NCBI GenBank assembly: GCA_903885595.1
Contig: CAISJJ010000129.1
Coordinates: 424-64,423 of the forward strand
Reading direction: 5' to 3'
Source: an uncultured Bacteroidales bacterium
Lineage (GTDB): Bacteria; Bacteroidota; Bacteroidia; Bacteroidales; FEN-979
DNA length: 64,000 nt
Position numbers and translations under genes: made by a program. Below are positions 1 through 64,000 of this stretch, in pieces; the stretch's first letter is position 1; every line of letters starts with the position of its first letter. The notes under the pieces are model-generated. The model was not told the DNA's origin and did no database searches. It saw only the letters and a program-made list of their open reading frames with translations.

Positions 1-1115
1 GAAACCATGGTAAATGTCTCATTGTGAAAATCACAGGCAGCTGTATAGTTATTTCCGATTTCACCATAAGTGAAAAAACCGATCAGAGGTTTTGCCCAAT
101 TTTGCCAGGCTTCATTAATTTCTTCAGAAATGGTTGGCCCCAAAGCATTGTGTCGGGCCATACATGAAAACAGGATGAGCATATCAGTCTCGCTGTTAAG
201 GAGGTAGAATTCATTGACTTTTTGCCGGGTATCCTCGATTATCTCGAACCCGGGAGAACTTGAGAATGTCACGACAGCTCCATTGGGAACAGTTCCTGCA
301 AAAATCAGAGATTTTTTAGTTGTATCCACATTGATCACTGCTCGTAATACATCCTGGGAATCAGGTTTTTTTATCAGTAAAGGGTATTCAACTCCGATTT
401 CAGGTAGGTCGGTGTCGCGTACATTCAAATAATCCTTATAAACATCAAGTGCGGGTTGACCATCGATGGTATACACAATATTTCCTTCCGAATGGGTAAT
501 GATTTTGTCGGCACCTATACTAACCCATCCGCTGGTAGCAATCCCATTGATTTCATAAAGGTCAGTGTTCAGGACCATGGCAATAGCACCATTGTTCGCG
601 AGGGTTTTTCCGGAGAATACAAACGTCTCCTTAAAACGGGCATCATCGCCTGCTAAACCGCCAAACATCCTGATCGCATTTCCGGTATGATGTTGGATCC
701 CTTTAACAAGTTGCTCTCCGTCGGTTTCAAGCCCACTGCCAAGAACGAGGATTGCGGGCTTTTTAAAAACATCTCCGGCCCATTCACCAATACTGTTTCC
801 CAAATTGAATGATGATTTTCCATTGCCATTGAACAGTTTAATTTCAAAGCTGCCGGGAATTAATGTCATCATCAGGCAAACCAACCCACCCTCTGTGATG
901 ACCTGATCCTGGCCGTCATACAGAAATTCGCCACAGGAACTGCAACCGAACACGCTGACATTCATCGTTTCGAGAAAAGAGACCAGTTCCTGAAGGTCCA
1001 GATCAACTGATGAAAAAATGACTGCAGCATTTGGATAAAAACCATCGTCTGTATTTTTACTCCATGCTTGCCTGAAACCTTTGACGGAATCAGTGTGGAT
1101 TGTTTTAATAATCAT
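1..1115 (-). CDS. FIST N/C-domain sensory protein, 3' end runs off the window
   Basis: Manual translation from ATG 1115: MIIKTIHTDS...VFGCSSCGEF...MFGGLAGDDARF...LRAVINVD...LILFSCMARHNALG...LIGFFTYGEIG...FHNETFTMV. These are typical FIST motifs. The ORF is missing from the ORF track because it has no stop inside the window. Confidence 0.88.
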   Translation of the reverse strand, partial: MIIKTIHTDSVKGFRQAWSKNTDDGFYPNAAVIFSSVDLDLQELVSFLETMNVSVFGCSSCGEFLYDGQDQVITEGGLVCLMMTLIPGSFEIKLFNGNGKSSFNLGNSIGEWAGDVFKKPAILVLGSGLETDGEQLVKGIQHHTGNAIRMFGGLAGDDARFKETFVFSGKTLANNGAIAMVLNTDLYEINGIATSGWVSIGADKIITHSEGNIVYTIDGQPALDVYKDYLNVRDTDLPEIGVEYPLLIKKPDSQDVLRAVINVDTTKKSLIFAGTVPNGAVVTFSSSPGFEIIEDTRQKVNEFYLLNSETDMLILFSCMARHNALGPTISEEINEAWQNWAKPLIGFFTYGEIGNNYTAACDFHNETFTMV

Positions 1116-1248
1116 ACGGGTATGTTTAAGGTCGGGTAACTTTGAACAAATATACAACTTTCAACAAATTGATCAATTGTTTTCAAATGTGACACCCGGG
1201 ATGCAGAATATAGCTATTTTTGTAAATGTTAAGTTAATCAGACTATTT

Positions 1249-3624
1249 ATGAAGAATGTAATTTATCCGCTGTTCCTTTTGGTTTTTTTTGTTCAAATTG
1301 CAGCAGCTCAGAATTCACGGTTGATCCCCAAAACTGACCAACCTGTTTATTTTGATATTTCCCCTCCGCTGAGGGATATGGTCAAAATGTTACCCGAGCA
1401 ATATGATGGAAGCTGGAAAGAGACTGTCGTGAAAAATTTCTTTGACCTTAATGGGGAACAGCAGCGTGGACCTTTCATCAACGATCCGGGATTACAGAAT
1501 CATAATGGCTGGCTACCTGCCGATACAACGATTCAGAATTTTGAGGGAATGGGAAACATCAGTGGTTATATTCCGCCTGATACACACGGTGAAGCAGGAT
1601 TGGATCATTTTTTTCAGACTGTAAATTGTTCATATTCAATATACAACAAGAGTGGTGGAAAGATCCTGGGACCCTTTGCCAATAGTTCTGTCTGGCATGG
1701 GATGCCTAATAATGCAAACAGCGGTGATGCAATTGTCATTTATGATGAGCAGGCAAACCGATGGTTTTTTTCTCAGTTCTCGCTTCCAAATGGTTCATCC
1801 ACAGCCCCTTTTTATCAAATGATCGCAGTGTCTCAAACCCCTGATCCAACTGGCAGTTGGTACAGGTACCAGTATGAATTCTCTGATATGCCCGACTATC
1901 CCAAGTTTGGGGTTTGGCCTGATGCCTATTACATGTCGGCAAATCTTTTTTCAGGAGGAGCCGGTTGGGTCGGCAATGGAGCATATTGTTTTGACCGTGC
2001 AGCGATGCTTTCGGGAAGCCCCGATGCTTTGCGTGTTTCTTTTACCCTTCAACCAGGGGAGGAGGGGTTTATTACCCTTTTACCCGCTGATTGCGATGGA
2101 ACTTTTCCGGTTTATGGAACCCCGAATTATTTTACATATATCCGAACCAACGACAACCAGCGGCTGGGCGTGTTTGAATTTCAGGTTGATTGGGGAACTC
2201 CGGCTAATTCGAGTTTTGGAAATTTACTTTATCTGGATGTCAATCCATTTGGCACACTTGGTGGCTGGGGGGGTGGGATTCCCCAGAAGGATTCGCCGCA
2301 ATTGCTGGAAACGCTCTCTGACCGCCTGATGTACCGGCTTCAGTACAGGAAATTCAACGAATATGCATCCATGGTGCTAAATCATACGGTTGAAGCTGAT
2401 TTGGGTGTTGCTGGGGTAAGGTGGTATGAATTGCGAAAGGCAAATGAAGCCTGGAGTATATACCAGCAGTCGACCTATGCTCCGGCCGACGGCAACTACC
2501 GCTGGATGGGAAGCATTGCGCAGGATACCGCCGGCACTATTGCACTTGGCTATTCGGTCTCCGGTACCAATCTCTATCCGGGTATCCGATACACCGGAAG
2601 GTTAAAAACGGACCCGCTTAACCAGATGACCATCATGGAAAAAGCGATTATTGACGGCGGAGGTTCACAAACCGGCAATTGGAGTGGCCGTAGCCGCTGG
2701 GGTGATTACAGTGCCATGAGCGTTGATCCTTCAGCCCCGACAACCTTTTGGTATACAACAGAGTATTATGCATCGACCTCCTCAAGCAGCTGGCAAACAC
2801 GCATTGCCTCTTTTACTTTTGATAATGTTTTTTCTTCGGCAGTTTCATCCTTCCCTTCCCGTTTATGCTCAACAAGCACCGACTCCTCTCAACTCAACGC
2901 CTATGGCTATGGAGGATCAGGAACTTACACCTATACCTGGACTTCCATTCCGGAAGGATTTTATTCTGCTGTACCTAGCCCGAAGGTCAAGCCGCAGGAG
3001 ACAACCATATATATTGTAGCAATAAGCGATGGGAGTCAAACCAGGATCGACACTACCGAAGTCTCCATCGTCATGAACCTGGAAGCATCTGCCGGAAATG
3101 ACACCATCGTATGCTGGTATACATCACCCGTTCCCCTGTATGCCACGGCAACAAATTATAGCCGAATAGCATGGGGTACAGCAGGCGACGGATATTTTTC
3201 CAATGCATCTTCGCTGGTAACTGATTATTTCCCAGGGATGCAGGATAAAACAACTGGTTCTGTCAACCTGATATTGCTTGCTATACCCATAGCCCCTTGT
3301 GCTTCCAATTCCTTTAGCCCCAAGCATATTATTCTTGATCCCTGCACCGGCATTTCAGAACCTGATGCCGGTATCGTAAAAATCACCATTCAACCAAATC
3401 CGGCCCACGGGCAGGTTATGATCACGGTGAACGGACTAAAATGCAATGCTTCGCTCAAAATAAAAGGGATAGATAGCCAGACTATTTATTCGGATAATGT
3501 TGATCCGGCAGGAAAACAGGTTGTGACGAAGCAATTGGATGTAACAGGATACCCATCAGGATTGTATCTGTTACAATTGAACTGCGACGGTCAGATTACC
3601 ACATCCCGCTTTATTGTTCAATAA
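1249..3624 (+). CDS. Secreted T9SS type A sorting-domain protein of unknown function
   Basis: Signal peptide MKNVIYPLFLLVFFVQIAAAQ (start 1249 preferred over TTG 1081). C-terminal QPNPAHGQV...SGLYLLQL...SRFIVQ sorting domain. The core has PPD, YDEQANRW, DYPKFGVWPDAYY and RWGDY motifs. Confidence 0.85.
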   Translation: MKNVIYPLFLLVFFVQIAAAQNSRLIPKTDQPVYFDISPPLRDMVKMLPEQYDGSWKETVVKNFFDLNGEQQRGPFINDPGLQNHNGWLPADTTIQNFEGMGNISGYIPPDTHGEAGLDHFFQTVNCSYSIYNKSGGKILGPFANSSVWHGMPNNANSGDAIVIYDEQANRWFFSQFSLPNGSSTAPFYQMIAVSQTPDPTGSWYRYQYEFSDMPDYPKFGVWPDAYYMSANLFSGGAGWVGNGAYCFDRAAMLSGSPDALRVSFTLQPGEEGFITLLPADCDGTFPVYGTPNYFTYIRTNDNQRLGVFEFQVDWGTPANSSFGNLLYLDVNPFGTLGGWGGGIPQKDSPQLLETLSDRLMYRLQYRKFNEYASMVLNHTVEADLGVAGVRWYELRKANEAWSIYQQSTYAPADGNYRWMGSIAQDTAGTIALGYSVSGTNLYPGIRYTGRLKTDPLNQMTIMEKAIIDGGGSQTGNWSGRSRWGDYSAMSVDPSAPTTFWYTTEYYASTSSSSWQTRIASFTFDNVFSSAVSSFPSRLCSTSTDSSQLNAYGYGGSGTYTYTWTSIPEGFYSAVPSPKVKPQETTIYIVAISDGSQTRIDTTEVSIVMNLEASAGNDTIVCWYTSPVPLYATATNYSRIAWGTAGDGYFSNASSLVTDYFPGMQDKTTGSVNLILLAIPIAPCASNSFSPKHIILDPCTGISEPDAGIVKITIQPNPAHGQVMITVNGLKCNASLKIKGIDSQTIYSDNVDPAGKQVVTKQLDVTGYPSGLYLLQLNCDGQITTSRFIVQ

Positions 3625-3860
3625 ACCGGTTTGACGGGCGTGCCCGGCATGTATTTAAGGAAAATATTCCTGAAGCTTTCTTATGGATGATGTATCCTGT
3701 TGCCGACTGGATAAACGCTGCATTGAAATGTTTACCTCTTAGAATGCTTCAAAATGATCTGTAAGGTAAATTGACATTTAATTTTTCAACAAATGGTTCC
3801 CATTCCAAATATTTATTACATTTAGATCGCAAAAAATCAATCACTGTTAATTGATTAACA

Positions 3861-4631
3861 ATGGAATATAATATCCTGAAAATCCAAATTGCTGACCGTA
3901 TTGCCATCGTGACCATCAGCCGTCCTGCTGCACTGAATGCGCTGAATACGAATTTTTTTCAAGAGCTGAATCACTTTATTGATGATATTGAGCCACGGGA
4001 TGATGTCAAGGTTTTAATCATTACCGGTGAAGGAAAATCCTTTGTAGCTGGTGCCGATATTGCCGAAATGGCGAACATGAGCGCTGACGAAGGGTACGCT
4101 TTTTCAACCTATGGTCAGCGTACTTTCGACAGGCTTGAGCATCTTCATATTCCTGTTATAGCTGCTGTGAACGGGTATGCGCTAGGCGGTGGATGTGAAC
4201 TGGCCATGGCCTGTGATTTTCGAATTGCCAGTAAACTGGCAAAGTTTGGGCAGCCCGAGATGAACCTGGGTATGATTCCAGGGTACGCTGCAACACAAAG
4301 ATTGTCAAGGCTAACAGGCCTTGGGAATGCGCTCTGGCTCATTTTGACGGCGGAGACTATTTCGGCTGATGATGCATTGCGGATTGGTCTTGTGCAAAAA
4401 GTGACTGAGGCGGAATCTCTTCTGGATGAGGTGATGAAGCTGGCGTCAAAGATAGCAGGCAATGGATCTGAGGCGGTTACTGTTTCGAAAAAAGTGATAC
4501 GTGACGGCTTCTCCATGGATTTCAAGCAGGCCTCTGAATTGGAAGCAGCCGAATTTGGAAAACAATTTGACCGCGAACCAACCAAAGAGGGGATGAGAGC
4601 TTTCCTTGAGAAACGCAAACCAAACTGGTAA
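3861..4631 (+). CDS. Enoyl-CoA hydratase (crotonase)
   Basis: FVAGADI, NGYALGGGCELAMACDFR, FGQPEMNLGMIPG motifs; both catalytic Glu present. Confidence 0.95.
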   Translation: MEYNILKIQIADRIAIVTISRPAALNALNTNFFQELNHFIDDIEPRDDVKVLIITGEGKSFVAGADIAEMANMSADEGYAFSTYGQRTFDRLEHLHIPVIAAVNGYALGGGCELAMACDFRIASKLAKFGQPEMNLGMIPGYAATQRLSRLTGLGNALWLILTAETISADDALRIGLVQKVTEAESLLDEVMKLASKIAGNGSEAVTVSKKVIRDGFSMDFKQASELEAAEFGKQFDREPTKEGMRAFLEKRKPNW

Positions 4632-4637
4632 TAATAA

Positions 4638-4830
4638 TTTGAAAATTTGAAGATGTGAAGATGTGAAGATTTGGAAATGAGGTAATTATAGCAACAGATG
4701 CTGAGAATACCGTGATAATTATTAGTAGCGCTGGTTTTGATCTTTAATCTGTGGTTTTGATCTTTGATCTTTGAGTTTTGATTTTCATTTTTGGTTTTGA
4801 TTTTTGATTTTTAAGTTGTGGTTTTGCATT
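4638..4830. repeat. Intergenic 8-mer (TTTGAAGA/TGTGAAGA) array followed by TTTTGAT/TCTTTGA arrays
   Basis: 4638-4679 reads TTTGAAAA TTTGAAGA TGTGAAGA TGTGAAGA TTTGGAAA; 4733-4828 carries repeated GGTTTTGATCTTTGA / TTTTGAT units. Confidence 0.85.
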
Positions 4831-4873
4831 TTGCAATTATTTCACAGAGATAAACCCCAAATAAGAAAAAAAT

Positions 4874-6211
4874 ATGTCTTACGAAGAACGATTACAACAT
4901 GTTTCGGTATTGGGCGCCGCAGGGAAAATGGGAAGCGGTATTTTGCTGCTTACCGCGGTTGAAATGGCCGACATTAGCCTGAAGCCTGAAAATAAAGGAA
5001 AACCCTTTGTTCTGAATGCCATCGATGTTTCGGATGAAGCCCTGTCGGGGGTGATGAAATATTTAAAGGCCCAGGTTCTCAAAATGGCAGAGAAAAAGAT
5101 GGTAGGATTGCGGAAGGTCTATGCTGATCGTTCCGACCTGATCGACAATGATGAGATCATAGATCAGTACATTTTTGATGTCCTGACCCTTGTTCGACCA
5201 TCCACCAGGATAGAGGCGGCTTATGATTCGAAAATGATATTTGAGGCCATAAAAGAAGATCCTTCGTTAAAAAGCAGCATTTTTTCCAGGATCTCAGCCA
5301 ATAATCCTCATCAACCCTGGTTTTTTACCAACACCTCCTCCATCCCAATATCGAAGCTCGATGAGGATGCCGGTCTTGCCGGACGGATCATCGGGTTTCA
5401 TTTCTACAATCCGCCTGCCGTACAAAAGCTGGTCGAGATCATACGGGCTGAACATACCCTTCAGGAGGTGGAGGCATTTGCACAACAATATGCAAAAAAT
5501 CTGCGCAAGGTGGTAGTTCCTTCGCATGACAAAGCTGGCTTTATTGGCAATGGTCATTTTATGCGCGATATCCTGCATGCGGCCGGCGAAGTTGATAAGC
5601 TAAGCAAGGATTTCACCTTTGTTGAGGCGGTTTATGCTTTGAATAAAATCAGCCAGGATTACCTGGTTCGACCGATGGGAATTTTCCAGTTGATCGATTA
5701 TGTAGGCGTTGACGTTTGCAGTTTCATCATGTCGGTGATGAATCCGTACCTGCCTGGCGAAGAGCTGCACAGTCCGCTTCTCGACAAACTTCTTTCACTT
5801 GGGGTTAAGGGAGGTCAGTTTTCCGATGGTTCCCAGAAAGATGGCATTCTGAAGTATGAAAAGGGCCGGCCGGTTGCAATTTTCGATCCTGAAAAAAACA
5901 GCTATGTTGCGATCTCTGATTTCCAACCAAAGGTGGACGAAAAACTTGGCCCGATGCCTGTTCCTCCTGCCTGGAAGGCTGTTGTTGGCAGCAAAACAAA
6001 AGATGAACTGCTTCGCGGATATTTTGATCAGCTTAAATCGGCCTCAGGCCTTGGTGCAGGCCTGGCAAAAGATTATGCCAACCGTTCCTGTGCAATCGGA
6101 CTGCAACTTGTTACTTCCGGGGTTGCCTTCAACGAAAACGATGTAAATACCGTCCTGCTGACGGGTTTTTTCCATGCATATGGTCCTGTTAACAATTACC
6201 TGAATTCATAA
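4874..6211 (+). CDS. 3-hydroxyacyl-CoA dehydrogenase family protein
   Basis: Rossmann VLGAAGKMGSG, FEAIKE, TNTSSIPI, GFHFYNPP, GFIGN and MGIFQLIDYVGVD motifs. Confidence 0.92.
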   Translation: MSYEERLQHVSVLGAAGKMGSGILLLTAVEMADISLKPENKGKPFVLNAIDVSDEALSGVMKYLKAQVLKMAEKKMVGLRKVYADRSDLIDNDEIIDQYIFDVLTLVRPSTRIEAAYDSKMIFEAIKEDPSLKSSIFSRISANNPHQPWFFTNTSSIPISKLDEDAGLAGRIIGFHFYNPPAVQKLVEIIRAEHTLQEVEAFAQQYAKNLRKVVVPSHDKAGFIGNGHFMRDILHAAGEVDKLSKDFTFVEAVYALNKISQDYLVRPMGIFQLIDYVGVDVCSFIMSVMNPYLPGEELHSPLLDKLLSLGVKGGQFSDGSQKDGILKYEKGRPVAIFDPEKNSYVAISDFQPKVDEKLGPMPVPPAWKAVVGSKTKDELLRGYFDQLKSASGLGAGLAKDYANRSCAIGLQLVTSGVAFNENDVNTVLLTGFFHAYGPVNNYLNS

Positions 6212-6215
6212 ACTC

Positions 6216-7460
6216 ATGAAAAAGTTAAGACGCAAAGTATATATGGTGGCTGGGTATAATACCCTTTCAATGGGAACCGGCCGTAAGGAGTTCAGTCCAA
6301 AAAAGGAACGCCCCGGGTTGGAAGAATATATCAGGGAGGCTGGCCAGGGCACGCTGAGGTTGATCGGGGGTGCGCATCATGTGGATGAATGCGTGATCGG
6401 AAATTTCATGGCCTCACGTTTCAACAGGCAGGCCAACCTGGCTGCTTTTTTTCCTTATGTTGACGAAGGGTTACGCTATAAGCCGGCTATCAGGGTTGAA
6501 GGAGCTTGTGCAACCGGCGGGCTGGCGCTCATGAGTGGCATCAAAAGCGTACTGGCCGAAACGGCCGAGGTAGTACTTGTGATCGGCGTCGAGGTTCAGA
6601 ATACGGTAAAGGCCATCTATTGTGCTGATTATCTTGCCGGTGCAGGCTGGTTTAAGAACAGGAAAAACGGTCATGCCTATTTTTTCCCCGGGCAGTTCAG
6701 CGATCGTGCAGGGTCCTATTTCGAGAAATACGGAAGGGATAAAACCCGGCAGGCGCTTGCACGCTGGTTTCGCAATGCCATCGAAAATGCACGCCTTTGT
6801 CCTACGGCACAGGAGTATCATAACACAACAAAGGATCTTGATGCACTGGGGCTGACAGAACCCAATGGCCGGGCTTTTATCGATAATCTGAATGTGTTTG
6901 ATTGTTCCAAAGTATCTGATGGCGCTTCGGCTATTGCCATCGTTTCTGAAGAGGGATTAAAACGCTGTGGAATTCCTGCCGGAGAGGCGATTGAAGTAGT
7001 GGGATGGGGGCAGATAGAGGAGGACATTACCAAACCACCCATTGATCCCACAGAATTAAGTACAACAAAACAGGCTGTCAGGGAAGCCCTGTCTTCTGCC
7101 GGCATCACCCGTGAACAGATCGGGACAGCTGAAATTCACGATTGTTTCACTATTGCCGGTCTGATGTGTATGGAAGCCATTGGGTTTGCTGAAAAAGGCA
7201 AAGGCGCTGATTTTATTCTCGAAGGACATACATCCCGAACCGGGCGTGTTCCCGTCAACACAACGGGGGGGCTTATTGGGTGGGGACATCCCACGGGAGG
7301 CACCGGCGTTCACCAGGCGGTTACCATTCTGGAACAACTTACCGGCAAAGCCGGAGATGCCCAGGTTAACATTCCCGCCGATCGCCCATACGGCCTTACC
7401 GTGAATATGGGAGGGGACGATAAGTCGCTGGTTTCGATCGTGTATCGGAAAGGAAATTAA
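6216..7460 (+). CDS. Thiolase, SCP2-type
   Basis: RVEGACATGGLA nucleophile loop, EIHDCF, GHPTGGTG and C-terminal NMGGDD. Confidence 0.9.
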   Translation: MKKLRRKVYMVAGYNTLSMGTGRKEFSPKKERPGLEEYIREAGQGTLRLIGGAHHVDECVIGNFMASRFNRQANLAAFFPYVDEGLRYKPAIRVEGACATGGLALMSGIKSVLAETAEVVLVIGVEVQNTVKAIYCADYLAGAGWFKNRKNGHAYFFPGQFSDRAGSYFEKYGRDKTRQALARWFRNAIENARLCPTAQEYHNTTKDLDALGLTEPNGRAFIDNLNVFDCSKVSDGASAIAIVSEEGLKRCGIPAGEAIEVVGWGQIEEDITKPPIDPTELSTTKQAVREALSSAGITREQIGTAEIHDCFTIAGLMCMEAIGFAEKGKGADFILEGHTSRTGRVPVNTTGGLIGWGHPTGGTGVHQAVTILEQLTGKAGDAQVNIPADRPYGLTVNMGGDDKSLVSIVYRKGN

Positions 7461-7463
7461 TAC

Positions 7464-7607
7464 AAAACTCAAAATGCAAAATGCAAATGTTGAAATTGTA
7501 AAGAAGATTGGCCTTTGGAAAGCAAAGATTGAACAATATCTTTTTACGGGGCCTTACTAAGAATTGCTGTTTTGAACTTTGCATTTTTCACTTTGCAATT
7601 TGAATTT
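7464..7607. repeat. Inverted heptamer cassette (CAAAATG arm / TTTGCA-type arm)
   Basis: The left arm AAACTCAAAATGCAAAATGC matches the reverse complement of the right arm (AAATTCAAATTGCAAAGTGA) at 16/20 positions; spacer is about 65 nt. Confidence 0.8.
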
Positions 7608-7629
7608 ATTCAAACATCCATAATTCCCT

Positions 7630-8589
7630 TTGAAAAACCGGATAACCTCTCTCTTTGGCATTGATTTCCCAATCATCCAGGCCGGGATGATCTGGTGCAG
7701 TGGATGGCGGCTTGTTTCGGCTGTAAGTAATGCCGGCGGACTGGGATTACTTGGTGCGGGTTCAATGTCGCCAGGCTTGCTTAAAGAGCATATCGGAAAG
7801 TGTAAAGCAGCAACCAACAGGCCTTTTGGAGTTAACATCCCATTGCTTTATTCACTTGTTGATGAACAGTTCGATGTAATAATCCGTGAAGGAGTAAAGA
7901 TTGTTTTCACTTCAGCAGGGAATCCGGCAATCTGGACTTCCATATTGAAAACACATGGTATTACGGTTGTCCACGTAATCGCAAACGTTAAGTCGGCATT
8001 GAAATGCGAACAATCAGGCGTGGATGCCATTGTTGCTGAAGGGTTTGAGGCCGGCGGCCACAATGGTAAGGAAGAGACCACTACTTTAACGCTGATTCCG
8101 TTGATAAAGAAAGCTACCGCGTTGCCTCTGATCGCTGCCGGTGGTATCGCAAGCGGTCGAAGCATGCTGGCTGCATTTGCTCTTGGCGCCGAAGGGGTTC
8201 AGATAGGCAGCCGTTTTATTGCATCTGAAGAATCATCTGCACATCCCGCTTTCAAACAAAGGATTCTGGAAACCGGTGATGGCGGTACATCCCTGGCATT
8301 GAAAAAGGTTGTTCCTGTTCGACTGATCAGGAATTCTTTCTTTCAAAAGGTTCACCAACTGGAAGATTCCGGCGCTACTGCAGAAGAACTTAAAGAATTG
8401 CTTGGCAAGGGCCGGGCAAAACTCGGCATGTTCGATGGAAATTCAGAGGATGGTGAACTTGAAATCGGACAGGTTGCTGCATTAATCAGTCACATTCAGC
8501 CAGCAGGGGAAATCATCAGCGAAATTGTTGGTGAATTTGAAACAGCTAGAAAAGAACTCCTTGAATATCGAATATCGAATGTTGAATGA
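7630..8589 (+). CDS. FabK / nitronate monooxygenase family flavoprotein (enoyl reductase-like)
   Basis: PIIQAGM, GGLGLLGAG, VAEGFEAGGH, IAAGGIASG and GVQIGSRF motifs; TTG start. Confidence 0.9.
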   Translation: MKNRITSLFGIDFPIIQAGMIWCSGWRLVSAVSNAGGLGLLGAGSMSPGLLKEHIGKCKAATNRPFGVNIPLLYSLVDEQFDVIIREGVKIVFTSAGNPAIWTSILKTHGITVVHVIANVKSALKCEQSGVDAIVAEGFEAGGHNGKEETTTLTLIPLIKKATALPLIAAGGIASGRSMLAAFALGAEGVQIGSRFIASEESSAHPAFKQRILETGDGGTSLALKKVVPVRLIRNSFFQKVHQLEDSGATAEELKELLGKGRAKLGMFDGNSEDGELEIGQVAALISHIQPAGEIISEIVGEFETARKELLEYRISNVE

Positions 8590-8602
8590 TGAATGTCGAA
8601 GT
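8563..8602 (+). repeat. GAATRTC heptamer arm overlapping the 3' end of the FabK-like gene
   Basis: GAATATC GAATATC GAATGTT GAATGAT GAATGTC GAAGT; it encodes the last residues EYRISNVE and the TGA stop. Confidence 0.9.
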
Positions 8603-8721
8603 TTTTCTGCATCCGGATTTACTCAGTTTTGGTCATTTTCCAAATGGCACGCGGAAAAACAAATTCTTCAGACAGCAGAAATATCAGTAATTCCTTTGAA
8701 ACATAACTCAGGCAAATGTGT

Positions 8722-8729
8722 TATATTTG
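8722..8729 (+). promoter_or_regulatory. Putative Bacteroidota -7 promoter box
   Basis: TATATTTG about 20 nt upstream of ATG 8750, with TTTG at 8695-8698. Confidence 0.45.
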
Positions 8730-8749
8730 TTGAACCAATATTTTGTCCT

Positions 8750-9427
8750 ATGAAAAAGATGATTTTAGTCCTTTTCCTGGTTTTATGTCAGGCTATTTCG
8801 CTGATGTCCCAGGATGAACCCGTTGTCAAGTCTGATGCAACAAATGATGACGGAGAAATAAAAACCCTATTCAGGAAATCGGATCACCCGGTAAAAGTCG
8901 GCTATTATATCGGCCCTGAAGCGGCTTACACACAATTCAAGGGCAAGGATGTTTTCCTGGGAGGCCTTAGTTTTGGCGTCATCCTCAACCATTTCTTCTC
9001 GGTTGGGCTTGCAGGTTATGGTATCGTGAACTCAGGAAACCTTTGGTACGACGATGTTGACGTTATAACCCATCAGGGAGCTTACCTTTACGGAGGTTAT
9101 GGTGGTGTGAAATTTGAATTCAGGGTATTCCCAACTTCACCAGTACATCTTAATTTTCCGATTCTGATAGGCGGAGGAGGCTTGGTTTACAATAGTTGGT
9201 CATACCGTGGAAATGATTATAACTATAACGATGGCTATACCCTTGATTCAGATGGTTTTTTTGTGGTAGAACCAGGTGTGTTAATAGAGCTGAACCTTCT
9301 GAAATTTATGCGTATTGATGCCGGGATTTCTTATCGTTATACCCCCAACCTGGATCTGATCAATACCAGCACAGGCCTGATTAACAACTTCAATGCAAAT
9401 TTATCCCTGAAATTCGGGAAGTTTTAA
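8750..9427 (+). CDS. Outer-membrane beta-barrel-like hypothetical protein
   Basis: Signal peptide MKKMILVLFLVLCQAISLMSQ, alternating hydrophobic beta-strands, terminal Phe (LSLKFGKF). Start 8750 is preferred over TTG 8525. Confidence 0.7.
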   Translation: MKKMILVLFLVLCQAISLMSQDEPVVKSDATNDDGEIKTLFRKSDHPVKVGYYIGPEAAYTQFKGKDVFLGGLSFGVILNHFFSVGLAGYGIVNSGNLWYDDVDVITHQGAYLYGGYGGVKFEFRVFPTSPVHLNFPILIGGGGLVYNSWSYRGNDYNYNDGYTLDSDGFFVVEPGVLIELNLLKFMRIDAGISYRYTPNLDLINTSTGLINNFNANLSLKFGKF

Positions 9428-9758
9428 AGAAACAGGATTTTCGGTATTTGAAACAGCCGGTCTTTAACTTCATCCTGTTGCGTGGCATTTGAGTATGACG
9501 GTGCCGGTATTGATACTTCATTATAGCGAATGCAATACCCTGGCCATATCAGGTGAAATCCTCCAATGATCTCTTTCTTTTCTCTTCGTTAATTGGTTTT
9601 TTTTCAAGTCATTTTACCCAATTTGACTATTTTTGTTTTTCAAACCACCTTGAAAATATTTATTATTTTTCAGAATGAATTTTTCATAATTCAGAGAAGT
9701 TTTTTTCTTGGTCAAGGTAAAATGATTTTTACAAAATAAAATTAAACCGGGACATCAC

Positions 9759-11144
9759 ATGAAGATCAGAACAGTTTTTATGTTTGTGGTTTTTTCCTTT
9801 ATCATAGGATCCGCACAGCCACAGCAGCTTGTATTTAAATCACATGGAAAGGTTAATTATCCTTTAACACCTCAGGAAGAGACGATGTTTGATACAATTC
9901 AGCGTGAAACGTTTCTTTTCTTTTTAAAAGAACATCAGCCTGAAAAGGGTATTGTAAAGGACCGTACCGCAAAATGGGCTCCTGCCAGTATCGCATCAAC
10001 AGGTTTCGGCATTCCCTCATTCGCCGTCGGCGTTGAAAGAAATTGGATATCTCGTGAAAAAGCGGCACAGATTACACTTAATATTCTTAAATTCTTTGCA
10101 AATTCAGTTCAAAGTACTGATACAAATGCAACGGGATACAAAGGATTCTACTATCATTTCCTTAAAATGAATTCCGGCACCCGCGAATGGAAATGCGAAC
10201 TTTCATCAATTGATACCGGCATTCTGTTAATGGGTATCATTTTTGCCCGTAATTATTACAACCTGGACAATGATGTTGAAAAACAGATCCGTTCACTGGC
10301 AGCATTCATCCTTGGCCGGGTTGAATGGAATTTCATGTTATTGCCGGCGTCAAGTAAATACGCCTACACGATTTCCATGGCCTGGTCTCCAGAAAAAGGA
10401 TTGCAGGATTATGGATGGTGTGGCTATAATGAGGCGCTCTTCCTATATGTGTTAGCGGCTGGGAGTGGAATGGAAAATGCTGAACAAAGTTACAAAGCCT
10501 GGCTATCCACATATAAATGGAATACGCCGTACAAAGGACTCTCACATGTGGCATTCCCCCCTCTGTTCGGTCATCAGTTTTCCCAGGCATTTATCGATTA
10601 TCGCGGTATCGTTGATGAATATATGAAAGATAAAGGAATTGATTATTTTGAAAACTCCCGCCGTGCTACCTATGTTCAGCGTCAATATGCCATAGATAAT
10701 CCCAAAGGTTGGATTGGTTATGATTCGCTTTGCTGGGGAGTTACAGCCAGTGACGGACCCGGGGATAAATATAATTTTGGAGATAAAAAGTTTTTGGGTT
10801 ATGCCGGAAGGGGAACGAGCGGACCTGATTACAATTATTTTGACGATGGAACCATTGCACCTTACGGGCCGCTTTCATCACTGCCATTTGCACCTGAAAT
10901 AGTTCTGCCGACCATTAAATCAATCAATCAGAAGTATGGTAAGCATTTATGGGGTAAATATGGCTATTATGATTCTTTCAACCCTACAGCCAAATGGTTT
11001 AATGACGATTTTATCGGTATCGACGAAGGCCCGATGCTGATCATGATCGAGAATTTCAGAACAGGATTTGTCTGGAATTATATGATGAAGGATCCGATAA
11101 TCCAGAAAGGGTTAAACAAACTAGGATATGAATCCTTAAACTAG
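9759..11144 (+). CDS. GH144 / glycoamylase-family protein (putative endo-beta-1,2-glucanase)
   Basis: Signal peptide; ASIASTGFG, ELSSIDTGILL, GYNEA, PPLFGHQFSQAFID, WGVTASDGP, DDGTIAP, GKYGYYDSFN and GIDEGP motifs. Confidence 0.85.
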   Translation: MKIRTVFMFVVFSFIIGSAQPQQLVFKSHGKVNYPLTPQEETMFDTIQRETFLFFLKEHQPEKGIVKDRTAKWAPASIASTGFGIPSFAVGVERNWISREKAAQITLNILKFFANSVQSTDTNATGYKGFYYHFLKMNSGTREWKCELSSIDTGILLMGIIFARNYYNLDNDVEKQIRSLAAFILGRVEWNFMLLPASSKYAYTISMAWSPEKGLQDYGWCGYNEALFLYVLAAGSGMENAEQSYKAWLSTYKWNTPYKGLSHVAFPPLFGHQFSQAFIDYRGIVDEYMKDKGIDYFENSRRATYVQRQYAIDNPKGWIGYDSLCWGVTASDGPGDKYNFGDKKFLGYAGRGTSGPDYNYFDDGTIAPYGPLSSLPFAPEIVLPTIKSINQKYGKHLWGKYGYYDSFNPTAKWFNDDFIGIDEGPMLIMIENFRTGFVWNYMMKDPIIQKGLNKLGYESLN

Positions 11145-11167
11145 GATTTATGGTCTGTAACGCCGGG

Positions 11168-11290
11168 GCAGATGCCGGAAAAAGTTCCCGCAGATTAAAC
11201 TGAAAAACTGCAGATGAGCGCAGAATCATTCATTGATCAAGCTTTATTTTGCGCAATCTGCGGGAAAATTCTCCGCAAATCCGGGAGAAA
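11168..11290. repeat. Inverted-repeat element (GCAGAT family)
   Basis: Perfect 12-bp inverted repeat TTCCCGCAGATT (11185-11196) / AATCTGCGGGAA (11255-11266), plus extra imperfect GCAGAT copies. Confidence 0.8.
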
Positions 11291-11339
11291 TAATAAGGTG
11301 ACTAATACAAAATTTCATATAGTTATATAGCAGTCCACA

Positions 11340-14300
11340 ATGAAAAATCTGATTAAAATGAGGATCATACCATTGATCATGATGATTCTTGCAGCCACAA
11401 TTATCCAGGCACAAACTAAAACCCTTGACGAATTTGAAAACAAAAACGGCTGGGCTTTCATCCGGTCCGATGGTGTTAACCTCAACTTATCCACGGAAAA
11501 AGGATTAACCGGTAATGCGATCCGTTTCGATTATGATTTCACCAAAGGCACCGGTTACGGCGGAATACAGAAGCTATTTCCAATTGATCTCCCCGATAAT
11601 TATGAATTCACCTTTTATGTTAAAGCCGAATCACCTTCCAATAATTTTGAAATAAAATTTATTGACAGCACAGGAAACAATGTTTGGTGGATCAGCAACC
11701 GCAACTATGATTTTCCTTCGGAATGGAAAAAGATCCGGATAAAGAAAAGGCATATCAATTTTGCCTGGGGACCAACGGCTGATCAAAATTTAAAGCGGAT
11801 CGACAGGATTGAATTCACCATTGCATCATTTGTCGGAGGGAAAGGTACCATCTGGCTTGATGATTTGAAATTTGAAGCGCTTCCTCCCGAAGCACAATCA
11901 TATCCCATACCATCCGTCACAGCTTCGTCATCGGTGAAAAACCATTCACCCAACTTAATTATTGATCATTCAGGTGATACGTTTTGGCAGAGCAAAGGGA
12001 TTAAAGATCAGTATGTTGTGATTGATTTTAGGACCCGCCGCGAATTTGGCGGTTTACAGATCAACTGGCTGAAAGATCATTTCGCCGGAAGTTTCGACGT
12101 GCTGTTATCGGAGGATGGTAAGAATTGGGAAAAAGCATATTCGGTCGGATCAAACCGGAGTGATATCAGTTTTATCAGGCTGCCCGAAGCAGAGGCAGCC
12201 TATGTTAAGATAGATCTGAAATATTGCAATTCTGATAAAGGATTCGGTATCTGCGAGGTGAATTTCCTGGATATTAAAAATTCTTTAACGCTGAATGATT
12301 TCCTGATTTACGCTGCGAAAAATTCGCCCGCAGGAAATTATCCGAGATACTTTTCAGAACAAGCATCCTATTGGACCATCACGGGTGTCAACAATGACGT
12401 CAAAGAAGCGCTGATCAATGAAGACGGCATGGTGGAGGTAGATAAAGCCCAATTTTCGGTTGAGCCGATGATAAAGATGGGTGATTCACTTTTTAACTGG
12501 AGCAATGTCAAGGCCGTTCAATCGATGGGATATTCCAACGGTAAAAAGGAATTTGAGTTTGTACCGACTGTTACCTGGCAATGCAACGGTCTGAAATTTG
12601 AAACCGGGGTGACGGCATACGGAGAGGCGAATAAAAATTCCAGGCTTGATATAAGCTATTCTTTTGCAAATCAATCAAATCAGCCAAAGGATTTTGAGCT
12701 TTATCTGTTGATCCGTCCGTACCAGGTTAATCCATACTACCAGTTTCTCAATCTTGCCGGCGGTGTCGGAAAAATATACTCAATTAAAGAAGAGGGTGGA
12801 ATCATAGAGGCCGATAATAAAACGATCCTGTCTCTGAAAAAATATGATTCCTTTGGGGCAGGTGTTTTTGATGAGGGAAATATCGTTGGGCTTCTGCGGA
12901 GCGGAAATGTTCCTCAAAGCACTACTGCTGTTGATAAAAGCGGGCTTGCAAACGGCATAATCAAATATTCATTTCACCTGAATCCCGGGGAACAAACCAA
13001 ATTCTATGTGGTGGTTCCGTTTTACGGGAAACAATCAATTGATAAAAAGCTCAGCAATGCGTCTGTTTCAGAAGAGGCCGGGAAGTCGACTGAATTCTGG
13101 AAAACGAAAGTCGGGCATGTTACATTCAGGTTACCTGCATCAGGCGACAGGATTGTAAACACCTACAGGTCAAATCTTGCGTATATATTGATCAACAGGG
13201 ATCTTGTAGGCGTTCAGCCCGGTTCGCGTTCGTATGAGCGGAGCTGGATGCGCGACGGCGCGCTGACTTCCTCGGCCCTGTTGAAATCAGGCATCGTGCA
13301 GGAGGTGAAAGACTTTATTGACTGGTATGCCGGTCATCAGTATGAAAACGGTAAAGTTCCCTGCGTGGTCGATCACAGGGGGCCCGATCCGGTTCCCGAA
13401 CATGACAGCCATGGTGAACTGATTTATCTGATCCGCGAATATTTCAACTTTACAAAGGATACAACTTTCCTCAGGTCAAAGAACAAAAATGTATTGCAGG
13501 CAGTTACATATATCGAATCGCTGATTGCCGAGCGGTCAACGGATCATTTCAAATACGGGAACGACAGCGTGCGTGCCTACTACGGACTTGTTCCGGAATC
13601 GATCAGTCACGAAGGATATTCCGCAAAACCGATGCACTCATACTGGGATGATTTCTTTGTCATGAAAGGGTTAAAAGATGCAACGGAGATTCAGCAAATA
13701 CTCGGAGTGAAAGAATCGTATGAAAGGCTGAAAAAAGTCCGCGATACATTTAAGGAAAATCTTTACAACTCCTTGAATCTCGCAATGAAAACGCGGAAAA
13801 TCAATTATATCCCCGGCTGTGTGGAACTTGGTGATTTTGATGCAACCTCAACAACAATCGCGTTAACTCCCTGCAACGAACTCAACAACCTGCCAAAACC
13901 GCAGGTTTATAACACCTTTGACAAATACTATGAATTTTTCAAAAACCGGAGAGACGGAAAACTCAACTGGATCAATTACACACCCTATGAAAACCGTTTA
14001 ATTGGTTCGTTCATCATTTTAGATCAGCCAGAAAGAGCCCATGAATTAATTGAATTTTTCCTGAATGATCAGCGTCCGCAGGGATGGAATCACTGGGCTG
14101 AAGTTGTATGGAAAGGATACCGTTTCCCGGGTTATATCGGGGATATGCCGCACACGTGGGTTGGCAGCGATTTTATCAATGCCATCAGGGCCATGTTTGT
14201 TTATGAAAACGAGTCTGATCAATCGCTTGTTCTGGCATCAGCCCTATACCAGGATTGGATCGATTCGCCGGATGGAATGTTGGTTGGAAACCTGCCGACC

Positions 14301-14522
14301 TATTATGGAGAGATCTCCTACACAATAAAAAAAGACAACAATAAATATCTCTTTTCAATTTCCGGTGATCTGAAACTTCCTGCAAACGGAATCAAGATCA
14401 AAAACTTCAACGGGTCAAAACTTCCATCAAAAGTTGTAGTAAATGGAGTTGAAAGCAAAGAGTTCAACGAAAAGGAAATATCGGTGAACACAGTACCTGC
14501 AGAGGTTGTGATTTATTATTAA
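11340..14522 (+). CDS. Secreted multidomain protein: CBM11/CIA30-like + F5/8 type C (discoidin) + putative (alpha/alpha)6 glycoside hydrolase
   Basis: Signal peptide (the start may be the second Met at 11358); GTIWLDDLKF; discoidin SVTASS...FWQS...VIDF...LLSEDGKNW; C-terminal SYERSWMRDGA, EHDSHGE, SHEGYSAKPMHSYWDDF and GDMPHTW. Confidence 0.75.
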   Translation: MKNLIKMRIIPLIMMILAATIIQAQTKTLDEFENKNGWAFIRSDGVNLNLSTEKGLTGNAIRFDYDFTKGTGYGGIQKLFPIDLPDNYEFTFYVKAESPSNNFEIKFIDSTGNNVWWISNRNYDFPSEWKKIRIKKRHINFAWGPTADQNLKRIDRIEFTIASFVGGKGTIWLDDLKFEALPPEAQSYPIPSVTASSSVKNHSPNLIIDHSGDTFWQSKGIKDQYVVIDFRTRREFGGLQINWLKDHFAGSFDVLLSEDGKNWEKAYSVGSNRSDISFIRLPEAEAAYVKIDLKYCNSDKGFGICEVNFLDIKNSLTLNDFLIYAAKNSPAGNYPRYFSEQASYWTITGVNNDVKEALINEDGMVEVDKAQFSVEPMIKMGDSLFNWSNVKAVQSMGYSNGKKEFEFVPTVTWQCNGLKFETGVTAYGEANKNSRLDISYSFANQSNQPKDFELYLLIRPYQVNPYYQFLNLAGGVGKIYSIKEEGGIIEADNKTILSLKKYDSFGAGVFDEGNIVGLLRSGNVPQSTTAVDKSGLANGIIKYSFHLNPGEQTKFYVVVPFYGKQSIDKKLSNASVSEEAGKSTEFWKTKVGHVTFRLPASGDRIVNTYRSNLAYILINRDLVGVQPGSRSYERSWMRDGALTSSALLKSGIVQEVKDFIDWYAGHQYENGKVPCVVDHRGPDPVPEHDSHGELIYLIREYFNFTKDTTFLRSKNKNVLQAVTYIESLIAERSTDHFKYGNDSVRAYYGLVPESISHEGYSAKPMHSYWDDFFVMKGLKDATEIQQILGVKESYERLKKVRDTFKENLYNSLNLAMKTRKINYIPGCVELGDFDATSTTIALTPCNELNNLPKPQVYNTFDKYYEFFKNRRDGKLNWINYTPYENRLIGSFIILDQPERAHELIEFFLNDQRPQGWNHWAEVVWKGYRFPGYIGDMPHTWVGSDFINAIRAMFVYENESDQSLVLASALYQDWIDSPDGMLVGNLPTYYGEISYTIKKDNNKYLFSISGDLKLPANGIKIKNFNGSKLPSKVVVNGVESKEFNEKEISVNTVPAEVVIYY

Positions 14523-14544
14523 CCAAAAGAATCAACAGGGATTT

Positions 14545-16617
14545 ATGAAAGAACAAGAAATTAGCCCGGACCACGCAACAAAACCTGAAGACCGGATTCG
14601 CTTTTCACAATTAGCCGCATATGGCGCCGGCGGGATAATCCCCATTGCCCTTTTCAACATTGCCGGAATCCTCGTTGGTTTGATGGGCAACATAAGTTTG
14701 GGACTGAGCGCATTCTGGCTTGGGGCAATTTTAATCGTCCCCCGTTTATGGGATGCCCTTTCTGATCCTTTTATCGGGCACCTGTCTGATAATACCCGGA
14801 CCCGCTGGGGACGCCGGCGTCCCTATCTGCTGATCGGCGGGATACTCGTCGCAGTGTTTTTTGTGGTCATCTGGTGGATTCCGAAGGGGGATATGGTGCG
14901 AACGTGGTTCCCGTCGGATACGGGGTTCCAATGGTTCCAGCTTGGCTATATCCTTTTTTCCCTTTTGCTGTTTTTTACTGCCGTCAATCTTTTCGAGATC
15001 CCTCACGGTGCCCTCGGCATGGAGATGACCACCGATTACCACGAACGCACCCGGCTGTTCAGCGCCAAGAGTTTTGTAGGCAATCTTTTTGCCATGGGCA
15101 CGCCCTGGCTTTTTGCCCTCGCCAGCATGGAAATTTTCAAAGGTCCCGGAGGAAATGAAGCCGATGGCATGCGTTACGTTTCATTGATGATCGCTGCTGT
15201 TCTGATCCCGCTTTCCTTCTGGTGGTTTTTCAAATTACGTGAACCGGGATTTGTAAAAGCTGCAAAGCATGAAAAAACACCCTTCTGGCAAGACATGAAA
15301 CATACCACCGGCAACCGGAACTTTATCATGCTGACACTGACGATCTTCACGCTGGCCATGGGCTTTAATTTCGTCCAGCTGATAGGGTCATATATCCCTA
15401 TTTTTTATGTTTTCGGGGGAGATAAGGTTGCCGGAGCTTACCTGCTCGCGATCAACGGGATGATCTGGGCCATCACCGGGGTACTGGCAGTATTTCCTCT
15501 TAACTGGATCAGCCCGAGGCTGGGTAAAAGAAATACGCTGACCATTGCTATTTTACTCATGTGCCTTGCACAACTGTCTAAAATTGTATGCTATAACCCT
15601 TCATATCCCTACCTGATCATCATCCCCACGGTGCTGCTTTCTGCCGGAATGCTGTTTTTCTTCACCCTGGGATCCTCCATGGTGGGCGATATCTGTGATG
15701 AAGATGAATTAAAGACAGGGTATCGTTCAGAGGGAAGTTATTACTCGGTATTCTGGTGGTTCATTAAAATGGGATCTGCCCTGGCCAGCTTTGTAACTGG
15801 CGTGTTGATCGTATTTACCATGTTCGATGAAACCCAGGTCACCAAGGTCGATAAGATACAGGGAAGCGTCAGGGAGATGCGAAGCATCGTTCAGTACTGG
15901 AAGGGATACCAGGGGCTCGGCAGCACCAATAAAGAGTGGCTGGAAAACACTAAAACCAAGACAGCCGAAGCGCTAACGGAATCAAAAGAATATATTACCT
16001 ATTTAGGCAAAGAATCCCTGAAAGAGCCTGATAAGGCGAATCAGATCCTGACCTCCTATCCGGATCAGCGGAAAAACATGCTTTCAAATGCACTTCTCAA
16101 AACACAGGTAACAGTCAATGAACTGGAACAGGTTCAATCGCTTCTGGCAAACCTGGTGCCCGGGACTCAGGACTCCCTGATGAATGCCGCCGTTGCAAAA
16201 GCAATCCCACTGACGCTGGAAACAAAACTTGTAAAAGCCAGGATGTATTCTTTTGAGCTCAGGTCGCACCTGGAAGCCAAATCACAGGAAACGAAAAACA
16301 GCAGGGAACACTATGATGTCATCATGCAGGAAATTTCCGGGGTAGACAGCCGGCTTGCCGTCATGAACACTGCATCATCCATGGTTTTGCTGGATAATGA
16401 ACTCGGCGCCATTGAAAGCAGAATCGTACCACTCACTCAGCAAACCCCGTATACACTTTTAATGATGCGTGTGGTTGAGATTGGATTGCCCCTGCTGTTG
16501 AGCCTCTTTTCAATCTTCTTTGTTATGAAGTACTCACTGACGGAGAAACGGAGTCACGAGATTAAGGATTTGCTCAGGGAAAGAAACGTGACGCGTGACG
16601 AAAATCGTGACACGTGA
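14545..16617 (+). CDS. MFS sugar transporter (GPH/MelB family) with a large loop insertion
   Basis: RLWDALSDPFIGHLSDNTRTRWGRRRPY, EMTTDYHERT and SMVGDICDEDEL..G.RSEGSY motifs; about 200 hydrophilic residues lie between the last two TM helices. Confidence 0.88.
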   Translation: MKEQEISPDHATKPEDRIRFSQLAAYGAGGIIPIALFNIAGILVGLMGNISLGLSAFWLGAILIVPRLWDALSDPFIGHLSDNTRTRWGRRRPYLLIGGILVAVFFVVIWWIPKGDMVRTWFPSDTGFQWFQLGYILFSLLLFFTAVNLFEIPHGALGMEMTTDYHERTRLFSAKSFVGNLFAMGTPWLFALASMEIFKGPGGNEADGMRYVSLMIAAVLIPLSFWWFFKLREPGFVKAAKHEKTPFWQDMKHTTGNRNFIMLTLTIFTLAMGFNFVQLIGSYIPIFYVFGGDKVAGAYLLAINGMIWAITGVLAVFPLNWISPRLGKRNTLTIAILLMCLAQLSKIVCYNPSYPYLIIIPTVLLSAGMLFFFTLGSSMVGDICDEDELKTGYRSEGSYYSVFWWFIKMGSALASFVTGVLIVFTMFDETQVTKVDKIQGSVREMRSIVQYWKGYQGLGSTNKEWLENTKTKTAEALTESKEYITYLGKESLKEPDKANQILTSYPDQRKNMLSNALLKTQVTVNELEQVQSLLANLVPGTQDSLMNAAVAKAIPLTLETKLVKARMYSFELRSHLEAKSQETKNSREHYDVIMQEISGVDSRLAVMNTASSMVLLDNELGAIESRIVPLTQQTPYTLLMMRVVEIGLPLLLSLFSIFFVMKYSLTEKRSHEIKDLLRERNVTRDENRDT

Positions 16618-16661
16618 CAAAAAACGTGACGCGTGACGCGTGACAAAAAAACAAGTGACAA
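16587..16661 (+). repeat. CGTGACR heptamer array spanning the MFS stop and ending at the GH35 start
   Basis: CGTGACG x2, CGTGACA x2, CGTGACG x2, CGTGACA, then AGTGACA immediately before ATG 16662. Confidence 0.9.
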
Positions 16662-19094
16662 ATGAAATTCAGGATTAAAGAAAATAGTTTTTATCTTGAC
16701 GACAGGAAGGTTTTTCTCAATTCGGGGGAGATTCATTATTTCAGGATAAAGCGCGAACTTTGGGACAGGCACCTGGATGCAGCCAGGGAGGCCGGTTTGA
16801 CGACTGTCAGCACCTATGTTCCATGGGCATGGCACGAACCGGAGGAATCTGTTTTTGATTTTGACGGTATATCATGTCCCGAACGCGACCTGGAGGGCTG
16901 GCTTCAGCGTTGCCAGGCCCATGGGTTGAACTGCATTATAAAGCCAGGCCCGTTTATCCTGGCTGAGTTCCGGGGAGCCGGTTTGCCTGACTGGTTTATG
17001 GATCAGTATCACGACGAAGTCAGGATGCGCAGCAGCAAAGGTGAGATCGTTCCGGGTGACGGCGTCAGCCTGTTCAATCAAAAATACCTGGAAAAGGTAA
17101 CCTTGTGGTACGATCAGATCATGCCCTTTATCAGTGAACGGGAAATATCAGCCGGTGGTCCCGTCATCATGATGCAGATATGCAATGAGATCGGCGTATT
17201 TTCGTGGCTGGCCAGGCAGGCTGACTATGGCAATGAGGTGAAGGATCGTTTTGTTTCTTACTTATCCCGAAAATTCACAGCCATTTCTGAAGTGAATCGT
17301 TTATGGGGAACAGGTTACCCGGACTTTACACATGTCGAACTTCCTCCCGACGGTAAGCTTCCTTATGTATCCAGGGGTGATCGTGGCCGCGATTACGAAT
17401 GGCACTGTTTCTGGAGAACCTATTACGGCGACTACCTGAGAATGCTGACCGCCATGGCACGTGAAAGAGGCGTGACAGTTCCTTTGTATCACAACCTTCC
17501 TGGCTGGATCTATGGAAACGGCTATGAATTCCCGGTCAACATCACCATGTATGAAGATCTTTTTGGCGATAAGAGCGAGATCATGTTCGGCGTTGATCAT
17601 ATACCGGAATTCATGTCATACCGTAACCTGCACGACGACCGGATCATCAACGACATCACCTTTGCCATGCAGGGGAAGAAACCCCTGTTTGCCGCCGAAT
17701 TCCAGTGCGGTTCCCGTGAATATCACGTGGTGACGAATCCGCGGGAGATGGAACTCTTTTACAAGGCAAGCATTGCCAACGGCCTGGTTGGCTGGAATTA
17801 CTACATGTTCTCACAGGGGCGCAACCCAAGCCGAAAAGGCTATTCGGGGGAGACTTTTTACTGGTTCAACCCGCTTACACCGGAAGGGGAGCGCACCAGC
17901 GCCTTCCCGCTGGTGAAACGGATGAATAAAATTGTAAAAACCTCCGAAACACTTATCGTTAATGCAAAACGGAAAGCTGAAATTTGTGTTCTTTTTTATC
18001 CGCCATATTATGCAACGGAGCTGGAAAGACCGGTTGACGGGGTAATTGAGCTGATGTTCACCGCTTCCGCCATCCGCAGGCCGGCCTATTTCGACGGATT
18101 GCTGAAAGCGCTCCAGGTGCTGAATGTTGATTACGACATGATCGACCTGAGCAAAGCTTCTGCGGATACATTGCATGGATACAAACAGGTGTGGGCATTC
18201 AGCACAGATGAAATGAATGCGGGGGATCAGCAGACCATGGTTGATTATACCAAAGCCGGGGGCAATTGTGTCCTTTTCCCTTATCTTCCTGATCGGGAAA
18301 TGTCGCAGAAACCATGCACCATCATTCGCGATGCCTTGTCCGTATCACCATCCGGGAGAGAAATCATTGATTCTCCGCTGGTCGATATCTATGATCTGAA
18401 AGAGATCAAGTGCGCCAATCCGCTGATCACCTATTCAGAAGAATCACTCTCCGGTGCAGAAATCATTGCCCGGACGCTTCATGGCACTCCATGTGGATTC
18501 ACCAAAGTTCTCGGACTCGGAACGGTGATCCACCTCGGAACCTGGATCGGGTTCGACACCGAGGGACATAAACCGGTATATGAGGCAATCCTGGAAAGAT
18601 CAGATGCAAAACTCAGGCAGGCATCAGTCAGCAATGATTTTATCGCGGTCAGGGAACGTTTCACGGATGACAATACCGCAATGCTTTTCGTTGGGAATTA
18701 TTACAACGAAGAACAAACCGGCAAAGTAACCTATACGCATCCGGAAACCGGCGAAACAATATCAATGCCTTACACCCGGGATGAAATTTTATGGCCGGCA
18801 CTTTACGGTTTATTAACTCCGGTTTGCCTGGAAGTTTCTGACGGGTTTAAGATCCTTCACAGCACCTCCGACATTCTCGGGATTGCACGGGTTGACGGTC
18901 AAATAGAGATAACCCTTCACGGAGACCGTGACCTGGCCGGGGAGATTGTTTTTGAAGGTGTAAAAGTTGATAGAATTGAATCCGCAACATTAAATGGCGA
19001 AAATGTAAAAATGGTTCGTGATGGCAAACGGGTTGCATTTGTTTACAATCATCTGCATATGGTGGAAATGATTCTGACTATCAGAATAGAATAG
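16662..19094 (+). CDS. GH35 family glycosidase/transglucosylase (GlmA-like architecture), cytoplasmic
   Basis: SGEIHYFR, TYVPWAWHEP, KPGPFILAE, MQICNE (acid/base) and AAEFQCG (nucleophile) motifs; GH42-like insertion; no signal peptide. Confidence 0.85.
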   Translation: MKFRIKENSFYLDDRKVFLNSGEIHYFRIKRELWDRHLDAAREAGLTTVSTYVPWAWHEPEESVFDFDGISCPERDLEGWLQRCQAHGLNCIIKPGPFILAEFRGAGLPDWFMDQYHDEVRMRSSKGEIVPGDGVSLFNQKYLEKVTLWYDQIMPFISEREISAGGPVIMMQICNEIGVFSWLARQADYGNEVKDRFVSYLSRKFTAISEVNRLWGTGYPDFTHVELPPDGKLPYVSRGDRGRDYEWHCFWRTYYGDYLRMLTAMARERGVTVPLYHNLPGWIYGNGYEFPVNITMYEDLFGDKSEIMFGVDHIPEFMSYRNLHDDRIINDITFAMQGKKPLFAAEFQCGSREYHVVTNPREMELFYKASIANGLVGWNYYMFSQGRNPSRKGYSGETFYWFNPLTPEGERTSAFPLVKRMNKIVKTSETLIVNAKRKAEICVLFYPPYYATELERPVDGVIELMFTASAIRRPAYFDGLLKALQVLNVDYDMIDLSKASADTLHGYKQVWAFSTDEMNAGDQQTMVDYTKAGGNCVLFPYLPDREMSQKPCTIIRDALSVSPSGREIIDSPLVDIYDLKEIKCANPLITYSEESLSGAEIIARTLHGTPCGFTKVLGLGTVIHLGTWIGFDTEGHKPVYEAILERSDAKLRQASVSNDFIAVRERFTDDNTAMLFVGNYYNEEQTGKVTYTHPETGETISMPYTRDEILWPALYGLLTPVCLEVSDGFKILHSTSDILGIARVDGQIEITLHGDRDLAGEIVFEGVKVDRIESATLNGENVKMVRDGKRVAFVYNHLHMVEMILTIRIE

Positions 19095-19119
19095 GTTTTT
19101 ACAAAATACAGAAAACAAT

Positions 19120-19220
19120 AACCGCAAAGGGCGCACAGAATCACAAAAAGAACACGAAGTAATAATCAGGGTGTTCTCCTCTGCGAACTCCGCGATAATC
19201 TCCGCGACCTCTGCGTTAAA
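19120..19220. repeat. Degenerate inverted element (CGCAGAG/CTCTGCG family)
   Basis: ACCGCAAAGGGCGCACAG...GAACAC on the left; GTGTTC..CTCTGCG..CTCCGCG..CTCCGCG..CTCTGCGTT on the right. Confidence 0.6.
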
Positions 19221-19229
19221 ATATATATC

Positions 19230-22200
19230 ATGAAGATCAAAAACTCCCTCGGATTATCAATCGGTTTCCTGGAAAATGGCTCAATGAAGAGCATCGAAGT
19301 TGCTCCAATCAGAATAAGCCTCAAACCGGCAACGCCTTTTTCAAAATCAGGTCCAAACATTTGGTTAAGGAAACGAACAAAAACCATTGAATACAAAGCA
19401 TTGCTGGGTCCCGAAAGCAACAGCCGGTTTGCGGTGACTGACAATGAACTGTATGCCGAAGGCAGCTGGGACGGTCTTGATTATGTTTGTGTGCTACAGC
19501 TTTCAGAAAAAAGTCTGAGCTGGAAGTGGCGCATCGGGATTCATAATTCTTCGGGCGATGTTGCTGACCTTGATTTGATTTATGTGCAGGATGCCGGATT
19601 AAAGCAAATATCCGATGGATTGGTGAACGAATATTATGTTAGCCAGTATCTCGAGCGGCGCATCCTGGAAGATAAAATTTATGGTTCCGTCATCTGTTGC
19701 CGTCAAAACATGAAAGAATCCGCCAGGCATCCATGGCTGATGATGGCCTGTAAAAATGCAGCTGTAGCTGCAGGTGTTGACGGGATGCAGTTTTACGGCA
19801 AAACATACAGGGAAACCGGGATTCCGGAAGGGTTGCTTACCGACAGGCTTGGTGGCGAGTATGCCGGGGAATCGTCGGTTCTTGCCCTGCAGGAGAAACC
19901 GTTTATGCTTGCTCCGGGAGCTCATCATCAAAGTATTTTTGTCGCGACCTGTTTGCCGGATCACCCGCTGGCCACCTCAGATGATGACCTGAACCGGTTA
20001 CCCGGGCTGATGATAGAATTTGACTCCGAATCTTCTTATGCAAGGCCGGCTGAATTGTTATCTCCGGTTAAAAATATTTTTAATACGACGGGATTTTTAC
20101 CGGTTGATGATTTGAATGATGAAGAACTTGACCGGTTTTTTGGCAATGAACGGCGTCATTGTGAAGAAGAAAATGGTCAGCTTTTGTCATTTTTCTGTGA
20201 TCATAATAACCATGTCGTTCTACGTACGAAAGAAATTTTGGCTGACCGGCCGCATGCACATATCATGCAGGCCCGTGCAGGTTATGCTCCCGATGAAAAT
20301 ATAATTTCAACCACTTCATTCGCATTTGGTGTTTTCAATTCACATCTTTCGCAGGGGAATACGAACTTCAATGTGTTTCTTTCCATATGTACCAGTCAGT
20401 TCAATCTGGAACCTGAAGCAGGACAACGGATCATAGTAACGATCGATGGCCGGCAGTATTTACTTGGAGTTCCTTCAGCTTTCGAAATCGGGCTGAATCA
20501 TTGCCGTTGGATTTACAAATCAGGTGATCATTGTTTTCAGGTCCGCAGCTGGCCCTCCGCAACTGTGCCACAGGTAAACATGGATTTCAAGGTTATCAGC
20601 GGCTGCAAGGTGAATTTACTGATCACCCATGATTTTGACCGGCTCAATGGCTGGACTGTCTCCGCAGGTCATTCAGACAGGGAGTTTGTTGCTACACCAA
20701 TGGCAGGCAGCATGATCGCGGAAAAGTTTCCCGGGGCACAATTCAGAATGATAATTCAACAGCTTAATTCCGATTACAAACCCTGTGGAAAAGAGGCGCT
20801 ATACCCGGTTTATCAAAGCCAGGGGTCATCGTTGTTCGTCCTCGAAGTACGGGAACCATCTGATTTCTGTATGAGTTTCATTGGTGAGGTTTGTTCGGCT
20901 GTTAAGACTGATAGAATTGCAGATGCAGATGCTCAGTGGGTTTCAGATTGTGAGGCAGGCCAGTCAGTATGGAACGACCTGTGTTTAAATCTGTCTTTGA
21001 AAGGAGACCAGGAAGATGCCGCAGCAATCCGGGAAATCCTGCCATGGTATGGCATGAATGCGCTGACCCATTTTTTGACGCCCTATGGATTGGAACAATT
21101 CAGCGGAGCTGCCTGGGGAACGCGCGATATTTCGCAGGGCCCGTTAGACCTGTTGCTGTGCATGGAAAAATATGATGCAGCCCGGCAGATCCTGCGCACC
21201 ATCTTCTCCAACCAGAACCCTGACGGCGGATGGCCTCAATGGTGGATGTTCGACAGCTACGCAAATATCAGGGCCGGCGACTCGCATGGCGATGTGGTTT
21301 ACTGGACCATCATTGCCCTCAGCAACTATATAAAGGTTACCGGAGATATCAAAATCCTTGACGAGATTCTTCCTTTCTATTATGACAAAGGTATTTCCCA
21401 TGCTGAAACAGCCCCCCTCAGCGAACATGTTGACCGGCTTGTCAAAATGATCGTTGATTCATTCATTTCCGGCACCTCCCTGGTGCCCTTCGGAGGCGGC
21501 GACTGGAACGACTCCCTGCAACCGGTCAGCAAGGATCTGGCGCATCGCATGATCTCAAGCTGGACAGTCGAAATGAATTACCAGGCCTTTATGCAATACC
21601 AACTGGTTTATGCACAATCGGGAAACAGGGGAAAAGCCGGTGAATTGAAGGCGATCTGTGAGCACATAAAATCAGACTTTAACAAATACCTGGTTAAAGA
21701 TGGAATTGTTGCAGGATACGGACTGGTCGAAGAAGATCGCACCATCAGCGTACTGCTTCACCCAAGTGATCACACGACCAACATCCATTACAGCATACTG
21801 CCGATGAACCGGGGCATCATCAGTGAAATTTTTACCAAAGAGCAGGCGCTCTATCACCAGGATTTAATTGAAAAGTACCTGAAAGGTCCCGATGGCGCGC
21901 GTTTGATGGATCGTCCGCTCAGATACAAGGGTGGGATTCAAACTATTTTCCAGAGAGCAGAAAGCAGCACCTTCTTTGGCCGCGAGATAGGACTCATGTA
22001 TGTACACGAACATATTCGCTATGCAGAAGCCCAGGCCCGGACGGGCAGGGCCGATGCCTTTCTGAAAGCGCTCCGCCAGGCCATCCCGGTTGCATACCGG
22101 GATATTGTATCCTGCGGGGATGTCCGCCAGGCGAATTGTTATTACAGCAGTTCCGACGTTGCTTTTAAAAGCCGGTATGAAGCCGATGATCTTTACGATG

Positions 22201-22574
22201 AAATAAAAACAGGAAAGATCACGCTCAGGGGCGGATGGAGGGTTTATTCCAGCGGTCCGGGCATTTATGTCGGGTTGATAGTAACCCGGTTGCTTGGCCT
22301 GCGCATCGAATCCGGCAATGTAATTATCGACCCGGTTATTGCCCATTCTTTAAATGATTTTTCTGCATCCCTGGAATTTATGGGCTATCCGGTCACCTTA
22401 ACCTATGTGGTAAAGGAGGATTGTTTTGGTCCTAAAGCCATCACCATTAACGAAAAGCCAGTTGAGTTCATCTGCGAAGAAAACAAATACCGGCAGGGAG
22501 GGGCAATCATTCCGGCAGACCGGTTTTTAGCCAGGTTAAATCAAACAGATAATAGGATTGAGGTACAGTTATAG
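19230..22574 (+). CDS. GH94 phosphorylase, 1,2-beta-oligoglucan phosphorylase (SOGP)-like
   Basis: 1114 aa with no signal peptide; GAAWGTRD, WPQWWMFD, SHGDVVYW, GDWNDSLQP, RAESSTFFGREIGLMYVHEHIRY and GWRVYSSGPGIY motifs recalled from the SOGP clade. Confidence 0.85.
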   Translation: MKIKNSLGLSIGFLENGSMKSIEVAPIRISLKPATPFSKSGPNIWLRKRTKTIEYKALLGPESNSRFAVTDNELYAEGSWDGLDYVCVLQLSEKSLSWKWRIGIHNSSGDVADLDLIYVQDAGLKQISDGLVNEYYVSQYLERRILEDKIYGSVICCRQNMKESARHPWLMMACKNAAVAAGVDGMQFYGKTYRETGIPEGLLTDRLGGEYAGESSVLALQEKPFMLAPGAHHQSIFVATCLPDHPLATSDDDLNRLPGLMIEFDSESSYARPAELLSPVKNIFNTTGFLPVDDLNDEELDRFFGNERRHCEEENGQLLSFFCDHNNHVVLRTKEILADRPHAHIMQARAGYAPDENIISTTSFAFGVFNSHLSQGNTNFNVFLSICTSQFNLEPEAGQRIIVTIDGRQYLLGVPSAFEIGLNHCRWIYKSGDHCFQVRSWPSATVPQVNMDFKVISGCKVNLLITHDFDRLNGWTVSAGHSDREFVATPMAGSMIAEKFPGAQFRMIIQQLNSDYKPCGKEALYPVYQSQGSSLFVLEVREPSDFCMSFIGEVCSAVKTDRIADADAQWVSDCEAGQSVWNDLCLNLSLKGDQEDAAAIREILPWYGMNALTHFLTPYGLEQFSGAAWGTRDISQGPLDLLLCMEKYDAARQILRTIFSNQNPDGGWPQWWMFDSYANIRAGDSHGDVVYWTIIALSNYIKVTGDIKILDEILPFYYDKGISHAETAPLSEHVDRLVKMIVDSFISGTSLVPFGGGDWNDSLQPVSKDLAHRMISSWTVEMNYQAFMQYQLVYAQSGNRGKAGELKAICEHIKSDFNKYLVKDGIVAGYGLVEEDRTISVLLHPSDHTTNIHYSILPMNRGIISEIFTKEQALYHQDLIEKYLKGPDGARLMDRPLRYKGGIQTIFQRAESSTFFGREIGLMYVHEHIRYAEAQARTGRADAFLKALRQAIPVAYRDIVSCGDVRQANCYYSSSDVAFKSRYEADDLYDEIKTGKITLRGGWRVYSSGPGIYVGLIVTRLLGLRIESGNVIIDPVIAHSLNDFSASLEFMGYPVTLTYVVKEDCFGPKAITINEKPVEFICEENKYRQGGAIIPADRFLARLNQTDNRIEVQL

Positions 22575-22614
22575 TACGGTTCTCGGTGCGTTGTGTCCGG
22601 GATTTCTAACAGGT

Positions 22615-23169
22615 TTACTGCTTAATAATCTTAATAGTTTCAGTATTGTCACCTGTGATTGCACGGAGAAAATAAACCCATGGTAGCTTGTCTGACAACG
22701 AGAACTCATGCTTGCGTTCTCCCTTCAGGACTTTCGACAACACCTTTTCGCCCCGAATTCCATAGATATCCACCGTGACCTCATTGGTTGGATCCCCTCC
22801 TTTTAACTCCAGAATAAAACTGCCGGTAGTGGGATTCGGATAGATTTTTATTTTGGAATCATTTATGTAATTAATCCCGACATTTCCAATGGCAACTTCC
22901 ACCATGACGGTGTCTGCAATACAACCGGTTTCATTATCCGTTTCTACCAAAACGACATACCCATACCCTGTTGAGAGCCACTGAACAGTAATACTGGCGC
23001 TCGTTTGATCAATTTCATTACCCCCGGTAACCGCAAAATCATATGCATGGTTTTGTTGTTCATTTACCGAGTAGACCGCTACTTCATTTTCATCCACATA
23101 CCGCGGTCCGGATATAGTTCCAGCGCCTCCTTCATCGCCACCTGCAACAATTGGAAAATGTGTGTGCAC
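22615..23169 (-). pseudogene. C-terminal fragment of a T9SS cargo protein (Ig/PKD-like module + sorting domain)
   Basis: KIYPNPTTG...YFLRAITGDNTETIKIIKQ sorting domain; no signal peptide; GTG pseudo-start; in-frame TAA TGA just upstream (about 23197-23202). Confidence 0.65.
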
Positions 23170-23376
23170 GTAAAAATAAAAACTCTGTGAACCTTGTCAT
23201 TATTGGTTTACAGGGTATAACTGTGTGGAGCTGGAGGGGTTGGAGGATGATAAATTCCAGATGGAAACAAACACATGTCTATTAAGCACATATGTAATAT
23301 AGGTGTAAAAATAGGTGTAGATAAAATATAAATCTACGAAATGCCAGTAAATACTGATATTTTTTGAGGGTACCTG

Positions 23377-23450
23377 TGGAGTATACCGGAGTCGAACCGG
23401 TGACCTCTGCATTGCGAACGCAGCGCTCTGGCCAACTGAGCTAATACCCC
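23377..23450 (-). tRNA. tRNA-Ala (anticodon CGC)
   Basis: Acceptor stem GGGGTAT/ATACTCC with G3:U70; D arm GCTC..GAGC; anticodon loop TTCGCAA; T loop GGTTCGACTCC; CCA not encoded. Confidence 0.95.
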
Positions 23451-23474
23451 CCTTTTTGCTATAAGAACGGGGTG

Positions 23475-23482
23475 CAAAGATA
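23475..23482 (-). promoter_or_regulatory. Bacteroidota -7 box for the tRNA
   Basis: TATCTTTG(CA) on the minus strand about 25 nt upstream of the tRNA 5' end. Confidence 0.7.
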
Positions 23483-23485
23483 ACG

Positions 23486-23618
23486 GAATTACCAATTACC
23501 AATGACTAATTACCAATGACCAGTATGCAGTTTAACATGATTCCTGATAAGATTTTTTGCGATTTCAGAAATTTTAAAAAATCGTCATTGGTCATTGGTC
23601 ATTGGTAATTGGTAATTC
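23486..23618. repeat. Long inverted heptamer cassette (ACCAATK / MATTGGT)
   Basis: GAATTACCAATTACCAATGACTAATTACCAATGA against the reverse complement of the right arm GAATTACCAATTACCAATGACCAATGACCAATGA; spacer is about 60 nt. Confidence 0.92.
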
Positions 23619-24600
23619 ATAAGGCCGGTTTTGTCTTAATAACTTTGTTGCTTCCCGGCTTCAGGCTTTGAAGGTACTTATAAATGGCTGATAGATCTGT
23701 AGTATCCATTCCGGCATACATGGTCCAAGGCATGATCGATTGATCGTCACCCTTATGAATTACCGGAGGTTTGAATGTGGATAAATCATATGTCTTAAAA
23801 CGGAAGATGAAAGCCTCTTTCGTCCATTTCCCGATACCAGTCTCCTTATCCGGGGTGATATTTGAAGAAATGAGCATGCTGCCATCCGGCATCTGAAATT
23901 CACGTCCGCCTGTAAAAGCAAGCGCTTTTACGATTTGACCATGTTCGGCAGGTGTATGACACTCAATGCAGCCCGAGGCTCTCACCAGATATTCACCATA
24001 ACCCAGCGTATCGCTTACAGGAGGTATTGCATTCGGTTCAGCCTTTTTTGGAATGAGATGAAGGATTACATTCATCGGGAAAGTCGGATTTGAGCGGGAT
24101 GCCGTGTATTCAATGGGTGAAAGACTTCGGATGTAGGCTATGATGCTATAAATATCCTCCGTGTCGAGCGTGCCATAAGCCGGATAGGGCATAATCGGGA
24201 ACATGGGACGCCCGCCTTTGCTTACGCCACTGGTTATGGCACGATAAATTTCTGCGTCGGTCCAATCTTTCAGTGCAAAAGGTGTGATGTTCGGCGACAT
24301 GAAATGCCCGGGGAATCCCAGTTTTTCATCGAAAACCTCACCTCCTTTTCCTTCTGTGCCGGCAACCAGGGGACCTGAAAACTTACTCCAGTCGCGGGTG
24401 GAGTGGCAATCGATGCAGACCATCACATGGTAGGCAAGGTATCTCCCCCGTTCGATGCGTTCGGGTGACGATGCCACCGTTACCTCCTTGACCGGCACAT
24501 TGGGAAGGAACCAGACAATATACAGGACAATGCCGATAAGGATAAGTACAACGGCAGCAACAATTCCGCCGAGGATCTTGGGCCATTTTTTCTTTTTCAT
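23617..24600 (-). CDS. Membrane-anchored diheme cytochrome c
   Basis: N-terminal TM helix; CIDCH and CIECH heme motifs; SPNITP..MFPIMPY and SSNITPD..MPW distal Met motifs. Confidence 0.9.
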   Translation of the reverse strand: MKKKKWPKILGGIVAAVVLILIGIVLYIVWFLPNVPVKEVTVASSPERIERGRYLAYHVMVCIDCHSTRDWSKFSGPLVAGTEGKGGEVFDEKLGFPGHFMSPNITPFALKDWTDAEIYRAITSGVSKGGRPMFPIMPYPAYGTLDTEDIYSIIAYIRSLSPIEYTASRSNPTFPMNVILHLIPKKAEPNAIPPVSDTLGYGEYLVRASGCIECHTPAEHGQIVKALAFTGGREFQMPDGSMLISSNITPDKETGIGKWTKEAFIFRFKTYDLSTFKPPVIHKGDDQSIMPWTMYAGMDTTDLSAIYKYLQSLKPGSNKVIKTKPAL

Positions 24601-24851
24601 GTTTAAAAGATTAATTATGAATGGAGAGCAATCTGCTGCCGGGTAAGCTTCATTTTAAAAACGGTTTTATAAAAAATGGATGGTGCGTTCCATTTCTGCC
24701 ACAGGAATTTCGAACCATCCAATAACGTTATGTTTAAATTCCATAGTATCAGAATCAAGGTTAAGAAAACCTTATCAAAAATACTAAATAAATGACAGTT
24801 TGTCAATTTTGATTAATCACAATTTCCTATGATAAAACCATGTTGAAAGCT

Positions 24852-25466
24852 TTATTTGAGGCTGTATTTTTTCATGATTTCATTACGTTCGGTAAAAGCA
24901 TCGGATGGGAAAATGACGCCAAATTTTTCATTTAGATCATTAATTTCTTTCTTTTTGGCTTCAGAGCCTTCAGGAAATCCATTTTCTGCCGTGAGCTCAT
25001 GAAAAATCCGCTCCAGGTATTCCTCAAATGGCTGATTGAAATACATATCTATAAATCGGAGTGGTTTGTCGGAGGCATTCCAGAAGGTGTGTTTGATCAG
25101 TCGCGGACGTAAATGCCACCCACCGGCCTGTACTTCAACAATATCGTCGCCTATGAGTATGCTGGCCGTACCATCAGCTACATACATGAGCTCGTCCAAT
25201 TCCCTGTGAAAGTGTGGCGGAGGCCCCATCATTTTTGGTGCAACAGCACATTCAACGTTTGAATATAACCCATCGGTCACGGAAGACCGGATCAGGACCC
25301 GGATTTCCATCCCCCCTTTGTCTTCCAAAGGCGCCCGGGCAGGAAGCAGAAATGGCTTTAAAGCAACCTCGGGAGGTGTGACTGCTGATACTCCAAATGA
25401 ATTTTGTGATAAAACCCCTGAAGCTGTCAATATCATTGATTTTAAAATAAACGCTCGTCTTTCCAT
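24852..25466 (-). CDS. Cupin-domain protein with a probable Tat signal
   Basis: MERRAFILK twin-arginine motif; PPPHFHRELDE and GGWHLRPRLIKHTFWN cupin metal motifs. Confidence 0.8.
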   Translation of the reverse strand: MERRAFILKSMILTASGVLSQNSFGVSAVTPPEVALKPFLLPARAPLEDKGGMEIRVLIRSSVTDGLYSNVECAVAPKMMGPPPHFHRELDELMYVADGTASILIGDDIVEVQAGGWHLRPRLIKHTFWNASDKPLRFIDMYFNQPFEEYLERIFHELTAENGFPEGSEAKKKEINDLNEKFGVIFPSDAFTERNEIMKKYSLK

Positions 25467-25677
25467 ATATGTAATTATTAGTAATAATTCTATTGTTGAT
25501 TGATTCCCTGCAAATAAACCGATGTCTGAGGCTTAGTGATTGCCCGGTGGTCATTCAGGTTATTGCCCGGAATTGAGAATCAAAAATACTAAATTATAAT
25601 GATTCCAAATAAGAATGCATCAAATTTATTCTGAAATAATTATGTTGGAGTTGAAGGGACGATTGATTCCCGGGAAT

Positions 25678-27105
25678 TTAATCCGCATCCGAAAAAGCAG
25701 ATTCAAGAACATGATTCCATCCGCATTTCACTGTTTCAAGTGTGGTATGAGTTTGCCCGGCTACAAACCGGATTACATACTTTCCGTTCAGCCTGGTTTG
25801 TGTAAGGAATACTGTTCCGGAACGATTGATTTCATGAAGCTTGTTTTCATTGTATTTGTCCAGTAAAGTGGCATCATCCATCCCTTCGGGGTGGAAACGA
25901 AAGCAGACCAGGTTGAAGGGTGCGGGTGCCATCAGTTCAATTCCGGGGGTTTTGAGGATCTCCGCTTTAAGCCATTGCCCGGCTGCAATGTGATGGCGGA
26001 TCATCTGCTGCATACCGGCAATTCCGTAAGTCCTGATCACGAACCAGAGTTTCAGCGCCCTGAACCTTCTTCCAAGGGGAACACCCCAGTCGCGGTAGTT
26101 ATTCACTAATTTATCTTCCTGTGTTTTTAGGTATTCAGGTAAGATGCTGAAGGTGTTGACCAGTGCCTGTTTATCGCGGATGAAATAGGCCGAACAATCA
26201 AAATTGGTGAACATCCATTTGTGCGGATTCACTACGAATGAGTCACACCGGTCCATCCCAGGCGCCATCTCACGGATTTCAGACAGCATCAGGGCTGTTC
26301 CGGCATATGATGCATCCACATGATGCCAGCAATTGTATTTCGCGCAAATGATCCCGATCTCACCAATGGGGTCGATGGCCGTTGAACTGGTTGTGCCAAA
26401 GGTGGATACTACGGCCAGCGGCACCAAACCATCAGCCAGATCACGGGTGATGGCCTCTTCAAGTTTATCTGCCAGTATGGCAAAATTCGGATCAACCTCG
26501 ATTTTGACCAGGTTTTCAATGCCGATCCCGGCGATCTTTACATCCTTATCAATGGAGGAATGACCTTGCGTGGATGTGTACACCCTGAACTTGTCGGCAG
26601 GGCTGAAACCCCTCCGGTTGATCTCAAATCCTGACCTTTTTTCACGGGCCGAAAGAAGGGCAACGAGCGTGGCTGATGAACTGCTGTCCTGAATCACCCC
26701 AATGAACTCCTTTGGAAGTCCCAGGATGTCGCGCAACCATTCCATCACGCGCTCCTCAAGCTCTTCCGCTGCAGGGGAGGTGAGCCAGAGCATGCACTGG
26801 GCGCCCATGGTGGCAGTAAGCATTTCGGCCAGGATGGAGGGTTCGCTGTTGTTTGCCGGGAAATAGGCGAAAAAGCCGGGATGCTGCCAGTGGGTCATCC
26901 CCGGGATGATGATATTTTTAAAATCGGAGAAGATCGCTTGAAAATCTTCCCCGTTTACCGGCGCTGCTGAAGGAAGCTGACTTTTGATATCGCCCGGTTT
27001 AATATCCGATTTTACAGAATAATGCTCCAGGTTCCCCAGGTAATCAGCCATCCAGTCGACCAGTTCATGGGCATTCAGGCGGAATTCTTCATTGGTCATA
27101 TGCAT
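25678..27105 (-). CDS. PLP-dependent aromatic L-amino-acid decarboxylase (group II)
   Basis: PGMTHWQHPGFFAYFP, HVDASYAG, NPHKW (PLP Lys) and DWGVPLGRRFRALKLW motifs; start is 27105 or 27099. Confidence 0.92.
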   Translation of the reverse strand: MHMTNEEFRLNAHELVDWMADYLGNLEHYSVKSDIKPGDIKSQLPSAAPVNGEDFQAIFSDFKNIIIPGMTHWQHPGFFAYFPANNSEPSILAEMLTATMGAQCMLWLTSPAAEELEERVMEWLRDILGLPKEFIGVIQDSSSSATLVALLSAREKRSGFEINRRGFSPADKFRVYTSTQGHSSIDKDVKIAGIGIENLVKIEVDPNFAILADKLEEAITRDLADGLVPLAVVSTFGTTSSTAIDPIGEIGIICAKYNCWHHVDASYAGTALMLSEIREMAPGMDRCDSFVVNPHKWMFTNFDCSAYFIRDKQALVNTFSILPEYLKTQEDKLVNNYRDWGVPLGRRFRALKLWFVIRTYGIAGMQQMIRHHIAAGQWLKAEILKTPGIELMAPAPFNLVCFRFHPEGMDDATLLDKYNENKLHEINRSGTVFLTQTRLNGKYVIRFVAGQTHTTLETVKCGWNHVLESAFSDAD

Positions 27106-27180
27106 TCGATTAAATCTGCAATGTTTGAAAAAAACAATATAAGATGGGTACAGCGATGCCCGGAGGGTATTTGATCCCAA

Positions 27181-27459
27181 TCACTGTTCCAGCGCCATTA
27201 ATTCCTGAATCCGCTTTGCAGCATGATCCAACATCATTTCATACAACTCAAAGGCTTCATCTTCATCGATTGAAATATCAAACGCTTCTTCCAAATCAAG
27301 CAAGGGCTCGGTATCTTCAAGCACATCAGGAGGATCGTCGGATGACCACATACAACACATTTGTTTGGAATCCGGATTTTCCAGGTGTTTTTTCCGATGC
27401 TTTTGATAAATCGTATGGAGGGTTTTATATACTTCAGTAAGGTTTTGATCTGAATTCAT
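27181..27459 (-). CDS. Small acidic hypothetical protein
   Basis: 92-aa ORF MNSDQNLTEV...MWSSDDPPDVLEDTEPLLDLEEAFDISIDEDEAFELYEM, in line with its neighbours. Confidence 0.6.
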   Translation of the reverse strand: MNSDQNLTEVYKTLHTIYQKHRKKHLENPDSKQMCCMWSSDDPPDVLEDTEPLLDLEEAFDISIDEDEAFELYEMMLDHAAKRIQELMALEQ

Positions 27460-27464
27460 GTGTT

Positions 27465-28241
27465 TTATTGGTATTTTCCCGCGTGATGAATAAAGCATGC
27501 GCCTCCTCTACATAAAGGCGCCGGCAACCGGTCATGATTAAACAGAATATCCTCCAGTTTAATCAGATGGTTCCAGCCATCGCCAAAATCATATTCATAA
27601 ATGATGATTTCATGAGGGTAAAGCAACAGATCACTGATTCGGGTATTCTTGTAATCAATCGTGCCATCAGGATCTTCCTCCCAAGGCACACCATATCGTT
27701 CATCTTTACAAATAAACTGGTGAAGATGGTAATTTTTCCAACCCATGGCGATCTGGATGATCTTATGCAGGGTTTTCAAGGCAGTGGAAGGCAAAATAAG
27801 CAACCTTCGCCATATCTTCGGATTGATCTCTTCAAGTGAAATATGAATCTGAAAATATACCGGGTTTTCTTTGGCTTGCTTGCCAATCCATGATTTTCGT
27901 ACTCTTCTTACCTTTTCCTCCCTCAACATTTCACGCAGATAAATTGAATGATCACCTCCCAGTCCTTCTACCTGTAACTGAGTTGCGAAATATTTATACC
28001 ATGCATCGGGTGGTTCGGAAGAATAGACTGATACGGATTCTCCACATTTGCTGCATTTGCCTTCCATGGTGATGGTGTTGTCTCTTGTCAGAATGATTTT
28101 AAAAGTTTCAGTAGAATTCTCATTTTGACAATGGTAACACAGAGCAAAATGTAGCAGATGATTCAGATAGAGCGGTTGTGTTTTGTACAATTCACATAAT
28201 TGGTCACGGGTGATTTCGATCTCCTGTTTGATCAGGTTCAT
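27465..28241 (-). CDS. pRiA4b ORF-3 family protein with an N-terminal CxxC-CxxC domain, probably C-terminally truncated
   Basis: KIWRRLLI, LHKIIQIAMGWKNYHLHQF and YEYDFGDGWNHLI motifs; N-terminal CYHC...CSKC; the usual CPPEDCGG tail is absent. Confidence 0.8.
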   Translation of the reverse strand: MNLIKQEIEITRDQLCELYKTQPLYLNHLLHFALCYHCQNENSTETFKIILTRDNTITMEGKCSKCGESVSVYSSEPPDAWYKYFATQLQVEGLGGDHSIYLREMLREEKVRRVRKSWIGKQAKENPVYFQIHISLEEINPKIWRRLLILPSTALKTLHKIIQIAMGWKNYHLHQFICKDERYGVPWEEDPDGTIDYKNTRISDLLLYPHEIIIYEYDFGDGWNHLIKLEDILFNHDRLPAPLCRGGACFIHHAGKYQ

Positions 28242-28251
28242 AGGTGTAGGA

Positions 28252-28350
28252 TTAAAATGATTCAATGATCGCAATGTTAACGACCTGATGCTCTTTTTAA
28301 TCCAACCTGATATACAAAAAGTCGGTTTCCGAATCATATTGAATAGTCAT
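28252..28350 (-). pseudogene. DUF2283-like antitoxin remnant
   Basis: MTIQYDSETDFLYIRLD*KEHQVVN matches the DUF2283 N-terminal pattern, with a premature TAA; ATGA overlap with the upstream ORF. Confidence 0.7.
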
Positions 28351-28493
28351 AAGTCACGCTCCCCTTTTCCATAAAAAACATAAACTGTAACTGTTATCAG
28401 GCGATCCTTTTCAAGAACATCAACAATTTCAAGCCTATCGGACCCACGTTCCAAAGCTCTCGATAAAGTATGTTCATGAATCTCGATTTTCAT
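28347..28493 (-). pseudogene. DUF4258-like (RelE-superfamily) toxin remnant with an internal deletion
   Basis: 48 aa: MKIEIHEHTLSRALERG...EIVDVLE joined directly to KDRLITVTVYVFYG. Both family ends are present and the middle is missing. Confidence 0.7.
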
Positions 28494-28562
28494 TCTCAAA
28501 TATATGTATTATTTCTGATTTTTAAAGGTTTGCATGAATATTAAAAGCTTGAATGATCTTCA

Positions 28563-28939
28563 TCACGAATCACGTGTCATTAATTCCATAATCCTATTAG
28601 ACGCCTGATACAGGGTCATTTCATACTGAACGATCATTTGCGCCGGATAGAATCTAAAAACTGATTTGTATTAACATATTCCCCGGTTTCTCCATCCTTA
28701 ATGGCTTTTAGCAACATGATATCTTCCATGTCTTCTATCGAGAGCTTGCGGGTTTTATATCTTGGTATCGGTAGCTGTGACTTGTTTGTATTCCGACATT
28801 GAGATTCCCACCTTATGGACAGGAAAATCGAAGTAATCAAGTTCAGATGAAACAGTTTCAAGGCTATTGAAAGCAGGAGGTCGTTCACCGGTTTTGGGGG
28901 AGGAGAAAAATCAGTCGCCAGGAGAAGATCAAAGAACAC
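28563..28939 (-). pseudogene. Second toxin-antitoxin-like remnant (antitoxin C-terminus plus a 24-codon MIVQYE stub)
   Basis: ..EDMEDIMLLKAIKDGETGEYVNTNQFLDSIRRK* resembles Bacteroidota antitoxin tails; ATGA-coupled MIVQYE... starts at 28637 and stops at 28563. Confidence 0.4.
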
Positions 28940-29060
28940 AAAGCTTTTGTCATGGCCTGTTTCAGAACAAATTGTTAATACTTTTTTCTCAGAAATGCAA
29001 ATTTATTTTCACCTGATTCAGGAATGTAAATTTTAACATATCCCGGTTTCAGAATTGCTA

Positions 29061-29089
29061 TTGAAACCCCCGAAAACTCCCTACTTTTG
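29061..29089 (+). promoter_or_regulatory. Putative -33/-7 promoter of the uvrA-like gene
   Basis: TTG at 29061-29063 and TACTTTTG at 29082-29089, 17 nt before ATG 29107. Confidence 0.6.
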
Positions 29090-29106
29090 CTGCTATATTT
29101 TCCCTC

Positions 29107-32100
29107 ATGCCTTCCAGCGAATCGATAAAAATCACCAACGCCTCTGAACATAATCTCCGTTCGGTTAGTCTTGAATTCCCAAAGAACAAACTGATTGTGG
29201 TTACCGGTGTCTCCGGATCAGGGAAATCATCGCTTATTTTCGATGTATTATACCGGGAAGCCGAAAGTCGCTATCTTGGCTCGTTTTCATCATTTGCCCG
29301 GCAGTTCATGGGCAAACTGAAAAAACCAGCAGTTGAAAAGGTGGATGGATTGTCACCTGCCATTGCCCTCGATCAGAAATCGGTGGTCTCCAATCCCCGC
29401 TCAACGGTTGGAACCATTACGGGCATATATGATTCGCTCCGGTTACTGTTTGCCCGCATCGGTCATCTGCCCGACAAAGGGGTGCCATTTCCATTGAACA
29501 GGAGTTTGTTTTCTTTTAATTCGCCCGAAGGCGCCTGCCCGGGATGCAAGGGAATTGGTGTTGAGGATTTCCTTGACCCGGAGTTATTGATTGCCGATCA
29601 AAACCGGACCCTGCGTCAGGGAGCGCTTAAAATTACAGCGCCCAATGGCTATATCATCTATTCACAGGTGACCCTTGATGTGCTTGACCAGGTTTGCCGG
29701 TCCGAAGGGTTTCATATTGATATCCCCTGGAAAGACCTTACACCAGAACAAAAAAATATTGTCCTTTACGGCAGCGACAAGATCGAAATTCCTTACGGGA
29801 AACATCCCCTCGAATCGCGTATGAAATGGAGTGGCATAACAGCGAAACCACGTGAACTGGGTTTTTACAAGGGGATTCTTCCGGTTATGGAGGTCATACT
29901 GCAACGTGACCGGAACAAAAATATCCTGCGGTTTGTTCGCAGCGGGCAATGTAAAGCATGTGGCGGCCGACGGCTAAATGATAAAGCCCTTTCGGTGAAA
30001 ATTCCCGGTGAAAGTACGATAGTTCATGAAATCAGACATGCTGACGAGAACACCGTCCATGGTTTTGATGGAACCATCCATGCAGATGAGAAAACCATCC
30101 AAGCATACGAAGATACTATCCATGAAGAAGAAGGAACCATCCCTGAATACGAGGGAACCATCCTTCCTTTAAACAAAAAAGAACCAACCTTTTTAAAATC
30201 ATACAACATTGCTGAACTGGCAGCGCTTCAGCTGGATGATCTTCAGAGTGTACTCCGGGGCATCCACTTCGAAAAACCAGATCAGATGATCGCAGGTCCA
30301 ATTGTCACACAAATATCGAAGCAGGTAGACCTGTTGAAACGGCTGGGACTTTGTTACCTGACGACCGATCGCGATTCAACCACCTTGTCGGGTGGGGAAT
30401 CTCAGCGTTTGCGAATGGCTACGCAGGCCGGAACCGGGCTAAGCGGTCTGATCTGCATTTTCGATGAACCCTCGGTCGGGCTGCATCAGCACGATATAAA
30501 AAATTTGATTGACATTCTGAAGGAAATCCGGGACAAGGGCAACACTGTAATCGTTGTGGAACATGAAGAGGAATTCATGCATCATGCCGATTGGCTGATC
30601 GATATTGGTCCTGGACCGGGAACTAACGGGGGCGAAGTGTTGTTCAACGGCACGTTGGAAATGGCCCGTACCCTGTCAGATACTGAAATCAGGAAAAGCC
30701 GGACCTTTTCCTTCCTGTTTGGATTCGAAAAGTTTGAAGGTGGAATCCCTCGGTCAGGACCCATTCCCATGGATTGTAACGGTAAACGCGTACTTCCTGA
30801 GGCAGGATTTATAACCATTGAAGGAGCTTCAGCGCGCAATCTAAGGAACATCGATGTCACCTTTATGCTTCAGGCCCTGAATGTAGTTACAGGAGTATCA
30901 GGCGCTGGAAAATCTACACTGACGAATCATATCCTGGGAGCATTTTTGAATAATAAGCTGCATGATGCCAATGAAGATGTAGGGAAGCACCTGGAAATCA
31001 AAGGCTGGGAAAGGATTGGGAAACTGATCTCCATTGACCAGGCCCCTATCGGCCGCACTCCGCGCAGCAATCCGGCCACCTACACCGGGTTGTTTGATTA
31101 TATCCGCGATCTCTATGCACGGCTACCGCTGGCAATCAGCCGAGGGTACGATAAAAGCCGGTTTTCATTCAATACAGCAGGGGGTCGCTGTGAATCCTGC
31201 CAGGGTGCAGGCTATCAGCAGGTGGGCATGCATTTCATGGGAAATGTGGAAGTGTTGTGCGAGGCGTGCGAAGGCAGACGGTTTGACGATGAAACACTTG
31301 AAATTACCTGTTCCGGCTATGGTGGTTATATTTCATCGCCCCCCGAGCTTACACAAAACAACCATTTTGACGCAGGGGTTACCCCAAAACCTGGAAAAAA
31401 TATTTCTGAAGTTTTGGAAATGACAGTTGCTGAGGCCCTTTCGTTTTTTTCAGATGAACCTAAGATTGCGCGATATCTTGGAACATTAGATAGTCTTGGC
31501 CTGGGATATCTTACACTTGGGCAGCGGTCTTCAACCCTGAGCGGCGGCGAAGCCCAACGAATTAAACTGGCAACTGAACTGGCAAAACCGCAATCGGATC
31601 ATACCCTCTACATTATGGATGAACCGACTACCGGATTGCACCAGGCTGATACCGGAATCTTGCTTAAAGCCCTCGACCGCTTGATAAAACAAGGCCATAC
31701 CGTCATCCTGATTGAACATCATTTGGGACTCATCGCAGCTGCCGATCATATCATCGACCTTGGCCCCGGAAGCGGACGCGATGGCGGGCGATTGATTTTT
31801 TCGGGGTCGCCGGAGGAGATGATTAATTGTAAGGATTCATTTACTGCTGAAGCGCTGAATGAATATCGAATATTGAACAACGAATATCGAATATCGAAGT
31901 TTTTTTCTAACGAAAATCAAGGTGTTTCAACCATACTGTCACAGGGCAATTCATTCGATGTTCGACATTCGACATTCGATATTCAACCTTCAATCTCCCT
32001 AAAGGGCATCTCCACGAACAACCTCAAACACATCGATGCCATTATCCCGCACAACAAGATCACGGTAATCACGGGTGTTTCCGGAAGCGGAAAATCTTCC

Positions 32101-34581
32101 CTGGCATTTGATACCATTTTTGCCGAAGGGCAGAACCGTTTCCTGGAAAGCTTCTCTCCTTATGTGCGAAGTCGCATCGGGCTTAAGGAAAAGGCCGATT
32201 TTGAAAACATTTCCGGACTTACACCCACGTTTGCTGTCGACCAGGGTGGCACCAGCCGGAATTCTCGTTCCACCGTAGGAACCATGACAGGTATCTATGA
32301 CCATTACCGGCTTTTATTCTCGCGCATCGGGAGAAAGGAGGAGGGGAAGGAATCTCGAATATCGAATATTGAATATCGAATGTCGAAGTCTGACCCTGAC
32401 CAGCAGAATGGCAAAATCGTAAATCGTAAATCGTATATCGTAAATCCTCCGCCTTCCTCCAGTCTCTTTTCCTTCAACCACAAGCATGGCGCTTGCCCCG
32501 ATTGCGACGGATTGGGTTTGCTAACGGTTTGTGATCCGGAAAAATTGATTACCCACCCTGGGAGATCCTTGGTGGATGGCGCCATGGATGGTACCAAGAC
32601 CGGGAAATTCTATGGCGATCCATATGGGCAGTATGTGGCCACCCTCAAAGAAGTCGGCGTTCAACATGGCATTGATTTTAACCACACATGGGATTTACTT
32701 TCGAGAGAGGCAAAGGAGATTGCTTTGTATGGAACCGGAGAGGAGATGTACCAAGTTACCTGGGAATTCAAACGGGATGGCCGCATCGGGGAACATCACT
32801 TTACAGGACCCTGGAAAGGAATGGTGACCCTAGTCAATGAAGAATACAGCCGTAAACATGCCGACCATCGGGGCGAAAGCATGATATCGCTCATGAAATC
32901 TGGACCATGTCTTTCCTGTTCTGGGACAAGGTTGCGAAAGGATGCACTGGAGTATGTCGTTCAGGGAAAAAATATTGCTGAGGTTTCGGCGCTGTCGGTT
33001 TCGGCATCGGTCACCTTCTTTAAATCTTTGCTGCCTCAGCTATCAAATTCAATGGAAGTGGAGTCTGCCAAACCACTGATTGGTGAAATTTTACGGAAAC
33101 TAGAGTTTCTATCCGGACTTGGCTTATCATACATTACCATCGACCGCATTTCTTCTACCTTGTCGGGTGGCGAATCCCAACGCATCAGGCTGGCCGGGCA
33201 GCTTGGCTCAGGCCTGACCGGTATCACCTATGTTCTTGATGAACCTACCATCGGACTTCATCCCAGGGATACAGCTAAACTGATGAAACTAATCCGTTCA
33301 CTGCAGGAAAAAGGCAATACTGTCGTAATTGTTGAACACGACAGGGATGTCATCCTCTCAGCCGATTACATCCTTGACATCGGTCCTGGCGCCGGAAAAA
33401 CCGGCGGAACCGTGGTGGCAGCAGGAACACCATCCGAAATTATGAATAATCCCGCTTCAGTAACTGGTCCCTATCTTTTGGAACAGTCAGGCATTTTGCC
33501 TTTGAAAACTTCATCGAAAGCCCTCACGGGGTTAAGCGATGATCTTTCTGCCCAGTCTCGTAGTTTGTCTCTTGGTACTTTCTCAAGCGGGGCCATGGCA
33601 AGTGATAGTCTGAAATCAACCAGGATCAGCCGGAAAAGTATCGGATATTGCCATCGAAACCTGAAACCCGGGCTGGTCATAAGGAATGCCTTTGCCAATA
33701 ATCTTAAGGGTTTCGATCTTGAAATTCCCTCTACCGGGATAATTGCCATCACCGGCGTGTCGGGCAGTGGGAAATCCACTCTGCTATTTGAAGTGATACT
33801 TGCCTCCTGGGAAAATAACAGGCCTGTCGGATGTTCCGGCATTGATGGATTTGAACATTTTCAGCAAATCATCAGCGTTCATCAGCGCACAGGCTTTAAC
33901 TCCTCCCTTGCCACACCGGCCACTTATACTGGTGTTTTCGATCATATCCGCGACCTGTTCGCCGCTTTGTCTGATGCAAAACAATCGGGGGTTGGTAAAA
34001 GCGCTTTTTCATACCTGAATAAGGAGGGGAGATGCGCAACATGTGCCGGTGCAGGTCAGATCCGTATTTCCATGGATTTTCTGTCGGATGTGAATACCCC
34101 ATGTGAACAATGCCAGGGAAAGCGATACAATTCTGAAATCCTTTCATTCCGTTATCAGGAGCACAATATTGCAACCGTTCTGGAGATGACGGTTGCAGAA
34201 GCAGCTCTTTTTTTTAACGGTCATAAGAACATTTCACATAAACTTCAAATGCTTGACAAGGTGGGATTGGGTTACCTCCGGATCGGACAATCCCTTGAAA
34301 CACTTTCGGGAGGTGAATCTCAGCGCCTGGCACTGGCAGCCGAACTGATGAACCCGGGGAAGGGATCCGCATTATACCTGTTTGAGGAACCTTCGACCGG
34401 GCTTCATTTTCGCGATATTGAATTTTTAATGACGTTATTCCATCAACTGGCCGATCAGGGGAATACTTTGCTTGTAATTGAACATGATCCGATGATCATC
34501 GCTCATGCCGACCATGTAATTGAACTAGGGCCTGATGGAGGCGACCAGGGAGGATACCTGGTAAACGTCTCTTCGCCTTGA
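29107..34581 (+). CDS. uvrA: Double-length UvrA-family ABC ATPase (two fused class II-like UvrA units)
   Basis: Four Walker A motifs (GVSG[S/A]GKS[S/T]), four LSGGE[S/A]QR signatures, four [D/E]EP..GLH Walker B motifs and Zn-finger CxxC pairs; 1824 aa. Confidence 0.92.
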   Translation: MPSSESIKITNASEHNLRSVSLEFPKNKLIVVTGVSGSGKSSLIFDVLYREAESRYLGSFSSFARQFMGKLKKPAVEKVDGLSPAIALDQKSVVSNPRSTVGTITGIYDSLRLLFARIGHLPDKGVPFPLNRSLFSFNSPEGACPGCKGIGVEDFLDPELLIADQNRTLRQGALKITAPNGYIIYSQVTLDVLDQVCRSEGFHIDIPWKDLTPEQKNIVLYGSDKIEIPYGKHPLESRMKWSGITAKPRELGFYKGILPVMEVILQRDRNKNILRFVRSGQCKACGGRRLNDKALSVKIPGESTIVHEIRHADENTVHGFDGTIHADEKTIQAYEDTIHEEEGTIPEYEGTILPLNKKEPTFLKSYNIAELAALQLDDLQSVLRGIHFEKPDQMIAGPIVTQISKQVDLLKRLGLCYLTTDRDSTTLSGGESQRLRMATQAGTGLSGLICIFDEPSVGLHQHDIKNLIDILKEIRDKGNTVIVVEHEEEFMHHADWLIDIGPGPGTNGGEVLFNGTLEMARTLSDTEIRKSRTFSFLFGFEKFEGGIPRSGPIPMDCNGKRVLPEAGFITIEGASARNLRNIDVTFMLQALNVVTGVSGAGKSTLTNHILGAFLNNKLHDANEDVGKHLEIKGWERIGKLISIDQAPIGRTPRSNPATYTGLFDYIRDLYARLPLAISRGYDKSRFSFNTAGGRCESCQGAGYQQVGMHFMGNVEVLCEACEGRRFDDETLEITCSGYGGYISSPPELTQNNHFDAGVTPKPGKNISEVLEMTVAEALSFFSDEPKIARYLGTLDSLGLGYLTLGQRSSTLSGGEAQRIKLATELAKPQSDHTLYIMDEPTTGLHQADTGILLKALDRLIKQGHTVILIEHHLGLIAAADHIIDLGPGSGRDGGRLIFSGSPEEMINCKDSFTAEALNEYRILNNEYRISKFFSNENQGVSTILSQGNSFDVRHSTFDIQPSISLKGISTNNLKHIDAIIPHNKITVITGVSGSGKSSLAFDTIFAEGQNRFLESFSPYVRSRIGLKEKADFENISGLTPTFAVDQGGTSRNSRSTVGTMTGIYDHYRLLFSRIGRKEEGKESRISNIEYRMSKSDPDQQNGKIVNRKSYIVNPPPSSSLFSFNHKHGACPDCDGLGLLTVCDPEKLITHPGRSLVDGAMDGTKTGKFYGDPYGQYVATLKEVGVQHGIDFNHTWDLLSREAKEIALYGTGEEMYQVTWEFKRDGRIGEHHFTGPWKGMVTLVNEEYSRKHADHRGESMISLMKSGPCLSCSGTRLRKDALEYVVQGKNIAEVSALSVSASVTFFKSLLPQLSNSMEVESAKPLIGEILRKLEFLSGLGLSYITIDRISSTLSGGESQRIRLAGQLGSGLTGITYVLDEPTIGLHPRDTAKLMKLIRSLQEKGNTVVIVEHDRDVILSADYILDIGPGAGKTGGTVVAAGTPSEIMNNPASVTGPYLLEQSGILPLKTSSKALTGLSDDLSAQSRSLSLGTFSSGAMASDSLKSTRISRKSIGYCHRNLKPGLVIRNAFANNLKGFDLEIPSTGIIAITGVSGSGKSTLLFEVILASWENNRPVGCSGIDGFEHFQQIISVHQRTGFNSSLATPATYTGVFDHIRDLFAALSDAKQSGVGKSAFSYLNKEGRCATCAGAGQIRISMDFLSDVNTPCEQCQGKRYNSEILSFRYQEHNIATVLEMTVAEAALFFNGHKNISHKLQMLDKVGLGYLRIGQSLETLSGGESQRLALAAELMNPGKGSALYLFEEPSTGLHFRDIEFLMTLFHQLADQGNTLLVIEHDPMIIAHADHVIELGPDGGDQGGYLVNVSSP
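30046..30171 (+). repeat. In-frame 21-nt tandem repeat x6 inside uvrA
   Basis: ENTVHGF DGTIHAD EKTIQAY EDTIHEE EGTIPEY EGTILPL; DNA core ACCATCC. Confidence 0.85.
31861..31984. repeat. In-frame inverted GAATRTC cassette in the uvrA inter-unit linker
   Basis: Five heptads + GAAGT, about 50 nt spacer, then TTCGATGTTCGACATTCGACATTCGATATTC. Confidence 0.9.
32350..32445 (+). repeat. In-frame GAATRTC arm plus AAATCGT array inside uvrA
   Basis: Five heptads + GAAGT (32350-32389); AAATCGT x3 ATATCGT AAAT (32414-32445). Confidence 0.9.
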
Positions 34582-34701
34582 CAATAAAAAAATAGGGAAA
34601 GAACCCAATCCTGGCCGCAGTTCTCTCTTTCCCGGATAAAAACAGCGATATTCCAGTGTTTTTTAGTTTTTCTTTTCCGCAGGAACAAATACTGACAGGA
34701 T

Positions 34702-34732
34702 AAAAAAAACCGCCCAGTGTTTGGGGCGGTTT
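34702..34732 (-). terminator. Rho-independent terminator of the OYE gene
   Basis: AAACCGCCC-loop-GGGCGGTTT stem followed by a T-run on the minus strand, in a convergent gap. Confidence 0.75.
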
Positions 34733-34937
34733 CGCATTTGCGATTTAAATCATCCGGCAATCTTGAGATTCCGGATCAGCCTTTGGCTTTTAACACATGT
34801 TCCGGATCAGCGAAACATGCCATAAAATCAAAATAGTTCTGTTACTTTTTTGTAGGTTTCTAAGTTTTAAAATTAGTTGAACAAATATAACTCAAATGAG
34901 GCAGATGTCAAGAAATTTAACGTTTCTTAACACAACA

Positions 34938-36029
34938 TCAGGATGGCTGATAAGGTGGATAATCAGTATATCCATGATGGTCAGGAGTATAGAATGTGTT
35001 AAAATCCCACTGTGTGTTTATATCCCAATCATTCGTCATCCGTTCCACCAAGTCGGGGTTTGTAATGTAGGGTTTTCCAAAAGCAATCAGGTCGGCCAAT
35101 CCACTCTGGAGATCACGTTCGGCAGTCTCCTTTGAATATCCTCCGGCCAGGATCAGGGTGTTATTCAATTTTTCGCGGATGGTTTGTTTGATGGTAATGG
35201 GGACTGCAGGAGCTCCCATGGCGCTGTGATCAACCAGGTGAATGTAAAGAACACCCAGCTTGTCGAGCTGTGAAGCCAGGTAGGTGTATGTGTCGTTGAT
35301 TTCCGGGTAGGGAACCATGCCGCCATTGACCCCATAAGGCGATAGCCTGATAGCAACTTTATCCATCCCGATCGACTGCCCAACTGATTCCACCACTTCC
35401 AGCACAAAGCGGCAGCGGTTTTCGATGCTTCCACCATATTCATCGGTTCGCTGGTTGCTGACGGGTGAAAGAAACTGTTCAAGGAGGTATCCGTTGGCCC
35501 CATGGAGTTCCACTCCGTCAAAGCCTGCAGTAATGGCATTGATGGCTGACTTCATGAATTCCTTTTTGGTATTTATAATATCTTCTGATGTCATCTCCCT
35601 GGGTATAGGTAAGTCCTGCATTCCCTGGCTGTCGGTATACATTTGCCCTGATGCGGCTATGGCTGATGGTGCAATAACTTCAGCACCCAAAGGAAGATTA
35701 TCCTGATGGCCCATCCTGCCGGTATGCATGAACTGGATGAAAATTTTCCCGCCTTTGCTATGAACAGCATCAGTTATCTTTTTCCAGCCAGTTACCTGAG
35801 CATCGCTGTAAATTCCGGGAATCCTGGCATATCCCAAACCGTTTGGAGAGGGGGAAGCACCTTCAGTGATGATCAGGCCGGCACTGGCGCGCTGCCCATA
35901 ATAGGTTGCAATCAGATCGTTCGGGATATTGTTAAGGGCACGCGACCGCGTCATCGGGGCCATCACGACCCTGTTTTTTAATTCAATATTTCCCAGTTTA
36001 TATGGGCTGAATAGTTTGTACATGTTCAT
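34938..36029 (-). CDS. Old yellow enzyme alkene reductase (NemA-like)
   Basis: MAPMTRSR, YYGQRASAGLIITEG, FDGVELHGANGYLLEQFL, NQRTDEYGGSIENR and GYTDYP motifs. Confidence 0.95.
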   Translation of the reverse strand: MNMYKLFSPYKLGNIELKNRVVMAPMTRSRALNNIPNDLIATYYGQRASAGLIITEGASPSPNGLGYARIPGIYSDAQVTGWKKITDAVHSKGGKIFIQFMHTGRMGHQDNLPLGAEVIAPSAIAASGQMYTDSQGMQDLPIPREMTSEDIINTKKEFMKSAINAITAGFDGVELHGANGYLLEQFLSPVSNQRTDEYGGSIENRCRFVLEVVESVGQSIGMDKVAIRLSPYGVNGGMVPYPEINDTYTYLASQLDKLGVLYIHLVDHSAMGAPAVPITIKQTIREKLNNTLILAGGYSKETAERDLQSGLADLIAFGKPYITNPDLVERMTNDWDINTQWDFNTFYTPDHHGYTDYPPYQPS

Positions 36030-36113
36030 GAAATAAGTAAATGATTAAATTTTTTTGCAAAATTATTGCTTTTATTTAGAATTAATATAAATTTGTAGGA
36101 GATTCTTTCAAAA

Positions 36114-36803
36114 ATGAACAAAATAGTAAACAATGCCCTGGAGGCAATCAAAGGGATAGAGAGCAATATGAGCTTGATGTTGGGCGGCTTTGGCTTATGC
36201 GGGATCCCCGAAAACTGCATTGCAGCATTAGCTGCAAGTGATATAACTGGTTTAACCTGCATTTCGAACAATGCCGGGGTCGATGGATTTGGGCTTGGTA
36301 TGTTATTACGCCACCACCAGATCAGGAAAATGATCTCATCATATGTTGGAGAGAATAAGGAATTTGAGCGTCAACTGCTCAGCGGGGAGCTTGAAGTAGA
36401 ATTGATTCCACAAGGAACCCTTGCCGAACGTATCAGGGCAGGAGGGGCAGGTATCCCGGCTTTTTTTGTCCCGGCAGGTTTCGGAACCGAAGTAGCCGAA
36501 GGAAAACCTGTAAGGGAGTTCGACGGTAAAATGTATTTGGAAGAACGCTGGCTGAAAGCTGATTTCGCCATTGTCAAGGCATGGAAAGGGGATACCTACG
36601 GAAATCTTATTTACAGGCATACTGCCAATAACTTCAACCAGGCCATGGCCACCGCCGGCAGAATCACTATTGCTGAGGTGGAGGAGCTTGTCCCGGCCGG
36701 AACCCTCGATCCCGACCACATCCATACTCCCGGTGTATTTGTCCAGCGCATTTTCCAGGGAAGCAACTATGAAAAACGAATCGAATTCGCCACAACCCGC
36801 TAA
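36114..36803 (+). CDS. scoA: 3-oxoacid CoA-transferase subunit A
   Basis: GGFGLCGIPEN, ISSYVGEN, PQGTLAERIRAGGAGIPAF and NFNQAMATAG motifs. Confidence 0.92.
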   Translation: MNKIVNNALEAIKGIESNMSLMLGGFGLCGIPENCIAALAASDITGLTCISNNAGVDGFGLGMLLRHHQIRKMISSYVGENKEFERQLLSGELEVELIPQGTLAERIRAGGAGIPAFFVPAGFGTEVAEGKPVREFDGKMYLEERWLKADFAIVKAWKGDTYGNLIYRHTANNFNQAMATAGRITIAEVEELVPAGTLDPDHIHTPGVFVQRIFQGSNYEKRIEFATTR

Positions 36804-36828
36804 TATGCCGCACACAAATTATAATTCC

Positions 36829-36910
36829 TCACTTGTCATTCGTCACTCGTCATTGGTAATTGGTCATTAGTCATTTTTCATTTGTAAATCGTACCTCGTA
36901 AATCGTAAAT
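36829..36910 (+). repeat. Composite CAYTNGT + AAATCGT heptamer array between scoA and scoB
   Basis: CACTTGT CATTCGT CACTCGT CATTGGT AATTGGT CATTAGT ... AAATCGT ACCTCGT AAATCGT. Confidence 0.9.
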
Positions 36911-36918
36911 TTTCTCCC

Positions 36919-37575
36919 ATGGGTTTAGATAAAAATGGAATAGCAAAACGAATCGCCAGGGAACTCCACGACGGTTATTATGTTAACCTGGGCATAGGAA
37001 TACCGACCCTGGTAGCCAATTACATTCCTGCCGGAATGCAGATTGTGCTCCAGTCGGAAAACGGCTTGCTCGGCATCGGACCGTACCCTTCAAAAGATGA
37101 TATCGATCCCGACCTGATCAATGCAGGAAAGCAAACCATTACGGCACTGCCGGGGGCAGCTTTCTTCGATTCAGCAGCAAGTTTCGCCATGATCCGGGGC
37201 GGACATATTGATCTCACCGTCCTGGGTGCCTTTGAAGTATCGGAAACCGGCGATATCGCTTCCTGGAAGATTCCCGGGAAGCTTGTGAAGGGCATGGGAG
37301 GCGCCATGGACCTGGTTGCATCGGCCAGGAATATCATTGTGGCCATGATGCACACCAATCCGCAAGGGGAATCAAAATTGCTGAAGAAATGCACCCTGCC
37401 GCTGACCGGTGTCGGGGTTGTCAAACGTATCGTTACCGACCTGGCAGTCGTAGACGTAACGCCCATGGGGTTCAAACTGATTGAACGTGCTCCCGGGGTA
37501 TCTGTTCAGGAAATCATTAATGCAACTGAGGGTAACCTCATCGTTGAAGGAGAAATCCCGGAAATAGCTATTTAA
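36919..37575 (+). CDS. scoB: 3-oxoacid CoA-transferase subunit B
   Basis: [17 protein letters not shown] (catalytic Glu), MIRGGHID and GMGGAMDLV motifs. Confidence 0.93.
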
Positions 37576-37578
37576 AAT

Positions 37579-37745
37579 GAATGTCGAATGTCGAATATCG
37601 AATAACGAATATCGAATAACAAACCCATTATTTAGAAAATCTAAAATCCTAAAATGTTACCAGCAATTCGTCACTCGTCATTAGTAATTAGTCATTTGTC
37701 ACTTGTCATTCGTAAATCGTAAATCGTAAATCGTATATCGTAAAT
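37579..37745 (+). repeat. Composite GAATRTC + CAYTNGT + AAATCGT array between scoB and hmgA
   Basis: Six GAATNNC heptads right after the stop; a CAYTNGT block; AAATCGT x3 ATATCGT AAAT ending 4 nt before the ATG. Confidence 0.92.
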
Positions 37746-37749
37746 TACC

Positions 37750-38907
37750 ATGTCTCACTACTTTTCCCTCGGCCAGATTCCCCGAAAACGGCATGTTGTA
37801 TTCCGCAAACCCGACGGAGGCCTTTATGCCGAACAGCTGGTTTCAACGGAGGGTTTTTCCGATGTCTATTCCCTGGTATATCATTGTCATCCGCCAACCG
37901 TGGTGACAAAAATTGATGAGGCATATTCCATTGCCCCGAAAATAGCCGATCCGAAAAATATGCAACACCGGCTTTTTCGCGGATTTGATGCTGTGCCGGC
38001 CGATGATTACCTCGAAAGCCGCATTCCAATGCTGGTCAACAGCGATTGTCAAATCAGTCTGGCTGCCCCGCGAAAATCGATGAGCGATTATTACTTTAAA
38101 AATTCCGGGGCCGATGAGATGATCTTTATCCATCGCGGCGAAGGCACCTTGAAAACCATGTATGGAAACATTCCTTTCAGTTATGGTGATCATTTGGTCA
38201 TTCCGCGCGGTGTAATCTATCAGATTGAATTCCGCGCTTCCGACAACAGGCTTTTCATTCTCGAATCATTTACCCCGCTTCGCTTCCCGAAACGATACCT
38301 CAATAAATCCGGGCAACTGCTTGAGCACGCACCGTTTTGTGAGCGCGACATCCGTAAGCCGCAGGTACTGGAAACCCATGATGAGAAAGGAGATTTCCTT
38401 GTCAGGATCAAGCGGGAAGATATGATATGGCCTTACCATTTTGCTACACATCCCTTCGATCTGGTTGGCTGGGATGGGTTTCATTATCCATTTGCTTTTT
38501 CCATTCATGACTTTGAGCCTATCACCGGCCGCTTGCATCAGCCGCCCCCGGTTCATCAGACTTTTGAAACCCCGTCTTTTGTGGTTTGCGCTTTTGTTCC
38601 CCGGTTGTATGATTACCATCCCGACTCTATCCCGACTCCATACAACCACAGCAATGTCGATTCGGATGAAGTGCTTTATTACGTGGATGGCGATTTCATG
38701 AGCCGGAACAATATAAAGCCCGGGAATATAACCCTGCACCCGACAGGGATCGTGCACGGTCCGCATCCGGGTGCAGTAGAGCGGAGCATCGGGGCAAGAG
38801 AGACAAAGGAACTCGCGCTGATGGTCGATACGTTTAAACCGCTTAAGATTACGGAACAGGCGTTTGCCGTTGAAGATCCTGACTATTACAGGTCATGGTT
38901 TGTGTAA
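37750..38907 (+). CDS. hmgA: Homogentisate 1,2-dioxygenase (short bacterial type)
   Basis: PFDLVGWDG, HQPPPVHQTF, PYNHSNVDSDEVLYY and HPTGIVHGPHPG iron-site motifs. Confidence 0.93.
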   Translation: MSHYFSLGQIPRKRHVVFRKPDGGLYAEQLVSTEGFSDVYSLVYHCHPPTVVTKIDEAYSIAPKIADPKNMQHRLFRGFDAVPADDYLESRIPMLVNSDCQISLAAPRKSMSDYYFKNSGADEMIFIHRGEGTLKTMYGNIPFSYGDHLVIPRGVIYQIEFRASDNRLFILESFTPLRFPKRYLNKSGQLLEHAPFCERDIRKPQVLETHDEKGDFLVRIKREDMIWPYHFATHPFDLVGWDGFHYPFAFSIHDFEPITGRLHQPPPVHQTFETPSFVVCAFVPRLYDYHPDSIPTPYNHSNVDSDEVLYYVDGDFMSRNNIKPGNITLHPTGIVHGPHPGAVERSIGARETKELALMVDTFKPLKITEQAFAVEDPDYYRSWFV

Positions 38908-38913
38908 AAGGTG

Positions 38914-39005
38914 AATGCAGGCAATGCAGGCAATGAATGGCAATGAAGGCAATGAAGGCAGGCAATGAAGGCAATGCATACAAGGAAATAATACAGGCAA
39001 TGAAG
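38914..39005 (+). repeat. 9-mer GGCAATGMA array downstream of hmgA
   Basis: About seven GGCAATGCA/GGCAATGAA units. Confidence 0.88.
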
Positions 39006-39112
39006 AAAACCAAGGGAATCCAGTTAATTTCATCCAAGCTTGAAATGAAAAAATGACAGTTAATAACAAACATAATGTGACTAAAGCGCTCAATATCAAA
39101 CAGTTTTATAAA

Positions 39113-39130
39113 CCCGGACTGAAGTCCGGG
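39113..39130. repeat. REP-like perfect palindrome
   Basis: CCCGGACT-GA-AGTCCGGG followed by ACAATTGA. Confidence 0.7.
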
Positions 39131-39192
39131 ACAATTGATAATCAATCGATAGCATTATTACAACATCAGATCCGATACTTTTTGGAGTAGGC

Positions 39193-39237
39193 TCAATCTT
39201 CAAATCCCCAAATCCTCAAATCTTCAAATTTTCAAAT
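39193..39237. repeat. 8-mer CAAATCYT array before hppD
   Basis: Its reverse complement begins ATTTGAAAATTTGAAGAT, identical over 18 nt to 4637-4654. Confidence 0.85.
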
Positions 39238-39248
39238 CATAAAAAGAC

Positions 39249-40349
39249 ATGACTCCTAAAGATGATTTTCTTCCGATAAACGGAACCGATTATGTTGAGT
39301 TTTATGTGGGCAATGCCAAGCAGGCCGCCCATTTCTATCAAACCGCATTTGGATTTCAGCCGTTAGCCTATGCCGGGCTGGAAACCGGGTTGAAGGACCG
39401 CACCTCTTATGTGATCCGGCAGGAAAAGATCACATTTGTTTTCACAACTGCATTGATCCCTGATTCACCCATCGCCGATCATTGTAAATTACACGGAGAT
39501 GGAGTCAAGGTGATAGCCCTGTGGGTTGATGATGCCCTTAAATCATTTGACGAGACTACCAATCGGGGCGCTAAACCCTATCTGCAACCCATTGTTGAAA
39601 AAGATGACCAAGGTATGGTGGTGTTGTCAGGAATTCACACATATGGCGAAACGGTGCATGTTTTTGTAGAACGGAAAAATTATAATGGCGTTTTCCTGCC
39701 AGGATTCGTAAAATGGGATCCTTTGTACCGCCCTGAACCGGCCGGATTGCTCTACGTTGACCATATAGTCGGCAATGTGGATTGGGGACAAATGGATACG
39801 TGGGTAAATTTTTATCACGACGTATTGGGGTTTGACCAGCTGATCTCCTTCGACGACAAGGATATTTCAACCGAATACACAGCCTTGATGAGCAAGGTGG
39901 TGGCAAGCAGGAATCTTTATATCAAGTTTCCGCTGAATGAACCTGCCCGTGGAAAGAAAAAATCGCAGATCGAGGAGTACATCGATTTCTACAGAGGTGC
40001 AGGCGTACAGCATGTTGCCATGGCCACGAACAACATCCTGAAGACAGTTGCTGATCTGAAAAGCCGCGGGGTGGAGTTTCTACGGGTTCCTGATAAATAT
40101 TACGACCTGCTCCTCCAGCGCGTGGGGACCATCGATGAAACCATTGAACCGCTGCGTGAACTTGGCATCCTGGTCGACCGGGATGAAGATGGTTACCTGT
40201 TGCAGATTTTCACCAAGCCGGTTGAGGACCGCCCCACCGTTTTCTATGAAATTATACAGCGTAAAGGCGCCAAATCATTTGGGAAAGGCAACTTTAAGGC
40301 ACTGTTCGAATCAATCGAACTGGAACAGGGAAGAAGAGGAACCTTGTAG
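39249..40349 (+). CDS. hppD: 4-hydroxyphenylpyruvate dioxygenase
   Basis: DHIVGNV, SQIEEY, GAGVQHVA, GYLLQIFT and FYEIIQRKGAKSFGKGNFKALFESIE motifs. Confidence 0.97.
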   Translation: MTPKDDFLPINGTDYVEFYVGNAKQAAHFYQTAFGFQPLAYAGLETGLKDRTSYVIRQEKITFVFTTALIPDSPIADHCKLHGDGVKVIALWVDDALKSFDETTNRGAKPYLQPIVEKDDQGMVVLSGIHTYGETVHVFVERKNYNGVFLPGFVKWDPLYRPEPAGLLYVDHIVGNVDWGQMDTWVNFYHDVLGFDQLISFDDKDISTEYTALMSKVVASRNLYIKFPLNEPARGKKKSQIEEYIDFYRGAGVQHVAMATNNILKTVADLKSRGVEFLRVPDKYYDLLLQRVGTIDETIEPLRELGILVDRDEDGYLLQIFTKPVEDRPTVFYEIIQRKGAKSFGKGNFKALFESIELEQGRRGTL

Positions 40350-40379
40350 AATAACGAATATCGAATGTCGAATTACGAA
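40349..40379 (+). repeat. GAATNNC heptamer array between hppD and fahA
   Basis: GAATAAC GAATATC GAATGTC GAATTAC starting on the hppD stop. Confidence 0.85.
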
Positions 40380-40398
40380 ATGGACTTAATATAGGAAG

Positions 40399-41673
40399 AT
40401 GATAAAAGTAATAGACCCTGGGTTGAAGTCCTGGATTGACGTAAAGGAATACTGCGATTTTCCAATTCAGAACATTCCATTCGGAATTTTTAAGACTCCC
40501 GGAGGGCATGCAAGGGTTGCAACTCGGATAGGCGATACTATTATAGATCTTAATGCTCTTGCAAAGCATGGGTTTTTGGGCGATTTGGACATTGACCCGG
40601 TCATTTTCAGTTCGGAGATTCTCAACCCGCTAATGGTCCTGGGCAAACCAATCTGCCGGGCGTTACGCAACCGAATTGCCGATATCTTTGAAAAAAGCAA
40701 CGTTTCCCTTCGCGATCATCCTGAAATTCAACGCAAGATCCTGTTCCCACTGAATGCCGTTCAGATGCTGATGCCTGTTCAGGTTGGTGATTACACCGAT
40801 TTTTACTCCAGCATTGAACATGCCACAAACGTTGGAATAATGTTCCGTGATCCGGCAAATGCATTGTTGCCCAACTGGAGGCATCTCCCCGTGGGTTACC
40901 ATGGCAGGAGTTCATCCATTGTTGTTTCCGGTACCAATATTCACCGGCCCAAGGGACAAACAAAGGCTGTTACAGCAGAAGTTCCTGAGTTTGGCCCTTC
41001 AAAACAGGTTGATTTCGAACTTGAAATAGCCTTTGTCACCTGTAAAAAAACCAAACTTGGACAATCTGTTTCCACAGCAGATGCAGAAGATCATGTTTTT
41101 GGCCTGGCATTATTCAACGATCTTTCGGCCCGGGATATTCAGGCCTGGGAATATGTTCCGCTGGGTCCGTTTCTGGCGAAAAATTTTGGTTCAGTAGTCT
41201 CTCCATGGATTGTCACGCTTGATGCCCTGGAACCATTCCGTGTACCGGGTCCTAAACAGGAACCGGCTGTGCTTGCTTATTTGCATGCGGAGGGAGCCCA
41301 TAATTTTGATATTCAGCTGGATGTGCTGATTAAGCCAGAAAGGCAGGAGGAACATCAGGTTTGCCACTCTAACTACAAATACATGTATTGGAATCTGGCC
41401 CAGCAACTGGCACATCAAACGGTGAATGGTTGCAATATCAACGTTGGCGACCTGTATGGCTCCGGAACCATAAGCGGACCCACACCCGATTCATTTGGCT
41501 CCATGCTCGAAATTGCCTGGAAGGGAACCCGGCCTGTGAAAATGCCGGACGGGACCGAACGAAAATTCATCAATGATAACGACACCATCATCATGCGAGG
41601 ATACTCCATTAAGGATAACCTGCGGATCGGATTTGGCGAAGTCTCCACGAAAATATTACCCGCCCTGCCCTAA
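40399..41673 (+). CDS. fahA: Fumarylacetoacetase
   Basis: DFPIQNIPFG, GDYTDFYSSIEHA, PVGYHGRSSS, DFELE, NDLSARDIQAWEYVPLGPF and SGTISG motifs. Confidence 0.96.
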   Translation: MIKVIDPGLKSWIDVKEYCDFPIQNIPFGIFKTPGGHARVATRIGDTIIDLNALAKHGFLGDLDIDPVIFSSEILNPLMVLGKPICRALRNRIADIFEKSNVSLRDHPEIQRKILFPLNAVQMLMPVQVGDYTDFYSSIEHATNVGIMFRDPANALLPNWRHLPVGYHGRSSSIVVSGTNIHRPKGQTKAVTAEVPEFGPSKQVDFELEIAFVTCKKTKLGQSVSTADAEDHVFGLALFNDLSARDIQAWEYVPLGPFLAKNFGSVVSPWIVTLDALEPFRVPGPKQEPAVLAYLHAEGAHNFDIQLDVLIKPERQEEHQVCHSNYKYMYWNLAQQLAHQTVNGCNINVGDLYGSGTISGPTPDSFGSMLEIAWKGTRPVKMPDGTERKFINDNDTIIMRGYSIKDNLRIGFGEVSTKILPALP

Positions 41674-41704
41674 AATCCCTGATAATGAATACTGCCACCA
41701 CCTA

Positions 41705-41815
41705 TTCATCATTCATCACTTGTCCCGCGTCCCGCGTCCCGTGTCCCGTTTCATACGTCCCGTGTCCCATGTCCCGCGTCCCGATTATTTGTCAATCATA
41801 ATTCGTAATTCGTAA
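41705..41815 (+). repeat. CGYGTCC heptamer array between fahA and the flavin reductase gene
   Basis: TTCATCA x2, CGCGTCC/CGTGTCC x~6, AATTCGT x2 directly before ATG 41816. Confidence 0.9.
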
Positions 41816-42451
41816 ATGAGCTCCACCCCCTACCTCCACTTCGATCCCACCGAAACCTCCATCCCGAAGTTTCACCACCTTATGCTCGGGGCAATTGCAC
41901 CACGCCCGATTGCACTTGCAAGTACCATTGATAATGAGGGGAGACCTAACCTTTCCCCTTTCAGTTTTTTCAATGCATTTGGAGCCAATCCGCCCATCAT
42001 CGTTTTTTCTCCGTCAAGACGTGGTGTCGACAATACAACCAAGCATACCTATGAAAATGTAAAAGAGGTGCCTGAAGTGGTCATCAACGCGGTTACCTAT
42101 GAAATGATTCAGAAAGTAAGCGATTCCAGCGCTGATTTTCCAAAGGGGGTCAATGAATTCGAGATGGTGGGATTCAAAATGGAACCATCTGATCTTGTCA
42201 GACCCTTCAGGGTAAAGGAATCACCGGTTCAGTTTGAATGCAAGGTGCTCCAGATAATTGAAACAGGTATGGGAAATGCCGCAGGGAACCTGGTCATTTG
42301 CGAGATCTTACGGATCCATGTCAATCCGGAGGTAATGGATGAATACGGAAGGATTGACCAACAGAGGATTGACCTGGTCGGAAGAATGGGGGGGGAGTAT
42401 TACGTCAGGGCTCAGGGACCATCACTTTTCGAACTTGCTAAACCACAGTAA
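41816..42451 (+). CDS. Flavin reductase-like (DIM6/NTAB family) FMN-binding protein
   Basis: IAPRPIALAST, NLSPFSFFN, KHTYENV, VKESPVQFECK and VGRMGGEYY motifs. Confidence 0.9.
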   Translation: MSSTPYLHFDPTETSIPKFHHLMLGAIAPRPIALASTIDNEGRPNLSPFSFFNAFGANPPIIVFSPSRRGVDNTTKHTYENVKEVPEVVINAVTYEMIQKVSDSSADFPKGVNEFEMVGFKMEPSDLVRPFRVKESPVQFECKVLQIIETGMGNAAGNLVICEILRIHVNPEVMDEYGRIDQQRIDLVGRMGGEYYVRAQGPSLFELAKPQ

Positions 42452-42481
42452 ATTCAGGGTGGCTCAAAAGTCAAATTTTAA

Positions 42482-42549
42482 TGCTAAGACACTAAGACGC
42501 GAAAAGAACATGATTGATTTTCAATTATTTGTCCATTAGTGTCTTGGCA
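42482..42549. repeat. Inverted repeat (CTAAGACAC family)
   Basis: 14-bp stem TGCTAAGACACTAA / TTAGTGTCTTGGCA with one G-U pair and a 40-nt loop. Confidence 0.75.
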
Positions 42550-42600
42550 ATTAAGCAGGTAATTCAGTATCAATAACCAGCCTCGCAAATAACATGAATC

Positions 42601-44364
42601 ATGGAAATGAATGAAATCCTCGATAAACTGCCCAGGCACCTGATGAGCCTGGTAATAGATCAGCCATACAATGAATATACCCCGCAGGATCATGCTCTTT
42701 GGCGCTATGTGATGCGGCAAAATGTTCGATATCTCGGAAAGGTCGCGCATGGCGCTTACCTTGATGGATTGCGTAAAACAGGCATCAGCATTGAAACTAT
42801 TCCAAGCATGTATGGCATGAACCGGATACTCAAGGAGATCGGCTGGGCAGCTGTAGCCGTCGATGGTTTTGTTCCGCCTTCGGCTTTCATGGCGTTTCAG
42901 GCCTACAATGTACTGGTGATCGCTGCCGATATCCGCCCGATCGACCAGATCGGATATACCCCGGCACCCGATATTATTCATGAAGCCGCAGGTCATGCAC
43001 CAATTATTGCCGACCCGGTTTATGCTGATTTTCTTAGCAGATTTGGTGAAATAGGGGCTAAAGCATTCTTGTCACACCAGGATTATGCACTCTTTGAGGC
43101 TATCCGCCATCTTTCGATCGTTAAAGCCGATCCTTACTCTTCGAAGGATGTGATTGAAGGGGCTGAAAAGCGGCTGACGGATATTTCAAACAACATGGGA
43201 GAACCCTCTGAACTCGCCCGGATCCGGAACCTTCACTGGTGGACTGTCGAATATGGGCTTATCGGTGATCTGGATGATCCTAAGATTTATGGTGCGGGTC
43301 TACTCTCATCAATCGCTGAAAGCCACCTTTGCCTGCAGCCAAAAGTCAGGAAAATACCACTGACCACGGATGCGGCCAACTATAATTACGATATAACAGA
43401 ACCGCAGCCACAGCTGTTTGTCACACCCGATTTTGAAACCCTGAACTGCGTGCTCGAAGAGTTTACGGAAACCATGGCATTGCGCCGGGGTGGTTTGTAC
43501 GGGCTCGAACAAGCGATCCGGTCGGGGAACACAGGTACTGCAGTATACAGTTCGGGACTCCAGGTATCAGGTACATTCACAGAGGTTTTGGAGAAAAACG
43601 GGGAGCTGGTTTACCTGAAAACCTCCAGACCGACAAATCTTAATTTTGATTACAAGGAATTGCCGGGACATAATAAAAAATACCATGCCCATGGATTCGG
43701 ATCTCCGGTTGGAAAGATAAAGAACCTGGCCGTTTCACTCGAAGATTTTTCGGAGGAAGAACTCGATCAGATCGGACTGACCGAGGGTGAATCGGCAAAC
43801 CTGGCATTCGAGTCGGGGGTGAATGTTCGCGGGAAAGTTCTGAGTAAGACAATCTGCAACGGACATCTCGTATTGCTAAGTTTTGTCGAATGTATGGTAA
43901 CCTATGAAGGAAAAACACTTTTTGAACCATCATGGGGAACTTTCGACATGGCCGTTGGTAATAAAATTGTTTCAGTGTTTTCAGGTCCGGCAGATCCTGA
44001 TGCATTCGAATTGAGTTATCCTGCCCCTGAAGAGAAAACACATAAAATATTGCACGACGATAAAGCGAAGAGATTGCATGCCATTTATCAAAAAGTGCGC
44101 GACATCCGCGGGCAAAACGGCTCCTTTGCCCAGTTACCTTCGATATGGCAGGAGTTGAAAAGTGATCATTCCGGCGACTGGCTTTGTGCTCTTGAAATAC
44201 TTGAACTTCTTAAAATAAAGCAAATAGAAGATGGATTTGCAGAGGAGGTAATTCAATACCTGCAATCAAAAAAATCGGAAGGGGCCACGATGATAAAACT
44301 GATTGATGATGGATTTGCTTTGCTTGAATCGCCCGATCAAAGCACTACCAGACCGGCTTCCTGA
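42601..44364 (+). CDS. phhA: Phenylalanine 4-monooxygenase, long form
   Basis: YTPAPDIIHEAAGH, WWTVEYGL, IYGAGLLSSIAE and YDITEPQPQLFV motifs; C-terminal extension of about 280 aa. Confidence 0.9.
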   Translation: MEMNEILDKLPRHLMSLVIDQPYNEYTPQDHALWRYVMRQNVRYLGKVAHGAYLDGLRKTGISIETIPSMYGMNRILKEIGWAAVAVDGFVPPSAFMAFQAYNVLVIAADIRPIDQIGYTPAPDIIHEAAGHAPIIADPVYADFLSRFGEIGAKAFLSHQDYALFEAIRHLSIVKADPYSSKDVIEGAEKRLTDISNNMGEPSELARIRNLHWWTVEYGLIGDLDDPKIYGAGLLSSIAESHLCLQPKVRKIPLTTDAANYNYDITEPQPQLFVTPDFETLNCVLEEFTETMALRRGGLYGLEQAIRSGNTGTAVYSSGLQVSGTFTEVLEKNGELVYLKTSRPTNLNFDYKELPGHNKKYHAHGFGSPVGKIKNLAVSLEDFSEEELDQIGLTEGESANLAFESGVNVRGKVLSKTICNGHLVLLSFVECMVTYEGKTLFEPSWGTFDMAVGNKIVSVFSGPADPDAFELSYPAPEEKTHKILHDDKAKRLHAIYQKVRDIRGQNGSFAQLPSIWQELKSDHSGDWLCALEILELLKIKQIEDGFAEEVIQYLQSKKSEGATMIKLIDDGFALLESPDQSTTRPAS

Positions 44365-44986
44365 TTTCTCCTTTTACAACGGGGATCAACTGGCTCCCTC
44401 CTTCATAAAAATAATAGAAATCTTCAGGGGCTAGTGGCTGGCTTATTCTGAATTTAAGATGTTCCCTGAAGGTGAACTTGATCTGCTTGCCATCAGTGGT
44501 AATGTTGATCTTTGAGACGGGGTAGGAAACTTTGGTAGCAAGCGCATCATCCAGATCCACATCGATTTTCCCCATCTTTTTAACTATTCCATTTTTAAAC
44601 AGGTACGCACGCAGCTCAGAATCGTATATGTAGCGTGATTCCCAAATAATCACCACCCCGTCGGAAGGATTCTGTGTACGGTAAAAATATAAGCGGGTTG
44701 TATCGCTTACATTCACGGTGTCGAAAGCGGCAGCAACTTCACTGTTGCGATTGTTTTTAAATACCCCGACACACATATCGATATGCCAATAGCGAAATAC
44801 TATACCAATTGCCGTTGTATTATCGAGGTTGTAGCAATGACGAACGCTCAAGGTATCAAATTTCTTTATGGTGTTGTTTTTCACCGGGGTGAATGCTGAA
44901 TAGGACCTGGCGTATTGTGCTCTTACCTCCTGGAATAACATCGTAACCAGCAAAACCAGGATCGACACTTTATAAGTTATGCGCAT
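44345..44986 (-). CDS. Exported hypothetical protein
   Basis: 213-aa ORF with a signal-peptide-like N-terminus; converges on phhA with a 20-nt overlap. Confidence 0.6.
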   Translation of the reverse strand: MRITYKVSILVLLVTMLFQEVRAQYARSYSAFTPVKNNTIKKFDTLSVRHCYNLDNTTAIGIVFRYWHIDMCVGVFKNNRNSEVAAAFDTVNVSDTTRLYFYRTQNPSDGVVIIWESRYIYDSELRAYLFKNGIVKKMGKIDVDLDDALATKVSYPVSKINITTDGKQIKFTFREHLKFRISQPLAPEDFYYFYEGGSQLIPVVKGEIRKPVW

Positions 44987-44998
44987 AGATTTGGTTAA

Positions 44999-45640
44999 TT
45001 ATCTCTTTTTAGTATCGCCGTTGTTTTTTCTGAATTTAATAATACCTCGAATCAGTATGGTCATGGTAATTAATGTAATTCCCAGTACAAAATATTCAAT
45101 GTTGTCCAGGGAGGCTGGAATTTTTTTTCCTACCAGGTATCCAAGAGGAATCAGGGACCCCACCCATAATACCGCACCTGTGATGTTATATATATTGAAC
45201 TTCCAGAAATTCATTTCGATCGTGCCGGCAAGGATGGGTACAAACGTGCGGACAACCGGCATAAACCGGCCGGCAATGAGGGCAATACCCCCATATTTTT
45301 CATAATATGCCTTCGATTTATCCAAATGCCGCTGTTTAAAAAACCAGGTGTCCTTTTTCAGTAATAATTTATGGCCGAAATATTTTCCTGTTAAAAAGCC
45401 GACAATATTTCCTGCAAAAGCAGCCGCAATAACAGTCACTACCAACAACCAGATATTCACAGCCAGGTCACTGCCACAAAGCAGTCCCGCAGTAAATAAC
45501 AAAGCATCCCCGGCAAAAATGAATCCGATAACCAAACCTGTTTCAGCAAATATGATAATCAGCAGGAGTGTGAGGCCTCCATAATGAATTAGTTTCTCTG
45601 AATTTAGCAGAATTTCAAAAAAATCTTTTATTTCTTGCAT
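44999..45640 (-). CDS. DedA/VTT family membrane protein
   Basis: IIFAETG..GDALLFTAG and GRFMPVVRTFVPILAG motifs; start 45640. Confidence 0.92.
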   Translation of the reverse strand: MQEIKDFFEILLNSEKLIHYGGLTLLLIIIFAETGLVIGFIFAGDALLFTAGLLCGSDLAVNIWLLVVTVIAAAFAGNIVGFLTGKYFGHKLLLKKDTWFFKQRHLDKSKAYYEKYGGIALIAGRFMPVVRTFVPILAGTIEMNFWKFNIYNITGAVLWVGSLIPLGYLVGKKIPASLDNIEYFVLGITLITMTILIRGIIKFRKNNGDTKKR

Positions 45641-45650
45641 GAATTTGATG

Positions 45651-45872
45651 TCACTTTTTCGTGATCTCCTGGTACAACTCCATGATCTCTGATTTACACC
45701 TGGCAGGGGCTTCAACATAACCCCATCCATATTCCATTTCAATAATTCCGCCCAGGGCCGTATCATCTGAAGTAACAATACCATGAGGAATTTTACGATC
45801 AGTAAGTACTTCTTCCAGCAACCCAGCTTCAAACTCATTGTTCAGAACAAGAATTTTTTCAAAAGTTTCCAT
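45651..45872 (-). CDS. DUF2007-like small signal-transducing protein
   Basis: NNEFEAGLLEEVLTDRKIP pattern; 73 aa. Confidence 0.6.
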   Translation of the reverse strand: METFEKILVLNNEFEAGLLEEVLTDRKIPHGIVTSDDTALGGIIEMEYGWGYVEAPARCKSEIMELYQEITKK

Positions 45873-45917
45873 AGTCAGTTATTTTTCATCTAAGATACGA
45901 AAATTTTCATGAATCCA

Positions 45918-46523
45918 TTATGATTTAACTGTTTTTTGAAATGGATTCAGTATCGAGAAGATGGACTTGTTTTTCCGGTCAAAGTAACCTCCGCTCACAA
46001 TTTTAACCTCATCAATTGTATAAAATGCCGTTGGATTGAATTGCTTGATAATTTCAATAACGTGATTAGCTTCTTTGCGCCTGATTGTGGTGAAAAGCAT
46101 TTTTGTTGGGCCCATCATTCCATCAACCGGAACCACCGTTACGCCATAACCTAATTCACGAAGGTATTTGATCAGTGCGGTGGTATCTTTTTTTGGAATC
46201 ACCCGGATAACCACATTGCCAATAGAAAGTTTTTCCTCCAGGAGGATGCCAAAATAGTTACCGGCAGCGTATCCACCTGCATAAGCAATATAGCAGTAAA
46301 CATTGTCGAGGTGCTTCATGATTTGTCCGATGGCAACAAGCCAGATAAAGGATTCAAAGAAGGCAAAGAATGGAGCAAGCCGCTTTAGCCCTTTTGCAGC
46401 AAATATCAACCGGAGCGTTCCGATGGATTGGTCGATGATCCGGAAAAAAAAGATGAGCAATGGCAGTACAATGAATGCAAATGTTTCATTTTCAAAGAAC
46501 CGGGCAATGTAATCGAAGTTCAT
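45918..46523 (-). CDS. DUF2179 / UPF0316 membrane protein
   Basis: RIIDQSIGTLR, YAGGYAAGNYFG, GYGVT and FNPTAFYTIDEVK motifs. Confidence 0.85.
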   Translation of the reverse strand: MNFDYIARFFENETFAFIVLPLLIFFFRIIDQSIGTLRLIFAAKGLKRLAPFFAFFESFIWLVAIGQIMKHLDNVYCYIAYAGGYAAGNYFGILLEEKLSIGNVVIRVIPKKDTTALIKYLRELGYGVTVVPVDGMMGPTKMLFTTIRRKEANHVIEIIKQFNPTAFYTIDEVKIVSGGYFDRKNKSIFSILNPFQKTVKS

Positions 46524-46630
46524 TGGCTGATTTGTTAATGTGTTAATTTGTAAATGTGCTGATGACAGATCCAAATATGAACTGATTTGTTAGTTGGAAT
46601 ATCGATAAAATATCGTGGCCCCAATTGAGT

Positions 46631-46876
46631 TTAAAGTCGGAGTCTATTCAGATAACTTATTAAACTTAATGTTGAAACAATTGTCCAACAACCCTCAAGA
46701 ATGATAAATGGCAAATAATTCAATAAAACAGAAGCCATACAGGCTATCCCGGCCCCTATAAGATTCATGAGCAGATAAGTTAAACTCTCTTTTTTTATTA
46801 TATCTCGTAGGTTCAGAAAAAACGCAGTTAGGAGAATTGCCACTCCGATAAATCCTATCCAGTCTGTATTTGTCAT
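46631..46876 (-). CDS. CBU_0592-like small membrane protein
   Basis: DWIGFIGVAILLTAF..YLLMNLIGA..FIILEGCW pattern. Confidence 0.75.
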   Translation of the reverse strand: MTNTDWIGFIGVAILLTAFFLNLRDIIKKESLTYLLMNLIGAGIACMASVLLNYLPFIILEGCWTIVSTLSLISYLNRLRL

Positions 46877-47003
46877 AAATTTACATTTCGCATCACACAA
46901 ATAATGAGCACTTCAGATAAAATAAATTACTAATATGTCGGTCCAATAATAAAAACAATGGCTAGTCCCATTGGGATGGTTTTTTGCCCCATATCGGAGT
47001 TGT

Positions 47004-47717
47004 TTAACGTTCAAAATTTGATTCCGAAACGGTCAGCCGGTAACCTACATTGTGTATGTTCTCAATTTTTATTTTTGGATCGGAAAACAGGATCTTACGC
47101 AGTCGTGAAATAAATACATCAAGGCTGCGGCTTGAAAAAAAATGGTCATTTCCCCAAACCTTCATGAGTAATACTTCCCGTTTGAGGATGGTGTTTGGAT
47201 TTCCTGCAAGAATTTGTAAAAGTTCAGATTCCTTGTGGGTCAAGGTGATCCGTTGTTCGCCTTCAATTAATTGCTGGTTTATTTGATCGAACATGAATTT
47301 TCCGATCGGGTTGATGTCTGACTTCCTTATTCCTGGCTGAAAAATACGTGTACGTTTTAAAAAGACCTCGATTTTTAATACCAGTTCCTCTATGCTATAT
47401 GGTTTGGTGATATAGTCATCTGCACCAAGCTGCAATCCATGAATTTTATCTTCCTTTGTCGACTTGGCAGTGAGGAAGATTATGGGAATATGATCATTTG
47501 TTTCCCTGATCCTTCGTGCAAGGGTAAACCCATCCATTTTTGGAAGCATCACATCCAGGATACACAGATCATAGGGGCGGGTACCCAGTTTTTCCAGGGC
47601 GGTCATACCATCCATGCAATGGTCTACTTCATATCCCCTGAGTTCCAGATTGTCACGGGTGACAAAGGAAAGTGTTTCATCATCCTCAACATATAGCAGC
47701 ATAGCTTTTTCTTTCAT
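47004..47717 (-). CDS. OmpR-family response regulator
   Basis: VEDD, ILDVMLPKMDG, GADDYITKPY and RSLDVFISRLRK motifs. Confidence 0.96.
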   Translation of the reverse strand: MKEKAMLLYVEDDETLSFVTRDNLELRGYEVDHCMDGMTALEKLGTRPYDLCILDVMLPKMDGFTLARRIRETNDHIPIIFLTAKSTKEDKIHGLQLGADDYITKPYSIEELVLKIEVFLKRTRIFQPGIRKSDINPIGKFMFDQINQQLIEGEQRITLTHKESELLQILAGNPNTILKREVLLMKVWGNDHFFSSRSLDVFISRLRKILFSDPKIKIENIHNVGYRLTVSESNFER

Positions 47718-47718
47718 T

Positions 47719-48993
47719 TTAAAGATTCTTTTTCAGAGGGATGTCAATCCTGAATGTCGACCCTTTTCCCATTTCACTGTGCAACCGGATCTTCCAGCCA
47801 TGAGCCCGGCAGATATTTTTTACATAGTAAAGACCAAGGCCAAAACCCTTAACATCATGAACATTCCCGGAGGGTACCCGGAAAAATTTCTCAAAAACCT
47901 GTTTCTGATACCTGGTACTGATTCCCGGGCCATCGTCGCGCACCATCATGACTGCCTGTTTATTTTCCATTGTTGTGATCAGGGTGATGTGTGATCTTTC
48001 CCCCGAATACTTTACCGCATTGTCCAGGAGGTTAAACAGGATATTGGTAAGGTGAAGTACATCGGCATCAACACGAACAAGGGAGGGATCAAGCGATGTT
48101 CCAATACGAATGCCATCGGGGGTATTTGCGGTAAATGTTTCCGCAACCGTTTCGACCAGGTTGTTCAGGTCCATTGGTTCCTTTTTCAGCTGGATTCCCT
48201 GTTTCTCAATTTTCGCTACCTGAAGTACTTTCTCAACTTGCTGGATCAGGCGGTTATTCTCCTGTTTAATGACCGAAGCATAGGTCATCAGTCTGTCCGG
48301 ATCACCTGCAATTCCTGGTTGAGATATCACATCGGCTGAAATATTGATGCTTGACAGGGGCGTTTTGAATTCGTGGGTCATCGTATTGATAAAGTCCTTC
48401 TGCATTTCAGAGTACCTTTTCTGGCTAAGGATTACAAACAGGGCATACACGAAAAAGATAACAGAAAGGAGGAGAATCGAACTGAAAAAAAACCAGATGA
48501 CCATATCGCCGGCAAGGGTATTTCTAAAGGCCGGAAATCTTATCCCGAAATAGTAGATGTAGCGGTCGTATTTGGGAAGGGAAGATGATAGTGTAGCAGA
48601 TTTCCCTGATCCATCGGCTGAAATATAATTCCCATAAACCATCTTATCGGTATGGCAGTCATAAATGGCATATTCATAATCAGTATGGAGGTTCAGTTTG
48701 GCGAACTCAGTCTTAAGGTAATATTCCAGGATATTTGCGTCGATCACACTGTTGACATCCACCACAAAATAGTTGGAAGTGATCTGTTTTACCGGATTTT
48801 CATGGGGTAAGGTTGATTGGTTAAAGAAACAAATTCTTTCTGCAACTTTTTGAAGGCCGATCACCACTGTTTGATGAAACTGTTTTTCCCTTATATCCCA
48901 GGCCTGCAGCAGGAAATAGATTTGAATGACAATAATCCCGATGATGGAAATTGCGCCTAACAATACAACCCACCGAACCTGTTTATGCCTCAT
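47719..48993 (-). CDS. Sensor histidine kinase
   Basis: Two TM helices; H box MTHEFKTPLSSI, NLLDNAVKY, DDGPGI and GFGLGL motifs; start is 48993 or 49026. Confidence 0.95.
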   Translation of the reverse strand: MRHKQVRWVVLLGAISIIGIIVIQIYFLLQAWDIREKQFHQTVVIGLQKVAERICFFNQSTLPHENPVKQITSNYFVVDVNSVIDANILEYYLKTEFAKLNLHTDYEYAIYDCHTDKMVYGNYISADGSGKSATLSSSLPKYDRYIYYFGIRFPAFRNTLAGDMVIWFFFSSILLLSVIFFVYALFVILSQKRYSEMQKDFINTMTHEFKTPLSSINISADVISQPGIAGDPDRLMTYASVIKQENNRLIQQVEKVLQVAKIEKQGIQLKKEPMDLNNLVETVAETFTANTPDGIRIGTSLDPSLVRVDADVLHLTNILFNLLDNAVKYSGERSHITLITTMENKQAVMMVRDDGPGISTRYQKQVFEKFFRVPSGNVHDVKGFGLGLYYVKNICRAHGWKIRLHSEMGKGSTFRIDIPLKKNL

Positions 48994-49230
48994 AGGATAT
49001 TGCTCATAATGTTTAAACCACCTCATCGGGATATAGCTCCCTGTAAGGTTGGTAAAAATAGGTATATTTCGTAGTCGTGGACCTGGTTTTACATTTCGTT
49101 AACACAGTTTTACATTCTGTTATAACATTTTTACGTTTCATTAACTTGATTCTCTTAAAGAAGAGAGATCTTTGCGTCTTCAAATACGATTCAAATTTAT
49201 AGATAATCATTAACCATAAAATCTACTACC

Positions 49231-49674
49231 ATGAAAAAAATGATCTTCGTGCTTTTAATGCCTGCTGTATTCATTTTATCACAAGCAAGTGCACAAAACC
49301 AACCTGCGCAGAATGCTGCGAAAACCGAGACCAAAGCAAAAGTGAATGGGCCTGTTGCCCGGTGGGACATTACAGAAAATCAAATGGGAGATATTCCTCA
49401 GGGTATTCCGCGAGCAGCTCAATTTATCCTGACCAACGATGGAAACGAACCGCTGATTATCTCAACTGCTCAGGCTTCATGTGGGTGTACAAACCTGAAT
49501 TATTCTAAAGAACCCCTGATGCCGGGAAAATCGACTACAATTTCTGCTACTTACAATGCTGCTGCGAAAGGGAATTTTTCAAAAACAGTCACAGTCAGAA
49601 CCAATGCGAGCGACCAGCCGACAATCCTCTGGATTAAAGGGAACGTGGTTGAGAAAGCAGCGGAACAGAAATAA
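49231..49674 (+). CDS. DUF1573 domain exported protein
   Basis: Signal peptide; NDGNEPLII...SCGCT...PLMPGKS...FSKTVTVRTN motifs. Confidence 0.9.
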   Translation: MKKMIFVLLMPAVFILSQASAQNQPAQNAAKTETKAKVNGPVARWDITENQMGDIPQGIPRAAQFILTNDGNEPLIISTAQASCGCTNLNYSKEPLMPGKSTTISATYNAAAKGNFSKTVTVRTNASDQPTILWIKGNVVEKAAEQK

Positions 49675-49903
49675 CAGGTTTCCGGAATTTCCTGATTCCC
49701 ATCAAGCCAAAATAACCAGTCAGAAATATCACAATGCCGGAGATCAACCCGGGGTGTGTAGAAACCATGTTCTTCGCGAGATTGAAGAGCAAATGGAAAA
49801 TACCCTGAAAGGCATGAACAATGGGATTAAACATTTGAGGGAAAGCATTGATGATGACCTGAAAAATGTCGAATGATGCGATGATGTGGGAGAGGGTTTC
49901 CAT
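49634..49903 (-). CDS. Small membrane hypothetical protein
   Basis: 89 aa with an amphipathic N-terminus and one TM helix followed by RKFRK; overlaps the DUF1573 gene end by 41 nt. Confidence 0.45.
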   Translation of the reverse strand: METLSHIIASFDIFQVIINAFPQMFNPIVHAFQGIFHLLFNLAKNMVSTHPGLISGIVIFLTGYFGLMGIRKFRKPVISVPLLSQPRSL

Positions 49904-50028
49904 GGGTTAAGAATTTCTGTCAAAATTAATGCGGCGGGGGCCTCTTGAGAATTCTTTTTCGATGAATCGCCGAAAAAAGGGGGATGAATGGCCAATACTG
50001 CATGACAGATTCTTAATTCTCATTATTG

Positions 50029-50077
50029 ATGCCGGAATTTCCTGATCAAAGGAATCCGGCATTATCTTTTATCTTTG
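50029..50077 (+). promoter_or_regulatory. Hairpin plus -7 box upstream of alkaline phosphatase
   Basis: ATGCCGGA..TTCCT-loop-AGGAA TCCGGCAT stem (50029-50062) followed by TATCTTTG at 50070-50077. Confidence 0.55.
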
Positions 50078-50104
50078 CACGTAGTATCATCAACTCTTTT
50101 CTCT

Positions 50105-51535
50105 ATGAAACGCCTGAATCGGTTTCTTCTGCTAGTTTCACTGATGCTTTGTTATGCTCCCGGTAATCATCTTTCCGCACAAAAAAGAAAGGGCATTCCA
50201 AATCCAAAAAGCATTATTTTTCTTATTGGAGACGGGATGGGGTATAATCATATCAAAGCCACTAATTATTACCTGGGAATTGCCCAGCAGGTTTATGAAC
50301 ATTTTCCTGTACAATTTGCTGTAGCTCACTACCCTGCCAAGGTAGGCGAGTACAAAGCCAATAATCCCGGTTCAAATTATTTTTCATCAGGATACAATCC
50401 GCATTTGGCCTGGAAAGACACTGCCTATGTGAAGAAAGATTATACGGAGTCTGCAGCTGCAGCCACGGCTTTGTCAACCGGAATAAAAACATATAATAAT
50501 TCAATCGGAATGTCCCTCGATGGCGATTCCCTGGTAAACCTGGTGCAATGGGCCAAGCGCATCGGCAAATCAGCAGGAGTTGTTACTTCGGTGCCGTTCA
50601 GCCATGCCACGCCAGCTGGTTTCGTTGCTCATAATGCGACCCGCACTCAATACGCTGAGATTGCAAGGGAGATGCTCCTCGACAGCCGCTGCGATGTCAT
50701 TATGGGATGCGGAGACCCGATGTATGACGAAGATGGTCTTTTTCAGGACAAGAAGTGGAAAAATTCAAAATATGTCGGGGATAGTGTTTTCTGGCAGGAG
50801 TTTATAGCCGGCTCCGGGAAGCAGATAAAATTCAAGGTGAACGGTGCAACAAGAATCGTTGGGGATATCAATAACGATGGCAGACCTGATCCCTGGACAG
50901 TTATCCGAAGTGTGGATGAGTTCAGAGCACTTCAACATGGAAAAACCCCTGCAAGAGTATTGGGGTGTGCAAAAGTTTATTCTACCCTTCAACAGGGGCG
51001 AACGATGAAAAACGGGGAAACGAAAGATTCACCCCCTTTTGTCACCCCTTTTCTCGAAACTGTTCCAACACTGGCCAACATGGTAAGTGGTGCCTTGAAT
51101 GTACTTGACAACAATTCCAAGGGTTTTTTTATAATGATCGAGGGCGGGGCAACAGACTGGGCTTCACATTCCAACCAGAAAGGCCGCCTTATTGAAGAAA
51201 TGACAGATTTTAATGAAGCCATTCAGGTTGTGGTAACTTGGGTAAATACCCATAGCAGTTGGGATGAAACGCTTGTGATTGTCACCGGCGATCATGAAAC
51301 CGGTTTTTTGTGGGGAGGAGATCCATTCATATCCGTTAAAGATCAAGGAAAACACAACCTCCCTTTGATGAAATATAATTCAACAGATCATACCAATTCA
51401 CTGCTTCCCTTCTTTGCCAAAGGATCGGGCAGCGAACTATACCGGAATTGGGCCGATGAATGTGATAGTGTGCGGGGGCCTTTCATTCAGAATTCGGAGA
51501 TCGCGCAACTGATCCATCTGCTTTGGGGAGAATGA
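50105..51535 (+). CDS. Alkaline phosphatase (PhoA family)
   Basis: IFLIGDGMG, TESAAAATA (catalytic Ser), HATPA, MIEGGATDWASH and TGDHETG motifs; signal peptide. Confidence 0.93.
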   Translation: MKRLNRFLLLVSLMLCYAPGNHLSAQKRKGIPNPKSIIFLIGDGMGYNHIKATNYYLGIAQQVYEHFPVQFAVAHYPAKVGEYKANNPGSNYFSSGYNPHLAWKDTAYVKKDYTESAAAATALSTGIKTYNNSIGMSLDGDSLVNLVQWAKRIGKSAGVVTSVPFSHATPAGFVAHNATRTQYAEIAREMLLDSRCDVIMGCGDPMYDEDGLFQDKKWKNSKYVGDSVFWQEFIAGSGKQIKFKVNGATRIVGDINNDGRPDPWTVIRSVDEFRALQHGKTPARVLGCAKVYSTLQQGRTMKNGETKDSPPFVTPFLETVPTLANMVSGALNVLDNNSKGFFIMIEGGATDWASHSNQKGRLIEEMTDFNEAIQVVVTWVNTHSSWDETLVIVTGDHETGFLWGGDPFISVKDQGKHNLPLMKYNSTDHTNSLLPFFAKGSGSELYRNWADECDSVRGPFIQNSEIAQLIHLLWGE

Positions 51536-51587
51536 TTTCAGTTACTGTCTGACCTGCAGTGTTCGCCTTGTGAAGGGCGGATTGGCT

Positions 51588-52274
51588 TTATTCGCCGAAT
51601 TTTCGTTCAATTTTCGCAAAATTCTCCAGTACTTTGGTTAAATCTGCAGTTGTAAAATCGTTAAATAGTTTATCGAAAAAGAAAAGCCGGGCATAGCCCG
51701 ACTGAAGGGGAAGGAAATTGCTCAGCAATTGGGCATTCCCAGTTCTGATAACGATATCGACCGGGGTGTTTATCCACAGATGGTTATAAAAGTATTCCGG
51801 ATTATCCGATTTTTTAACAGCATCAAGAATTTCTTCGAGTGGATCATAAGCCAGCAAAAGATTTAACTGTCCACGGCTGTTTTGCGATGTTGATTGTTCC
51901 ATCGCGATTACGACAGAAAGCAATGAAGATGGGATGATCAGCCGGTTTCCTGCAATAACAACCTTGAGATCATTCAGATTGGCAATGTCGGTGATCTCAT
52001 TTGAAAAGGCTGATTCGATCAGCTTAACATACACAGCCAGGTCAGCTGGTTCTCTCCGGAAGTTTTGTATGCTTGAGAGATAGATGCTGATCACCCGCAC
52101 TCCTTTTTCAAGTAAAAGACCAACCATGGCCTCCAGGATTGATCTGGTTTTTTTATATGCTTCCTCAAGGGTGCAGCCATGGGCATGAGCCCAGCGCCTT
52201 CCGCCATCAGGAATTATTCCTACATGTGTAGGAACGGAGCCGTGTGAGGGATGGAAGTCGAAGGTTTTCTTCAT
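51588..52274 (-). CDS. Divergent cis-prenyltransferase (UppS fold)
   Basis: HVGIIPDGGRRWA, SIQNFRR, RTGNAQLLSNFL and C-terminal RKFG motifs. Confidence 0.85.
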   Translation of the reverse strand: MKKTFDFHPSHGSVPTHVGIIPDGGRRWAHAHGCTLEEAYKKTRSILEAMVGLLLEKGVRVISIYLSSIQNFRREPADLAVYVKLIESAFSNEITDIANLNDLKVVIAGNRLIIPSSLLSVVIAMEQSTSQNSRGQLNLLLAYDPLEEILDAVKKSDNPEYFYNHLWINTPVDIVIRTGNAQLLSNFLPLQSGYARLFFFDKLFNDFTTADLTKVLENFAKIERKFGE

Positions 52275-53275
52275 GCGCCAGGTTTTTTATATGTTATCCG
52301 TTTGGATAACTCCATAAAGGGTTGTTCAATGAATTTAAAAAACAACCAGGCAGAAAAAAGTGATATGATAAGTGCAATGAAGACAAAGAGACTGCGTATC
52401 CATTCGTTTTGAACAAAGGTTTCGCAGAGATTGATAATTCTTCCCCCGATTGGAATGTGAACAAGGTAAAGTGAATAAGAAATATTTCCCAGGAACCTTG
52501 AAACCTTGTCATGAAACTCAAAATAGGTGATAAAAAAATAGGGTAGGAGCGCAGCCACAAGATAACGGTTATCGAATTTTGAATATATCAGCAGCAAAGT
52601 GATCAGGAAAAATGATCCAAACTGTTTTTTATTCAGGTAGCCTATGTAAAACTGGAACAACAGAATGCCTGCAATAAACAGGAATGCATAGTTGAAAATA
52701 TAATTGTGGCTTGAGAGCATGAAACTTGAAAAACCAAAAATCATCAGAGTGCCAAATGAGTATTTCTTTTCGGAATGGATCAGCAAAGGAAAAACCAGTG
52801 CTATAAGGATATAGTATTGAAATTCAATAGCCAATGTCCAGTAAACATCGTTGACCCATGGAAAGTTGAAAAAAGCATTTAAATATCCCAAATGAAGGGC
52901 GAGTGCTTCGAAGTTTACTGAGAATGCTGCACCCCGGTAATATGGAGATAAGGTACTGATCCAGTTCAGCAGAAGCACCAGCGCAATGCTTACCAGGTAT
53001 GGCGGTTCAATACGGACCAGGCGTTTGGTCAAAAACCTGCCAAAGTTTTTAATTTGGTAATTGCCGCGAAACATTGCATAAGGAATAACAAATCCTGAAA
53101 GCACAAAAAAAACATCCACTCCCAGGAAACCAAATCTGCCTGAGATATAAAGAATGTTGGTTTTACTTAGAAAATCGGGGTTGCCGTGTGTGAAATGAAA
53201 ATAACACACAGCAACAGCTGCCAGTCCCCTGAGCAGATCAAGGGACGTTAAATACCCCAGTTTACTGGTTTTCAT
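52271..53275 (-). CDS. Acyltransferase-3 (OafA-like) membrane O-acyltransferase
   Basis: LDLLRGLAA, GVDVFFVLSGF, WTLAIEFQYY and ISYSLYLVH motifs. Confidence 0.93.
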   Translation of the reverse strand: MKTSKLGYLTSLDLLRGLAAVAVCYFHFTHGNPDFLSKTNILYISGRFGFLGVDVFFVLSGFVIPYAMFRGNYQIKNFGRFLTKRLVRIEPPYLVSIALVLLLNWISTLSPYYRGAAFSVNFEALALHLGYLNAFFNFPWVNDVYWTLAIEFQYYILIALVFPLLIHSEKKYSFGTLMIFGFSSFMLSSHNYIFNYAFLFIAGILLFQFYIGYLNKKQFGSFFLITLLLIYSKFDNRYLVAALLPYFFITYFEFHDKVSRFLGNISYSLYLVHIPIGGRIINLCETFVQNEWIRSLFVFIALIISLFSAWLFFKFIEQPFMELSKRITYKKPGA

Positions 53276-53284
53276 AAGCGAAGT

Positions 53285-54130
53285 CTATTGAATTGTTTCT
53301 TGCTGAATCGAACTAAAAATTTTTTTAGCCCGGAGAATATTGGTTTTAAAAAGATATTCTCCCTGGGATGATAAAGAAGCATTGAACTGATATCCTGAAA
53401 TATTAATCCGGAAATCGGTTTTATTGATTACCGCGTTCATCATTGATTGTACTTCGGGTGATGGATTGTATTTAAAAATAGTTGATAATAATCCAATAAT
53501 TTCAGGGATTTTTGTATTTAAGGGTTCATTTACTGGGTAGAGAGCAGGAATTCTTACAAATCCGGTTTGTTTTCCAGCCAGGGTATGCTGTACCAGCATA
53601 TCGTAAACAATCCCAAAACGAGATGTTGCGGTGAAATCTGTTATTGCATCCATTTTCATCGCACGATAACCGCATGCGACATCTGGCAACTTGATATTCA
53701 GAAATTTTCTAAAGAGCATGATAGCAAACAGATTAGAAGCAATTTTACTGGCAGGTACGATGGAGAGATCATGGAAACGGTTACCCGAAACGAGGTCGAA
53801 ATGCTCCAATTCCTTAATAAACAGGGAAATATATTGTGGATCATGCTGGCCATCTGCATCAAGGGATATAATATGGGTGTATTTATGCTGAATTGCGTGA
53901 ACCCTTGCGGTATTAAAGAATCCTGAAAGGCCTTGATTTGATTCCCTTGAAAAACAGGCAAAACCCATCTCCTTTACCACATTTGCAGTTTGGTCGGTGC
54001 TGCCGTCATCGATGACAATGACATCCATTTTCCATTGTTCCAGTAATGGTAGCAGATGTTGAATATTAACCTCCTCGTTGAAGGCTGGTAGTGCGATCAG
54101 TATTTTTTTATTTTTCCCTGGTTCCCTCAT
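53285..54130 (-). CDS. GT2 glycosyltransferase (DPM1/polyprenol-phosphate type)
   Basis: LPAFNEE, VIDDGSTD, SLDADGQHDP and GNRF..DVACGYRA motifs. Confidence 0.88.
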   Translation of the reverse strand: MREPGKNKKILIALPAFNEEVNIQHLLPLLEQWKMDVIVIDDGSTDQTANVVKEMGFACFSRESNQGLSGFFNTARVHAIQHKYTHIISLDADGQHDPQYISLFIKELEHFDLVSGNRFHDLSIVPASKIASNLFAIMLFRKFLNIKLPDVACGYRAMKMDAITDFTATSRFGIVYDMLVQHTLAGKQTGFVRIPALYPVNEPLNTKIPEIIGLLSTIFKYNPSPEVQSMMNAVINKTDFRINISGYQFNASLSSQGEYLFKTNILRAKKIFSSIQQETIQ

Positions 54131-54891
54131 TCAAACAAATATTTTGGGGATTTATAAAAATGTGCAATAGGTCTCATGGTTTTAAAAAAGAGGGTGAAAA
54201 GATTTCCAAAGTTATTTTTTTTCATCGCACGGTAATCTTCCTTCCATTTCATTGAAATATTTTTCATTGTCCGGTTACTGACCCCTCCGACCCGCATCTT
54301 AACCATCACCATGGGAATGTAGGTTGTACTTATTTTATGTTTGACCAGGAGTCGAAGGATGGAATCGTAATCGGCCGAAATTTTAAAAGTCGTATCAAAA
54401 TTTCCGAAACTAATATATAATTTCCGCCTGACATAAAATGTAGGATGTGGCGGCAACCATCCGAATCTGAGCTTTGTCCTGCAAAACTTGCCTGATTTCC
54501 TGTTCGTGAGTATTTTGCGAATGTCGTTCTGATCAACATACTGAATATCCCCATAAACAGAGTCTAACCCGGGATTTGTGAAAAAATCAGCTATGGTTTC
54601 AATCACAGTTTCATTAACAAAAATGTCGTCGGAGTGTAAAAAACCGACGATCTCTCCCGTTGCCATGGCAAGCCCTTTATTCAGTGCATCGTACAAACCT
54701 TTGTCAGGTTCGCTGACCCATTTACTGATTTGTGATCCGAACGATTTGATGATCTCCAGTGTATTATCCTGCGAGTTCCCATCTACAATGATATATTCAA
54801 TCTCAGGATATGTTTGCGACAAAACGGAACGAATGGTGTCCCCAATGAAATGCTCACTGTTGTGACAAATTGTGATTACCGAGACTTTCAT
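54127..54891 (-). CDS. GT2 glycosyltransferase (WcaE-like)
   Basis: EPDKGLYDALNKG, FLHSDD, PPHPTFY and ISADYD motifs. Confidence 0.92.
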   Translation of the reverse strand: MKVSVITICHNSEHFIGDTIRSVLSQTYPEIEYIIVDGNSQDNTLEIIKSFGSQISKWVSEPDKGLYDALNKGLAMATGEIVGFLHSDDIFVNETVIETIADFFTNPGLDSVYGDIQYVDQNDIRKILTNRKSGKFCRTKLRFGWLPPHPTFYVRRKLYISFGNFDTTFKISADYDSILRLLVKHKISTTYIPMVMVKMRVGGVSNRTMKNISMKWKEDYRAMKKNNFGNLFTLFFKTMRPIAHFYKSPKYLFE

Positions 54892-54933
54892 TGTGAATTT
54901 AGCTGGATTAAGTTTTTTTTGTGAATTGCTATC

Positions 54934-56340
54934 TCAATTGCCCGATAAATTATCAGATTGTGCCCTGATAATTTTCCGGCTGCTTTGATTCATTTCCATT
55001 ATCACTTTGGTCAAATAAAAGGCAAGAAAAGTGACCAGTGCTGCCTTGGTAAGATAATTGAAAACAGTCGCGAAATCGGTTTCCGCCTTCATCACCTGGA
55101 AAAACAGCAATGGAATCCAGAGAATCAGGGTGGGGTTGTTTTTTGACAATTCAATTACTTTGACGATCACCCAATTGTATAGCAAAGAAACCAGGAAGAT
55201 AAAAACCATTCCTCCTAATAGCCCAAAATTTGCATATCCTTCTCCTACAAGTGAAATATCCATACTGGTGGTTTCCGGTAAGGGCGTACCGGTAAACCTT
55301 TCGAAATTTGCCCTTCCGCCCGCTTTTATCTTTCCCGGGACCAGAATCCTTGGCACAAGCGCCGCGTAAAGCGCTGTTTCTATGGTTTCACCTCTGACAA
55401 AGGGTTGTTTTTCGGGCATATAATTCATAATACGGGCAATAATCCAACCCTGGTTCAACCTGGCAGCCATATTTCCCATTGATCCCGACTCCCAGAGTAG
55501 CGAGGGGGAGGAGAGTCGCGAGAGGATGATTTCGTTATAGATCTCGGAATTGGTTTTAGTACTGCTGGCATACCAGGTGGCCATGCGGTACTCCTCTTTC
55601 GTTGACTGAACGAGCATGATAAGAAAGAATCCGATTGAAATCATTGCTGCTTTACCCCACATCGGAATGTTTATCACCATGGCAACGATCAGGAATGATA
55701 ACATAAACCATTGTACCAATTCTCCGAACATCCCCTGGAGGATCGCCGCAGAAGTCGCCAGTCCCATGATACCGGCAAAAATGAGCCATTTGAATTTTGA
55801 ATTACTGAAGAGGATCATGTAGATACCGACATACTGGATGTTGGTGACAAGGAACATCAGGAATGTCAGGCTTGACGGCAGGCTTTTTCCTGCGAATCCT
55901 GCGATCAGGCCGATTCCGGCCAGAATGTAACCAACCCAAGGATGTTCAGCAAGGTAAATTTTAAGCCTGTCGATATCCTCATGATTTACGATCCGTTCAT
56001 CTTTCAACGGAAGATAGAGACCTAAAACCATAAAATAACAAACAGGTACAACAAAGTCCATATAAACTGCTTCCGGCTCGGCCATGTAATACAGATCATC
56101 GTAAGGCAGGAAATTATATGCCATAACGGGTCCGACAATCCATTGCATGACCGACATGAAAGAGATCAGGTCGCGGATTTCGATACGTTTCCCAAGATCC
56201 TGAATGAATTTTGTGGCGACTCCTGCAAAAAGTGCAATGCCAATACCTGACATGTAATAAAGACCCGTAAACAGTTCGAGGTATGAGAATACCAGCACAC
56301 CGAGCGCCATTAATCGTATACTGCGGCTTGATAAGTACAT
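54934..56340 (-). CDS. Multi-TM protein, probable Wzy-type polysaccharide polymerase
   Basis: About 10 TM helices, a large late periplasmic loop (ARLNQGW...PRILVPGK) and GEGYANFG; lies inside the GT cluster. Confidence 0.65.
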   Translation of the reverse strand: MYLSSRSIRLMALGVLVFSYLELFTGLYYMSGIGIALFAGVATKFIQDLGKRIEIRDLISFMSVMQWIVGPVMAYNFLPYDDLYYMAEPEAVYMDFVVPVCYFMVLGLYLPLKDERIVNHEDIDRLKIYLAEHPWVGYILAGIGLIAGFAGKSLPSSLTFLMFLVTNIQYVGIYMILFSNSKFKWLIFAGIMGLATSAAILQGMFGELVQWFMLSFLIVAMVINIPMWGKAAMISIGFFLIMLVQSTKEEYRMATWYASSTKTNSEIYNEIILSRLSSPSLLWESGSMGNMAARLNQGWIIARIMNYMPEKQPFVRGETIETALYAALVPRILVPGKIKAGGRANFERFTGTPLPETTSMDISLVGEGYANFGLLGGMVFIFLVSLLYNWVIVKVIELSKNNPTLILWIPLLFFQVMKAETDFATVFNYLTKAALVTFLAFYLTKVIMEMNQSSRKIIRAQSDNLSGN

Positions 56341-56418
56341 CTGCTCTTCTTGTTTGTCTGTCGGGTTTATAAATCCATTCCGGAGGGCAAATCAGGTATT
56401 TCTGAATTGCTGTTAATT

Positions 56419-57588
56419 TTATTTCTGTGTATGTGTGGTTATGTTGATCTCAAAACTCTTGCATATAGATTCGAAGGACCATGAAGCGATTCGTCGTCGG
56501 GAGGCCTCCCCCAATATCCTGGTATATTCCCATGATTTGGTCATTTTTTCAAGTAAGGCAACACATTGATCTGTATCGCCTGAAGCCATAATGTATCCGT
56601 TTTCGCCTGGTTTTACCAGATCGACGGCACATCCCGATTTATCGCTCACAAGAATCGCCTTTCCACATGCCATAGCTTCATTTACCACCAGACCCCAGGT
56701 TTCACCCGGCCCCTGGGAAGGCAATGCCAAAATATCGCCCAGATAATAAACTACAGGCATTTGGCTTTGGTTTTGAAAAGGCAAAAAATGAAATGTATTT
56801 TTCTCTGATGTCAAATCTTTCATTTGTCGTTCCAGCGCTCCATTTCCTACAAAGACATAATGTACCGATGGACTTTGTAATTGTAACCCCGCGCGGATTA
56901 AGAGCAATGGATTTTTTTTCGGTTCGAACTTTCCAACAAATAATACGGCAATGTCATCATTGCCAATTCCGAGTTCAGCCCTCAATTTTTCCGCATCCCG
57001 GCGCATTTCACCGGTTGGATCTCCAAACCGGTGGTTGTCGATGGCATGGGGAGCGAAAAACAAATGATCGTCGTGAAAGCCATGTTTCAGATAATATTGC
57101 CTGTTATTCTCACCCACAAAAAATGCATAATCGGCTTTCCGGTAAACAAATCGAAGAATCATCCTGCGCAACGTCTGTTTCAATCCTCCGGTTTCATCAA
57201 GCAATGTCGAATCACCCCTGAACCATACCGGGACTTTGCCTTTGAAATATTTCATGGCTTGATAATGGGCCTGATAATTCCATCCGTAGACCAGTAAAGC
57301 TTCGGCGCCCCAATCTTTGATCTTTTGGTTTAGTTGGGGACAAACGATCCCTCTGAAAGATCCCGGACCGGGGTTTTTAGAAACATTTTCCACAAACTCA
57401 TAAGGATAACCCTCGAGCAGCGGAATATCCCACTGGATTGTTTTTCCAAAATCCTTATCAAAGAGCGCATCCTTACTTTGGCTCCAGGTATAAAACACTT
57501 TGATGTCAAGCAGTGCCGATTTGGCAAGCAAGGCAAAAAGAGGAGCGTTGTACTGAATAGGGTGTGAACTGATAATGGCAACGTTCAT
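56419..57588 (-). CDS. GT4 glycosyltransferase
   Basis: FVGKFEPKKNP and LPSQGPGETWGLVVNEAMACG motifs. Confidence 0.93.
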   Translation of the reverse strand: MNVAIISSHPIQYNAPLFALLAKSALLDIKVFYTWSQSKDALFDKDFGKTIQWDIPLLEGYPYEFVENVSKNPGPGSFRGIVCPQLNQKIKDWGAEALLVYGWNYQAHYQAMKYFKGKVPVWFRGDSTLLDETGGLKQTLRRMILRFVYRKADYAFFVGENNRQYYLKHGFHDDHLFFAPHAIDNHRFGDPTGEMRRDAEKLRAELGIGNDDIAVLFVGKFEPKKNPLLLIRAGLQLQSPSVHYVFVGNGALERQMKDLTSEKNTFHFLPFQNQSQMPVVYYLGDILALPSQGPGETWGLVVNEAMACGKAILVSDKSGCAVDLVKPGENGYIMASGDTDQCVALLEKMTKSWEYTRILGEASRRRIASWSFESICKSFEINITTHTQK

Positions 57589-57666
57589 GTGTTCATGTTT
57601 AATTTTTACAAAGCGGTCACATGGAATACCCATAAATTAACATTCACGGTTTGCATGGACGTTGGC

Positions 57667-58971
57667 CTAATGGGTAATTCGTGATTTCAGAATTTTGTTG
57701 AAAAATTCAACTTGCCTCCGGGTGGCTTCTCTTGCCGAATAGGGTTCGAATTCATTCCAATTGGTATCAGGAACAAAAGGAATCCGTTGCAGATATTGGT
57801 GTATAACAGCGTATATTTTTTCAGCCAGCATATCAACAGGATCATCATTAAGAAATGTGACACAATCACCGGCCCTTGTCTTTTCAAGAATATCAACCAC
57901 AGAACTGTTTTGGTTGAAGACGGCTATCAGCGGACGATTTGCAAGGATGTAGGGATAGAGTTTCGATGCGGTATAATTGGTGTCGGTTGAGCCTGGAATT
58001 ATCAGAACATCAGCATCCTTAAGCACTTTCATTGCAGAGAAATAGGGCAACCGGTCGGTAATTTCAACCACACAAGACCCTACACCATATTTTACAGCCA
58101 AAGGCTCGATTGTTTTTTGTCCCTGCCCGTCAGCAGCATAACTGGTCCCGACAAAATACATTTTCATTTTCGAAAACAGGCCGGGTTCGCGGTCGAGCCC
58201 TTTTTTAACCGCAGCAAAAATACCGCTGACAGCCAGTCCCATATCATGGCCTCCGCGGCCAATGTAAGCAAAGTTAATGGCTTGATCTGTTTTGTCAAAA
58301 AGAGTATTCCGGACCTGTGCTTTATCAAGTACATCAAAATCGACGGATGCCCCGCCAAACGGAATGACCGTGCACATGGCAGCATTGATATTTGCGTATC
58401 GCTCCATCAAAGTTTTTGGATAACCTGGGGAAACCGAAACAATTCCATCGACTTTTTTCATCGTAAAAGCCTCCAGAAATTTATCCATGTTATAGGCAAA
58501 CAGAAATTTAGGAGGACGTTCGTGCTTAGGTTTATCCAGATAGAAATCGTTTCGCCAGGGATCCTGCATGTCAATGATAAAGGGTAAACCGAATTTCCGC
58601 TTCCAATACCGGCCCAGGATCATCACAGGAAAGGCAGTGGTAGAGAAGTAGACCAAGTCGAACTGGTGCTTCCTGATCAGCGCATTGCATGCTTTAAGGT
58701 AGAACCAGAGTGCACGGTATCCAAGGTTTCCCAGCCCGATTTTTCTGGTGAATTTTGGATTAAAGGCCCTGATCCGGATTACATTTGCACCTTCGGGGAT
58801 TGTTTCGAGCAGCAGTGGATCTTCGCTCATTTCAACAAAAGCCGGTTCGACTGCCACAACAGTGGCTTCCCAACCCATCTCAGGAAAACAGGCCAGGCTT
58901 TGTCTCACCCGGTGCATGTCGGCAGCATTGATGGGAGGGAAATTAGGAGAAATAATCAATACTTTTTTCAT
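57667..58971 (-). CDS. GT4-like glycosyltransferase
   Basis: ISPNFPP, DMQDPW and ASKLYPY motifs (GT-B fold). Confidence 0.75.
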   Translation of the reverse strand: MKKVLIISPNFPPINAADMHRVRQSLACFPEMGWEATVVAVEPAFVEMSEDPLLLETIPEGANVIRIRAFNPKFTRKIGLGNLGYRALWFYLKACNALIRKHQFDLVYFSTTAFPVMILGRYWKRKFGLPFIIDMQDPWRNDFYLDKPKHERPPKFLFAYNMDKFLEAFTMKKVDGIVSVSPGYPKTLMERYANINAAMCTVIPFGGASVDFDVLDKAQVRNTLFDKTDQAINFAYIGRGGHDMGLAVSGIFAAVKKGLDREPGLFSKMKMYFVGTSYAADGQGQKTIEPLAVKYGVGSCVVEITDRLPYFSAMKVLKDADVLIIPGSTDTNYTASKLYPYILANRPLIAVFNQNSSVVDILEKTRAGDCVTFLNDDPVDMLAEKIYAVIHQYLQRIPFVPDTNWNEFEPYSAREATRRQVEFFNKILKSRITH

Positions 58972-60215
58972 GAACCTTTCGTATTTAAAGCATCCTGAAC
59001 CCAAACTACCAGCCATTTTTCCTGTCTTTCCCAGCAAAATTTCTCCCGGGCTGCCTTCAAGGCTGCTTGTTTTGCCCTTTCAAGGCGTTCGCGGTCAGAT
59101 AGTAAATTATTCATCAGCAATGCAAGTCCCTGACGATCTTTGTTTTTGAAAAGGAAGACAGCTCCCGGCGCCTCATGGGCCACCTCCTGCTGTCCGAGTG
59201 TATCGGACGCAACCACGGCGATTCCTCCCTGAAGGTATTGTAATATTTTATTGGTTATGGTCAGGTTCCGGCTGTCGGGAACATACTCCTCTGTTGCCAG
59301 CCCGATGTCGTGCTCAGCAATGCGGGACAACAGTTCGTTGTGTGGCACCAGCGGGTGAAAAAACAGCCGGTGCCCTTTGTCTTCAGGGAAACGTTGCACC
59401 AGTTCCTGACGGAAATTTTGAAACAAATTTCCACGCAAATGGAGTTCAAGTGGAATTTGAACATCATGTAAACTTTCAAGAAGAAATTCGAGACCCCGTC
59501 CGGGGCCAATGGTCTGTGAATACCAATGCACTGATGGGAGGGCTGGATTGACGCGGTCCATCGTCAGATGATCGATTTGATTCCGGTCACTGAAAGGAAA
59601 CACATTCTGCAAAACTTTTGGTGGAGTAGTCCCGGCAAAAGAGCCAAGGGCATTGGCCAAGGCCAGGGATGTGGTGTAGGAAAGAACACCCTTTTGCAAA
59701 GCCATCTTCTCGTATCGTTCAAGAAGCCGGACAGGGCGAGATCGGTTAGCCTCAGGAAGCAGGTCGTGCGAGTACCAGTCCTCCAGATCAAACGCTACTT
59801 TGAATCCCTTTTGAATTAGTTTACAACCGATCACCGTGCTCATTTCCTGGTGGCAGGTGTACAAGTCAGCCTTTTCCCGAACGGCAGCACCAAGGTTCTT
59901 ATGATAGTCATAACCCAGGGCATAAATATTGTCAAGGCCAAACCGCGCAATGACTTCACCAGCTCCACGTCTCACCAGCCGTTCCTTAAGACGGTACCAT
60001 CCCGCAGCCTGCGAAGGCATCATATTAACGACCCCTTTCAGGGTAACTCCGGAACCTGCTATAAGATTCCGGTCCTCTTCAAGTAAAACAGGATTGGTAA
60101 AAGTAGTGAGGATGGTCACATTAAAACCGGCATTGGCTAGCGTAACCGACTCCTTTACTACCCGGGGGTTGCGGCACAGGTGACTTTGTGTTAAAATGCA
60201 AATCTTTTTTTTCAT
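58968..60215 (-). CDS. GT4-like glycosyltransferase
   Basis: NPRVVKE, DLEDWY, DIGLATE..ITNKILQYLQGG and VVASD motifs. Confidence 0.8.
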   Translation of the reverse strand: MKKKICILTQSHLCRNPRVVKESVTLANAGFNVTILTTFTNPVLLEEDRNLIAGSGVTLKGVVNMMPSQAAGWYRLKERLVRRGAGEVIARFGLDNIYALGYDYHKNLGAAVREKADLYTCHQEMSTVIGCKLIQKGFKVAFDLEDWYSHDLLPEANRSRPVRLLERYEKMALQKGVLSYTTSLALANALGSFAGTTPPKVLQNVFPFSDRNQIDHLTMDRVNPALPSVHWYSQTIGPGRGLEFLLESLHDVQIPLELHLRGNLFQNFRQELVQRFPEDKGHRLFFHPLVPHNELLSRIAEHDIGLATEEYVPDSRNLTITNKILQYLQGGIAVVASDTLGQQEVAHEAPGAVFLFKNKDRQGLALLMNNLLSDRERLERAKQAALKAAREKFCWERQEKWLVVWVQDALNTKGS

Positions 60216-60225
60216 GGTGATCCTG

Positions 60226-61206
60226 TTATTTTATCAGCGCATGAATTTTATTTCTCAATAATTTCGCCGCTTTCCATCCAAATACCTGTTTTGTCGTTTC
60301 AATCAGCCTGCCCCCAAGTTTAGGGATGTCAGGTTTTTTACCGGTTTTTCGCACTTCAGCTTCACATTCTGCGACAAGTTCAGGAAATTTGGGATAAGCA
60401 TTAATCGCAATTTCCTGATAGAGAGTCGACATTGCCTGCAAAAACCGGTCTGAACTCGTATGCGCCATCAGATATTGCGATTTCAGACTCAACGCGAGGA
60501 AAGCGCTCCGGAGATTTTCCATTTTATTGGCTTTGGCCGAGATATTTCCTCCCAGTGTAAACCGGCGGTAGTAATTGACACCACCAGTTGTCCTGATTCC
60601 TTTGGAGGCAAGAACCGCACGGGCAAAGTATTCGCCGTCCTGATCGAGTAATAAATTCTCGTTCCAGGGTCCAATAGTATCGGTGATTGTTTTTGGTGTA
60701 AGCCAGGCGCTGGTTTGTACCATCCACCGTTCGCCATCGCCACCATACATCCGGACCAAAAAGTCGACAGGATCGTCGGTATTGTGAATCCAGAACGATT
60801 CTTCACGGGGTTTCATGTGAAGGTAATCCTGGCCGTTCATAAAATGGACTGTGGGGCTCACTCCCAGGTAGCCAGGATTACCTTCAAGTATTTCGATCTG
60901 CCGCTCTATTTTATCATGGCTTAACACATCATCGGCATCGAGGAACTGTAAGTATTTTCCCTTGCTCAAAGCGAGTCCTTTGTTCCTTGCTACGCAGGCG
61001 CCACTGTTTTTTTGTTCGACAACACTGATCCTTTCTGAAATGTATTTTCGGGCAATTTCAACGGTATTATCGGAAGATTCATCGTCAATGACAAAAACTT
61101 CCAGCAATGGCCAGGTCTGACCGATTACGGAATCGAGTGTTTCATGAATATATTTGCCGGCGTTATAGGCAGGGATGATCACCGATACGAGAGGCCTGTT
61201 ATCCAT
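60226..61206 (-). CDS. GT2 glycosyltransferase
   Basis: VIIPAYN, IDDESSD, ARNKG, FLDADD and DQDGEY motifs. Confidence 0.92.
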
Positions 61207-61981
61207 TATTTTCCTTTTTTTTGATCAATGATTTAGCCGGGATTCCTCCGACAATATCCCCGGCCATGACATCTTTGGTAACCACCGATCCGGCAGCAAC
61301 GATCGCCCGGCGGCCGATAGTCACGCCTGGCAGCAGAACAACCCGGGCCCCAACCCAGGCGCCATCTTCAATGATAACTTTGCCTGTGTGCACGCCCCCT
61401 TTCCAGGCGGCAAAAGTATCGGAGTGGTAATTGTGATCATGGGTATAAACAATATCGAAAGGGCCGAGGGCTACCTGGTCGCCGATAATCACGTCATCGC
61501 TGGTGTCAATGATGGTGTTGTCACCGACATTCGAACCCTGCCCCATGATAAATTTTCCGTCATAACCTGGCTCGCGGGGGAAGATGTTGCAATAACTTGA
61601 CACCGAACTTCCGTTACCTATTTCAACCCCTTTTCCGTTTCGTAAAACCGAATGCGTTAAAACTGCACATTTTTCTCCCAGGCTGATCATCGTATCTTTC
61701 CCTGCGTGGATGTTGGCCTCCGGATGAATGCGTGATCCATTGCCAATAATAACACGGCTCCCCGGCGACAAGCCAATCTTTGAGCGCTTCATGAGTTCAG
61801 TTCCAGAACCGAGGGTTAGTTTGCCATTGCCTTCAATAATCACCGGAAAATGTATTCTGATGCCGGAGCCCAAAGTTGACTGGGCCAGCCGCAGATTCCA
61901 GTAGAAAAAACGACCAAGCCTGTTTCCCAAATATTTGAAATAAAGAAGTTTTATTCTGATCAGGTTGATAAAGGTCTTCAT
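61199..61981 (-). CDS. Hexapeptide-repeat (LbH) O-acetyltransferase
   Basis: [37 protein letters not shown] and GGIPAK motifs. Confidence 0.92.
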
Positions 61982-61985
61982 GGTA

Positions 61986-62873
61986 TTAAAATTTTGGCTC
62001 CTTCCGCGCTAACATTAATAACTGCAAATACGAAAATGGTGTTTGTTTGCGGAGTTCCTGCATTATTTTTCTGGAATGGTTTTTCCCGACACCCAATATA
62101 TACCTGGCCTGGTTCCAGTGCAGCTTTTCCAGGGCTTTCCTCCGGTCATCCGCTGATAATGGGCACTCCGGGCGGTTGATCATCTCCTCGGCACACTGAA
62201 GGTATTTGAATGGGATGGTAAAATCGGTCCGGTTATTCTGCATCTCCTGTTCTTCATGCTCGCGATACCAGACAATGCCGTGCGGCATAAGCACCACAGG
62301 GTATTGTGCTGCCAGGATATGCCACATTTCAAAATCACCGAGGTACCGGCGACCTGTAAATCCTCCCACTTTCTCGAAAATATCTTTACGGATAATGGCC
62401 GAAAGTGGCGCTTTATGAAAGAGCTGTTCCTTAAAATAATGCCGATGATAAGCCTCTTCAGGTGTTAGCATAAATGGAAAAATCCTGAATTTATCCTGAG
62501 GCAGAGAGCCCAGACCGAACCCGGCTTCAGGGAACCGTTCCATTCCGCTTACCAGGACTTCCAGCCCTGTCGGATAAATAAGATCATCGGCATCCACATA
62601 CTTAAGATACTTACCCTTGGCCAGGCTGGCTGCTTTATTTCTGTTCGGATAATCTCCCAGGTTTTTCTCATTCAGAATCGCCTTTACACGGGGATCATTT
62701 GCGGCAAATTCGCGGGCAATGGATAGACTACTGTCTTTCGACTGATCATCGACTATGATCAGCTCAAAATAGGGGTAGGTCGATGCCAGCACACTCTCTA
62801 CAGCCTGGGCGAGGTATTTCTCGCGGTTATAGGTGGTCATGAGCACACTCACCAAAGGTTTTTCTGTTTCCAT
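61986..62873 (-). CDS. GT2 glycosyltransferase
   Basis: [26 protein letters not shown] and GDFEMW motifs. Confidence 0.92.
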
Positions 62874-62884
62874 TTCAATACAGG

Positions 62885-63856
62885 TTATTTTGTCTTTGCC
62901 TGAACACCCTGAGGCGGATATCCGACGAAATATTTTTGTGATGCTTCAACCCCTTTTAATCCCCGGGTTGAGGCTATCACCGAAAAAAGCAGGGCTGCAT
63001 ACCATGATGCCATGACCAGGTTTAAGTTGTACAGCAGCCAGTTGATTTTTTCTTTGAACGACAATTGTTTCCGGATAATTCTCACAAGGATCTGTGGAAC
63101 GCTAACCAGGGGATTTTTTGGAAATTTAATATAATCGTAAAACTTATAATTTTGATAAAGGATGATATAGGTCCGCTTAAAATAAAATTTGAAATTCTGA
63201 TGATGGTAGTGATAAACCCGGGCCCTGTAATCATAAACGATAGCATAGCCTTGCGACAGGGCATCTTTGGCCCATAAAGTATCTTCTGAGAACATCAGTT
63301 TTTTAAACGGAAGATTCACTTTGACAGATTTACGGTACATTGTGGTTACATCATCCCAGTTGCAGTATTCGTGCTGCTTTTTTCCTGGTAACGATGTAAA
63401 GGCAGAAGTATCTTTAAACTGAATAAACCTTGGTTTGGCTTCGCTTGCGGGTGAAAACCACTGCAGTGGATTTTTATCAGGGTCGGCTCTGACAATTTGC
63501 TGACCGCAAACACCTGTAACTTCGGGATTTTCGAAATGTGAGAGCATAGTCTCAATCCAGTCATCTGTTGCGGGAGTTGCATCCTGAACTGTCATCACCA
63601 CAAATATTCCTTTTGAAAGTTGAATTCCCAGATTACGTGTTTCACCGTGGTTAAACTCTTTCGGTGGGAGATGATGGATTCTGACCGGGTATTTTTTCAG
63701 CAATTCAAGGGTTCCGTCGGTTGATCCCGAGTCAATGATGATTACCTCAAGTTTGTCCTTTAGTGTCTGACGAAACAAACCATCGAGGCATGGCGGCAGG
63801 GTTTCGATCCCGTTTTTCACCGGAATGACTACCGAAATCAAAGGATTATTCACCAT
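62885..63856 (-). CDS. GT2 glycosyltransferase (rhamnosyltransferase-like)
   Basis: VIPVKNG, IDSGSTD, FNHGETRN, TVQDA and FSEDTLWA..VYHYH motifs; start 63856 preferred over 63877. Confidence 0.88.
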   Translation of the reverse strand: MVNNPLISVVIPVKNGIETLPPCLDGLFRQTLKDKLEVIIIDSGSTDGTLELLKKYPVRIHHLPPKEFNHGETRNLGIQLSKGIFVVMTVQDATPATDDWIETMLSHFENPEVTGVCGQQIVRADPDKNPLQWFSPASEAKPRFIQFKDTSAFTSLPGKKQHEYCNWDDVTTMYRKSVKVNLPFKKLMFSEDTLWAKDALSQGYAIVYDYRARVYHYHHQNFKFYFKRTYIILYQNYKFYDYIKFPKNPLVSVPQILVRIIRKQLSFKEKINWLLYNLNLVMASWYAALLFSVIASTRGLKGVEASQKYFVGYPPQGVQAKTK

Positions 63857-64000
63857 GCCTGTTTCCATTTTTTTCAACTTTCAAGAAGGTATGTTTGCCG
63901 ATGTTACTATCCTGGCGGTATTTTTGAGTCAGTTTTTTGATTTGCCTGTCGAAGAAGGGAATCCGGTTGAGCCTCAAAAAGTAAAAAATCTGGATCATGA
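63846..64000 (-). CDS. 3' end of an upstream gene of the glycan locus (partial)
   Basis: Open frame ..MIQIFYFLRLNRIPFFDRQIKK...GNRHGE* whose TAA overlaps the next gene's start. Confidence 0.6.
   Translation of the reverse strand, partial: MIQIFYFLRLNRIPFFDRQIKKLTQKYRQDSNIGKHTFLKVEKNGNRHGE

Follow-up and report, generated by a model that had tools for sequence, protein, structure and literature searches.

A disordered loop in a UvrA-like protein of an uncultured Bacteroidales bacterium is, with a probability of about 0.78, made of two translated heptanucleotide arrays joined by a unique spacer, and the exact match between one of these arrays and a repeat in the leader of hmgA reflects a common array family and a reading-frame constraint, not the transfer of a cassette. 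This explanation draws on the anatomy of the loop, array statistics, orthology across species, predicted disorder and the avoidance of stop codons. The locus was studied in a window of 64,000 nucleotides, the whole stretch of DNA analyzed, to which all coordinates refer.

A Fused UvrA-Like Protein as the Host

The gene carrying the loop contains arrays at further positions:

29107-34581, forward strand: open reading frame of 1824 amino acids, translated without an internal stop, with two class II-like UvrA units in one frame and four ABC ATPase modules
30070-30163, forward strand: period-21 array of 4.5 copies, in frame in UvrA unit 1; found in this genome only in an alignment with 18 orthologs
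31861-31991, forward strand: palindromic GAATATC/GATATTC arrays, in frame, which make up the inter-unit linker of the UvrA fusion

Two ABC_tran and two UvrA_DNA-bind matches were obtained with Pfam for the 1824-residue product, and fused homologs of about 1650 residues number at least 8000 across several phyla. Class II UvrA proteins are defined by the absence of Zn module 1 and of the UvrB-binding domain and by retention of the ABC modules and the DNA-binding domain (PMC9328131). The UvrA units described here match the class II structures 2vf7 (E 1e-136) and 7sh1 (E 1e-121), and matches to PF00005 and PF17755 indicate that both ABC modules and the DNA-binding (insertion) domain are kept. In an alignment with class I UvrA (9gxk), query residues 1-115 pair with residues 27-139 and residues 158-500 with 285-618; class I residues 140-284, the region of Zn module 1 and the UvrB-binding domain, have no counterpart, and the cassette lies in their place. 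The first-pass annotation had located the insert between RIG and SLFSFN, where class I proteins carry the UvrB-binding domain, and this alignment bears it out. Judged by sequence, the host units fit the class II definition, and the product is probably a protein of the DNA-damage-sensor family. The inter-unit linker is likewise built of arrays in most congeners and is enlarged about 12-fold in one of them (L020).

Anatomy and Variability of the Unit-2 Loop

The loop and its parts are arranged as follows:

32332-32466, forward strand: loop of UvrA unit 2, from RIG to FSFN, 45 codons (13 in other genera)
32350-32387, forward strand: GAATATC-family array of 5.4 units (TRF), with no stop in any of the three frames, read as (S)RISNIEYRMS
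32388-32413, forward strand: non-repeat spacer of 26 nt, AGTCTGACCCTGACCAGCAGAATGGC
32414-32445, forward strand: AAATCGT array of four units plus AAAT, the 32-mer discussed below, read as KIVNRKSYIVN
32434-32436, forward strand: codon TAT (Tyr), derived from the variant unit ATATCGT, as read from sequence and frame

The cassette (32350-32445) measures 96 nt and contributes 32 extra residues, which correspond to unit-2 residues 119-150 in the numbering of the AF2 model. TRF records the AAATCGT array as period 7 with 4.7 copies at 32414-32446. The GAATATC array can be aligned with an array of the congener L034, and its ordered variants GAATATC-GAATATT-GAA recur in the linker's left arm (31861). 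A 36-nt probe containing the spacer (32383-32418) has no second match in the genome; the spacer core, CCCTGACC, is found in the loop of G002 as well.

The earlier suggestion that the site is a permissive loop is supported by the PDB alignment, by predicted disorder and by the range of loop lengths. In the AF2 model, pLDDT stays below 50 and no secondary structure is predicted over unit-2 residues 117-149. The unit-2 loop is 13 aa long in other genera and 11-60 aa within this genus, and it has no conserved residues. In about 30 congeners, it is occupied by GTCACGC, ATTCGTC, GAAATCC, ATCCCGC, GGCAGTT or GAATATC arrays, with GAATATC occurring in both orientations. Close relatives differ in loop length by 33-nt steps that keep the frame. 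The cassette would thus be a tolerated, translated microsatellite in a disordered, hypervariable surface loop.

It may be argued that such variability is adaptive, with the arrays rapidly supplying fresh surface sequence at the site that binds UvrB in class I UvrA, for instance to change or avoid a partner. The unit-2 loop differs in nearly every species of the genus, including between sister lineages, while the equivalent unit-1 loop is constant at 15 aa, as this proposal would have it. However, the predicted disorder and the lack of conserved residues speak against it, as do similar in-frame arrays in dozens of other genes of the genome and the plain 13-aa loop outside the genus, and we consider it very unlikely.

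Heptamer Array Families in the Genome

The arrays of the loop belong to a heptanucleotide simple sequence repeat (SSR) family resembling cyanobacterial STRR, as their unit, recurrence and position indicate. TRF yields 1,051 period-7 rows in the genome, with AAATCGT as the commonest unit; AAATCGT arrays of at least three units number 64 (AAATCGT arrays overall 64-96 by differing counts), GAATATC arrays number 23-35, and array sizes range from 2 to more than 30 units. The heptamer units are restricted to one uncultured Bacteroidales genus, and the array unit pattern read backwards, used as a control, gave 0 matches in 31 genomes. By crude longest-ORF gene calls, 504 of 792 arrays (64%) are intergenic vs. 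18% of the genome being non-coding. AAATCGT arrays favor the position 0-19 nt upstream of a same-strand start codon (28-31 of 64, compared with 4 in the control). Arrays of the same family also cluster: 79 pairs are separated by no more than 6 kb, where 26 would be expected; for AAATCGT the figures are 16 and 8.2, a value reached by 8 of 500 shuffles. An Rfam scan of 29000-39500 at E values up to 0.1 returned no match, hence no known RNA family lies behind the arrays. A fixed module of 32-33 nt was considered for the whole genome and discarded, as array lengths are spread widely, with slight peaks at 25-27 and 31-34 nt followed by a long tail.

The 32-mer Match Within Its Array Family

The second copy of the 32-mer lies in the leader of hmgA, among other arrays:

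37579-37618, forward strand: array of the GAATATC family, beginning 4 nt past the stop codon of scoB
37666-37713, forward strand: GTCAYTN (ATTCGTC) array, directly adjoining the AAATCGT array
37714-37745, forward strand: AAATCGT array, the second 32-mer copy and a family member in typical 5'-leader position, ending 4 nt before the hmgA ATG

The sequence AAATCGTAAATCGTAAATCGTATATCGTAAAT occurs at 32414-32445, within the 1824-aa frame, and again 5.3 kb away at 37714-37745, 4 nt short of the hmgA ATG (37750), both copies being on the forward strand with 0 mismatches. A match search and the array coordinates confirmed what the first-pass annotation had reported, namely the exact 32-mer with the same ATATCGT variant at both sites and a GAATRTC array upstream of each (32350-32387 at uvrA and 37579-37618 at hmgA). 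The genome-wide exact-match search that it had proposed was run on 6,019,827 bases in 547 contigs and counted two copies, only the known pair in the window. The locus is covered, with 0-1 differences, by Logan contigs from three lake metagenome runs of two studies, and the identical UvrA-like protein is present on 5 contigs; the tiling and the repeated protein rule out an assembly artifact at uvrA.

The match exceeds chance only when measured against random sequence, where shuffles of the window give an expectation of 0. Against the genome's own AAATCGT arrays, it is expected. AAATCGT makes up 0.69 of the units in these arrays and ATATCGT, the commonest variant, 0.136; when units were shuffled over the other 63 arrays, the 32-mer appeared in a mean of 2.6 of them, with P(≥1)=0.94, and 1 was observed. 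The one-variant patterns AVAA, AAVA, VAAA and AAAV each occur in 2-3 arrays, and the pure 32-mer occurs in 11.

Reading frame accounts for the variant unit. A pure AAATCGT array yields TAA every three units, and the substitution A>T at 32436 turns the in-frame TAA into TAT; the ATATCGT unit that both sites have in common is therefore required in uvrA to abolish the stop. The array thus probably survives in uvrA only because the commonest variant occupies that register. The loop of L035 and the linker of L022 have TAT at the same register, and the loop and linker of L034 have AAA. Only 1 of the 64 AAATCGT arrays, the one in uvrA, lies in sense within an open reading frame; among arrays of all kinds within open reading frames, 92 of 98 are free of stops in the sense direction. 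To persist within a gene, an array would need a permissive site, a length that is a multiple of three and no stop in any unit frame. Identity with the hmgA leader array hence follows from membership in the same array family together with stop avoidance. The possibility that the AAATCGT array drives translation initiation within the gene was also considered and rejected, as no in-frame ATG, GTG or TTG lies within about 55 nt downstream and the ATG at 32486 is out of frame.

Two Loci Without a Copied Cassette

The first-pass annotation had interpreted the combination of GAATRTC and AAATCGT arrays as a composite cassette copied between loci, here the uvrA loop and the leader of hmgA; the cassette would then be a mobile unit. 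Such copying would be in keeping with the exact 32-mer bearing the same variant unit at two loci 5.3 kb apart and with the GAATATC-type array upstream of both; moreover, GAATATC lies within 250 nt upstream of only 3 of 81 AAATCGT arrays, and two of the three are these loci. The extent of the identity points the other way. It does not reach past the arrays, the units of the two GAATATC arrays follow a different order, and the GAATATC and AAATCGT arrays are separated by 26 nt at uvrA and by 95 nt, holding further arrays, at hmgA. The spacers have only the 7-mer ACCAGCA in common, for which a rough estimate of the chance expectation is about 9% and which carries no weight as evidence. The full cassette and the 36-nt spacer probe each occur once in the genome, and every other match covers one array only. 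The best paralog of the hmgA-upstream region is the composite upstream of scoB, not uvrA; a GTCAYTN plus AAATCGT composite stands upstream of scoB both here (36824-36910) and in L034.

Comparison of filled and empty alleles, another check that had been proposed, revealed no target-site duplication, in sequences too diverged for a strict test. Empty or near-empty loops measure 11-17 aa in P0016, P0019, P0022 and P0034 and 13 aa outside the genus, and neither they nor the empty hmgA leader of L035 contain duplicated bases. A closer, same-species allele with an empty loop was not found, the nearest homolog among 5.8 billion proteins being 70-71% identical. Two observations had been named in advance as speaking against copying: that the 32-mer be no commoner than independent AAATCGT arrays predict, which is the case, and that empty alleles be lacking, which is not, as they exist at both sites. 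Neither the shared internal sequence nor the target duplications or inverted repeats of a mobile composite cassette or MITE-like element were found. With a match that is expected and a variant unit forced by the frame, with identity confined to arrays around a unique spacer and with the different ages described below, the idea of a mobile cassette is largely refuted and now seems extremely improbable.

Age, Probable Homogenization and Possible Slippage

The AAATCGT array of the loop is positionally orthologous in G000, L034 and L035, with a length of 32 nt and the same phase in all three. In G000 the hmgA leader measures 174 nt; the corresponding lengths are 62 nt (L034) and 1 nt (L035). The AAATCGT array is missing from the leader of L035, and L034 has an inverted family in its place. 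The uvrA array thus predates the species split and the hmgA-upstream array is lineage-specific, an age difference that is at odds with copying of a cassette. The pair of loop arrays is likewise old, being orthologous in at least two or three species by alignment. Across species, array identity is 30/32 and 29/32 compared with 69% and 76% in the flanks. This conservation of the array above its flanks could alternatively mean that arrays were inserted into one site again and again, or that selection acts on the nucleotide sequence.

We infer that the arrays arise by slippage and that the loop is neutral. Homogenization within and between arrays probably keeps the loop arrays nearer the family consensus than neighboring codons stay to each other. 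The local clustering of same-family arrays leaves room for templating or conversion between the two AAATCGT arrays, and it may be that local gene conversion or template switching made these arrays, rather than the composite, identical. This would be compatible with the preferred explanation, as a homogenizing step. It fits the approximately 3-fold enrichment of same-family arrays within 6 kb, the conservation of the array above flanking codons, the fact that the sole two genomic copies of the 32-mer are neighbors and the agreement in variants between the loop GAATATC arm and the linker's left arm, which lies 490 nt upstream, an agreement seen here and in L020, L021 and L024. Yet a match at some place in the genome is to be expected by chance, the clustering could stem from co-regulated neighboring genes, and 32 nt allows no definable conversion tract, so that conversion as the cause of the identity is rather unlikely.

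A bolder and improbable extension is that arrays throughout the genus, rather than being plain products of slippage, are written or rewritten as modules of about 32 nt and 4-5 units by a templated process that prefers sites already holding arrays, such as inter-array conversion, template switching or an unknown enzyme. Templated writing would explain the species-specific units of the loop, the fixed 32-nt length and phase, the conservation of arrays above codons and local clustering. If true, it would provide a mechanism by which non-coding repeats become new protein sequence in defined loops.

Slippage might also make the loop a contingency (phase-variation) switch, in which gaining or losing one 7-nt unit would put unit 2 out of frame and cut the protein short. 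Seven is not divisible by three, arrays of 4-5 units can slip, and in G005 and G009 the array-built linker is where the two UvrA units part into different frames or open reading frames. Nevertheless, the AAATCGT array is identical in length and phase in three species, the same protein recurs on the 5 contigs noted above, length steps among close relatives preserve the frame, and contigs of four runs contain no indel, although Logan contigs break at arrays and drop rare variants. A switch is accordingly highly unlikely.

Significance and Comparison With Known Systems

No new mobile element emerges from this locus, as hopping of a cassette from gene to intergenic region does not hold. What the locus offers is a clean natural example of microsatellite DNA becoming protein in one uncultured freshwater (lake) Bacteroidales genus. 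The UvrA-like loop has been filled repeatedly with different 7-base repeats that pass two visible filters, i.e., a length that is a multiple of three and stops that are absent or repaired. Simple slippage leaves unexplained the conservation of the array above its flanks, its fixed length in three species and the local clustering of same-family arrays. For annotation, caution is advisable, as such loops inflate protein lengths and can pass for mobile-element insertions.

Long heptanucleotide SSRs are known from other bacteria, including TAACTGA repeats in Beggiatoaceae, cyanobacteria and some Bacteroidetes (MacGregor, 2015, PMC4679880) and GGGAATC/GGGGAYT repeats in Xanthomonas and Nostoc, commonly of about four units (Rehm, 2015, PMC4692102). 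[quoted passage not shown] The present arrays resemble bacterial heptamer SSRs and cyanobacterial STRR in forming hundreds of short arrays of tandem 7-nt units per genome, with lineage-specific units and mostly intergenic positions, and, like the former, they commonly count about four units (PMC4692102) and favor, in a given orientation, the few bases just ahead of start codons (PMC4679880). Unlike the known heptamer SSRs, they consist of different units limited to one uncultured Bacteroidales genus, are translated within a conserved protein in which one loop holds different unit families by species, and include a stop-bearing unit rescued by a variant. STRR arrays are also said to occur in the RNase P RNA gene of heterocyst-forming cyanobacteria, reportedly described by Vioque in 1997 in Nucleic Acids Research. 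There too, heptamer arrays occupy a permissive place in a conserved functional gene and vary by strain or species; however, that case concerns an RNA gene and the extension of a helix, whereas here a coding frame imposes multiple-of-three and no-stop constraints.

Rickettsia palindromic elements are in-frame insertions in protein genes, consisting of dispersed palindromes of 100-150 bp with conserved sequence. Both cases involve repeated non-coding DNA that conserved proteins tolerate as translated sequence in surface-exposed regions, but the UvrA loop cassette is composed of two simple tandem arrays and a unique spacer, without dispersed full-length copies. Among relatives of the host protein, the class II (IIa) UvrA proteins, such as D. 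radiodurans UvrA2 (2vf7) and Ecm16 (7sh1), show the same domain loss at the exact position of the cassette (PMC9328131; PMC10192343). Unlike in UvrA2 and Ecm16, two class II-like units are here joined in one chain, and the connecting loop of unit 2 is filled by repeat-derived sequence.

The Shared 32-mer and Its Two Loci

A search for exact matches in the entire assembly (6.02 Mb, 547 contigs, 44% G+C) recovered the 32-mer AAATCGTAAATCGTAAATCGTATATCGTAAAT, four units of the AAATCGT family followed by AAAT, at two positions only; no match is expected in shuffles of the window. The features concerned are as follows:

29107-34581: open reading frame (ORF) of 1824 aa, UvrA-like
32350-32387: GAATATC-type array in uvrA, 5' of the first 32-mer copy
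32414-32445, plus strand: first copy, within the ORF
37579-37618: GAATATC-type array 5' of the second copy
37714-37745, plus strand: second copy, ending 4 nt 5' of the hmgA ATG

The first-pass annotation had described this exact sharing, including a variant ATATCGT unit, the reading of the uvrA copy as KIVNRKSYIVN and a GAATRTC-type array upstream in both places, and each of these observations was confirmed. The uvrA locus is also covered by Logan contigs of three runs of lake-water metagenomes, which belong to two studies and tile it with 0-1 differences, and an identical UvrA-like protein is on record from five contigs; thus, the cassette is real DNA.

The Host Gene and Its Loop

The ORF encodes two complete UvrA-like units in a single frame. 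Fused homologues of about 1650 aa, annotated as 'excinuclease ABC subunit UvrA', gave at least 8000 matches in Bacteroidota, Acidobacteriota, Chlorobi and other phyla. Unit 2 (863 aa) matches class I UvrA structures with E about 1e-200. In the alignment with 9gxk, its residues 1-115 correspond to 27-139 and its residues 158-500 to 285-618, so that 43 residues occupy the place of about 145 class I residues. In class I that stretch contains the first Zn module and the UvrB-binding domain, both absent by definition from class IIa UvrA proteins (PMC9328131). The cassette (32350-32445) adds 96 nt, or 32 codons (residues 119-150), consisting of two family arrays and a unique spacer. Unit 2 was modelled with AlphaFold2 from 18 orthologues (mean pLDDT 72); residues 117-149 have pLDDT < 50 and no secondary structure, and the flanks are confident (82-91 and 84). 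Alignment and model place the cassette arrays where the UvrB-binding domain is missing, in a loop predicted to be disordered, in support of the permissive loop that had been proposed there.

A separate period-21 array, GGAACCATCCATGAAGACGAA, is found at window positions 30070-30163, where 4.5 copies supply about 60 extra residues in a loop of unit 1. It is missing from 17 of 18 aligned orthologues; the relative's locus L014 carries a shorter, different insert at that place.

Absence of a Shared Composite Cassette

The annotation had further proposed that the composite cassette is copied between the two loci. This was not borne out, as no composite is common to them. Sequence identity stops at the borders of the AAATCGT array, the GAATATC arrays differ in the order of their variant units, and the spacer between arrays measures 26 nt in uvrA vs 95 nt upstream of hmgA, where it holds two further arrays. 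Neither a 36-nt spacer probe (32383-32418) nor the 135-nt loop has another match in the genome. The best paralogue of the hmgA leader is instead the scoB leader (70 nt, 88.6% identity); a GTCAYTN+AAATCGT composite also lies 5' of scoB in the relative's locus L034. The hmgA leader conforms to the general layout of spacers here, in which a GAATATC array follows the stop codon and GTCAYTN plus AAATCGT precede the start codon.

The match of the 32-mer itself is no more than the AAATCGT family predicts. Our scan found 64 arrays of at least 3 units, with 287 units in total, among which AAATCGT (A, 197/287) and ATATCGT (V, 39/287) predominate, the latter being by far the commonest variant. In-register 32-mers common to several arrays are pure in 11 arrays, AVAA in 3, and AAVA, VAAA and AAAV in 2 each. 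With the uvrA array fixed and the 282 units of the other 63 arrays permuted, the 32-mer appeared in 2.6 arrays on average and in at least one in 94% of trials; one was observed. By blastn, several other arrays equal the hmgA array as a match to that of uvrA.

The shared variant also has a coding explanation. Because 7 and 3 are coprime, translation of any array with 3 or more units passes through all three phases, and because TAA spans each unit junction, a pure AAATCGT array meets an in-frame stop every 21 nt. The in-frame junction of the uvrA array is at 32434-32436, where the next unit, ATATCGT, yields TAT (Tyr) rather than TAA; the variant unit thus averts the stop. Only this one of the 64 AAATCGT arrays lies in sense inside an ORF, and the consensus unit is stop-free in sense in 92 of 98 heptamer arrays deep in ORFs. 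TAT stands at the same register in the L035 loop and L022 linker of relatives, and AAA in the loop and linker of L034. Since other species also remove the stop there, the shared variant reflects a requirement filled by the commonest variant of the family.

Ages of the Two Arrays

Two relatives sharing the gene order uvrA, OYE, scoAB, hmgA, hppD and fahA (L034 and L035) were compared. In all three species, the AAATCGT array of the uvrA loop lies directly 5' of the conserved CC(C)TCTTCCAG (PSSSL) and has the same length, four units plus AAAT; the GAATATC array is alignable with that of L034. In a quick tree, the L035 protein branches at the base of the genus. The scoB-hmgA spacer, by contrast, measures 174 nt here, 62 nt in L034 (with the family inverted) and 1 nt in L035. 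The uvrA array is therefore old and the array pair was inherited across species, whereas the hmgA leader array is lineage-specific; judged by this sequence comparison, a recent copy into uvrA is excluded. A phase-variation switch acting through the number of units is unlikely, given the identical array length in three species and the lack of any frameshifted allele among the Logan contigs, which are assembled sequence.

In L034, the syntenic spacers at 12092-12475 and 10787-10992 contain arrays that are very long and have other periods:

(GACTTTGT)n, about 20 units
(GCAATGCAG)n
(AATTTTCAAATCATC)n

Possible Homogenisation Among Arrays

Identity of the AAATCGT array between species is 30/32 and 29/32, vs 69% and 76% for the flanking codons (Fisher p = 0.004 and 0.06, respectively). 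Same-family array pairs within 6 kb number 79 vs 26 expected, an excess of about 3-fold (maximum 44 in 300 label shuffles); for AAATCGT there are 16 vs 8.2, a value reached in 8/500 shuffles. Moreover, the GAATATC arm of the loop and the left arm of the inter-unit linker share the same ordered variants (GAATATC GAATATT GAA...), here and in L020, L021 and L024. Conservation, local clustering and ordered variants are more than simple slippage accounts for and suggest that arrays are homogenised or templated over short range, which lends some support to copying between loci for single arrays only, not for the composite.

In the mechanism we propose, slipped-strand mispairing would create arrays and change their length; within genes, only frame-preserving, stop-free arrays at permissive sites, such as a functionally neutral unit-2 loop, would survive; and conversion within and between arrays would hold units near the consensus.

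Loop and Linker Across the Genus

In a comparison of 33 orthologous loci and 35 congeneric proteins, the length of the unit-2 loop within the genus is 11-60 aa, with a different heptamer family in nearly every species; sister lineages differ too. It is almost always 13 aa outside the genus, and the corresponding loop of unit 1 has 15 aa in nearly all cases.

Heptamers of the unit-2 loop
GTCACGC, read as ASRVTRH
ATTCGTC
GAAATCC
ATCCCGC
GGCAGTT, 14 units
GAATATC, either orientation
AAATCGT, either orientation

In L014 (3833-4012), the loop comprises four 33-nt higher-order modules, each of four GTCACGC-type heptamers plus ACCCT, which give an 11-residue protein repeat; close relatives vary by whole modules (27, 38 and 60 aa).

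The inter-unit linker (window 31861-31991) consists of two GAATATC arrays in inverted orientation, both in frame (33 nt, 82% complementary), and is array-built in most congeners (L013-L033). The linker of L020 is expanded about 12-fold, with about 12 copies of NEYRISN in its left arm, and the linkers of L022 and L034 carry in-frame AAATCGT arrays. In the congeners G005 (L015, about 3290-3650) and G009, the linker has shrunk to gaatatcgaatattcaatattc; unit 1 stops at TGA and unit 2 follows in another frame without an obvious start codon, so that there are two ORFs (845+829 and 829+807 aa, respectively), which could reflect gene splitting, a frameshift or misassembly. The loop GAATATC array (32343-32387) is also complementary to the right arm of the linker (31954-31998), 344 nt 5' (45 nt at 76%; core of 27 nt at 89%). 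From base complementarity, the two could form a long-range mRNA stem around the N-terminal ABC segment of unit 2.

Heptamer Families and Comparison with Known Repeats

TRF reported 1,051 period-7 rows in the genome, most commonly with the unit AAATCGT. By crude longest-ORF calls (82% coding), 504 of 792 heptamer arrays fall between genes, whereas about 100 are located well within ORFs. The AAATCGT arrays are oriented relative to genes: 28-31 of the 64 end 0-19 nt 5' of a same-strand start codon vs 4 in the opposite orientation, and the hmgA copy is a typical array of this kind. Long arrays of 15-31 units also occur deep in crude putative ORFs of 390-1148 aa, on the following contigs of the genome:

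C386, 7188-7356
C455, 560-775
C42, 5633-5738
C419, 15557-15694

Among 31 relatives, (AAATCGT)3 was found in 13/19 congeners and 0/12 other genera, and the number of hits in a genome ranged from 0 to 337; database records describe the genus as uncultured Bacteroidales of boreal and other lakes. Abundance among congeners (G000-G018) spans two orders of magnitude (337 hits in G002, 171 in G012, 162 in G011, 53 in the present genome, none in six others), which suggests lineage-specific blooms. Summed Logan-contig word depth over the uvrA array (32415-32456, five runs, X1-X5) is 2,800-24,000 vs 3-16 on the flanks; AAATCGT arrays are thus extremely abundant in those lake metagenomes.

Other element types are known to supply translated repeat DNA to protein loops. 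The literature searched held no description of a genus-wide hypervariable loop with heptamer families replacing each other, of a stop-bearing unit rescued by its own commonest variant, or of an array better conserved than its flanking codons. Published work already covers heptamer repeat families, including their bias towards intergenic sites and their placement at start codons. The AAATCGT arrays resemble heptamers of Beggiatoaceae, cyanobacteria and a few Bacteroidetes that are placed just 5' of start codons (PMC4679880). In abundance and intergenic bias, the heptamer arrays here likewise resemble those of Xanthomonas and Nostoc, which are abundant, mostly intergenic and about four units long (PMC4692102).
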